A DNA stretch of 53,595 nt, the filler included, from Jimgerdemannia flammicorona (taxonomy: Eukaryota), in assembly GCA_003990765.1 (NCBI GenBank). It is 3 parts of 3 records of this genome, joined end to end, with 100 filler letters (N's around TTAATTAATTAA, not from the genome) between each part and the next. Parts side by side here need not be neighbours in the genome. Positions count along the whole stretch, not along the records: positions 35,798 to 53,595 come from RBNJ01002403.1; 2 more parts are not named here. One strand, given 5' to 3'. Positions 1-53,595 of this stretch are shown here, one piece after another. Under the pieces are notes generated by a model. That model was not told the origin of the DNA, made no database searches, and worked only from the letters and a program-made list of their open reading frames with translations. Position 1 is the stretch's first letter. Every line of letters starts with the position of its first letter. The translations under genes were made by a program, and so were the position numbers.

Positions 1-1982
1 AAAATATACATATGCCTTATATATATATATGATTATCAATAAATATTAGAAAATATCTCTTATTAGAATATGATAGGGTATGCATCAGACCACATATATT
101 GATGTAAATGAGATCAAGAATCTCTAAGATACATATACTTCAATCATACTTTGAATAGGCACTGGGAAGCTTTGTTTTCTGTGCATGCCTTGTAAAAGTT
201 ATTCTCTAGATATATATATATCAGCAATCCACTCACTGGGCCACTTCTAATCATATGTTTGAGACTCATCTTTCCTTAATGCCATATGTTGAATACATCA
301 GATATAGTTATTATATAAGTAGAGACTTTTGCATTATTCCTATTTGGTATACTATTAATCATGTAAAGATTCTTATAATTTGAAGCTGTCACCAGCTCAT
401 TATCATATAAATAGTATATAGTAGTACTCTTCATATATATGTGTATTTCTTTGTTGCTATAGGACATCATTCTTCTCATTGAAATGAGATTCTTGCCAAT
501 CTCTAGAGTATATAGTATATCTAGAAATATATTAGCAGATTCTATAATATTACCATAGAGATATATCCTGACATTTTCTTTTCCTTGGGTATAGATGATG
601 TTATTATCTCCTAGTTTGATAGGTACAGAGTGCTTGAAAGGTTCATATATAGAGAACCATTTCCATATAGTATCATATGTTGTATAGCTCTAGAATCCAT
701 TAGCCAGATGTTGTTATTATTAGCTATGTTGGTGATATATTCATTGGAAGTATACTTGGAGAATATATAATTATTGGTAGTATTGATGTTACTACTTTTT
801 ATTAATTCTAAAGTATTTTGCTGACTGGGATTCATAGATAATAAGTTGGTGGATTTGGCAGTAGATCTTGTACTAGTGGTAGAACTAGTAGCTTGTACAA
901 AAAATAGATTACTCTTTTCATCAGTTTCAGTAATATTTATATTATCATGCTCCTCTTGATAGTTCATTCTACCATTCCTATATTGCCAATACTGGCTTTT
1001 TTCAAACTTATTTTCTCTGCTCTTCTTGTCATTTTCCCAGTTATTATATTGGTATTTCCTATGTCCATACTTGCTACAGTATTCACAGTAACCATTATAA
1101 TTAGCTGATAGACTCGACTGATTAGTGTATTGTTGAACTTGAGTTTGTATTTATCTCCTTTGATATTATTATCTGTACTTTTCTTATTTGGCACCATATT
1201 CATAGAACCCATGAAAGGTATTTTTGTCATCATCAGCACTGTTTTCTTAGTATATTTTCTTATTCATAAGGCTCATTATCATGTGGGTATAATCTGAGAG
1301 TCTCTGGCTCTTGTGTATAGCTACTACTATAATATTATATATATCTGGAAGTCCACTTGTGAGCACTATAACCTTATTTTCATTACTAATACAATTCACA
1401 GATATACTGAGAGAATTCATTTGATTTACCAGATCATCAATATAATTAGCATATTCATGGATGCTCTTCTTAGGCTTTATTTGAAAATTGAATAACTGAG
1501 ATTTCAGATGGAATCAATTCAATGTAGATGCTTGTATATGATGATTACATAGGCTTTCTATATCTTATGAGTCATTGTAGTATATATTATGAGCTTTATT
1601 TATAAGTTCAACAATGTGAATGTGATCTTACATAATACTCAGTAATCATTTGCAACATTGTAATCTTGAATTAGTGCTTATGGCTTCATATACTCCACCA
1701 AGCTATATTCATCAAGGAAATTCATCATATAAAATACTCAAATGGTATATGTAGTCTCTTCTATTGAAGATCAGGATAGACCTCTTGGCTGCGTTTACAT
1801 TAATAACTGGGACTATATTTCCTATACCTGTTGAGGTAATACCTGTGAGAGGAATTCTCATAATTGGCATATCTATTATCATACTCACATTACTAGGCTG
1901 ATTGTCAGACATTTCTAGTATAGTTTATTTTAAAGAGGTGTTTTTACTATTGCTGCTAAGTACTAGTTGAGCTCATAATATT
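1..1982 (-). mobile_element. Degenerate Ty1/Copia LTR retrotransposon, internal region (gag-protease-integrase N-terminus); runs off the window start
   Basis: Minus-strand motifs in Copia order: protease 'WLMDSRAIQHM' (W.LDSGA..HM, ~675-705), pre-integrase 'FNIWH', integrase 'LDLIYINICGLM' (LDLIHSD.CGPM, ~82-118). A decayed fungal Copia PBS (TTATGAGC, cf. GGTTATGAGCC) sits at ~1970-1978. Confidence 0.85.
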
Positions 1983-2243
1983 TGTATAAAGAGAGGGGCA
2001 TTTTTATTGAAATTGTATTGGTCATATATTTTATGTATTACTGATAAATAATATAAATCTGATAGTATGATATAAGGTTACATACTGATATATTGAGTTG
2101 CTATCTCAATATAATGGATCAGATGATGGCTCAAGTAGACATTGAAGTAATTATATATCTAAATAGTATAATAGTGATCAATATAAAGAATAATTAGAAG
2201 TTAATATATGTATTAAAAAAGAAGAACTTAAATATAATTAACA
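1983..2243 (-). repeat. Putative 5' LTR of the Copia element
   Basis: TG...CA-bounded segment directly upstream of the PBS. No second copy is in the window, so the ends are approximate. Confidence 0.5.
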
Positions 2244-2320
2244 GTAAACTAAGTAATATATTATCTGTATATTTTGCAACTATGACCAGAGAGGATCTCT
2301 AGCATATATGGTATGAATAC

Positions 2321-3566
2321 TGTCATGTAGTGGTTGCTGAGTCCTTCAAATATATCAGATTCCCTTTAAGGTATATCTCTTAGACTAACTACAAGTTTGT
2401 TATAAACAAGTTCTTATTGGAGTACCTTTCCAAGGTCTTATAGTCCTCAAATATCTTATCTTTAAACTGTCTTGTTATCTCTTAGATTTCTTGTATAGAA
2501 TTGAGTATAAGTGAACTGGAACTGACTTTATTTCAAAGGAAATAAGAGGGATATTTATACAAAATATATTTCAATGGTTGCTAAGTTATAAAGCTGAATA
2601 TAAATTCCAATAACCAATAAAAATACTTGAACACAGAAAACTATAATTGTAAGTACAAATTCAAGTATTTATACAAATAGTTGCACAAGTTCAGGATGTC
2701 AGTAGATTTCAGTGGTATAGGAAAAGAGTGCTCAAAGATTCTGGTATTACAGAAATATGATGCTGGTAGAATTCAGTTATATAAGAAAAGGATGCCAGAA
2801 GATTGCAGTATTGCCAAGAACTTAGAGCAGAAATTTCAGAACTAGTGCTCCGAATGAGTCAATCCGGATGGGATTCAGATGGGATTCGAATCAACCATTG
2901 TTTTAATTTCCAAATCAGACAATTAAATGTTTACATCAATACCCCAATGAATAATTATCCAGATTTGATGATCTTGGTGTCATTTAAAGGCCCTTAATAA
3001 GCCCTTTCTATTGATACCAAGAATATTAAAATCAGATTACACGTTGCTGAGATATTAAGGAAAACGTTCTATTTGACGAAATTTCCAAAATCGGCGATTC
3101 AGACGGTTTCCTTCATAACTTGGCAACGCATGATCCGATTTCAATATTCTTGGTATCATTAGATAGGCCTTATTACGGGCTTTCAAATGATACCAAGATC
3201 ATCAAATTTGGATGATTATTCATCGAGTTATTGATGTAAACATTTAATTATCTGATTTGGAAATCAAAACAATGGTTGATACAAATCCATCCAGATGGGA
3301 TTCGAATCCCATCCAAGTTGATCCAGATGGGATTCAATCCGAATCAATTTGAATCCAATCCAGATTAAATTGATTCATTAGGAGCACTATTCAGAACCAT
3401 TGGGGCTTCATCTTTGTCACTACCAGAGGTCAGGATGTCTTCAAAGAAAATGAGATCTATAAACATTTTGTCTATTTTGCATGTTTTGCATATGTCATGT
3501 GGGATGATGTCATCGCTGATGACATCATCACATTTGGTAGTAGTAGGGGCTCTTTAAACTATGACA
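2321..3566 (-). repeat. Gypsy-type 3' LTR (about 690 bp without the MITE inserted in it)
   Basis: Terminal inverted repeat TGTCAT...ATGACA. Polypurine tract GGAAGAGAA immediately upstream on the minus strand (~3567-3578). The TATA/poly(A)-signal block at ~2510-2560 resembles the LTR at 19680-19740. Confidence 0.75.
2843..3389. mobile_element. hAT-family MITE, 547 bp, almost entirely palindromic
   Basis: TIRs TAGTGCTCCGAATGA / TCATTAGGAGCACTA. Perfect 8-bp TSD TTCAGAAC at 2835-2842 and 3390-3397. Internal arms ~2890-3068 and ~3102-3278 are reverse complements. Confidence 0.93.
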
Positions 3567-4729
3567 TTCTCTTCCACAAAATAAGGAACAAATGTGGAGT
3601 CTTGGGGAGGTCTAACATGGATCCTGGGGCCTTGAAATACTGAGATCAATCCTTATATAAATTGATCTAGTTGTCCTGGAGGATGGGATATCAGAACTCT
3701 TGTACTTCATCACTATTGAGGGTGATAGTAGACTGGACTTCTGTTGCCACTATGGTCTTCAGTACATTAGTGCTGTGGGCTGATAGTTTCTTGAAGTCTG
3801 AGATTCTAGTATACTCTAAGTTGGAGATTGACTATGGTGTATGTCTGAAGACCTGATAAATCTTCTTGGCTATCTGTATTTTGTACACATCTATGAGAGT
3901 AGTATCTAGTATTTCTTGGGAACTGGTCTTAGGGAATTCCCAGTAGAGGAGGTTTTCTATTTCATATTCCTGCACATCCAGAGGTATTTGATAGTAATAG
4001 TGATCCTTGTTTCCATTTTATGGTAGTAGAGGATATAATGATAAGAGTTACTAGTACCCAGGTTGAGACTAGGAGTCCTTCTTATGTGGGTCCTCATAGC
4101 TCTTCTGATGTCTTAGAATATCCTTTCCTAGACTGAGGGGTCTTGGTAGTTCCTGGATCTTGAGGTTTGGTGAGCAGCAGAAATTTGCTTATAGTAAGTC
4201 TTTTGAACTATTTCTGTGAGCTTTGTTTGGATTGCCACTACTGCAGTTTCTTGATCCTTCTTTTATATTTCTTAAGATATCTGTCTTGTGATTATAATAA
4301 CTCATAGTTGGTCATCATTACTCATCTTATAGTCTGGGTGAGTCATGCCATATAATCTTCTTGTACTCTAATCTAGTGCCTTGCAAGAAAAGGCTGTCTC
4401 CTGTGCTGATATCATCATTCTGTGGTCACTGTTATATCTTCCTACTAAATAAGAATCTTCTCTTGAATATTCTTATTCATTGATCTTGTCTGAAAAATTT
4501 GCTGATTCCATAACCTCTGACAAGGAGTCAAAAAGTAGTGTTTATGGGCTGATGTCTTCTCTATGTATTTTGGCATGGTGGTGAAGAGTCACTCTATCAT
4601 ATAGAGCAATGGCCTGATTCTAATCTTGACCAATCAGTTGACAGTTTGAACTTCTCTGGTTTTAAAGTCTCATGATGAGTAGTTACTAGTGCTATATTTC
4701 TTAGAGAATGGTCTAGACAGATTGCTTGC
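3567..4729 (-). mobile_element. Gypsy 3' internal region carrying a decayed extra ORF ('ORF3')
   Basis: Lies directly upstream of the PPT/LTR. Translation of ~4070-3660 gives 'SLNLGTSNSYHYILYYH...QEYEIENLL...AKKIYQVFRHTP*SISNLEYTRISDFKKLS', homologous to 18504-19323. Confidence 0.7.
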
Positions 4730-4808
4730 TTTTTTTTTTTTTTATAGTCACTTGGACTCGTCCTTTATTACACCCATCTATCCTATAGAAATACAATAAA
4801 CCCACCTC

Positions 4809-7800
4809 CTATCCAATCCCCCTAGGGGGGCCCCTCCCCCCTACTCCTTCTCGATGAAACACCACTCTATCGAATACAATTTCCACCCTCCCACTACTCT
4901 GTTCACATATCCTTGTCACCAAACCATGCCACTGCCCCCCTGAGGGACCCCAATCTATCCACCATCCAGTCAACAGATCCCCCAACAGCTCCTCCCACCT
5001 TACAACCTTCTTCTGCAGGCTCAACTGCCGCCCCTCCTCAAACACAAATAGCCAATGTCCTGCCAGACCCACCCAAACTGCTAACACCCACCTAACAGTG
5101 TGCCAACTATCACCCACCCCCTCCACCAGCCAAGATCTCAAGTCCTCCCAGTGATCCCCTTCACCCACTGGCCTGCGCTCCACCCTTAGTCTATTTCCTA
5201 TCTCAACCCAAAAGTCCCCCAATACCTCACACTCCCCCAGCCAATGTTCCGGCGTCTGCACCGAACCCCCAACTTATCCTACATTATAACACTCCTCACA
5301 ATCAAAACAGCCACCATCCACCAGATGCCTGGTGCAGAAATTCAGCATGATATTCCTCCGCAGTATTCACCACCACACCACCCAGAACTTGGGGGGAAGC
5401 CACCGCTGCACCTCAGCACTCCAAGACCAGATACCAGCCCAGTCCCACTCCTTGCTGATCCCAACTACCTGCCAACCACTCAGCCAAAAGTCTCAGCCAA
5501 AACCCTACTGACACTCCACTCCATCCCCAATATCAAAAGTAACAAGTGGAGTACCCCCCAAAAGCAGTCTATCCCATTGCCACATATGAGGACCCAACAA
5601 CCCCTCCCCCTCATTGCCTTGCCAGCGTAAACCAATTTGGTGTGCTCCATCGACCACTCCCCACCAAAAGCCCTTAAATCACAGCCACCGAATTCCATAA
5701 AGCCCTACCAGAGAGAGTAGATCTCCTGAGGACCCTCGGGGGGAGGTTCTCATCTCCCACACCTTCTGGATCAGAAGTACCCAACCCCCTCCCTGCAGTT
5801 CAGCCGCTCTCTTCAGCCACTAGGCTCGCAGGCAGTACAACCTCTTGGGGAAATCCACAAGGCCCAGACCTCCCCTGTCCACTGGCATCGCAAGAGTATC
5901 CCAACTGATCTGGGACCTCCTTCCTGCCCAAATCCAATCCCTAGCCACCTTCATCAGCCTCTTCACCACCCAAGCTGGGAAGTCTAGGTGATATGCTACA
6001 TACCATAGCTTGGGAAACCAGTAGGTATTCAGAATCGATACATGCCCTCCTAGGGAGATATGGCGGCCTCCCCAACCTCGCAGGGCCTCCTCCCAAATAG
6101 CCACCCTGCCCTCCCACCACACTCATGGCAAGACAGAACCATATACAGAGAGGAAGATGCCCAGATACTACACCACCTCACCAGAAGGGACAATTGTTCC
6201 AATGATGTCCCCACCCACCAGTCTATTCCCTAGCACCATAGTCTCACAATTATGCCAGTTGAGCTTTGCTCCAGAGTTAGCCTCATACCATTCCACTGTC
6301 TCCTGAAGTGCCTCGACATCTGCCACAGACCCAAGGCCAACTACCATATCATGTGCAAAGGCCCCCACCTTCCACACTATACCATAGATAGAGAGCCCCA
6401 CCACCTTTTGGTGAATCCTATCCATTAACAGTTCCAATGAAAGAGCATAAAGAATGGGGGACAAGGGGTCCCCCTGGGGAACCCCTCTTCCCAAGATAAA
6501 TGTCTGACCATGGTGACCATTACACAACAGTGCTGCCCGACTACCCTCAAGCAGATTCACCATAGAAGCCTGAAATCCAGGAGGAACACCAATATGATCC
6601 AACACTTTGCCCAGCCAAACCTGCCGGACCCAGTCATAGGCCTTCTCCTGATTCAAAAAGACCAACCTCCCATCCAGGCCACAAGCCCAGGCCCCTTCAA
6701 TGATACCATACACCCAAGCAGTCCCATCTCTAATAAGCCTGCCTCCAACAAAGCCCTGCTGCTCTTCCCCCAGCACCTGTTGGGCAACCTTCTGCAGCCT
6801 TGCAACAACTACCTTAGTTACCATCTTCCTGTCCATATCCAAAAGCATGATCAGCTGCCAGTTCTTCCAGTCTTCTCTCCCCCCCTTGTCTTTGTACAAT
6901 AAGGTCACTAACCCTAGGTCCTGCTCTCTAACCCATTCACTGCTCTGAAGAATATAATCACAGAGAGCAGTCATCTCCCCCAGAATGCTGGAGACCTTGA
7001 CCATCTTCTTCCAGAAGTCCCATAGCAGTCCATTCTCCCCTGGTGCTGTTCCAGTTTTAGTTGCTGCAAGGACACTCTGGACTTCCTCACCTTGCACTGG
7101 CAAGGCCAAGTCATCAAGTCCCGCCACTTGCAGCAGCCTCCATTCTCTTAATATATCTTCAATAGCTGTCTCCTCAGCACCCCCTCCATCTTCACTCCAC
7201 AAACCCCACCATCTCTCTTTCAAAACCCCTAGTATATGTTGTGTGCCATGCCCCATGTCCCCATTGGCATTGAGGACTCCATCCCACTGATGTCTCACCC
7301 TCCTAGTATTGAGCAGGCGGGATAAATATCTAGTGGGCCGCTCACCCTCCTCAAGCCCCTGCCACTGTAGCCTAGCAGCCATACTTCGCATATGGACCTC
7401 CTCCTCTTCTCTCAGCACCTGTTGCAGTTCCAAAATCTCTAATTTAATCCGCACTAACCTCCAGTCCTCCACCCCACCAGAAGTAAGCAAACCTGCTCAA
7501 TCCATCAGCAATCTTCTAGGCCTGCTGGAAGCACATCTCATGTGCCTCCTCCTTTATCTCCCAGCTTCCCTCCCAGCCTCTCCCCAATAGATCTTCGCTG
7601 CCTCTTTCAATCTCATCCACTGGATGCCCACTGACAAACCCTCATACCTCCAGTGAGAAACTTTCGCCTGAATGTCCTCTACCCATAGATCCCACAACCC
7701 CTTTTCAGCTAGTAGAGAGGAGTTGAGGCACCAATGTCCGGGTCCATCTCCACTCCCCCCAAACTGCCCCTGGCCCAACAGTCCCCAGTGATCAGACCAT

Positions 7801-8468
7801 GGGCACCATTCCACCTCCAATACCTTCCAGACATCCAACCCCCAGCATTCTGCCATCAGAATCCAGTCAATCCTTGTACCCAAGCAATTCACCCAATGCA
7901 TATAGACCCTGGAGTCACCCCATCACGTTCTACCCATATCCCCTAAGGAGCTCAACCTCTCCACCTCCTCCCATGCATCCAGTCCTCCACTTCTACCTTC
8001 TGTACTCCTCCCACCATCAGTGTGGTCCAAATGCTGATTCCGAACCATATTAAAGTCCTCCCCAATCACATCAACCCCTTCCACCAAGAGAACACCCTCC
8101 TCCAGCAGCTTCTCAATCCAAGCAATCCTCTCACTCCTAACCACAGGGCAGTAGCAAGAGCCAACCCTCACCAACTCCCACCCTGGCTGCTGCCAATCTC
8201 CCCAGACCAAATGGTCACCCCAGCTCCTGATTCCCACCAAGTCCCCTCTACCCTTCCTCACCAGAATCACCACTTTTCCAAATCAAGCAGAAGCCCCACC
8301 CCATTCCCTAGTCCACTTCACCTGATCATCCTCATCCTCACACCAAACATCCTGCAATAAGAAGAGATCAGCCTCCAATCCCTTGAGCCAAGTAAAAATG
8401 TTCTTATACCATCCAGACCCCCTTGGCCCATTCACATTCAAAGAGAAAATGTTAGTTATACTGTTCAT
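4809..8468 (-). pseudogene. LINE ORF2 (APE endonuclease, RT, C-terminal Cys/His domain), disrupted
   Basis: 'MNSITNIFSLNVNG', 'FLLQD', 'RIDWIL', 'WSDH' (APE). 'QEKAYD', 'GVPQGDPLSPILY', 'GAFAHDM' (FADD in other copies). 'PEHWLGEC' at the C-terminus. Several in-frame stops. Confidence 0.93.
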
Positions 8469-9600
8469 AAGAAATAATGTTAAAAGGTGATCTCATTCTC
8501 AATAAGTCTGCATTCAGCTCCTCCTGCACCAAGTCCAATTCCCATTCAGCAGCTAGTTCCCTTTCCCCAGCTTCCTGTTCCTCCAATCCTCCCAGGAGTT
8601 CTACCATTGCCTCATCTTCCCTCTCCTCAAATTCCTCACGATACTCCAGACAGGCCTCTCTCCAGAGCTGCAAACCATACCACTCAGTCCAGCAGTATGC
8701 TGCCTGCTCACCTGCAGCCATCACCAGCTCTGCCTTCCTTGCCTCATTGACATCATAACCCTCCTCCTTTAAGAGGATTGTAAGAATCTCCCCCCTCAGC
8801 ACCTCCACTACTCCCTCACCATAAAGAATCCACTCCCAGTGCCCCTCAGGCATAACCCACAGGTCCACTTCTCCCAATGCATCTGCTATGAGGTTATCCA
8901 TCACTTTGCTCATCCACAGTAAGTTTCCCACCTCCTTCCCTCTAGGGGTCCTGGGCCAGCCTACATCCAACATTGTGGTATCAGCACCCACACTGACAGC
9001 CTCATCCCACTCCTCCTCAGGGATATCCACCAGCTCATCCTCATCAGCCACCACCACCTGGCCCCCTTTTGCCACATCCGGGACCCCAAAATGCACTTGC
9101 TGGGCCCCCTTCATCAGCACATCCTCTGATACCCTTCTTTTTGCAGCCAGGCCCCTCCTGATCAGAGGGGGTAGGGTGGAGTCCAATTCCGGCTCCCAGA
9201 CCTCCAAGGTGCCATCAGCAAAAGGATCCTTGCTTAGCACCTTCCCATCTCCTTCATTATCTACCTCTACCTCCCCTACCCCTTTACTAGCCCAGCCACT
9301 GGTCTCAACGCCCCCAGATACCTCTGCCCCAACTGCCTTCTTCTCTGCCCCAACTGTCATACTCGCCAGTAGTTCTCTCTGCATTCTGCGCCCCTGTGCC
9401 CGCTCCCACTGCCCCTTGTCCATGCAGATTCATTTCCCCTCCACAACCTCTAGATGCATTGACTCTTCAAACATCTTCCAGGCCCTCACCCTCCTCTCCA
9501 CAGCTCCACTCATCTCCTCCAGCGCCTCCAACAAGTCCTCCTCCTCCTCCTCACTCCCCTTCACCCTCGACACCTTACAGATGAATGCCCCCCACATCAG
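8452..9600 (-). pseudogene. LINE ORF1, C-terminal half (acidic, coiled-coil-like)
   Basis: The 323-aa ORF 8452-9423 aligns with ORF 48925-49842 and precedes ORF2. Confidence 0.85.
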
Positions 9601-9619
9601 GCTATATTTTCTATATTAT

Positions 9620-11508
9620 TAAAATGATATTATCATCATCACTAAGATAGATGATATAGCTGATAACTACTTTTGAACTGATGCTAGTAGTATCTTGAGA
9701 TTTGCAGTCTTCTTTAATAGAGTCTGATTTTCAATACTATGATCAGAGACTATATTTTCACTAAAGGATATTTAATTTTAAAAGGTATATACTATCATCA
9801 TCACTACAGATACTTAAAGACTTCACTGATAATATCAATACATATTTATATATATTGACAACTAAGCAGTTATTATATATATATATCAACTATAGTATAA
9901 CCCATAACTCTAAACTAATCAAACTTCTATGTATGACAATTACTCTTCCTTAATCTACAATACTTATTTCAGCTTAGGGTATTATTTATTTCTTTCTATA
10001 TTAATACTATTACTGATACTCTATTTTGTCTTAATCTCTCATACTTTTTTTCTCTTACCCCCTATACTGACTAGACTCTAATAATGTCTAGCTCTCTCTC
10101 TATATCTATCTTCTACCTCTCACAGCTTTCTTTCTATAGTTCAGCCTGACAAGCTCTATATAACAATTATATAATACTAAATAATATAGTTTTTATAAGT
10201 ACTACACCCTCTACAATATTCACACTCAGATGGTTTTATTATAAATAATATCTAATTCTGTAGATATACTCAATTGCTCTTTAATATTTATATTATATAA
10301 CTATTAAATTATACCTATCTATAGTATATTAATTGCATATCTATGCTGATCTCTTTGATTGCCTCAATGGCTTACTGCAGCTATCACAGGTTCTTAGGAG
10401 TATTAAATACTAGCTTGGAGTACTTCTTCCATATCTATACCTACTGATCACATTGTTAATTCTGACCTCAATTCTCTCTCCCTCTTGAATCTCTTAGTTA
10501 TCAATCAACTTAACTTTACTGCTACATTATATTAATATACTTTGACTTTCTCTACTCAGACAAACTTATCTGGAGACTATTTTTTGTCCCTATCACCCAC
10601 TTGTCCTGAGCATTAATACAATTCTAGCTATCAATTTATAATTTAAGTTGTATTACTTTAATGATCCCTCTATCAAAAATTGACTCATTTTGATATAACA
10701 CCACTCTCATAAGTTCTACTTAGTATATCATATATAGTCTGTCTGCTTCAGATTCTCTTCCTCACATTTCTAGTCTCTCTGACCTCATCTCTTTTTTATT
10801 AGGTGAATGATATGCCCTTTAACTAAGACAACTACTCCTCACTCAATAGCCTCTTCTTACTGCTATTGGGCTTTCAGTATATATATTTATAGGCTATAGC
10901 TTTTATATTTAAGTCTCTATAGATGTTACTGAAGTAAGAGTTTTAAACTATGAAATTCAAATCCTTAAGTAGTAGTACAGTGATATCTATTAACTCTATA
11001 TCTAGTTATCTATATCTCACATCCTCTCTCTAATATCTACTCTTGCTACTCACAATATCTAGAATCCAATAACTACTGAGACTATATAGAGACCCCTTTC
11101 CACCACAATTGCTCTTGCTATATAATAATTATATATCTGAAAGATCTTCTCAACTATAAGATAATCAGTGCAAAGATGTACAACTCTTATATTATATTCA
11201 GTTCTCTTATATTTATATTAATGCTTATCTCACATTCATAGACACTTCTCTCTTTATACAAATTTCATCATATAGGGGCTCATGATCATAGGAATGTGAA
11301 ATTAATACTCACACTGTATCTAGGCCTCCTCAACTATAGTATTATATATATTTTCTTATACTGGATTCTTATCAAACTGACCAATATATGTATTTGAGAC
11401 TAACTTCCTCATACAGACATTTTGCTTAAATACAAATATATATATATATCAATATCTTTGTTTTAGCTGAAAATAGGTTATAGCTATTGTATAGCAATAG
11501 AGGTTGAA
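9620..11508 (+). mobile_element. Outer Ngaro-type YR retrotransposon, left part (RNase H, tyrosine recombinase, repeat B1'), heavily mutated
   Basis: RNase H 'TDASS' (~9677) and 'IDN*AV'. YR C-terminus 'FIGYSFYI...YEIQILK**YSDIY*LYI' (GHSFRI...GRW.SD.Y..YI) at ~10885-11000. 11361-11508 matches 16979-17114. Confidence 0.75.
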
Positions 11509-11849
11509 TGAAGGAATCCCAAAAAGAGATAGTATATAAAAGATATATCACTATGATCCCTCAAATAGGGAATTCCTAACATTAAAGGAATCTCAAAAGG
11601 ATAGCACATTAAAGACATATATTACTTAATTAGGCAATTACATATATATATTATAAAATTACAGAATTCATTGTATGCCCAACATCTTGTCCCCTTTCCC
11701 TTATACTCAATTATCTTCGCTATCATATAGTTTTACTCACAGATTCATCATTAAAGCATAGTTATCATTACAACTAGCAATAATTATAATAGTAATATAC
11801 AAATATATATATACAAAAAAAATAAAATAAAAAACTATACAAATTATAC

Positions 11850-13365
11850 CAACTATGATACACCCCCACAACTCTTGCTAGGTCTGCCATACTGCAGGTA
11901 ATAACTTTCCTGGATGAGATTCTACTGGCTCAAATATATACCCCTTATCTCATAACATAGAGGCTATCATAGCTGCCATCACAGTATATACTGAAGGGGA
12001 TAATAATGTTTTAATAACTCTTCTCCAACTCTGCAATCATTGCAATATACTGTGACATTCACCTGAACTCACTGCAAGTGTATCCACCAGACTACCATAG
12101 GTAGATTTCGACCAGGACACCTACATCACTAAGTAACACCAACTAATTGTCACTCTACACTGCCACCTTGAAAAAGCCTGAGCTCTATCTCTTCTAATCA
12201 CTATCATTGACCTGGTATCTAGCCCTGATTATCTTACTGACTCTGAACCTCTGGGTATTATACTGGTGGTATCTGTGTCACATCTGGTGCCAATTTCAGT
12301 TTTGGGTATAGGCATATCCACAATATAAGTTTCAAGCATTCCTGTCTCAGATATTTTCATACCTCAGTTACTATAGCTTCCCACTCAGCAGTCTTTACCT
12401 ATAACAGTCCAGCCAGTCTTTTGACCATTATTACTGCCTGCTATCTTTCTACTTCCAGTGTCACTGGACTCTTCTGGTTTCCGGCACCCACCTATTGACA
12501 TTCCACTTACCACCTACTCTGGCATCCTACCTCTATTTTTAGCATCGAGCTACTTTCCTTATGTGGCAAGCTCTATGAGACCTCCTATCACTATAACTAT
12601 GCTACCCACCTCTATGGCCACCCTGATACTCATAGGTGTGATCCCAGATGCATCCTTTTTTCCTTCTGCATATGATAACCCCAACCTCACCAAGTACTTG
12701 AGTGCAAACCCCACTATGGTTTCGACCATGAGATCTGGGAAAACTAGTTATCTGCTCCCCTTTGACCATTGCTCCTCCCAATCCTCATTTTATTGAGGAG
12801 GTCGACCCTACCATCCTCATGTGTGTCTTACAGCCACAGGAAGTTGCCATGGTCAAGGATTTCCTTCATCTTCTTGCCCTACTTAGCTCTTTGTTACTAT
12901 ATTTCAGCATACTCTATGATGCATTCCTAGGCCTTACCAACCTGACAGCATTCTTTTGCTATATCTCTGACCTTATCTACCTAAACAGTGATTATCAATG
13001 AGAGGCAATACTTGATTATCACATTGAGTTTCATATACAACAGATAGCTATCCCTCTCTCTCACATATCATGTTTGGCATGGACTACTTGGGATGGTGAA
13101 CTTATGTCTTTGTACCTATCTCTTGACCTCTGCACCATTCTACTGGGTCCATCTCATCTGTTGCTTATTCACTAAGAATCTCTCCTCCATCATGATCACC
13201 TTGGTACAACCAGTCTAATTAGTTATCAAATCTATACCATGCATTTAACCACATCAATTGGAATAGTACCATCAACTCCTCCTTAATTGGCTGTATCTGC
13301 TAAAACTGCCCTTACTAACATCTGTACTCCCATTACACAAGACTACATGGTACATTTGAATACAC
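11850..13365 (+). pseudogene. Ngaro gag-like ORF, disrupted
   Basis: '*EAILDYHIEFH' (~13000) and a decayed Cys/His knuckle 'GCIC*NCPY*HLYSHY...H' (~13290-13360). Upstream of RT; start approximate. Confidence 0.6.
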
Positions 13366-13589
13366 ATTATAGGATCTTATGGGTGAATTGGTGGACCTTG
13401 TTGTAGTTCCCCCTTCCACTCCATCAACAAGACCCCCCCCCCCTTCTATTCCTTTAACATTACTTTCCCCTCGAGTACCTAATAACTCCTTCTCCTTCTC
13501 TCTCACCACCCACCTGATTTTGGCCAAATACATCCTGGACATCTTCCCTCTTCCAAAAACCTCTCTTTGAGCTGATACATATATGAGTA

Positions 13590-15040
13590 TTGACATTTAA
13601 GAACTTCCCTGACTATCACTTATTATCTATGATCTTACTTACATTATGTCAAGGTGTTCACATTGGCTTCATGGATATGTACCATGCTCAAAAATGTTAC
13701 AACTTATCTTCTGTGCATGCCTTTTCTCAGGCAATTTTAGATGATATTATAACTAAAATTGCTGTGGGCCACATTGCAGACCCCTTCTTCCACCCTTTGT
13801 TCCAAAACTTTCAGACTTCTCCACTGAGCACAGTGGCAAAGAAAGGTTCTATCAAATAGTATCACATTTACCACTTATTATAGCTCTATGGTACATCAGT
13901 CAATAATGATATTTCACCTAATGATTTTACTCTCAAGTACACAGCCTTTGACCAGGTATTCAACATTGCACAATGACTTGATAGAGGGATCTTACTCTTT
14001 AAGATAAACCTGGCCAATGCTTTTCGACATATCTTGGTATATCCAGAAGACTGGGAACTTCTTGGCTTTCATTGGTATGGCCTTTTCTACTTCAATCAGT
14101 TTCTTCAATTCAGCTTATACTCATCACTATTTCTCTACAACATGTTTGGGGAGATGCTGGAATGGCTATTCAAGTGCCATGGTCTGAAAGATATTATCCA
14201 ATATATTGATGATATACTGGGTGTCTGCCACTCTTCTCAGGTATTAACTCTGCTACAGCTCCTCCTATCAATCTGCTGTACCATCAGTTTTTCAGTATGG
14301 AACAAGAAGGTTGAAGCCCCTTGACCTTTATCCCCTTTTTGGGTATTGAAATCAATACCAATAATATAGAAGCATGTCTCCTAGAGGGAAAAATCCAAGC
14401 CATCCTCACTATGATCTCTGGCTTCCACAGTCATTCTAACTGAGCAACTGCTACAAAACAGGAAATATTCTCACTCATCGGTTCCCTCTCCTTTGCATGC
14501 CACATTATTCCACAAGATTGACTCTTTCTTTACTGCTTTATTAACATTTCAACCTCCATCACTCACCCAGACCACTATATTAACTTATCAGTAGACATTT
14601 TTACTGATCTCCAATGGTGGTCACAATTCCTTGCATTAGGAATGGGGTTGCAATAATTGTACCTTGGGAAGAAGTCACTAAAGATAGATGTCAGTAGCAC
14701 TTTGGGCTTCACTGCCTATTTTGATAGAGCTTGGTTTGCTATCTCTTGGCCAGCAGAACTCCATTCTGAGGATATTCAATTTAAGAAATTATATACCATT
14801 GTGGTCACCACCACTACTTAGGGTCTATGCTGGTACTTTCAAGGTATTTATGTACATATAGACAATCAAGCAGCAATGTCATGTATCAACTCGGGCACCT
14901 CTTATAACTCCAAACTCCTTGAGCTACTATGCTAACTATTATTTCTAGGCACATCATATTCATTTCAGTTACATGCATCATACATCCCCTCTCACCTCAA
15001 TGCTATTGCTGATATATTGTTCCATCTTGATTTCTCCTAC
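13590..15040 (+). pseudogene. Ngaro/DIRS reverse transcriptase and RNase H, disrupted
   Basis: 'FQTSPLSTVAKKG...GTSVNNDI', 'KINLANAFRHI.VYPEDWELLGF', 'IQYIDD', 'DVSSTLGF', 'DIQFKKL', 'DNQAA', 'NAIADIL'. Confidence 0.9.
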
Positions 15041-15079
15041 TTCTACACCCTTGCCCCTTATGCAGATCAGACCCCTACT

Positions 15080-15852
15080 ATACTAGGCTCTCTCCTTACT
15101 ATGGTTTTCTGCCCCTCACTGCATTCTTCCTATGGCTCAGCCTGGCAGGCTCTATATGACAGACATATTCTACTGACCAATGTGACTTCATCAACTTCTG
15201 CACTGCCAATAACCTCTACAACTCAGATGGTTCTCTTCTGCCAGCCTCTGAACATCATTTGATTCTATGGATATCTACTCTAACTTTCTGATGCCTATGC
15301 CCTGTTATCATCAAGTGGCCATTATGCTTGCATATTTTGGATTCCTCTGGTCAGGTGAATTCACCTAGGGCCCTTTGTCATTTGACCCTACTACCAACCT
15401 CACCTGCTCAACTATATGGTTCATGCCCTCCATATATAAACCATCCTATATCTCTCTGACTATCCCTTCATCCAAAACTGATCCATTTCGAAGAGGCACC
15501 ACTCTCTACATTGCTCATACACCTACTGGTGCCCCATGTGCCATCTTCCTCCTCTAAGCTCTCTTTCTCTCCTTCCCTGCCCTGCCTGATTTACCACTTT
15601 TTCAATATACTAGTGATGCTCTATTTTCTCATGCTTGGCTCTTATCAGGCCTATGGCCCCTCCTCACTGCCATCAGGCTCCCAGCATTGGTGTTCACCAG
15701 TCATAGATTTTGTATTAGAGCTGCCTCTGATACCACCAAAGTGGGGTTCTCAGACTATGAGATTCAAATTCTTGGATGGTGGCATAGTGATGCCTATTGA
15801 CTATATATTCGGATGCCAAAATCCCATATACTTTACCTTATGTCAGCTTTAG
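15080..15852 (+). pseudogene. Tyrosine recombinase of the Ngaro element, internally deleted and disrupted
   Basis: 'LAYFGFLWSGEFT' (FGFLR.GEFT), 'SKTDPFRRG', 'FTSHRFCIRAASD...EIQILGWWHSDAY*LYIR' (HSFRIGAA...GRW.S.AY..YIR). Confidence 0.9.
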
Positions 15853-15879
15853 CATTACATACACCCAATACTCTCCAAT

Positions 15880-16200
15880 TATGATGCAGAATCAGTCTAT
15901 GATAATCTGCATAGGATACACTTACTAGCATTTGGTCCCAAGACTGTGGTAGTGTAGGATTCCATAACCATGATTGAGTCTTCACTACCATGATGCAGAA
16001 TCAGTCCATGACAATCCATATAGAACACACCTATTTCGGGCCTTGTCCTTAGACTGTAGTAGTTCAGGATTCCATGACCATGGTTTGGCATGGCCCACTA
16101 TGATACAGAATCGGTCCACAATGATCCACATAGGACATGCCTTATGAGGTGAGTCCCAAGACTGTGGTAGTGCAGGATTCCATGACTATGGTCTGGTATT
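15880..16200 (+). repeat. Three tandem ~110-bp repeats in the Ngaro 3' UTR
   Basis: Units start ~15880, ~15989 and ~16099 (ATGATGCAGAATC.GTC...GTCCCAAGACTGTGGTAGTGCAGGATTCCATGACCATG). Confidence 0.9.
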
Positions 16201-16312
16201 TACTCTTCAATCTATCTCTATTCTATTCTTTCACCTGTATAGGGCCCTTGCTCATGGGCATATATCCCAAGCAGGCCCGATGACCATGAGGTAAGTTCTA
16301 ATTTCATTGGGC

Positions 16313-16855
16313 CGAGTTCTTTGGAACTAACCAATGCAATGCATTTGAGACAGAAACATTCCTCATGCATGCATTCGTCGAAATACACAAACTTATACTC
16401 ATCTAATTTGTTATCACGTATGATTTAGTATAAGGGTAGTAGCCATGAGAGGGCATGGGTTATCAAAGGAGTAAGACAGAGATTTAATGAAGGGATCCCG
16501 AAGGGATAGTGCGTTAAAGATGCATATTACTCAATTAAGCAATTACATATATATATATCATACAATTACAGAATTCATTGTATGCCCAACATCTTGTCCC
16601 CTTTCCCTTATGCTCAATTATCTTCACTATCATACCGTTTTACTCCCACCCACCTCCCTATTTGTACACATATTGTATGTCGGGTTCTTTGGAACTGACC
16701 GATGCAACGCATTCGAGACAGAAACATTCCTCATGCACGCATTCGCCCAAATACACAAACTTATACTCATCTAATTTTTTATCACGTACGATTTAGTATA
16801 AGGGTGGTAGCCATGAGAGGGCATGGGTTATCGAAGGAATAAGATGGGGATTTAA
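16313..16855 (+). repeat. Ngaro 3' split direct repeats B1-A2-B2
   Basis: B1 (16313-16487) and B2 (16681-16855) are 175-bp copies differing mostly by transitions. A2 matches 11582-11740. Confidence 0.92.
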
Positions 16856-17114
16856 AGCATTCAATCACACGAACTTTGATTCTACATCACTTTCGCTTTC
16901 ACTTTGCTCGCATTCAACCACTTAGCCATTCTCCACATTTGTCATACCCTCCCACCTCTCTTTGGTACACTTCTTGTCAGGTTCTTATCGAACTGACCAA
17001 TGCATGCATTTGAGACATGCAGGCATTTTGCCCAAATATAAATATACATATACATCAATATCTTTGTTTCGGCTGGGAACGGGTTACGGTTACAGTGTAG
17101 CTACAGAGATTTAA
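16856..17114 (+). repeat. A2'-B2' terminal repeats of the outer Ngaro element
   Basis: 16979-17114 aligns with 11361-11508 better than with the inner element's B repeats. It ends in GAGATTTAA, like the other B repeats. Confidence 0.75.
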
Positions 17115-17799
17115 ATCGGCAATTTTTGTCAGCTTGCCAGACGTAGCCTGATCAATGTCTAGCTACAATGTCCAACCCAGCGGAAGAAAACCCCACGAAT
17201 GTTTTTTGTAACTTCACTTGTATTTGGGTGAAACACACGGTAGAAAAACTGGCCCCATTCTATGTATATTCATGAGCAGGGAGGGGGGGTGGTAAATAAA
17301 AGCGACAGCGAATATACATGCAGATGAATGTACATAGGGCATGAAGAGTAGCGTATTGAGCTGGCATAAAGCGCACATCGCTATGGATTACCCGATTAGG
17401 AAATATACGCCCGCTATACATATTTATATGTGACGTTGACCCGCCCCCGCCCAAAACAAAGACAAGGCGTCTGCGCCAGAAACATAAGCGCCAAAGACAT
17501 TCCTGCATTCATTGACCTGTGGTCTCGACCGAGCCCACTCATAGATTTGCCAAATTCGCCGCATTATGTAGAACCCACTAATTAGGAAATCGCCAAGATC
17601 ATCCGCAAGAGAACTCGCACCTCTTTCTGTAAAAATTTTATTACTTTTAGACAAAGTAACTAGCCAATCTACATAGCCACCCAACTCCTTTAATTTGCCT
17701 CCATTGAGCCGGTACATTACAATGTATTATACACTACTCATTGCACCCCTACATACATTCGCCTCATGTACATTTGCTATTACTTTCTCTTCCACCCCC

Positions 17800-17899
17800 N
17801 NNNNNNNNNNNNNNNNNNNNNNNNNNNNNNNNNNNNNNNNNNNTTAATTAATTAANNNNNNNNNNNNNNNNNNNNNNNNNNNNNNNNNNNNNNNNNNNN
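17800..17899. other. Artificial assembly spacer (N44-TTAATTAATTAA-N44)
   Basis: Exactly 100 bp, with a six-frame-stop linker at 17844-17855. Same layout as 35698-35797. Confidence 0.98.
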
Positions 17900-18054
17900 G
17901 GTAAGTTCTTTATTTTCCTGATTTACTTCCTATTTATTTCCAATTTCATTTTGATTTCTGATTCCTAATTATGTTTCTGTTTGTTTATTCTAAATATATA
18001 TCTTAGATGTGCAATATATTTTTTTTAGTGCCTTGTAGCTTAAAGGCAGATTAA

Positions 18055-18503
18055 AGACGGGTCTGTGTCGGGTTAAATACAGGTCAGGGTCGGGTCACAT
18101 ATATTTCTCAGGTCGGGTCATGTATATTTCTCGGGTCGGGTCACATATATTTCTCGGGTTGGGTCACATATATTTCTCGGGTCGGGTCATGTATATTTCT
18201 CAGGTCAGGTCATGTATATTTCTCAGGTTAGGTTAAAGACGGGTTACATATAATTCTGGGTCAGGTTAAAGACAGGTGACATACATTTCCAGGTCGGGTT
18301 AAAGATGGGTGACGTATAATTCTGGGTCAGATTAAAGACAGGTGACGTATTATTCTGGATCAGGTTAAAGACGGGTGACATATTATTCCAGGTCGGGTTA
18401 AAGATGGGTGATGTATAATTCTGGGTCAGGTTAAAGACAGGTGATGTATAATTCCGGGTCAGGTTAAATATGTATATGGGTTGGCTCGGGTTGTGATGCA
18501 CTA
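18055..18503. repeat. Tandem 23-bp and 33-bp CGGGTC/GGTTAAA repeats, probably the subterminal region and terminus of a hAT-like element
   Basis: Arrays of TCTCGGGTCGGGTCACATATATT and CTGGGTCAGGTTAAAGACAGGTGACATATAATT end at ...GATGCACTA (18503). Its reverse complement TAGTGC.. matches the start of the other hAT TIRs here. Gypsy ORF3 follows abruptly. Confidence 0.65.
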
Positions 18504-19323
18504 CCTGCTGCCAAACTATCTGCCATAGCCAGCCCCTCCCAAGCCAGGTTGACCGCCTCTTTGGACACATCCAGGTTGCTATCCAAGGAAGAAATCACTG
18601 CTCAGAGGCCCTTAACCTATTCAGCCAGGACCTAGGACATTATGTCCTCAACTACCATGAAGTCATCGAAAGAGCCTACCTTGCCACCAGCCGCCTAGAG
18701 ATCTGGCATGAATATGAGATTAGCCATCAACTCCTCCAATAGACAAAGGACCTGCCCATAGACCAAGTCTCTGATTGGACCCACCTGGATAGAAGCAAGC
18801 AAAGACTTATCAAGAAGGTCTATCAAATCATATGTCATGCACTCTTTGCAATCTCCAACCTCAACTATATCTAACTGAAGGACTTCCAGAATCTCTCCTT
18901 CTTCGAGATTGACAAACTAGAGATCAAGGTAGCACAAGAAGCCAACTCCTAGATCACTCTCAAGTCTACTGACTGTGAACCCTATTGGAGCCTCCTCCTG
19001 AATAACAATCCTGATCAATGGCTCCAAGGCCTCTCTGATCTCTTTGAAGGACTGCCTATCTAAATGGATATTTCCAGACATAAAGACCAAGAACCCTACT
19101 TGGATGGCCCCAACTACATCAGATGAAGAACCTCTATACCAGCACCTATCCCAATGCAAGAACCATTTGCAGACCTCATTGACTTCTCCATCCTAAACAG
19201 TGAGCCATCAGCAACCACTACCCCCCCTGCTACTGAAGAAGGTACCAACAACCCTGGGCAGGATTCCACACCTTTCTCTCTCCTGGTTCTCAATTTCTCA
19301 ATCAACAAGGACATTGATTTCTA
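18504..19323 (+). pseudogene. Uncharacterised LTR-retrotransposon 3' ORF ('ORF3', env position), about 270 codons with point-mutation stops
   Basis: One continuous frame: 'SQVDRLFGHIQ...LNLFSQDLGHYVLNYHEVIERAYLATSRLEIWHEYEISHQLL...LIKKVYQIICHALFAISNLNYI*LKDFQNLS...NKDIDF*'. It ends at the PPT AAGGGGAAAAGGA. Each internal stop can be explained by one transition. Confidence 0.75.
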
Positions 19324-19335
19324 AGGGGAAAAGGA

Positions 19336-20137
19336 TATAATAGAATGAATAAACGAGCAAACAGATGAGATACAATGAGTGATCATGAATGATCACATGA
19401 CCTGGTGAGTGATGATGTCACCATATGAACAAAGTGCAGCATATGATATTATGAATGACAAATGATTAACAATACGAAATAATGCAGAAAATGATATCCA
19501 GCTTATTCCCAACAATTGGCACTATAGCAATAGTTACCACAGCTGCTAATTATTACCTAGTAATTGAGGTTCTGATCACAAAGTATTTCTTTACCAAAAA
19601 CCACCTGACAAAGGTTGTGATCACAAACCTCACTATAGTTACCAAATTAGTCACTTATACTTAGTCAGAAATTGTGGACCAACTTGTATAAATATCCTCT
19701 AGTTTTTCATCCAAAATAAAGCAGTTTTAGTTCAGTCCTTGATATAAGAACCAAGTTCCCCCCACATATACACATTCCCCTGAGTCTTAAGAATAATACC
19801 TAAGTGACTCTAGTATTTCTAACTAAACTCTAGAAGCCTAGCTAACTTCTGCCAGAACTGAGACCAATATATAAATCCCCAAAGACTTAAGTAAATCCAT
19901 TGAACCTGAATTCTAAGGTGAATTCAGTCTGTGCACAGCAAAGAACAAGACTCTCGAAATAGGGCACCAGAGAAAGACCTTTGAAACAAAAGGCACTACT
20001 ACTACAACTACTTACAAGTGAGTGCTTCCTCAAACTGAAGGCTTCTTGGTACATATTGTATACTAAGTCCCTAAGTAATAGTCCACTTCCCTAATTATCC
20101 AAAGAATAAAAGAGGAGTAGAAGTGAGAGTTATTATA
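19336..20137 (+). repeat. Gypsy 3' LTR, 802 bp; same family as the LTR at 33648-33890
   Basis: Follows the PPT. Ends TATAATA...TATTATA (mutated TGTAATA...TATTACA). ~19880-20137 is the reverse complement of 33648-33890. Confidence 0.85.
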
Positions 20138-20164
20138 CTTATATTATAATATTCTTTACAGTCA

Positions 20165-20785
20165 AAGTTACTCTCCTCTATCAAGTAGTCTAAGTGAAAG
20201 TTGAGTATGATATTTCTCTACAGTATATATCACCAAACTACCTAATATTAATGTTCAATGTTCTCAATGTCTCCTGTTCCTTTCTTAACTAGAATATCTA
20301 TTTATTTTTACTATATTATCATATTTTTCCATTCTTTCATCTAATTTAGCAAATTCAAATCAGTATTATACTCAATATTCTATAATAAGAAAAAGATATT
20401 TCAATATTTTATTATATCTCTCAGTTCATTGATATTCAAAGAAAAGATTCTAGTTATATTATTCATATTGAATAATATTATAAGAAAAAGTACCTATTTT
20501 ATAATTTTATACTTATTCTTTCACTAATAAGATCTAGGTTCTTTTTATTCTCAAGCTCATATCTCTCTCTGCTGAGTATCCAGTACTATCAAGATCTTCT
20601 GACAATCTACTCTATCTATAGCTTCTATCTCTGTTCAATACTCTTTATATACTATTTGCTACTTTACTAGTTCTTTCTTTAGTCCCTATATATAAGCAGC
20701 CTAGTCATTTATAATTATCCAAAGTATCTTCTCTCTGATATCATCTACTTAATAAGCCTCAGCTTTCTATAAGAGAGTTACTTTT
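20165..20785 (-). mobile_element. Old LINE copy 3, fragment C (ORF1 end and ORF2 start), heavily mutated
   Basis: Minus translation 'VDDIREKIL...EIEAIDRVDCQKIL' matches ORF1 of copy 2, and 'MNNITRIFSLNINEL' is the ORF2 start. Continues the fragment that ends at ~22256. Confidence 0.75.
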
Positions 20786-21055
20786 TAAGGTGACCATTAC
20801 ATAGTTCTGGAAAGGTTTTCTGGATATTCTGGATGTTCTAGAAGACCATTTTCTTATGGTCAAGATCAATTTCATATGGAGTATGTCCTCTATGCTTATT
20901 GATTTCAAGATCGGGTTGACATCTCAACCAAAGTCCTTGTTTGGACTAGTTCTAGATGTTCAGGAGTTTTCCATATTTCAGGAAGTTTAAGAAACTAAGA
21001 CCAGCTTAGTTGAATTGGCGTATTGCTGCAGACAATACCCAATTAGGAAATTTCG

Positions 21056-22255
21056 TGATGGGGTTAGGAGTAGGACCTAATGGGGAGCAGATTTACTTAA
21101 GAGTAGTTTGTGAGTTATTAAATAGGTTTATTCGCTATTCATGATATTGCTATACTAGAAGTAGTTGTGTAAAGGGATATTGTGGGGAAGTGCTCAGGAG
21201 TTGTGTTCGGATTGTTCAAGTCTGAGATTCTGAGGTCTGGGGGAGGGGGTATTTATACTAGTGAGGGGCTATCTGGACTATGCTAGATATGGATGTAGCA
21301 CTAAGTACTTTGCTGAGTCGGAATGCAGTCATGTAGTACAAGTGTGATCTGACATGTCAAGAGATCGTCTGACTACTGAGTCAGTTCACAGTTATGTTGT
21401 ATAAGGCTAATCTAACTATACTATGACTGCTAGGCTATTTATAGGTTTAGGCACTGTCTGGGAAGTCTTTGATGACATCACCATTGATGACATCATCGCT
21501 GGCAAAGTCTGAGTAGTTTTCTGACTTCTGATGTCACCAGTTTCAAAGGTGTCATCACTTCTATCTCTTGCAAGATTAAGACTGTCCTTGGTGGTGGTGG
21601 TTGTACAAGGATAACAGGTCTTAGTTCTCTTTTTTTTTGGTCTGCTGGCATATTTGTGAGGACTGGCTATTCTCATCTAGGGCGAGGGCTCCCAATGTCA
21701 TGGCTGGGGGTTCGAACCTCTTGAAAATGATATTTTCTGTAATCCGAGACAATTTCTAGTAGTAATATCTGTCATGTGGATGGCTTGAGATTGGTTTCAA
21801 CATTGTTGGCTTTCTTGAGTTCAGATGAAGCGTCCATCACTCTCTGATGGAGGTGATACAGATAGAGCAAACAGAGTTGTTCAAATGCATTTTACTTCTG
21901 CTAAGTAATGAGGTCTTGTATAGTTGCAGTGTATCTTGGTCTTGAGTTGATAAGTGCAGTTCATGAACCTTTTGGTAGATGAGATAGAGTTCTTCTTGTC
22001 TCAATTTGAGTTTGGTACTTTCAGTTTCCTTTTATAATAGTATAGTATACCAAACTAGTTATAGCGGTTTAGAGTCAGTCTTATGGTTGTAGTACTTCTT
22101 CTAGTATTCTTGTATCTTGGCGGTGGGTTCTTGTACTTGCTGGTGTATTTTGTGTAACCAGATGATCTCTTGTTTTATAGTCTCGCATATAGTTTCCAAT
22201 TTAGTTCTGAGGATGCCATGCGATTTTGGTGGCTTGGAGGTTGTGTGCTTACATT
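21056..22255 (-). mobile_element. Gypsy 3' fragment: integrase tail, PPT and LTR (LTR ~21056-21557)
   Basis: 'KIQEY*KKYYN...KLKLRQEELYLI' (KL..R..GPY.I). Purine tract AAGAGATAGAAG is followed by an LTR TGATG...CATCA with TATAAATACCCC at ~21246-21257. Confidence 0.65.
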
Positions 22256-23205
22256 TCAGTAGGGTCACTATTATCTCATCTCGAATTTTCCTTAATATCT
22301 TCTTACTGTGTAGGATTTCAGTCTAGTATCTCTCACTTAGAACTTAAAAGTCCTCTCTCTCCAGCTTCTCAGCTACTATGTTCTTAGTCATTTCTCCTCA
22401 TTCACAGCCTCTTCAACTCTCTGGGCCATTCTCTTTCTCCTCTCTACCTATCCTCTCTCAGCATTCCTTCTTACTGACTCATCTCAATTCTCCTTTAGTA
22501 TATCCTGCAGCTTTTTCTCATCAGTAACCCCATCTGGTACTATATACTGAGAGTGTTTTCTCTTGACCATCTCTGTATCCTTCATGACAATACTTAGTCT
22601 TGTATCACTCCCCTCTCTCTGGACCACTTCTAGAGCCACTTTCTTCTCCTCAGTCTAGGTACTTATTCTTAATCCAGTATCTTCAGCAACCATTCCCCCT
22701 ACTGCCCCCCCACTCAGCTTTACCAGTAGATCTTTCTGAATACACCTCTTCTGTGCTCTCTTCCAGACTGCTTAATCCAGCTATACCTTCTTGCTATTCA
22801 CAATCTCTACTACTATCTTGATCTCAAACTTCTTTCAGACTAGTCTCCTCCTCTCAATAGCTTTAGCCAAATCCTCTAATGCCTCCAGCAAGTTCTCTTC
22901 TTCCTCTTGCATTCTCTTCACTCTTGAAACTTTATACTTCACCAGTCTCTACTTAAGTACTACTGATCAGTTCTATACTCTCTCTATACTCTCTTTATCT
23001 ATTAGTCATATTCTAATATCTATATTATCTGTCCTGAACTCTGTATTTTCCCAGACCTGAAACCCAATATCTATAATATTTCTATACTCCTTGATGGTCT
23101 CTATAATCAGCTCTCTGGTCATCTTCTTCAATACTATAGAGATATCCATCACTGTCAACTATACTACTCAGGGGTCTCAGCATAGATACTTAGCCATAGA
23201 GATCA
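22256..23205 (-). mobile_element. Old LINE copy 3, fragment B (middle of ORF1)
   Basis: 'ELIIETIKEYRNIIDIGFQVWENTEFRTD' aligns with ORF1 of copies 2 and 5, and resumes where fragment A (28999-29765) stops. Confidence 0.8.
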
Positions 23206-23206
23206 C

Positions 23207-23237
<31 letters not shown>

Positions 23238-26200
23238 GTCTCTTGGACTGCTCTTTATTACCAAAGTCTATAGTACTAACAATACAATGTCACTCCCACC
23301 CTCAACCAATGCCCTGTAGGCCCAGTCCTCCCCCCTTGACCTCCCCCTGCCCGAGCACCATCTGATTACCTACTACCCAAATCCTTCCACTACTCTTCTG
23401 GGAGATACACCACACCAAACCCCTGTGGTTCTCTCCACCCAGCCCCCAACCTTGCCATCAACTATTCAAAATGTCCAAAAGCAACTATTCCCAACATACC
23501 ACCTTGTCCCCAACCCCAACCCGATGCCCTTCCTCAAAGACATAAACCCAATGCCCAGCCAACCCAACCCACATAGCCAAAGCCCAACCAAGGGTCAGCC
23601 ATTCATCCCCAACTCCACCCACCAGTCACTGGCAGAGCTCTCTCCATCTCCCCCCTCCCTCTCCCTCCAAGGCACTCAGCCCTACTCGGTTCATAATACA
23701 TCTCCAAAACTCCTCCAAAACCTCACACTCACCAAGCCAATGTTCAGGCATTTGTACCACTCCTCTCTCCTGACCAACATTGAAACACTCCTCGCACTCG
23801 AATACTCCACCAGCCACCAAGTGCCCAGACCAATAGTTCAACATTACATTCCGCCATAGGATATGCCACCATATCACCCAGAACTTGGGGGGCAGCCACT
23901 GCCTCACCCTTTTGCTCCAAAGCCAGAGTCCATTCCAATCCCACTCCTCACCAATTCCAACCCTCTGCCAGGCTTCAGGCCACAGGTTTCCACCTAGGCC
24001 TCACAGACACTCCAGACCCTCGCCAAGCTGAAAGTTCTCCACCAGAATACCACCTAGTAGCAACCTGTCCCACTACTACATCCATGGTCCCCAATCCTCC
24101 TTGGCTTCATCACCTCGCTACCGAAGTTTAATCTTCTTAGTGCCATCTATCACCCCCCACCAGAAGCCCGTAAACTGTATCCTCCTACTCCCCTCCATGG
24201 CCACCATCGCGAGCAGGTCACCTGAGTCACCATGTGGGGAGTACCAAACCTCCCACAACCTCTGCATAAGTAGCACCCACTCTCAACCCTGAAGCTCACT
24301 TGCCCTTTACAACCACCAAGCTCTTAGACATAGAAGCCGCTTAGTAAAGTCCACTAAGTCCAGCCCACCTCTTTCCAAGGGCAGTGTGAGCACCTCCCAA
24401 CCAACCTGGCTTCGCCACCCTCCCCAGATCCATGACCTCACCATCTTCAACAGCCCCTTGACCACCCAGGTTGGGAAATCCAAATGATATCCCACATACC
24501 ATAGCTTTGGCATCCAATACACATTCAGCATCATCACCCTTCTGGCTAGGGACATATGCCAGCCTCTCTATTGCAGTAGAACATTTCCCCACTCCAGAAG
24601 TTTACAGTCCCACCATACCTGGGGAAGAAGAGATCTGAACACTGAGAAGTAGATCCCCAAATAATGCACTGGTTCTCCAGCTGGTACCACTGTCCCAATG
24701 ACATCACTACCAATAATCCCAGTGCCCAGCACCAGAATCTTGCATTTGTGTCAGTTCAGTTTAGTACCAGAACCTCTCTCATACTATTCCACAGACCTCT
24801 GTAACTCCCCCACATCCACCAAGGAGCCCAGTCTGACCACCATATCATCAGCAAAGGCCCCTACCTTCCAATTAATTCCTAAAATATCCAAACCCCCAAT
24901 CTGATGACAAATTCTGTCCAGTAGAGGTTCCAGGGAAAGGACATACAATATGGGCAACAAGGGGTCCCCTTGTGGTACCCCATGTCCCAGGAGAAAGGTT
25001 ACCCCCCTGTGGCCATTAATGACCAATATTGCCTGACTATCCTCTAAGAGGCTGATCAATGATCCTTGGAACCCTGGGGGGATACCAATCCATTTCAGCA
25101 CTCCCTCTAGCCATATCCTCTGCACTCTATCATAAACCTTCTCTTGGTCCAGAAACACCAATCTGCCATCCACCCCTGTCACCCAGGTACCTTCAATTAC
25201 TCCATGAACCCAAGCTGTCCCATCTCGAATCAACTGACTACCGACAAACCCATGCTGCTCCACACTAAGCACCTGCTGAGTGATTTCTTGCAGCCTCATC
25301 ACCAAAATATTTGTCACCAGTTTGTGGTCCATGTCGAGAAGCATAATTGGCTGCCAGTTCTTCCAGTTCTCATACCTCCCCTTATTCTTGTAGAGCAAGG
25401 AGACTAGCCCTAAGCGCTGTCCCCCAATCCAGGCACCAGACCAAAGAACTTCATCACACATAGCAGTCATCTCCTCTAGCACCTCACTCACCTCAGTCAT
25501 CTTCTGCCAAAAATCCCAGGGAAGTCCATTCTCTCCCAGGGCTATCCCCTTACTCATCGAGGCCACAACTCTGCAAATTTCCTCACCACTCACTGGGTCC
25601 CCCAACACCTCAAGTCCCATCACAGGGTCTGGGTGCCAATCCCCTAGCTACCTCTCAACATCCAGAGCATCCATTCCTCCTTCCTTCTCACTCTATAGAT
25701 TCTTCCACTGGGTTCTCAATAGGCCCAGAATCGCCGGAGACCCCACCACCAGCTTGCCATTCATATCCAGAACCCCCTCCCACCACTACTTTGTTCATCA
25801 TGCTTGTAACAACCATGATAAAAACCTAGTAGACCTCTCTCCCTCCTCAAGTCTCTGCCACCGCAGGCAGGCCACCATTCCCTGCAACTTCACCTCCTCC
25901 TCTCTTCATAACACTTCTTTAAGCTCTTCTACCTCCCATTGGATTCTCACAATATGCCAATCAGTCATGTCCCCATCCTCCAGCACACCTGCCCATCTCT
26001 CCATGAGTGCTGCCAGATGCTGCAAGGCCCACAGCATCCTCTGCCTTCGCTGGATACACTTTCCTTTCCCTGCCTCTCTCTAATACCCCTGAGCAGTCGC
26101 CTTTAGTCTTCTCCAGTGGTCTCCAATCCCCAGGCCTTGTTCCCGCCACCTACTGATATTTCCAACCACCTCTATTTCCCAACCCTCCCACAATACCCTA

Positions 26201-28998
26201 TCCTCCAATAAGGAAGAATTAAGCCACCAATGTCCAGGCCCATCCTCATTTCCCCCAAACCTCCTCCCTCCAAGCAGCCACCAGTGATCAGACCACAGAC
26301 ACCATATCACTTCTAGCACTGACCAGATATCAGCTCCCCAACACTCTGCCATCAGAACCCAGTCAATTCTAGAGCCCAGCCCTGCTGTCCAGTGAGTGTA
26401 CACCTGCTGATTGGCCCAAAAATGTCTTCCTGAGTCCACTAAAGAACATAACCTCTCTGTCTCCAACCAGTCACCCAGCCCACCACTTTTGCCTCACATG
26501 CCTCTCCCATCATCCATTCTATCCATCTCCTTATCCCATACCATGTTGAAGTCACCCCTCATATAGTCCAGGCCAACTTCTCCCAATACACCAGCCTCTT
26601 TCAATCTGCAAATCCAATCCACCCTCTCCCCTCTCTCAGCTGGGCAGTAACAAGACCCAACCATCAACAAGCCCCATCCAGGCCTCTTCTACATTCCCCA
26701 CACCACCCGAGACCCCCAATGTCCAATATCCTCAATGTCCTCCATCTCTTTCCAAATGAGAATGCACACTTTCCCCATCCATACTGCTGCACCCCCCCAT
26801 TCCTTAGTCCAATCCTGTAAGTCCACATCTGCCTCATATTATACATCTTGTAATAAGAAGAGGTCTGCATCCAGTCCCTTAAGCTATCCAAATATATACT
26901 TCCTCCTAGCCACCCCCCATAACCCATTAATGTTCAATGAGAATATCCTAGTTGTACTGTTCATATTGAAAAAATATTGTAATGGTGACCCCAACCTAGT
27001 ATTCTATGCTCATCTCATTCTCAGCCAGATCCAAGCACTGTTCATCTTCCAAGTCACCCTCCACATTAACCTGAGCATCTAGTGCCTCCAAGATTTCCTG
27101 ACATTCCACCCTGTCCATAACCTCTATATCTGACCAGTAGTCCAAGCAGACTACATGCCACTTCTCCAGTCCCTTCCTCAAGTTCCACAAGAAAAGTGCC
27201 CTGTCACTTGCAATCTTCCGAAGCTCCTCCTCTCGCTGATCATCAACTTGATATTCAACTGACTCCAGGAGGACAGCCAGGATCTCATTCCTCATCTTCC
27301 TCAGCACCTCCTCTCTCTGTAGGATCTCCACCCAATGCCTCTCTTCCATCACCTGGAAATCCTCACTCCCCAGCTCTTCAGCTGCTACCCCTTCCAGGGT
27401 CTTCTATATCCACTTCTCCTCATCCACTACCTCTGCCACACCCTGAGCAATTCATCCCCCATCCACCCCAGGGTCCATCAGTGCACTCCTCCTCACTGAC
27501 TCATTCCACTCCTCATCCAGCACATCCAGCAGCTCCTCCTCCCCCTCAGCTCCACCTGGGACACTATACTGAGGGTGCACACCCTCACCCATTTTGGCAT
27601 CTGCCTCCAAATTGCCTTCCCTCTCTTCCCCCACTCCAATTCGAGCTCCACCCTGAGCCATTTCTCCCCCCTCAGCCCAGGCACTCTCCTGCAACCCTGC
27701 AACTCCCTCCCCTGAGCTTCTACCAGCCCTACCCCCACCCAACCTCACCAGTAGCTCCTTCTGGATATTCCTCCCCTACATCTTCTCCTAGGCCCCCTTC
27801 TCCATCCAGACCCTCTTCCCATCTACCTCTCCTACCACCATCCTGGCCTCAAACTCCTTCCAGGCCAATCTTCTCCTTGCAACTACCCCTTCCAGATCCT
27901 TCAGAGCCTCCAACAGGTCCTCCTCCTCCTCCTGGGTCTCCTTCACCCTCATGACCTTACACTCCACTGGTCCCCACCTCAGCACTACTGGCCAGTCCCC
28001 CAACTTCTCTGTATTCTCCTTCTCAGCCAGCCTCACTCTGACATCGACATCACCAGTTCTAAGCTCCATGCCCTCTCAGACCTTGAACCCCACATCTACA
28101 ATCTCTCTATACTCCTTGATCGCCTCCACAACCAACTCCCTGATCCTCTCCTTCAACATAGTAGGGAGATCCAATACCATCAACTGCACCACTTGGGGGT
28201 CCCAGCATATGCACCAGGCCATAGGGACCACAATCTCACCAACTGTCACCCCCTTCTCCATGGCTGCCAACAAGGTGTCTTCCTCCTCAAACCCCACCTC
28301 AACCCCTTCCTTTTTCCTCAAAAACTTCACTGATACTGCTCCCTTAGCCTCCTGTGTCACCAGCCCCAAAATCATCCTTGCCATCACTACCAAGCCCCAG
28401 AAATACATAGTGACCGCGAATTCTGACCTTGACTTCTTGAGTAATGGGGCTGACACCATGCCCATCACTCTATCTGTCAGGTCCCCAGGCCTTGTGCCCA
28501 CTCCCAGTCCTGAATTGCCAACTGCCATCACATTTGGATTTTTTGCCAGATCTCTAGTTACAGCCCCATCAGCAGTCACAACCCCATCACTAGCCCCTAC
28601 TCTCACTCCTCCCCTACCACCTGAGACTCCCCTGGATATACCTCTCTGTCCCTCAGCAGCCACTGTCAATGCCTTCCCCAGGCCCAGCCAATTATCAAGA
28701 CCTAAGGTCATCTTCCCCATTCTGACCTTATCAGCAAAGGTCGACCTCTTTCCACCTCTCTGCCTCAGCCCGCCCCTCCCTCCACCACCAGGACCTCAGC
28801 TAGCCATTGAGGCCCCCAGCATCTCCAAACCATCTCCCCTCCTCCCTACCTGCTGCCAGCCAAAGGCACCGGCACCCCCCTGGCCAGTATGCTCACCAGT
28901 TCGATTATTGTCATCTATGTTAATAGTTGCTTGATACCGAAAACATAGTAAAAAGTATTGCCTGAGTTCTTGTATCACCCGAATATTACTGGTGAAAG
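23206..28998 (-). mobile_element. L1/Tx1-clade LINE copy 2, full length (second subfamily), nested in copy 3
   Basis: Poly(T) 23206-23234. ORF2 ~23300-26964 (MNSTTRIFSLNING, GVPQGDP, GAFADDM, PEHWLGEC) and ORF1 ~26996-28918. Shared 5' end CTTTC.C. Degenerate ~14-bp duplication AGTGATCCCAATAG / AGTGATCTCTATGG. Confidence 0.93.
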
Positions 28999-29765
28999 AT
29001 ACTATTGGGATCACTACTCTTTCCACTACCACCTTCTTTTCTATTATCTCTAATAATATATCCTTCTTCTCAAATCCAACCTCCACTCTTTCCAGATTCT
29101 TCAAGAACTTCACTGAGGCTGCACCCTTCACCTCCTAGATCAGAAGCTCCAGAATCATCCTTGTAGTTACTGTCAGTTCTCAGAAATATAGTATGATAGC
29201 AAATTCAGACCTTAATTTCTTGAGTAATAGTACTACTACCAGCTCTATTATACTGTCTGCCAGATCTGTGAGCCTTGTGTCCACCCTCTGTTTATATCTA
29301 CCATCAGCTATCATATCTGGATTTTTTTCCAGATTAGTAGTCTCTTTGCTATTAGCAGTCTCACTCTTCTTAGCTCCTACATCTTCCACTCTGCTGCTCT
29401 TGCCACCATAGACCACTTCACCAGATCTAGCAGCCCTTACCATCTTCTTGTTCTTTCTTAGATAGCTCTTCAGTCTGGTCACTAAATGACTCTCCTTCAC
29501 TCTATCTATAAAGTTTACTCTTATAGTCTTCTGATCTCCAGTACTGTCTTCTCTCCTTCTATATCCTCCAGTCAGCAAGCTCTACATACTTCTCCCCAAA
29601 CTATGACTCTTTCCTACATACTGTTAGTTGAATGTACTAGAGCTACCCTGCTCAGTATACATCTTGGAATACTTATTGGTTACTATGTTTTTAGTACCTT
29701 TTTTCCAAAAATAATATCTTGAGTGTTGCCAGAAGTTAGTATAATCTGAATATTATTAGAGAAAG
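28999..29765 (-). mobile_element. Old LINE copy 3, fragment A (5' UTR and ORF1 N-terminus), inserted into a Gypsy RT
   Basis: The 5' end matches 47742-47880. 'LLKKLRSEFAIILYF' and 'VKFLKNLERVEVGFE' are ORF1 motifs. Confidence 0.85.
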
Positions 29766-32700
29766 ATGTCTTTTGAGGGTCTATATTGATCTCTTTAGCA
29801 GAGATAATATATCCTAAATACTTGATCTGGTCTTGATAGAACTTATACTTACTCATCTTAGTATAGAGCTAGTGTTCTTACAGAAGAGTCAGTATCTATC
29901 TGAGGTGGGTATAGTATAGTTCTACTATTTTACTGTAGATTAGTATATCATTAATATATACAAGGATACAAATGTTGAGTAGTAATCCAAAGCTATCATT
30001 CATTAGATATTGAAATATTACTAGTATATTAGTTAAGTCAAAAGATATAACTTAGAACTGATAGTATCTAAACTATATTCAGAAAGCTGTCTTTTTAATA
30101 TCCTTCTCATCATTGAGGATCTGATAGTAATCATTTTACAAGTCTAGTAGGGAAAAGGTCTTAGTCTTGAAGATTTAGTGTAACAACTTATCAATTCTAG
30201 GTAAGACATACTGGTTCTTGATAGTGATCTTGTTGAGAGCTCTATAGTTAATATATATTTACAGAGAGCTATTCTTCTTCTTAATATATAGAATAGGAGC
30301 TCTAAATAAAGAATAGCTGAGTTTAATATATTCTTGAGTCAGTAGTTTGATCAACTCATCCTTGAGAGTCTTGAGTTCAGATTAGATCAGATAGTAGATA
30401 CTCTTATATAAGAGTTCAGATCCTGAGATAAGATCAATTCTATGTTAGATTTGGTACTTAAGTAGAAGTCTTTTGAGCTCCTAGAATATATCTTGAAATT
30501 TTTCAAATAGTTCTTGAGCTTCTAGTAATACTGGACTACTTGGGGCTTTAGGAACTTTTTATATAGTATAGATAAAGTATATGTTCTTCTTTTTGCAGAA
30601 GAGTCTTTTTATCTGAATTGTAGAGATAATCTTGATTTCTTAGTAGTTAGTATTTTTTTGAGATATCAGAGTGACTTTTCTACTTTCATGAGTCAGGTTA
30701 ACTTCATTGGTCCTCTAGTTGATATCTGGGTTATACTGGATCAACCAGACCTTTTCTAGAATAATATATATCTTATTTTGGAAGATCTATAATACTGAAG
30801 TTAAACTTTTCTTAGTATTTGCCAATCTTGAACAATAGGTCTTTACAGATTTTGATCAAAGACATAGTCTTACTATCACTAAAGATGATACTTCTTTTCT
30901 CAATAACTGGTCTACTTTAGGCTCCAATTCTCTTGATAGTCTTAGTGTTAATATAGTTTTCAGTAGCACTACTATCTAGTAAGATATTAACATCCTGTCT
31001 ATAAACTTGGTCTGTGAACTTGATACAACTATCCTCTTTCTTAATAATATTGAGTTCTTCATCATTATCATCTCAATTACTGTCAGTCTCCTTGAAGTCA
31101 GTCTCTCTCCATCCTTCACAAAAAGAGTAGTCTGGTTTGGATTCCTCAGTTTATTGGGCTTAGTATTTCTTAGATTGATTTTGAAAACCTTAGAGAGACA
31201 TATATTATATTTACTAATATATTCCATATAGTATATTTAGATAGAATGAGAGTATTGTCTATATAGTATATAACTATCTATAATTCTCTTGTACTAGTTT
31301 TTATCATCTTTCTTCATAGTGGCAACCTTTTGACTGAGGAGTTTATTGGTTGATCTAAACTCTTTCTTACTATAGTCTATCTGAGAGAGTTCAGAGACTT
31401 CTTTAATGATAAGATCTTAATGGATTTTTTCAATAATTGCTTAGATAATTCTTTAGCCTACTCTGACTTCAAATTAGGTATTTCTAAAATTTTATAAGAT
31501 AATATAGATTTTACTAATAAAATCTTAGTCAACTACTTCTCTTCTTAGCCTGATATTGAATTCTTTAGTCAAACTGCTTTATTTAGTAAGATGGATATAT
31601 ATTTCTTTAGGAACTTATATTACAATTTCAGTATATTGTAGCATTAGTGCTTGGTAGAAAGTGAGGTCCTGGCTACTATAGAGATCATATCCAGCATCAG
31701 TAGGATGGGTCTTAGTAGAGATAATAGCCTTATATCATGTTTTCTATACTTTGATAATATTCTCAGAATTCTTCTTTTCTAATCTTTCTCTGATGATAGT
31801 AATGTTCTAATTATTGAATTCATCTAATGAGTTTTAGTTTCTCTTTTCAGAATATCTAAAGGAGATATATTCTGTCTTCTTGCAAATAAAGTACAATATT
31901 TTTTTATAAAGCTATTTTAGTTTTTCTGGTCTCTTTGGTTATTCCTTCTAGGGGGACTCTTCTTGTCTTAGTTATCCTTCTTATATTTAGTATGTCAGAG
32001 GGTCTATATAGTAAGGATCTTATAAGCTCTTCTTTATACTTAAGCAAAGTACTATGAGTAGTATAGATATCCTTGAAAAAGATCTTATTCCTTAATCTTC
32101 TAAGTGAGTCAGTCTGGTAGGATAGCAAAGAAATAGTTAGTCTTAATACTATTGATGGCTAAATTATTTTCTTGATAGATAAGTTCTACAATTTGGAGAT
32201 AGGTATCTATTCTAATGATAAAGATTTCTAGATCCTCTTCACTATTTTTGTAAAAATTTATCTGAGTTAATTTGTTTCAAGTTTCTTATATATAGGCCAT
32301 ATTTCAGAATTTATTCAGTAGTAAGATCTTGAGTTCTGGACCTACTATATAGTTATTCCAACCTGATCTGTTTTGGCTAACTACCTATCTATTGACTTAA
32401 TGGCAGTCTTTTTAGATTACTGAGTATTCTTCTAGAGTATATCAGAACTTGGCTGCTATTCCAGTAAAGAATATTACTACTGTTTCTACTTATACTACTA
32501 ATGTGGCAAATAACTATTAAATAGTACTATTTCTATTATTGATGAATATTCCTATAAGTACTCAGTTATATATCATTCTATTAATTTGCTTAGTATTCTA
32601 TATCTACTGCATTGATGAAGGTTTTGATATTATGTTTTTTCTACTAAAAGTAGAAATTATCAAAGTCTTGATTAGTTTGTTCTGTTTAGTAATTTATTCT

Positions 32701-33890
32701 ATTATCTCTGCTAATATAGCTAGCTAAGCAGTTAGAGTCTGAATATTAGTATCTGTTATTATATTGGCTACTAGTAGTGAGTATATAGAGGTAGATTCTC
32801 CTAAAGACTATTTAGCCTACTGAGGTTATAGTGCTAAGTAACTTAGAGTTGCTTGATTTCTAAAGATTAGATCAAAGAGTCCTATAAGAGTAAGTAAACT
32901 AAATCTCTATATAGATATCTGAGTTGGTTCTGGGGTTTGATCTTCTTGACCTATAAGTCTTTAGTAAATTCCTAGATCTACTATTTCCTATTGGCTATTA
33001 TTAGATTAGTATCCTGTTAAGTCTTCATCTGACTTTCTTCTCTAATGAGATAGTACATTCTCGTACTGACTAGATTCTTTAAAGAAAATATCAGATTCTG
33101 GCTAGATAGATGAATCTGCTCTTTGATCAGAGTGATCTATCTGTTTATTCTTATATCTTAATATAGTAGTAGCATAGTATACAACTAGTCAGTAGTAGAA
33201 AAAGGTTCAGATAGGAGTGTATAGTATCTATTAGATGTAATTCATCAATAGCTACTGCTCTTGCTATAGAAGAAACTATTGAGATATAACTTAAAAATTC
33301 CTAGATAGTAGCTATTGTAGATTTCTGAGTCTTAGTAACCCCAACATAGTTATAGATAAGGATGTAGAATCTATAGTAGCTACTTACATTCCTAAGGCCT
33401 AGGTAATAGTTTCTAAAGGCCTTATATAGGTCTCTATATCAGAAGCTGATATAGCCTTGAGTCTGTATTTTTCTGATATTATCTAGTTTTAGTAGTAATT
33501 GTTAGATAGGCTCTGATTTATAAATTTGTTCCTTGGGAATCTATAGTTGATTCTAAAGTTACTCTTATCTAAGATTGGTCTTATTTCAACTTCTCAAAAG
33601 TATGTTCTTAATACTATTTTGGCTCAGTAATTTTATTGCTACTAAGTTGTAATAATCCTCTTTCTATCTCTCTCTTATTCTTGAATAATTAGGAAAACAA
33701 GGTATTACTTAAGGACTTAGTACACAAATATACTAAGAAGCCTTAGTATAAAGAAGCACTTACTTAAAGTAGTTATAGTGATAATATTTTTTTAATAACT
33801 ATAGTTATAAGAGACTTGTTCTTTGCTATATACAGACAAAATTTATCTTAGAATTCAGATTTAATAAGAGGGTTTTCTTAAGTCTTTAAG
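29766..33890 (-). mobile_element. Gypsy LTR retrotransposon: 5' LTR-PBS-gag(CCHC)-dUTPase-protease-RT, heavily mutated, cut by LINEs at both ends
   Basis: LTR end ...TATTACA at 33648, followed by a decayed PBS TAGTAGCA (TGGTAGCA). Knuckle 'LYFICKKTEYISFRY' ~31855-31900. Protease 'ILLDSSATENYI' ~30950-30985 and 'WLIQYNPDIN*R'. RT 'INYRALNKITIKNQYVLPRID', 'KTAF', 'VYINDILIYS', 'YLGYIIS'. Confidence 0.9.
31345..31765 (-). pseudogene. Trimeric dUTPase domain inside the Gypsy polyprotein, disrupted
   Basis: All five motifs are recognisable in order: 'AIISTKTHPTDAGYDLYS' (I, 31681-31695), '*SSLTK' (II, RSSLA), 'EVVD*DFISKI' (III, GVVD.D+.GEI), 'G*RII*AII' (IV, G.RIAQ), 'IDYSKKEFRSTN' (V, T.RG..GFGST). 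Confidence 0.9.
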
Positions 33891-33909
33891 ATATATATAT
33901 ATATATATA

Positions 33910-35688
33910 TTTTTCTTTTTTTTAAAGTCACTTGAACTCCACTATTTATTATCAATTTATTCATAATTATACATCATCTCCTCCCCCTATCTGATTCCCA
34001 TAGAGGAGCCTCTCTTTATATTATTGTAAATAAAGACTATCTTCTCACCCACTACCCCCATCCTCCCCTTACTCTGCTTACAGATCTTCTCTACTAAGTA
34101 GTACCTTTGACCACTCTGCAGCCCCCAACCAAGCCACTAGCCTGTCAAGGTGTCTTTTATAAGGCTCTGCTAATGCAACAACCAGTTCTCCAAGCCAAGT
34201 CTCCTTCTATCTTCAAAAACAAATAGCCAGTAACTAGCCAACCTCACTCAAATTACCAAAACCCAGCCTAAGATAAGCTACTCCTTTCCCACCCCCCCCC
34301 ACTAGTCTATTCCTCAGATCCTCCCACCAATTCTACATACCATCACTCTAATACACTATTCCCAAGTAATTCCCAATAGTCTGCCAGAAGTCACTAAGTA
34401 TCTCATACTCCCCTAGCCAATGTTCAGGTGTCTACACATATCTCTCTTCCTGCTCTACATTGTAGTACTCCTTGTAGTCAAAGCAATCCCTCTCAATAAG
34501 ATGATCTGAGCAGAAATTGAGCATCACATTCCTCCTCAGCATATACTATCAGACCACCCAGTACTTCAGCAGCATCCATCTCCTCACCTTAGCACTCCAG
34601 GCCTACATGCTATACTAGTTCCATTCTTCTCTAATGTTAACTCTCTGCTATCCACTAGGCCACAGATCCTAGCCTTGTCTCCTTTGGTAGTCTATCTCAT
34701 CACCAATGTTGAACTTGATTAAAAGAACATCTCTCAACAATACTCAGTCCCATCTCCACATCACTGAGTCCCAAGCTACCTCTCCTTTATTACCCTACCA
34801 ACAAATTCCAATGCAGTATGCTCCCTCTGCTACTCTCTACTAGAAGCCTTTATATTGCAATTGCATAGTTTTCTGAAGTCCCACCAATGAAAGGAGATTA
34901 TCTGTCAATCCTCTTGGTGAGGTTCTCATCTTCCAGACCTTCTGTAATAGAGGAACTCAACTGCCTCTTCTCAATTCCACTACTCTCTTCAACTATCATA
35001 CTCTCAAGCAGTATAGCTACTTCAGAAAGTCAACCAGCCCAAGTCCTCCTCTTGCTACTGGTAAAGATAAGACCTTCCAACTAATCTGATCCCTTCTTTC
35101 AGCCCAGATCCACTCTTTGGCCAGCTTCAACAATCGCTTCACTACTCAGACTGAAAAGTCCAGATGATAAGCCAGATACTATAACTTTGACAGCCAATAG
35201 ATATTCAAAATCGAGATATATCCCACTAGAGATAAATGGCAACCCCCCTAACTCTGTAGGGCCTCCCCCCAGATTCTAACCCTCTGCTCCCATCAAAGTC
35301 TAAACAGTACTGACCTATATACTGACAAATAAATACCCAAGTACCATACTACCTCATCAGTAGGAATAATTGTTCCAATGATGTCCCTATCCATCAGACC
35401 AGTGTCCAACACTATTGTTTCACACTTGTACCAATTGAGTTTGGTACCAGAGTTCTCCTCATACATACTACTCCACCATCTTCTTGAGCTCCTCAATATT
35501 AGTAACAAATCCCAGATCAACAATTATATTATCTGCAAAGGCCCCAACTTTCCACCCAATCTCAAAGACAGAGAGCTTCATTATCTTCTACCTGATTCTG
35601 TCCATTAGGGGCTCCAGAGAAAGGATATATAGAATGGGGGACAGTGGGTCCCCCTGGGGTACTCCCCTACTCAGGAAAAATGATACTT
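33910..35688 (-). mobile_element. L1/Tx1-clade LINE copy 4, 3' part up to the RT PQG motif; broken by the assembly gap
   Basis: T-rich tail next to a (TA)n tract within the Gypsy LTR. 'GVPQGDPLSPILY' at ~35630-35670. Collinear with the other copies. Confidence 0.9.
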
Positions 35689-35697
35689 CTTTTTTTT

Positions 35698-35797
35698 NNN
35701 NNNNNNNNNNNNNNNNNNNNNNNNNNNNNNNNNNNNNNNNNTTAATTAATTAANNNNNNNNNNNNNNNNNNNNNNNNNNNNNNNNNNNNNNNNNNNN
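35698..35797. other. Artificial assembly spacer (N44-TTAATTAATTAA-N44)
   Basis: Same linker as 17800-17899. Both flanking contigs end in T or A homopolymers. Confidence 0.98.
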
Positions 35798-36116
35798 AAA
35801 AAAAAAAAAAAAAAAAAAAAAAAAACAGAGATAGTGCAAACCTCTTCAGAGAGGGCTTGATGGTGGGTCTTGGGAAGAATAGAGTAGCAGACAGTGGGCA
35901 GAGCAATGATGTTGAGGGCAAGAACTAACTGGAACTGAGAGAGGAGTGGATGACCAGATGAACAAAGATCCAGAGGAAGGAAAAGGATAGCAAATAAGAT
36001 ATAGGTCTCAAATGAGATAGTAGTAGAGATAAAAGTGGGGGGAGGGAGAGGAGGAAGAACCTTGCCCATAACCTCATCAAAAGAAATGAAGGCCCTGAGG
36101 GCAGATAGTACAGCAG

Positions 36117-36944
36117 TAGAGAAAGAGAGCCCAGTGGGAACCAGGGGAGTGAACCCAGAGCCAGTATCAAAGTGAATAGAAGATATATAGAAGAGTATAT
36201 ATAAGGGGGACAAATAAAGAATATAATCAAAAATATATCAGCTGTTTATTGCTATGTAAAAAAATAGTTCTTATATGTATACAAAATATGATATCTCAAA
36301 AGAGAGAATACATAACAACTTGGAGCAAACTGAATTAGAAACCACATAACTACTAGAGATAAGTAGAGATAAAGGAGGAGTCAATCCCAGTTATAGGATA
36401 AAAATTACAAATAAACATAAATAAAACAAATCCAAATTAAGATTAAAAAAAAACATCCTTGCCCCCTCTGAGGTCTCACACTTGCTCTGGGGTCTCAGCC
36501 TTACTCCACTCCTCTCTGCTGCCTTTGGCCCCTTACTTTACTTAGACTCACTGCAGCTCACTCTATTTCAGCCTTACCTCTTACTCATGCTCACCCATTT
36601 AGAGTCTGCAGATGTTTTTTAATCTCAATTTGGATTTGTTTTATTTGTATTTATTTGTGATTTTTATCTATCAACTGGGATTGGCTCTCTCTTTATCTCT
36701 GCTTATCTCCAGTGATCATATGGTTTCTAATTCAGTTTACCTTAAGTTGTAGTACATTCTCCCTTTTGAAATATTATATTTTATATATAAGGATCACATT
36801 TTTATATAGTAATAAATGGCTGATGTATTTTCAGTTATATTCTTTGTTCATCTCTCTTATATATACTCTTCTATATATCTTCTGTTTGCTTTGACACTAG
36901 CTCTGAGCTTTCTCTCCTGGCTCCTGCTAGGCTCTCTTTCTCTA
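36117..36944. repeat. Long inverted repeat (arms of about 335 bp, spacer of about 155 bp); foldback/MITE-like
   Basis: 36117-36456 is the reverse complement of 36611-36944, differing mostly by transitions. No convincing TSD seen. Confidence 0.85.
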
Positions 36945-36964
36945 TCTCACCAAAGTAGTAAGTG

Positions 36965-37240
36965 AGAAGTCAGCCTTTATCACTCTAGAAGGAACCTATG
37001 TCTACCTACAAATACTATTCAGAATGTGTAATGCATCAGTAAGCTTCCAGTAAATGATGAACAAAATCTTCCACTATGATATAAAGATAGATGATGATTT
37101 ATATAGATAATATAATCATCTACAATAAGATAGCAGAAGAATATCTGCAGAAAATTCAGCAGATAATAGAGAAGCTAAGGAAGTATGGTCTATATATCAA
37201 GCCTAAGAAATATAAGTTTACAAATATTGAGATCTCCCAC

Positions 37241-37279
<39 letters not shown>

Positions 37280-37282
37280 CCA

Positions 37283-37320
<38 letters not shown>

Positions 37321-39205
37321 TATTGAGATCTTCTACCTTGGCTATATCATCAACTGAGATAAAATATATATAAACTCTCTCAAGATTCAAGTAGTAGTAA
37401 TATATCTAAGGCCCACTATGGTCACTAAAGCCCAAGCTTTCATGAGACTTATCTTATATTATTGCAAATTTATTAGAGAATTTTCCAATATCACAGATCT
37501 AATCTACAAACTCAATAAGAAGGATATTAAGTTCTAATAGACTGGTAGACAACAAAAAGTATTTAATAAGCTCAAGATCAGACTGACCCAAGCACCCATC
37601 CTCAGAAGACCCAATTGGACTCAAGAATTCATTCTGTAAGATATAAGTATATAAGAACTAGGAATAGTTCTGACTCAGAAGAAAGATAAAAGAGTATATT
37701 ATTATATATCTTAGCTGAGAAACCTGAGGAGCTGAAAAAGAATATGAATCCTATAAGTTAGAATATCTTATAGTTATCTGGGCTGTAGAAAAGTTCTACT
37801 ACTATCTTACCAGAAGATACTTTACCATTCAGACAGACTACTAGCCCTTAATTGACTACTGACTATAGAGCAATATAAAGAAATCTATATCAGATGGATT
37901 ATGAAGTTGTAGGCCTATAACATAACTATTATATACTACCTTAGAAGAACTAATGCTAATGTAGATACTCTCTCATAGATACTCTGAAGGACCCTCAATC
38001 AATAAATCAATAATGAATAAGGAGTTTTACTATAAAATTATCACCTATCCAAGATAGTGAAAGATACTCCAATATCTGAAAGAATGAATACAAAAAATTA
38101 TCAACAAAATATAGAAACAATTCAAAAATAATAGAGAAATATTAAAGAAAGGAAAGCTACTAGTTATATTTGAATATAAGAAGGAGTAAGTAATGAAATC
38201 AGTATATAAACTTAGCTATTTAGGAGGAATAAATATCTATGAAAAAGCAAAAAGAACAATGTGGTGACCAGGAATAGAGAAAGATATTAGACAATTTGTC
38301 AAAACCTATAATAAATACTAAAAACAGAAATAAGACTAATGAAATCAGACCCCAGGCTCAGTATATATAGAACTAGTACTTTTTGTATATATAGTAATAG
38401 ATATAATCAGCTCTCTACCCTTGACTTTGACTAGCAACTAATATATCATTATTACTGTAGACCTTTTTACAAAATGGATAGAGGTAGGACCTCTCAAAGA
38501 GACCAATGCATAGTCAATTACTGATTTTTTCTATAAAGAAATTATTTGCTGATTCAAGACTCCATTACAAATAACTACAGACATAGGAACAGAATTTGTG
38601 AATCAGTTCTTTAAGGTTCTCTATAAGAAGTATAAGATCTAACACATTTGGACTATAGCCTATTACCTTCAAGAAAATGGACAAGCAGAAAGAACAAACA
38701 AGACTCTCAAGAATGTCATCACTAAGATCTATAATAACTATAAAAACTGAGATTACTATCTGCCAATAGTATTATCTACTTTCTAGGATATTTGATTATA
38801 AATTATCTATTTTATTCTTTAAAAAATACTATTCAGGGAAGAAAGTTCCCAAGAAATTCTATTGTCTAATAGAAATGCTATTGGAAGTATATAGATATAG
38901 AGATATGGAGACTATACCAAATCAGAAAGAAGGCTAAGGATTATATAATCAAGATATAGATACTATAATGAAATAATACAGAAAAGGTTTACAAGCCTCT
39001 AGAGGTTATTAAGATATGTAGGAGATAAAGTTCTAATATATTAGAACATAGTAGAAGCTTCATAGTTATAAAAATTAGAGCCTAAGTAGGAAGGACCTTA
39101 TCTTGTATAAGATATAAAAGGAACTACCTTTTGGCTATGAAAACTCTCAAGCACAATCATCCTCACTATCATTCACTGAAACTAACTTAAGAAGTATTAT
39201 AGCTA
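36965..39205 (+). pseudogene. Gypsy pol fragment (RT C-terminal half, RNase H, integrase), heavily mutated
   Basis: 'KSAFIT', 'IYIDNIIIY', 'LTQAPILRRPNW', 'IWAVEKF', 'NANVDTLS', 'WW.PGI.KDI', 'VDLFTKWIE', 'TDIGTEFVN', 'NGQAERTN', 'EGPYLV'. No chromodomain seen after GPY. Confidence 0.92.
37236..37318 (+). mobile_element. Tail-only LINE-type insertion (CCCACTAT plus about 75 nt of interrupted poly(A))
   Basis: Flanked by the direct repeat ATATTGAGATCT (37224-37235 and 37320-37331). ACTAT(A)n equals the 3' terminus of the LINE family in this window. Confidence 0.8.
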
Positions 39206-39249
39206 ATTAATAGAATATTACTACAGCTCTCAAGATCACCAGTACTGTA

Positions 39250-39700
39250 CAATGAGCTATAAAAAGACAATGGTGTACTACTGAGCCATCCATAATAGAG
39301 GAATCCTTTGATAGTATTCAGAGTATAGTACAGATATACTTGTTATAAATTTTACATTTCAAGGTCTATCAGAACTAGACTGAGTTTCAAGAATACTTCA
39401 AGTTAGGATAGCTACTAAGCTCATAGTCAGAGATAGAAAAAGAAGACTGAATTAGAGAGTGCCAACTCTCTTATACTCAAATCACTATTATCAAATAGAT
39501 TAATAAGTTATTCAAAGATAATAAGACAGCTCTAGCTCATTTCTGAGAAGTAGTTCCAGAAGACTTTAGATATATTAAGAGATACTATTAGAAGAATATA
39601 ATAATACAAATTATATAGTACTAAGAGATACAACTTGTAGAAGCTTTGGAGTTTGAATAAATAGGATGTTTCAGAGATAAATTACCTATTTAAGAAAAAG
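39250..39700 (+). pseudogene. Divergent ORF3 homologue downstream of the integrase
   Basis: 'EFQEYFKLG*LL...IK*INKLFKDNKTALAHF*EVVPEDF' parallels the EYEIG..L / K+YQ+F / AI.NL / DF pattern. Weaker match than the other copies. Confidence 0.5.
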
Positions 39701-40249
39701 TTATGATAGTTGATCTAAATTAGGAATATGAATTTGAAAAATAGATATTTGATTACAATATCTGAATATGAATCCCAAATATAGTATAGCCTTATAAATA
39801 ACAGTTATTTTACAAATATAGAAACTTTGATAAATGTTAAATTTTTTACAAATATTGATATTAAAGAATAATACTTATAAAAAGTAACTTACAGAAAATA
39901 TAGTTATAACTTAGTTACCTTATAGCTAGTAAACTTATATAAATATCTCCAGTATCTAGAGTGAATAAATCTCAGATCAAAATAGTTCAAAGCAAAGAGA
40001 AAGTAAGAGAACTAGTAAGCCTGTAGGCAGATATACTTTAAACTCACCCACTATATTCTAAGGACTTTATAGAGTTAAAGAAGATCAAGTTTTCAAGATA
40101 CAGAAATCTGATATACTTACCCAGTTATATATATATAACTGACAGAGTAGTGGGTGGTCATAGTAGCTCCCATAGGTACTTTGATAGTAATGAGTAATCC
40201 TTTGAAGATTTCTATAAGACTCATTAGATAGTCTTAATAGTTATCTCAG

Positions 40250-40700
40250 AGAGGGGTGGTATGAAAGTCTGGCAGAGTGGATTCAGTTTATAGTTTATTG
40301 ACTTCTTATAGTAATATAGTTGCTCCCAATATAATTAGTGACTTCAGCTTCTATCCAATTGATTTTTTTAGTAGTAAGATAGACTATATTTCTAATAGTA
40401 ACTTCTTATAAGTGAGCTATAGTCTAGGGTATATGACAGGAGATTTGGTGGACACAAAGGGCTCTCTTGATTGGCCAATTGGTAGTTAATAGTTCAGCAA
40501 TAAGATCTTCCTGATTATCTTCTTAGGTTTCATTATAAAGGTAGTATCTAATTTCATAGTCATACTAGAGAGTTATTTAGTAGTAGTGTTCTTGAGTTGC
40601 TGGGTCATTATATAGTGGTAGTTGATGAAATGTCCAAAGTCTTCAGTATAGAAGTTTAGATACTCAGTAGTATCAGAGTACCAGATAGCCATTTTGATGA
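40250..40700 (-). pseudogene. ORF3 homologue, fourth copy
   Basis: 'YLNFYTEDFGHFINYH...YDYEIRYYL...KRALCVHQISCHIP*TIAHL*EVTIRNI...INWIEAEV' aligns with 18504-19323. Confidence 0.7.
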
Positions 40701-41597
40701 CTTAGAGGATAAAACTCTTCAGACTTAATAAAGAAGTACTATAATGGGAAGTCTGGTTAGAGTGACAGAAAGGAGGAATTGTGTTCTTATTTGTTTTGAT
40801 TCTTCTTGATACACCAGATCTAGATTCTTTAAATAATATGGCTTTCATTTTAGCTCAGATTATTATTACTCCTTTTGGTCAGATAATCTGATAGATTAGA
40901 TGAGTTATCAGATAGTATTATCTGGTTATCATCTAATCAAGATGATTATAAGATCTGTTGTCATTACTTCCTTATTTCAGTATTGTTAGTTATACATATT
41001 ATACTATATTCTTCAATATAATAATATAAATATTTTATAAATATTTTACTAAATTATGAGATTATATTATAGAATATATAATATAAACATTACAAATATT
41101 TTACTGAATTATGAGATTACATCATCTGATATAGTATGTTATGAAATTTGAATCTATAGATTTGAATCTTGTAATATACTATATATATTCTCTGATATGA
41201 TGATATAAATAATATAGATATTTTACCAAATTACAAGATTATATCACCTAATAAGTAGAATATTTACCCCAATCTACCAGATCCTGTGTAATAGTATAGT
41301 CAGTACTAAAGTTACTTATGATAATTAATAGATATTCATATCTCTAACAACTAACTATGATGAGAAAAATTTTATATATAAATATATCATATATTAATAT
41401 TTATTTCATCAATATTTTCAGTATACATATAAAAACAATATCAGGAGAGTTTTAAAATATGAGGATATATTGTAAAATTATTTATTTATTATCACATATA
41501 TCTTATATTATCTGAATTATATTAAGTTTAAATTATATTTAAATTTGATCATATAATAATGTATATATATTTGGAAAAAAGAGAGCTATACTACAAT

Positions 41598-41940
41598 TAG
41601 TGCTCTGAATGAGCCAATTTGAATCAAATCCGGATTTGATTCATCACATGACAGTTCGATCCAAATCTCAAATCTGAAGCCATCCGAATCAACTTGGATT
41701 AATCTGAATTGCCCCATCCGAATTACCCCATCCAAATCACTCATCCAAACTACCCCAATCCAAATCACTCAATCTGAATCACTCAATCTAAATCACTCAA
41801 TCTGAATCACTCAATCCAAATCACTCAATCTGAATCCTCCAATTCGAATCCTCCAATTCGAATCTTTCAATTCGAATCCTCCAATCTGAATCCTCATCTG
41901 AATCCATCAACTGAATCCTCCAATCCAAATCCTCCACATG
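41598..41940 (+). repeat. hAT left TIR and subterminal (GAATC/AATCC)n repeats
   Basis: Begins TAGTGCTCTGAATGAGCCAAT, nearly identical to the MITE TIR at 2843. Followed by ~14-bp ATCTGAATCACTCA-type repeats. Confidence 0.88.
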
Positions 41941-42059
41941 ACTCATATGCCAGACATGTCCACAACATATTATACACACACACATATACAACACACACAT
42001 ACACACACACATGCACACACAAATATACAAACACATATATTGACAGATCAGTCTTCAAC

Positions 42060-44584
42060 AGTTCACAGTATTGATGATGCTTCAAGTCAAATATCCCTGA
42101 TAGTTCCACACCTTCCATGCAATCCTCACTCCAAAATCTGGCAACATTGTGCTAAGATAGAAGATGATATTGTTTGTAATTATTGCAGGTAAAAAATTAA
42201 GATACACCTATTGACTTGTTTGACACACACATGATATTGTTTCATCCACCCCCATAAACTGCATCAGCCAGAAGTTCAAAATGCTTAGTGGTACAACCTT
42301 GAACATGAATCGACACATAAAAGACAAGTACTCTGACAAAATCAAAAAGAACACAGAGACAAGTAAAATCGACATCCAAGCTGTGGTGGGTATGTTTATC
42401 CGATTGCCCAACCATTTCTATACTAACAACACCATTTAATCAAAAATATTTAGCCATACTCTTTGGCAGAATTTCAAAATTGGCTCATTTGCTAGATTGT
42501 GTATACAGACCAGCCATTCACAACCATCGAGAGTGATCAATTGCATAGTATCTTTGGTCTTCTCAAGTATGATTTATATTTGCCAAGTGCTGATACTATT
42601 CATAAAGATGTCCTGGAGGCCTATAGGAAGGAGCACAACAATCTCTGCCAGATACTTCAGGTAAAATAAGGACAGCACTATGACCTTTGCAAGCTGAATT
42701 ATATAAAAGAGCTCACCAATTTAACCTTATATTCAATAAGCAGAATTTGGCAGGCAAAATTTCGTTTACGATTGACACATGGACATCCCCCAATGCAATT
42801 TTGTTTCTGGGCATTACCAGTCATTAGATTGACCTCGATTGGCAGCTTAAATATCTCACCCTTGACTTTGTCAAACTTGCTGGCTCTCATTCTGGAGACA
42901 ATATCGCAGATACTTTTATTAGTTGTATCTGGGAGCTTGGGATCACAACCAAGGTAAAAAAAGGAGGGCTTACTATCAGATCAGCATTTTGAGAGAGGTC
43001 CTTAAACAGAACAGATTTTGTTGGTTATTTATTTTCACATAATTCACTAACCAAATATTTCAAGTACAGATTTTGGCCATTACAACGGACAATGCAACAA
43101 ACAACTCAACATTTTTCCAAGTTTTAGCAGCCAGCCTTAAATAGGAAAACATGGCCTTTGGTGCAGAAAGCTGCCATGTGTGATGTTAGGCCCATGTACT
43201 GAACCTTGCTATTTAGGACTATCTTATGCATGTAGACAAAACATCTGAGAGAGGAGGGGCCCTGAGTATAATTTCCAAGCTGCGCAAACTGGTTGTATCA
43301 GTCTGATCATCTCTACAATGATGAGACAAATTTGCTATGCAGTGTAGAACAATCAGTTTAGCCCTGAAAGAGCTTATATTGGACATCTGTACATGTTGAA
43401 ACTTAACATTTGCAATGATCCAGCATGCACTGGAGTTTGCTGTGATATATATTCTTTTTTTCTTCAGTCAGCTGCAGCAACTGTTTCGGATGATGGAAGA
43501 TTTATTTTAAAAAAAGCCAATAGATTCAATGATAGCTGCCAACAAAGAAATATAGGCCAAGGCTCTAGGTGAAAGTGAGTGGGACATACTTAGGAATGTT
43601 GTCAGAGTTTTGGAAGTAAGTAGTGGTTGCTCTGGCTCTACACTCATTTTATCTGCCTCTGCACAATGCAATACCTCACCACATATAACTGCCAGTGTTT
43701 TGACGATTGTATGAAGGATATAGTCAAACAAATGACCCCAACAATAAGCTCTGTGATACCAGTATACAACCTTCTGATTGACCAGCTAGAGGACAAGCTC
43801 AAGGATAGGCTGGAGGATTGTGGTGATTTACAGTTAAGCCTAGATCAGAGAGACACCATAGAGGTTACTCTAAGCAAGCTCAGGAAATACTACTCCCAAA
43901 CAGATACCACCGTATACTCAATCAGTACAGGTATGTCAATGTCGGCATGTGGCCATTGCCCCTTCCAAAACAGAGGAAACCCCACAAAAACTCACTCTCC
44001 TTTTCTTCAAACAGTGCTGGACCCATGCTTAAAGCTACAATACAAAAAGATTAGGGCTGGGAGTAGCACTTCATTGAGAGAACCAAGCAGGCTGTAATTG
44101 AAGTATGTATACTGGAAAAACTTCGCACTGCCGCAAGGTTCCAGCTGAAGTCCAGACGAATATGCCAAGAGTTTCCTCCTGTCCTACATTTATTTCAGCA
44201 GAAAGAGGAAGAGGGAGCCATCAGTGAAAGAGCTGCCGTCAATAGACGAACTCACTATTTACCTCACCAGCGACCACATAATCCTACTGGAGGGCATGGA
44301 GGTGCTCAACTGGTGGAAGGTGAGTTATTAGGTAGGTATTGTCAGGTGAGTGTTGGGCCAATTTAACCTACCAATCTAACCACTGCTCTACCCACTAGGG
44401 CATACAGCTGTGTCAAACAGACTTCCCTAGCCTGTGTGGTATGGCTCAGGACTACCTGGCAGTTCCTGCCTCCAGCGCTCCTGTCGAGTGGGTGTTCTCA
44501 GGTGGGGTAGACCTCGTTGCCCCAAAGAGGTGTATGCTGAATACTGAGACAATCCGGACATATATGTGTCTGAAGTCTTGGTGA
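42060..44584 (+). pseudogene. hAT DNA transposase (BED zinc finger, DDE core, hATC dimerisation domain), multi-intron, disrupted
   Basis: BED 'SKIWQH...VCNYC|...GTTLNMNRHI'. Core 'DQPFTTIES', 'ISFTIDTWTSPN', 'HSGDNIA', 'ITTDNATNN', 'C*AHVLNL', 'VLDPCLK'. hATC 'LNWWK|...MAQDYLAVPASSAPVEWVFS...MCLKSW*'. GT-AG introns with donors near 42189, 42661, 42953, 43931 and 44320. Confidence 0.93.
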
Positions 44585-44744
44585 GGCTTGGGCCGCTAAA
44601 ATTCAGTAGGTCCACAGATAAGTTGGTTGGCCTTGTGGAATATTTAATATCTTTCAAATTAATACCTTTCAAAATAATAAAAGGAAAAAAAAACCTGAGG
44701 ACTTGGCTCAGAGTTTGTGGCCCAAGTGGGGCAGGGTTGGCGGT

Positions 44745-45200
44745 GGCAGCAGAGGGAGCATGCAATATTTGCAGCCCTCAGCCAGCAGCAAGGAGCAGCC
44801 TCAAGCTGCCAGTATCCAGGTCAGTGAGTGGGTCAATGGGTCAGCAGAGGAAGCATGCAAAATTTGCAGCCCTCCACCAGCAGCAAGGGGCAGCCCCAAG
44901 CTGCAAGTATCTGGGTCAGGGGGGTAGGCGGAGGGAGCATGCAAAATTTGTAGCCCTCTACCAGCAGTGAGGAGCAGCTCCAAGCTGTCAGTGCCCAGGT
45001 CAGTGAGTGGGGTCAGTTGGCAGGTTGGTGGGTGTGGAGTCGGCAGAGGGAGCATGCAAAATTTGCAGTCCTCCACCAGCAGCAAGGGGCAGCCCCAAGC
45101 CACAAGTATCTGGGATGGACAGGGCAGACAGAGGGAGTGTGCAAAATTTGCAGCCCTCCACCAGCGATATAGGGGCAGCCTCAAGCTGCTAAGGAGTCTA
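44745..45200. repeat. Five GC-rich tandem units (84-116 bp) with core GAGGGAGCATGCAAAATTTGCAGCCCTCCACCAGCAG
   Basis: Cores at ~44752, 44847, 44931, 45047 and 45131. Long and short units alternate. The core is an imperfect palindrome (GAGGG..TGCAAAATTTGCA..CCCTC). Confidence 0.9.
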
Positions 45201-45389
45201 GGGCAGAGGGTACTTCTGGTGGTCAGAGGGCATTTCTGGCAGTTAAAGTTGCCGGTTCGGGTCCCACGGGTACCCCAGCCCTGTGCCGCAGCGCTGCACT
45301 GGTGGTACTACAGAGCAGGGCCGAGGGGCTGGTAGAGCCCTGCATAATGGCTAAGCTAGTGCTATATAAGAGGCATCCGGCCCATATAA

Positions 45390-45478
45390 GACTGCCCAAC
45401 CTACACAAAATGGCTGCCTAACCTGTACAAAATGACTGCCTAACCCTTACAAAAGATTGCCTAACCCTCACAAAAACT
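45390..45478. repeat. Four ~22-bp repeats (CTGCCTAACC...CAAAA) abutting the stop codon of the dioxygenase-like gene
   Basis: Read directly from the sequence. Confidence 0.8.
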
Positions 45479-47325
45479 GCTCCACCTGCCAGTCCCAGGC
45501 CTTGATGAGCCTATCATCCATTGTGAGTACGATGACTGTTGTGTCTGAGCTCTCCTCGAAGGTAATAGTGCCATAGTGGTCATGTGGTTAGAATAGGACA
45601 GCCATGTTGGCCGCAAACAGGACCCCAAAACCATAGGTGAGGTCATACTAGACTCTACTGCTATCCTTCCAGATTGGGCCCTTCCTTTCCAGGATGTAAA
45701 ACATTACTGGGGTAACATTGTTGTCTGTGTGTGTGGGCAGAGAAAGATTGTACCCGATGTATCCTGATGTGATGTGAGCATATGGTTGGGTGAACCCTTG
45801 GCCCAGGACCTCATACTGCTAGGCTGTGCTGGTGGATGCCTGCCCCTGGTCCAGCCCCGAGAGCCCTGGCTTAGAAACCTGCTGAAACAGATAGCAACTG
45901 GTCAGTCCTTTTTATGTGCAGGGGGGCAGAAACCCCCTGGGCTGCAGCACTCTGAAAAAGCAGAGCTCCTTACCTCATATGGTATGCTAAATTGCACCAA
46001 GAATGTACATACAGCCATGCCGAGATCACTACTAAGCTGGCCTGCCATATGCTCTACCAATCTGCTCAAAGAACCCCAGATCATAGCCACCATCGCTGCA
46101 CAGGCCGTGTTGTGCTCACGCACAGTTTGCTCTTCAATGGCACTTCTAAAGTTCCAGTAGGGGTACAGAATCTTGTGCATCCCTGGAATTGTATCAAAAA
46201 GAGTATGTCAGCGAAGAGTGTGATTTATCTAGAGAGGGGTTAAAAAAAAAGGGAGACGAGTGCAGGGGATTTCGGAACTCCGGAACCCACTCTTCACTAG
46301 TGTTGCAGTATACCCTTGCTTTTTTCGCCCCCTCTTTCCTGCTACCTGGTATTTGATGCAATCCTCGCAAATCTCATTGATGTGGTAGCAAAGCTCATCA
46401 CTATAGAGGTTTCTTACCATCATCGTAACCATCTCTCTACATTCGTTAATAAAGATATGGTTCTCTTTGTCATTGGTTACTCCTGCTGGCCAATGGACCC
46501 CTTGGTCAAGTATGATTGGCTCTGATTCGAATGTAGACCCCCAAGCCTTGATGATGATGCTAGTACTGCTCATGCTGAACATCTTGCCTTTGAATTTCTC
46601 TATTTGATCAGACACCAGATGTGGTTGAACTTGGGTAACTTTGAACTCTCCTTTCCAATGGAACTGAGCCCTGATCTGAGGGACTGAGATAAGTATGTGG
46701 ACAGGTTGCATGCAGACAGGTTGCATGTAGGTGGGTTGTGTGCAGGCGGGTTGCATGTGGGCAGGTTGCATGTGGGCAGGTTGCGGGTGGGTTGCATGTG
46801 GGTGGGTTGCATGTAGGCGGATTGTGTGTGGGTAGGTTGTATGTGGGCAGGTTGCATGCAGGCGGGTTGCATGTGGGCAGGTTGCATGTGGGTGGGTTGT
46901 GTGTGGGTGGGTTGTGTGTGGGTGTGGGTGTTTTTTAGAGGGAGACCACATAAAAATGAAATTAAATAAAACATGGAGATGGGTATTTCAGAAAAAGAGC
47001 ATGAGTGAGTGAGTGAGTGAGCTGCATGCTGATGAGTTGCACACTGATGAGTTGTATGCCAACAAGTTACACAAGTTGCATAAGATTGCTCACGAAGGCT
47101 TGCTTCTGTTCCTTTTGAGACCTCTGCCATGTGATACATTGACTCAACAGCTCAGCCACCAAAGGCATGCCCTGTAACATCCACCAGCCTTTCTTCATCT
47201 TGACCAGATATTGCAAATAAAGTCAGCAGATCTTGCTGTAGAGCTGTGGACCCTAAGAAAAGCATGAGGTGAATTGGATCATGCTGGAGAAGTTTAAATA
47301 TATGCTCCTTTCTCTGCTACCTTAC
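45468..47325 (-). pseudogene. Spliced gene for a putative TET/JBP-like 2OG-Fe(II) dioxygenase; decayed, upstream part probably cut by LINE copy 5
   Basis: Inferred phase-0 exons 47252-47094, 46675-46346, 46228-45974 and 45881-45468. The last exon reads 'PYAHITSGYIGYNLSLPTHTDNNVTPVMFYIL...DSSRV*YDLTYGFGVLFAANMAVLF*PHDHYGTIT...TVIVLT', with HxD at 45723-45731 and distal H(Y)GT at 45567-45578. 'GKMFSM' lies in the 46675-46346 exon. Confidence 0.68.
46700..46930. repeat. 15-bp minisatellite (GGTTGCATGTGGGCA)n inside an intron
   Basis: About 15 degenerate units between the inferred acceptor at 46676 and donor at 47093. Confidence 0.9.
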
Positions 47326-47820
47326 TGGTCACAAGGTTTGGTAGGTGACCTTCCAAGTCCCCTTTCCCCTATTATTACCCCCTCTACCTCGGGTTGGTTT
47401 GCTGTGCCTGCAGGAGCATGGTGGGAGGAAGGCAATGGTGATGAGTTGCCCCTTTATCGGTGTCAGATCGGTACTTCCTCCACTTTTTCGTGGATTCTGG
47501 TACCTTCAGCTACATCTGGGGTATACCCATTTTGGTGTGGCACCTTCTTCCTTTTGCTGTTGCCAACAAGGAGTTGTCTTGGTGTGTCTTAGACTATGTA
47601 GGGAGTCGGCCGACCTTGGGCATCAAGTGCTTAGTGTAGGTTACCTGCAGGTCCTCAGTGCCTATGGTGGGGCCCTCTGGCTTTGGCGAGCTTCCCGACA
47701 AGTATGGTTCTGGCGTAGGTGACTGCTTCGGATGACACGACCTTTCTCTGATAACATTCAGGTTACACAACCCTTTGGCAACACTTTCGACACAGTTTCT
47801 GGAGAAAAGCTACTAGTATC

Positions 47821-49842
47821 ATAGTGACCAATGAGTATCTGGAGGTACGTACTGAGCAGGGTGGCCCTGGAGCATTTGAATGGCAGCAAGTGGAGAGAGG
47901 CCCTGGCTTGGGGGGAAGTATAAGGGGCCTGCTGGCAGGGGGCTGCAGTGGAGGGAGGGGCAGAGCTGGAGGTCAAGGGTCTGGCAGGGTGAGCTTTGCA
48001 GAGAAGGTGAAGGGGGGTCGGCAGGGAGCTGGACTGGAGAGCTGGTTGAGAGGGGGGAAGGTACCAGTGGCAGCTTCCAGGCAGCAACCTCTTGGGGGTA
48101 CCTCTCTAGCAGGCCATAGGAGTGGAGCTGGGGGGGTAGCGGCTGGGGCGGGGACTGCTGATGGGGGTGTAATGGGTGATCTGGAAAAAAATCTAGATGG
48201 GACTACTGATGGTGAGCTGAGCAGTGGGAAGGGCACGAGGCCCGGAGACCTGGTGGATGGTATAACAGGACTGGTGGTGGCTCCGTTACTCAAGAAGTCG
48301 ATCTCGGCATTCGCAGTCACACTGTGCTTCCAGAACTTAGTGGTGATGGCAAAAATGGTGTTGGGGCTTATCGCTAAGCAGGTGGTGGGAGCAGCTTCAG
48401 TGAAGTTTCTGAAGGGACTGGAGGGGGTGGAGATGGGATTTGAGGAGGTTGAACTGCTGGAGGAGGTGCTGAAGGTTGGGTTGGTGGTTGGGGAGGTGTG
48501 TATTCCGATAGTGAGATGTCTGAAATGGGATCCAAGGGTGGTCCAACTGCTGGTGAAGGGAGTACCCATGGTGATGATGATGGAGACAAGGAAGAGAGTG
48601 GAGGATGTCATGGCGGAGTACAGAGAGGTGGTGGATATCAGATTCAGGGTCTGGGAAGGGACCATGCTCAGGACTGGGGATGTGGATGTGAGGATTCGGC
48701 TAGCTGGGAAAGAGGCTACTAGGAAGATGAGGGACTGGCCTTCGGTGTTGGTCTGGGGAGCTTTCCTGTGCAAGGTGACGTAGGTGAAAGGAAGTGAAGA
48801 AGAGGAGAAAGATTTATTGGAAGTGCTGGAGGAGCTGGATGGGGCTGTAGAACAGTGAGCTAAGGCCTGGAAGGCTTTCAAGGAGTCAATGCTCCTGGAG
48901 GTAGTAGATGGAAAGAGGATTTGAGTGGACAAGGTGCAGTGGGAAAGGGCTCAGGGGCGGAAGAGGCAGAAGGATCTGCTGGCTAAGCTGGGGGGTAGAC
49001 ATGCAAGCATGAAGATGGGTGCAGAAGGGGCCGGAGCGAGTGTCTGGGCTGGTGAGAGGAGTGGGAATGATGGGGCAAAGTCAGGGAAGGCTAAGGAGGT
49101 GAAGATTAGTGACCTATATGCTGATGGCACCTTGGAGGTTTGGGATGAAGTCTGGGAGAATTCCCCCACCCCTTCCTCTCTTATTAGGCATGGCCTGGCT
49201 TCCAGAAACAAGTCTGGGGAGGACGTGATGATGCTGGGGACCCAGCAGGTGAAATTCAGTATTCCAGAGGTATTGGATGGGGACCGAATAGTGGCAGCAG
49301 GGGAGGAGGAACTGGTGGATGTCCCGGAGGTATGGGATGAGGATGCAAGTGCAGGAGCTGACACCACGATGCTGGATGGAGGGAGGCCGGCAACCCCTGG
49401 TGGAAAGGAGGTGGGGAACCTACTTTGGATGTGCCAGATGATGAATAACCTGGCGGCAGAAGAGCTGGGGGAGGTGGACTTGCGTGGGATGAGTGACGAG
49501 CACTGGATAAGAATTTTGCAGGGGAAAGGAGTGGTGATGGCGCTGAAGGTGGAAATTATCGCAGTGTATCTGGAGGAGGAAGGGTATGAGATGGATAAGA
49601 AGAGGGAGGCGGAGTTGGCAGTGGTCACTGGGGAGAAGGCTGAGTACTGTTGGAACAGGCATCATGGGTTGCAGCTTTGGCAGGAGGCTTGTATCGAGTA
49701 CCGAGAGGAGTTTGAGGAGAAGGCTGATGAGGAGATGAATGAGCTGTTGGCTGAACTGGAGGCTCAGAGGGCTGAAGAGGAGGAGGTGATGGCTGAACAT
49801 AATCTGGACATGGTGCAGGAGGAGAGGGGCATGGAGCAGTAG
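47821..49842 (+). pseudogene. LINE ORF1 (about 670 codons: Gly-rich N-terminus, RRM-like middle, acidic helical C-terminus), three in-frame stops
   Basis: ORFs 47824-48783 and 48925-49842 share one frame. RRM-like 'VEMGFEEVELL...VKGVP...YREVVDI...RTGDVDV' is conserved across copies. No CCHC knuckle seen. Confidence 0.85.
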
Positions 49843-49872
49843 GGATTGATTGGGAATAAACCATATTTTACT

Positions 49873-52800
49873 ATGAATAGTACAACCAACATTTTTTCTT
49901 TGAACGTGAATAGGCTAAGGGGTGCGGTTTGATGCAGGAATATTTTTATTTTGTTGAAGGGATTGGAGGCCAATCTCTTCCTCTTGCAGGATATCAGGTG
50001 TGAGGATGATGCTGATAGGATGGAATGGACTAGGAAATGGAGTGGTATGGCAACTTGGAACAGCAAGGTTGGGATTCTGGTTCAGAAAGGCAGAGGGGAG
50101 ATAAAGGATGTGAGGAGCTGGGGGGAGAGACTGGTCTGGGGTGAGTGGATTTGTACAGGTTGGGAGCCGGTCACCGTTGGCTCCTGTTACTGCCCTGCTG
50201 TGCAGAGAGAGCATGTGGATTGGGTGAAAGGGCTCCTGGAGAGTAGGATCCTTGCTGAAGCTGGGTTGGATATGCTTGGAGGAGATTTCAATATAGTTCG
50301 GGATGTATGGCTGGATAGAACTGATGGAGGATGGGGTGCAGAGAGCAGGAGTGGGGGGTTGGCAACATGGGAGGAGGTTGAATGGCTAGGAGCACTGGTG
50401 GATGCTGGTAGGGAGCACTGGGGGGACAGAAGGGTGTATACACATTGGGCTGGAGGTCTGGGGACAAGGATTGACTGGATTCTGACAGCCGACTGTTGGG
50501 GCTGCAATGTTTGGAAGATGTTAGAGGTAGAATGGTGTCCATGGTCAGATCACTGGGGCCTCTTGGGACAGGGGTGTTTTGGGAGAAGTAGGGATGGGCC
50601 TGGATATTGGCACCTAAATTCCTCCTTGTTGGATGATGAGGCCTGGTGAGAGGTATGGGCGAAAGACATTCAGCTGAAGGTGGTAAATTGGTGGCAGGAA
50701 GGGGCCGCGATTGGGGTTCAGTGGATGAGGATGAAAGAGATGGCCAGGATATATTGGAGCGAGGCTGGCAGAGTGGCTGGGAAGCAGCGAAGGCAGAAAG
50801 TGCATTGGGCTTCTACTAGATTGGCTAGGCTCCTGGAGGAGTGGGCGAGACTGGCAGCAGTGGAGGGAAAAGAGGATTGGAGAATGATGAGGGTGAAGAT
50901 GGAGGTTGGGGAACTGCAACAGGTGCTGCGGGAAGAGGAAGAGTCAAGGGTACAAGGCCTGGTGGCACAGCTTCATTGGCAGGGGCTGGAGAAAGGGGAG
51001 AGGCCTTCCAAGTTTCTCACAAGGACACTTCAAGCGAGAAGGGTATAGCAGCGGTGGGAAAGGGTACTTGGCTTGGATGATGTACTAGTGCATGGTGTAC
51101 AGGACATCCTTGGAACACTGAAGGCGCGATGGAGTGGATTGTGGAGTGAGGAGGAGGGTGGGGCGGATGCTACAGCCATTGACCAAATGTTAGAGGATTG
51201 GCACCCACCACAAGCTGAGAGACTAGGTGAACTGGTGATACCTGTAAGGGAGGAAGAGATCCACCAGATTCTTGCCGCGACAGCCTCAGGTACAGTGCCT
51301 GGGAAGAATGACCTCCCTTGGGACTTCTGGAAGCGAATGGTTGGAGTCCCAGGCATATTGGGGGAGTTGACAGCACTGTGTGACTTTATATTGCAGTCAG
51401 GGAGATGGGTGGGGGAGCAAGACCTTGGGCTGGTGACGCTGCTTTATAAGAACAAGGGAAGGCGAGAGGATTGGAAGAACTGGTGGCTGATAATGTTGCT
51501 AGATATGGACAGGAAGTTGGTGACTAAGGTGGTGGTTGTAAGGCTATAGAAGGTAGCCCAGCAAATTGTGGGTGTTGAGCAGAGGGGCTTCATAGGAGGT
51601 CAGCTTATTAGAGATGGTACAGCCTGAGTACATGGAGTTATTGAAGGTGCTCGAGCCTGTGGACTAGATGGGCATCTTGTCTTCTTGGATCAGGAGAAGG
51701 CTTATGACCAGGTACAGTGAGTCTGGCTGGTGAAAGTATTAGATAGAATTGGAGTTCCGGGCCCATTTTGGTCAGCAATGGTCAGCTTACTGGAAAGGAG
51801 TAGGGCTGTGCTCATGTGCAATGGGCATCGAGGGGTGGCTTTCTCTCTGGGTAGGGGAGTGCCCCAGGGGGACCCACTGTCCCCCATTTTGTATGCTCTT
51901 TCCTTGGAACCTCTGATGGATAGGATTCGGTGGAAGATCATGGGGCTCTCTATCTATGACATTGGCTGGAAGGTTGGGGCCTTTGCAGACAACATGGTGG
52001 TTGGTTTGGGAGTGACTGCAGACGTCAAGGAGCTCCAGAAGACAGTGGAGTGGTATGAGGAGAACTCTGGGGTGAAGCTGAATTGGCACAAGTGTGAAAC
52101 AATGGTGCTGGGCAATGGCTTGGTGGGCGGAGAAGTTATTGGAACAATTGTCCCCACCGGAGAGGCAGTATGGTACTTGGGCATCTATTTGTCGATCTAT
52201 GGGTCTGTTTTGCCCAGGCTGTGGTGGGAGCAGAGGATTGGAATTTGGGAGGAGGACCTGCAGGGTTGGGGGGGTCAACACTTCTCTCTGGCAGGAAGGA
52301 TCTCGATTTTGAATGTATACTGGTTGCCGAAGCTATGGTATTTGGTCTATCATCTGGACTTCCCAGCCTGGGTAGTGAAGAGATTGGTGAAGGTGGCCAA
52401 GGAATGGATGTGGGCTGGTGGACGGAGTCAGATTGGTTGGGAGACTTTGTCCCTACTGGTGGTGAGAGGTGGTCTTGGGCTAGTGGACTTCCCCAAACGA
52501 CTACACTGCTTGAGGGCTTGGTGGCTGAGGAGGGTGGTGGAGTTGCATGGAGGGGGCTGGGTCCCCTGCTGCAGAAGATATAGGAGAGGCAGACATCACC
52601 TAGAGGCTTGACTGGTGATCTTCTTTCATTGGTTGGGCTTCAGAACACTGCACAACTGAGATATAAAGGCTTCTGGTGGGAGATAGCCAAGGGGGCACAC
52701 CACATTGGTATTCGCTGGCAAGGGGATGAGGGGGAGAGGGCTTGGGACCTGGCGATGTGGAGATGGGATAGCATTCTTCTGGGAGGCATGCCTTTACTGG

Positions 52801-53528
52801 AGTTCAACATTAGTGATGGCATTGAATGTCAAAGGGGTCCAGGCCAGGATCTGTGGCCTAGTGGTTGGCAAGGAGTTGGAATTGGTGAGGAGTGGGACTG
52901 GCATGGGGTTTGGACCTGGAGTGCTGCGGTGAAGAATTAGATGCCGCCGAAGTACTGGGTAGTCTGGTGGCATATACTGAGGAGGAATGTGATGCTTAAC
53001 TTCCACTCAGGGCACCTTGTTGTAAGGGGCTGCTTTGACTGCAAGGAGTGCCATAATGTCGGACAGGAAGGGGGACTGGTACAGATGCCGGAACATTGGC
53101 TAGAGGAGTGTGAAGTGTTGGGAGACTTTTGGCAGACCATTGGGGACCACTTGGGAGTAAGGTGTAGGGGTGATGATGTATGGGGGAGGTGGGAGGACCT
53201 GAGGGATCGATTGATAGGAGGGGTTGGGAAAGAGTAGATTACTCTAGGCTGGGCATTGGCTATTTGGGTTGGGCTGGCTGGCCACTGACTATTTATATTT
53301 GAGGAGGAGAAGCAACTGAACTTGGGGAGCCAGTTAGCGAGGTGGCAGTTCCTTATGGAGGATACCTTAACAGGCTGGTGGCTTGGTTGGAGGCTACAGG
53401 GAGGTCGGAGACACCACTTGGTGGTAAAAATCTGTGGTCAGAGTGGTGGGAGAGTTGGAGTTGTTGGTGAGAGGGTGGTCTTTATAGGTGATGAGGTGGG
53501 GTGGGGCCACCCAATGGGGATTGGATAG
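49873..53528 (+). pseudogene. LINE ORF2 (APE-RT-Cys/His), disrupted by stops and a frameshift near 52600
   Basis: 'MNSTTNIFSLNVN', 'GGDFN', 'RIDWIL', 'WSDH', 'DQEKAYD', 'GVPQGDPLSPILY', 'GAFADNM', 'YLGI', 'CFDCKEC...PEHWLEEC'. Confidence 0.95.
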
Positions 53529-53595
53529 TGGGTGGTAATATTGTATACTTATTTATAGACTGGTAATAAAGACGGAGTCCAAGGGACTATAAAAA

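Follow-up and report, generated by a model that had tools for sequence, protein, structure and literature searches.

KDZ-associated TET/JBP genes of Agaricomycetes, with Kyakuja or Zisupton elements as carriers, were reportedly described by Iyer et al. in 2014. The logic proposed for such KDZ/AG-type genes is that a transposon-borne 5mC oxidase lets its carrier escape methylation silencing, and the same is proposed for the gene described here. A recent survey of TET-carrying DNA transposons names 11 carrier lineages including hAT, with the genes inside complete elements, and describes fungal TET/JBP-like genes as overwhelmingly transposon-borne (Kojima 2025, PMC12730594). Its hAT carriers are 20 'hAT7' families in Puccinia (rusts), so the statement in a preliminary description of our locus that such genes are not typically hAT cargo is out of date. 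The PE-type genes of the survey, from Pezizomycetes, Agaricus, Laccaria and Gymnopus, are only remotely TET-like (HHpred E 1.4 to CMD1) and are reported only on Helitron, Plavaka, EnSpm, IS3EU and Zisupton, not on hAT (PMC12730594). In a window of 53,595 nucleotides, the whole stretch of Jimgerdemannia flammicorona DNA analysed, we find what is very probably a TET/JBP-like 2OG-Fe(II) dioxygenase gene, dead in this copy. We read it as most likely internal cargo of the hAT element at 41598, a reading to which we give about an even chance.

The left end of the hAT at 41598 is confirmed. The TIR TAGTGCTCTGAATG starts there directly after ACTACAAT, a candidate 8-bp TSD (41590-41597) whose right counterpart the window lacks, and a TIR search and coordinate check place the left TIR TAGTGCTCTGAATGAGCC at 41598-41615 (plus strand). 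Contigs of three soil metagenome runs (X1, X2 and X3) were counted at at least 80% likeness on 41454-47800, and one X2 contig matches from 41598 rightwards, with 93 unrelated bases before. The stretch 41000-41453 is covered by no contig of the three runs. TRF finds a subterminal array of 14-nt repeats (AATC[CA]..AATC type) at 41702-41934 on the plus strand, and the subterminal motif has 12 copies in 41501-42000. A decayed, intron-containing transposase pseudogene follows on the plus strand at 41938-44584, its start being approximate. Judged by its sequence, the hAT transposase call is sound. Pfam detects Dimer_Tnp_hAT at 44399-44584 (E 2.6e-11) and, weakly, zf-BED at 42082-42192 (E 0.029); the blocks 'TIDTWTS' and 'TTDNATNN' are recognisable by eye, and two exons contain 1 and 8 in-frame stops. 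The ORF ends in a TGA at 44582-44584 and the 3' end of the transposase is complete. A palindromic 547-bp MITE of the same family lies at 2843-3389 with a perfect 8-bp TSD (TTCAGAAC). Both hAT ends are expected to carry the TIR and the subterminal motif, because this MITE shows that arrangement.

On the minus strand, 45468-46705 holds a spliced pseudogene in which an H-T-D motif is present, the distal His is mutated and three stops interrupt the frame. Its frame from 45899 reads ...NLSLPTHTDNN...DSSRV*YD...LF*PHDHYGT.... The last exon (45468-45881) contains the HTD codons (His 45729-45731, Asp 45723-45725; coordinates checked), the three stops (TAG 45819-45821, TAG 45648-45650, TAA 45588-45590), a Tyr codon (TAT, 45573-45575) at the distal-His position, a conserved C-terminal Arg (45510-45512) and the terminal TGA (45468-45470). 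Intron 2 (45882-45973; 92 nt, GTAAGG...TTTCAG, phase 0) joins two open frames in phase, and the middle exon (45974-46182) has a by-eye match to the block 'N-[AT]-[AS]-C-A' of the PE-type rows compared. Putative intron 1 (46183-46257; 75 nt, GTCTCC...TTCCAG) would remove two in-frame stops, and the ORFs flanking it (46232-46705 and 45902-46207) share one frame; we count it as inferred because its donor is poor. The first coding block visible in the window is the open frame 46258-46705, over which the protein P0002 aligns at 31% identity (E 2.7e-9). An intron starting with a donor-like GT just 3' of 46346 was rejected, as the stretch is coding and part of this block. All these features lie on the minus strand. 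The resulting model of three blocks and two GT..AG introns has 356 codons, with stops at residues 240, 297 and 317 only. The codon check and an intact relative thus confirm the minus-strand spliced gene with HxD and stops of the preliminary description; its four-exon model is not reconstructable from the window. Upstream, a tandem array of 15.5 copies of 15 nt (46695-46922) has an open low-complexity frame with chance matches only of keratin/extensin type, and there is no sign that 46706-47741 forms part of the gene. The segment 47301-47741, T-rich on the plus strand, is probably outside it; here the word depth of X1 contigs is about ten-fold above that of neighbours, and three contigs have a loose end 'behind' 47300.

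Very large protein collections yielded two relatives only, P0016 and P0002, both on short contigs. P0016, an intact 136-aa ORF on an ENA contig, shares 98 of 132 residues with the last exon (74% identity, E 1e-74). The pattern of the last exon is thus more than chance, because an intact ORF matches it. Where the window copy has its three stops, P0016 reads Trp, Trp and Gln, and it has His where that copy has Tyr; the HxD...H layout of P0016 is intact, with H, D, GG, distal H and C-terminal R all kept. On this alignment, most of the reversions proposed earlier are borne out. The Tyr of 'DHYGT' would be a former His, as suggested, and for the reversion of DSSRV*YD to DGGRVWYD the GG and Trp both stand; their register does not, as the GG falls one residue later, opposite S-R of the window copy rather than S-S.

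The C-to-T scarring reported for the region is real. Over 42050-47741 the CpG observed/expected ratio is 0.19-0.26, and X1 contigs differ from the window by transitions at 539 of 566 differing places. Among the 37 residue differences between the window copy and P0016, 21 can be put down to one C>T or G>A change in the window copy, all three stops among them; 7 run in the opposite direction and 9 fit neither. G:C-to-A:T transitions have inactivated the gene: they turned the distal His into Tyr and GG into SR, and created the three stops. The window copy is dead.

We also checked the identity of the encoded protein. Pfam gave no Tet_JBP or 2OG-FeII_Oxy_6 match for any exon, P0016 or P0002, and hmmscan with E up to 10 found neither PF12851 (Tet_JBP) nor PF20515 (2OG-FeII_Oxy_6) in exons or relatives, so that the HMMER check proposed earlier against TET/JBP and 2OG-Fe(II) oxygenase profiles came back empty. 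Profile searches of Pfam, PDB and PHROGs left the TET-like protein without a match, and a PDB sequence search found no match to any TET, CMD1 or AlkB-type chain. Two AlphaFold runs gave poor models (pLDDT 36.1 and 46.7); a Foldseek search with the higher-scoring one, still of low pLDDT, returned 0 matches at E <= 0.001. These missing matches and poor folds are what a chance HxD...H in a protein of another fold could give. We consider that explanation very improbable, given the residues kept by the intact relative, a by-eye collinearity with PE-type proteins over about 280 residues in the published rows compared, and the results of Atlas, a protein-language-model and predicted-structure search queried with P0016. 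By features, basidiomycete clusters came first (0.95 and 0.93), followed by a 'Tet-like 2OG-Fe(II) oxygenase' cluster (PF20515 in 72% of members) at 0.91 with 178 shared features, and the best ten family-bearing matches all had a common family or clan. By structure, ten rows were returned at TM 0.54-0.63 by query. For six of them the cluster commonly carries a Pfam family of 2OG-Fe(II) oxygenases; the other four comprise one cluster with Tet_JBP at 28%, one prolyl 4-hydroxylase and two unnamed, and every family-bearing row is a 2OG-Fe(II) oxygenase. Clusters bearing PF12851 or PF20515 are thus among the nearest neighbours of P0016 in both features and predicted structure. Taken together, the dioxygenase assignment made earlier is supported, within the reach of these tools, by the layout in P0016, Atlas and the PE-type collinearity, against which stand the empty HMM and solved-structure searches. 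We are confident, short of certain, that the minus-strand feature is a TET-like dioxygenase pseudogene.

Among described types the closest appears to be PE. Compared by eye with Table S1 rows of PMC12730594, the window protein shows a common order of blocks throughout the domain: E-x-x-I-F-x-[DN], M-V-x-x-x-[VI]-R-N, S-[AG]-x-[SR]-[RS]-S, then S-G-[FY]-[MI]-[AG]-Y-N-[YL]-S ahead of the His that binds the metal, and the run G-G-x-[FW]-[FY]...[HY]-G-[IF]-R-V...A-N-T...P-x-D-x-H-[AG]-T. The Plavaka-11_AB row is identical at 14 of 31 positions over one ungapped run that begins at GG and ends with the distal H-x-T. The PE-type '[ST]-x-R-[LV]' lines up with the final D-D-R-L of the window protein, both ending R-[LV], and both proteins are invisible to Pfam and multicopy. 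By contrast, the PE-type hallmark H-x-E, present in 9 of 9 rows compared, is H-T-D in the window protein. HxD is also kept in the AG type (including CcTET), whose compared rows contain an N-R-x-[ST]-P-x-H-R-D block and follow a different layout not aligning with the window protein (PMC12730594). The gene would belong to a rare lineage closest to PE-type, with the classical HxD kept; to the explanation as a whole, its carriage by the hAT included, we give an even chance.

In the metagenomes, 41454-47800 was matched by 2416 contigs in X1, 39 in X2 and none in X3. The TET-like gene is multicopy and hence very probably mobile. The finding of only two relatives in the protein collections would also fit a lineage-restricted host gene, and the feature might then be a decayed host gene or duplicated host-gene fragment between transposons. 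This is highly unlikely: the X1 contigs are diverged and number in the thousands, the differing places of their TET-like part are 95% transitions, like the flanking hAT, the CpG depletion of the TET-like part equals that of neighbouring transposons, and fungal TET/JBP-like genes are overwhelmingly on transposons (PMC12730594).

Next, the carrier was considered. Because the hAT TGA is at 44582-44584, the two genes lie tail-to-tail with 883 bp between their stop codons, matching the distance of about 880 bp given before. The spacer (44585-45467) holds two tandem arrays, one of 95 bp (44745-45011, extending to about 45210 by self-match) and one of 22 bp x4 at the gene end (45390-45475), and neither a hAT end nor any other sort of terminus could be recognised there. 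The earlier finding of no right TIR between hAT and TET-like gene extends to the whole window: no inverted TIR copy occurs downstream of 41598, and neither inverted TIR nor inverted subterminal motif lies anywhere beyond 42 kb. If up to 3 mismatches in 14 are allowed, the TIR occurs 5 times in the window, where chance alone predicts 7.3, and the only match after 41611 has 3 mismatches and lies inside the transposase coding region. Upstream of the TET-like gene, an inserted LINE (47742-53595, plus strand; RVT_1 E 2.1e-12, Exo_endo_phos E 5.4e-4) runs off the window, and its 47742-47942 matches 29765-29565.

The complete transposase 3' end and the lack of inverse terminal motifs up to the window end argue for carriage by the hAT with left end 41598, to which we give an even or marginally better chance. 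Against it, the right end is not in the window, no X1-X3 contig bridges 44585-45468, and the published TET-bearing hATs differ. Puccinia hAT7 likewise has a hAT transposase adjoining a TET/JBP-like gene in a fungal genome with C-to-T decay, but its TSD is 7 bp and its start CAACGGTGGG (8 bp in the family MITE and TIR start TAGTGCTC here), its PU-type TET has a G-G-x-M-W-x-I-G-W-R-K block absent from the window protein, and in hAT7 families with described order TET is upstream in the same orientation, whereas here it is downstream and convergent. The gene may instead belong to a separate TET-carrying element, adjoining a hAT truncated after its stop or nested in its 3' subterminal region, which we regard as a real but less probable possibility. 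The published carriers of PE-type genes point this way, as do the more decayed hAT part (two exons totalling 201 codons hold 9 stops, against 3 in the 356 codons of the TET-like gene), its lower GC (0.41 against 0.48) and the nested insertions abounding in the region (three LINE copies and the MITE). However, such an element would have left no recognised terminus in 883 bp, and the truncation must fall within the few hundred bases from transposase stop to lost right end. The 13 of 22 ORFs (at least 130 aa) tested in 1-41000 gave no further DNA transposase, nor did 41-53.6 kb, and X1 and X2 contigs cover both the hAT and the TET-like parts while those of X3 cover neither.

As hAT cargo, the TET-like gene would lie inside the element, downstream of and convergent with the transposase, and the right end would be located off the window, on the far side of the LINE that interrupts the region, closing with GAGCACTA plus an 8-bp TSD. 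An intact copy would be expected to bind Fe(II) through the distal His and the His and Asp of HTD, and 2-oxoglutarate through the C-terminal Arg. Because fungal TET-carrying transposons were already described in 2025 (PMC12730594), the locus is a new divergent example, not a new principle. The intact enzyme would act as a 5-methylcytosine oxidase on the DNA of its own carrier, which may in turn relieve methylation-based silencing and C-to-T decay.

The two open reading frames 46232-46705 and 45902-46207 of the minus-strand TET-like gene share one frame, with two stops between them, both of which are removed by a putative 75-nt intron (46183-46257, minus strand, GT..AG). A second minus-strand intron of 92 nt (45882-45973, GTAAGG..TTTCAG) joins the last exon in phase, and the frame given for this exon in the preliminary description reads exactly as written, with codon positions verified. 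The resulting gene model has 356 codons and is interrupted only in its last exon, by stops at residues 240, 297 and 317. An intron at 46184-46345 was dropped as this stretch is coding: just 3' of 46346, at a donor-like GT, the alignment of P0002 (a 128-aa database relative of the first coding block) continues across, as does a block of the published PE protein type matched by eye. No support was found for additional exons in 46706-47741, and by self-BLAST the gene is present only once in the window. The window copy is dead and without function.

Relatives of the TET-like gene are rare: searches of collections of approximately 1.8 and 5.8 billion clustered proteins found only two. A phmmer search of 1.84 billion representatives with the 120-aa open block returned 15 proteins at E <=0.001, including one true relative, P0002 (31% identity, E 2.7e-9). 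The other 14 are long, bacterial-type proteins with 2-8 weak stretches each and were rejected as repeat noise, because all six of those checked against Pfam were NHL-repeat proteins. The stretch G-V-H-W-P-A-G-V-T-N-D... within 46346-46705 weakly mimics an NHL repeat, and summing of the weak stretches, which lifted these 14 proteins over the threshold, makes it a pitfall for automated annotation. The last exon retrieved a single protein in a word-index search, P0016, encoded by an intact 136-aa ORF on an 823-bp ENA contig (E 4e-61). When longer relatives were sought by word index, the first coding block yielded 72 candidates and the last-exon alignment 3274, none of which scored.

Comparison of the last exon with P0016 revealed how the window copy was lost. 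BLASTP aligned the two without gaps, with 98 of 132 residues identical. At the window stops TAG, TAG and TAA, P0016 carries Trp, Trp and Gln; the Ser-Arg of the window corresponds to Gly-Gly in P0016, and the Tyr to His. The preliminary description had proposed reversions to GG, Trp and the distal His from the sequence alone; P0016 bears out the kind of change, with the exact placement nearly right. A single C>T or G>A step on the window side explains 21 of the 37 residue differences; 7 call for the opposite change, and 9 match neither pattern. The 21 inferred changes fall at CpG (9), CpA (9) and CpC (3). Pucciniomycotina-style TCG hypermutation was considered and dropped, the same changes lying at ACG (6), CCA (5), GCA (3), CCG (3) and other contexts (4), with none at TCG. 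Deamination destroyed the window copy of the TET-like gene.

The HxD/E...H facial triad of 2OG-Fe(II) dioxygenases, with an expected spacing of approximately 50-60 residues, is present in P0016 as H48, D50 and H100. In the window copy the first His and the Asp are intact, and a TAT codon (Tyr) replaces the distal His. Both proteins have an Arg 21 residues after the distal His position, which by eye falls on the R-[LV] of six of the nine PE-type rows compared. Profile searches did not recognise the family. The preliminary description had suggested running HMMER against TET/JBP profiles, and at gathering score the Pfam TET/JBP families (PF12851 and PF20515) matched neither the exons nor P0016 nor P0002. 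Pfam searches of each exon, including with stops read as X, gave only chance or low-complexity rows (e.g. Peptidase_S11, E 0.061). PHROGs returned nothing relevant for P0016, P0002 or the first coding block, and phmmer and hmmsearch against PDB chains found no similarity to TET, NgTET, CcTET or CMD1; coatomer WD40 rows in this search (best E 0.047 and 0.089) were rejected as chance. The divergent lineage is thus missed by standard profiles, and at least one intact relative of it exists.

The sole positive tool result on protein identity came from Atlas, a protein-language-model and predicted-structure cluster search whose scores are leads by the tool's own warning. By features, the nearest clusters to P0016 were basidiomycete hypothetical proteins (0.95 and 0.93), followed by one bearing the name 'Tet-like 2OG-Fe(II) oxygenase' (0.91, 178 shared features; PF20515 in 72% of members). 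The ten best family-bearing feature matches all have a family or clan in common. By structure, the Atlas model of P0016 (pTM 0.59) gave ten rows at TM 0.54-0.63, among them prolyl 4-hydroxylase, a cluster in which 28% of the members carry Tet_JBP, and several 2OG-FeII_Oxy_3 and 2OG-FeII_Oxy_5 clusters. Placement of P0016 among Tet-like/2OG-Fe(II) oxygenases thus receives moderate support from these leads. An Atlas search with the 120-aa block showed low recognition and arthropod allergen clusters, and was rejected.

The double-stranded beta-helix, the fold of 2OG-Fe(II) dioxygenases, may be indicated by these Atlas alignments. AlphaFold reached a pLDDT of 36.1 from the two-sequence alignment and 46.7 from P0016 alone, both models being too poor for searching, and Foldseek against PDB, run with the P0016 model, listed 279 rows up to E 10 and none at E <=0.001. 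Its top rows (BsmI and an antibody scaffold) are unrelated and were rejected as meaningless. The call of a TET/JBP-like 2OG-Fe(II) enzyme in the preliminary description is favoured by the triad of P0016 and the Atlas neighbours but was matched by no HMM or PDB chain. Taken together, the minus-strand gene probably encoded a TET-like 2OG-Fe(II) dioxygenase.

The window protein was then compared with published transposon-borne proteins. Kojima (2025, PMC12730594) reports TET-carrying complete DNA transposons in 11 lineages, hAT included, with three protein types, so the suggestion that a TET gene on a hAT element would be unusual has been overtaken. The PU and AG types fit poorly: the PU block G-G-x-M-W-x-I-G-W-R-K is absent from the window protein, and the AG block N-R-x-[ST]-P-x-H-R-D is unmatched by it. 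That paper describes the PE type from Pezizomycetes and three Agaricales species and places it very far from the known TETs, its HHpred match to CMD1 having an E of 1.4. By eye on rows of Table S1, the window protein and P0016 follow the PE block layout in order. The Plavaka-11_AB row is identical at 14 of 31 positions, ungapped, from GG to the distal H-x-T, and the final D-D-R-L of the window protein falls on the conserved PE Arg, both again by eye. The PE hallmark HxE, however, stands in 9/9 rows compared, whereas the window protein and P0016 have HTD. From these matches to PE rows, made by eye, we filed the window protein as putatively PE-like, short of placing it in the PE type itself.

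The neighbouring hAT element has a well-supported left end at 41598. Its plus-strand TIR, TAGTGCTCTGAATGAGCC, starts at 41598, is preceded by ACTACAAT and is followed by approximately 230 bp of 14-nt subterminal repeats. One contig from X2, the second of three soil metagenome runs (X1, X2 and X3) matched to the window, aligns from exactly 41598 rightwards after 93 unrelated bases; 41000-41453 is covered by no matched metagenome contig. The transposase gene contains introns and is decayed, with one in-frame stop in one exon and eight in another. Its last exon encodes the hAT dimerisation domain PF05699 (E 2.6e-11; 43.6 bits, where the cut-off is 21.4) and it ends in a plus-strand TGA at 44582-44584. 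The match to a BED finger (E 0.029) falls below the cut-off and is no more than a hint.

A palindromic MITE of the same family (547 bp, 2843-3389) has matching TIRs, a perfect 8-bp TSD (TTCAGAAC) and arms 82.6% complementary over 407 bp. The short TIRs and 8-bp TSD of the hAT superfamily are thus seen in the MITE, and the autonomous copy shows its left end alone. The MITE has the TIR and GATTC-type subterminal repeats at both ends, indicating that both ends of the hAT family carry them. In the autonomous copy, 12 GATTC-type motifs lie in 41501-42000, and none occurs in inverse orientation anywhere after 42000 in the window. Nor does an inverted copy of the TIR lie downstream of 41598, and hence the right end of the element does not lie in the window. 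An inverted-repeat search of 41000-48200 gave only AT-rich or microsatellite pairs.

These elements lie in eukaryotic DNA made up almost entirely of transposons, with blocks of approximately 50% GC within AT-rich DNA of 26-32% GC. One LINE family has three copies in the window (Pfam RVT_1 E 3.5e-18, 1.4e-14 and 2.1e-12), at 5000-9500, 23000-29765 (minus) and 47742-53595 (plus). All three show extreme strand asymmetry, with a GC skew magnitude of approximately 0.33-0.57 and a G-rich, C-poor coding strand. A minus-strand Copia-type Pol beta-barrel fragment (Pol_BBD, 276-689, E 5e-8) lies in AT-rich sequence near the left edge of the window. CpG is strongly depleted throughout: observed/expected ratios are 0.12-0.26 in transposons and drop to 0.00-0.01 in the AT-rich blocks 30000-34000 and 40000-41597. 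In the 30-34 kb block the indices resemble those of RIP (TpA/ApT 1.23; (CpA+TpG)/(ApC+GpT) 0.88), whereas the younger transposons have lost CpG and carry an excess of TpG/CpA.

Tandem arrays flank the TET-like gene: one of 95-bp units in the spacer (44745-45210), one of four 22-bp units overlapping the stop codon (45390-45475) and one of 15.5 15-nt units upstream (46695-46922), which has an open His/Pro/Thr-rich frame. Keratin and extensin Pfam matches on the last are false and due to low complexity. Further upstream, 47301-47741 drew X1 contigs with approximately ten-fold higher word depth per contig than neighbouring bins, and three X1 contigs diverge from the window with loose ends at 47300. 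It has a composition of its own (AT skew approximately -0.36, T-rich on the plus strand), and its 125-aa plus-strand ORF has no Pfam match. This stretch, which separates the TET-like region from the LINE, could be a piece of a different, abundant repeat.

At >=80% likeness, 2416 contigs from X1 and 39 from X2 matched 41454-47800, covering both genes and the spacer between them; X3 gave none. These contigs are approximately 150-363 nt long and their depth is not copy number. The X1 contigs range widely in likeness to the window (271 at >=99%, 618 at 95-99%, 1048 at 90-95% and 479 at <90%), and 539 of 566 differing places between these contigs and the window are transitions. So many diverged, transition-rich contigs indicate that the TET-like gene and the hAT are each part of a multicopy family in decay. 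The hAT and TET-like parts co-occur in the same runs, and no contig of this length bridges the spacer between them. Two further contig scans produced 92 and 358 matches to the pattern, of which none was confirmed, and no RNA run is among the sequencing runs listed for the stretch.

Whether the TET-like gene is cargo of the hAT with its left end at 41598 is finely balanced, and we lean slightly towards cargo. The 3' end of the transposase is complete with no hAT end after it, and truncation of the element would need a break within a narrow interval. Against this, the hAT part has more stops and lower GC, PE-type genes are not reported on hAT, and the published arrangement of hAT7, the TET-bearing rust hATs, differs. 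According to PMC12730594, the hAT7 carriers comprise 20 families from Puccinia, in which the TSD measures 7 bp, the termini are CAACGGTGGG and the TET is of PU type; by contrast, the element here has the terminus TAGTGCTC, and its family an 8-bp TSD. A separate or nested TET-carrying element is a rather less probable origin of the gene, and the small remainder of our probability falls to a host gene or a chance motif.

In the most far-reaching reading, a canonical hAT family with 8-bp TSDs, unrelated to the rust hAT7, would have captured an unsampled PE-like HxD clade of TET/JBP-like proteins, and intact copies would still be active in an unsequenced soil fungus. We propose this full scenario tentatively, at somewhat short of even chances. 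By analogy with the family, an intact copy would bind Fe(II) through HTD and the distal His and 2-oxoglutarate through the C-terminal Arg. Such an enzyme would oxidise 5mC on transposon DNA, and this oxidation would counter both methylation-based silencing and deamination. None of the PU- and PE-type fungal TETs borne on transposons is experimentally validated, according to PMC12730594.

The general principle of transposon-borne TETs has been in print since December 2025 (PMC12730594); to this published principle of TET-carrying transposons the locus adds a divergent TET-like lineage. If the hAT link is true, a further carrier lineage is added: capture by the 8-bp-TSD hAT would be the twelfth independent transposon-TET pairing, and the captured clade would bridge the PE type (HxE) and the classical TET/JBP enzymes (HxD). 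In fungi, transposon-borne TET-like enzymes are the clearest candidates for a means by which mobile elements counter cytosine methylation and C-to-T hypermutation.
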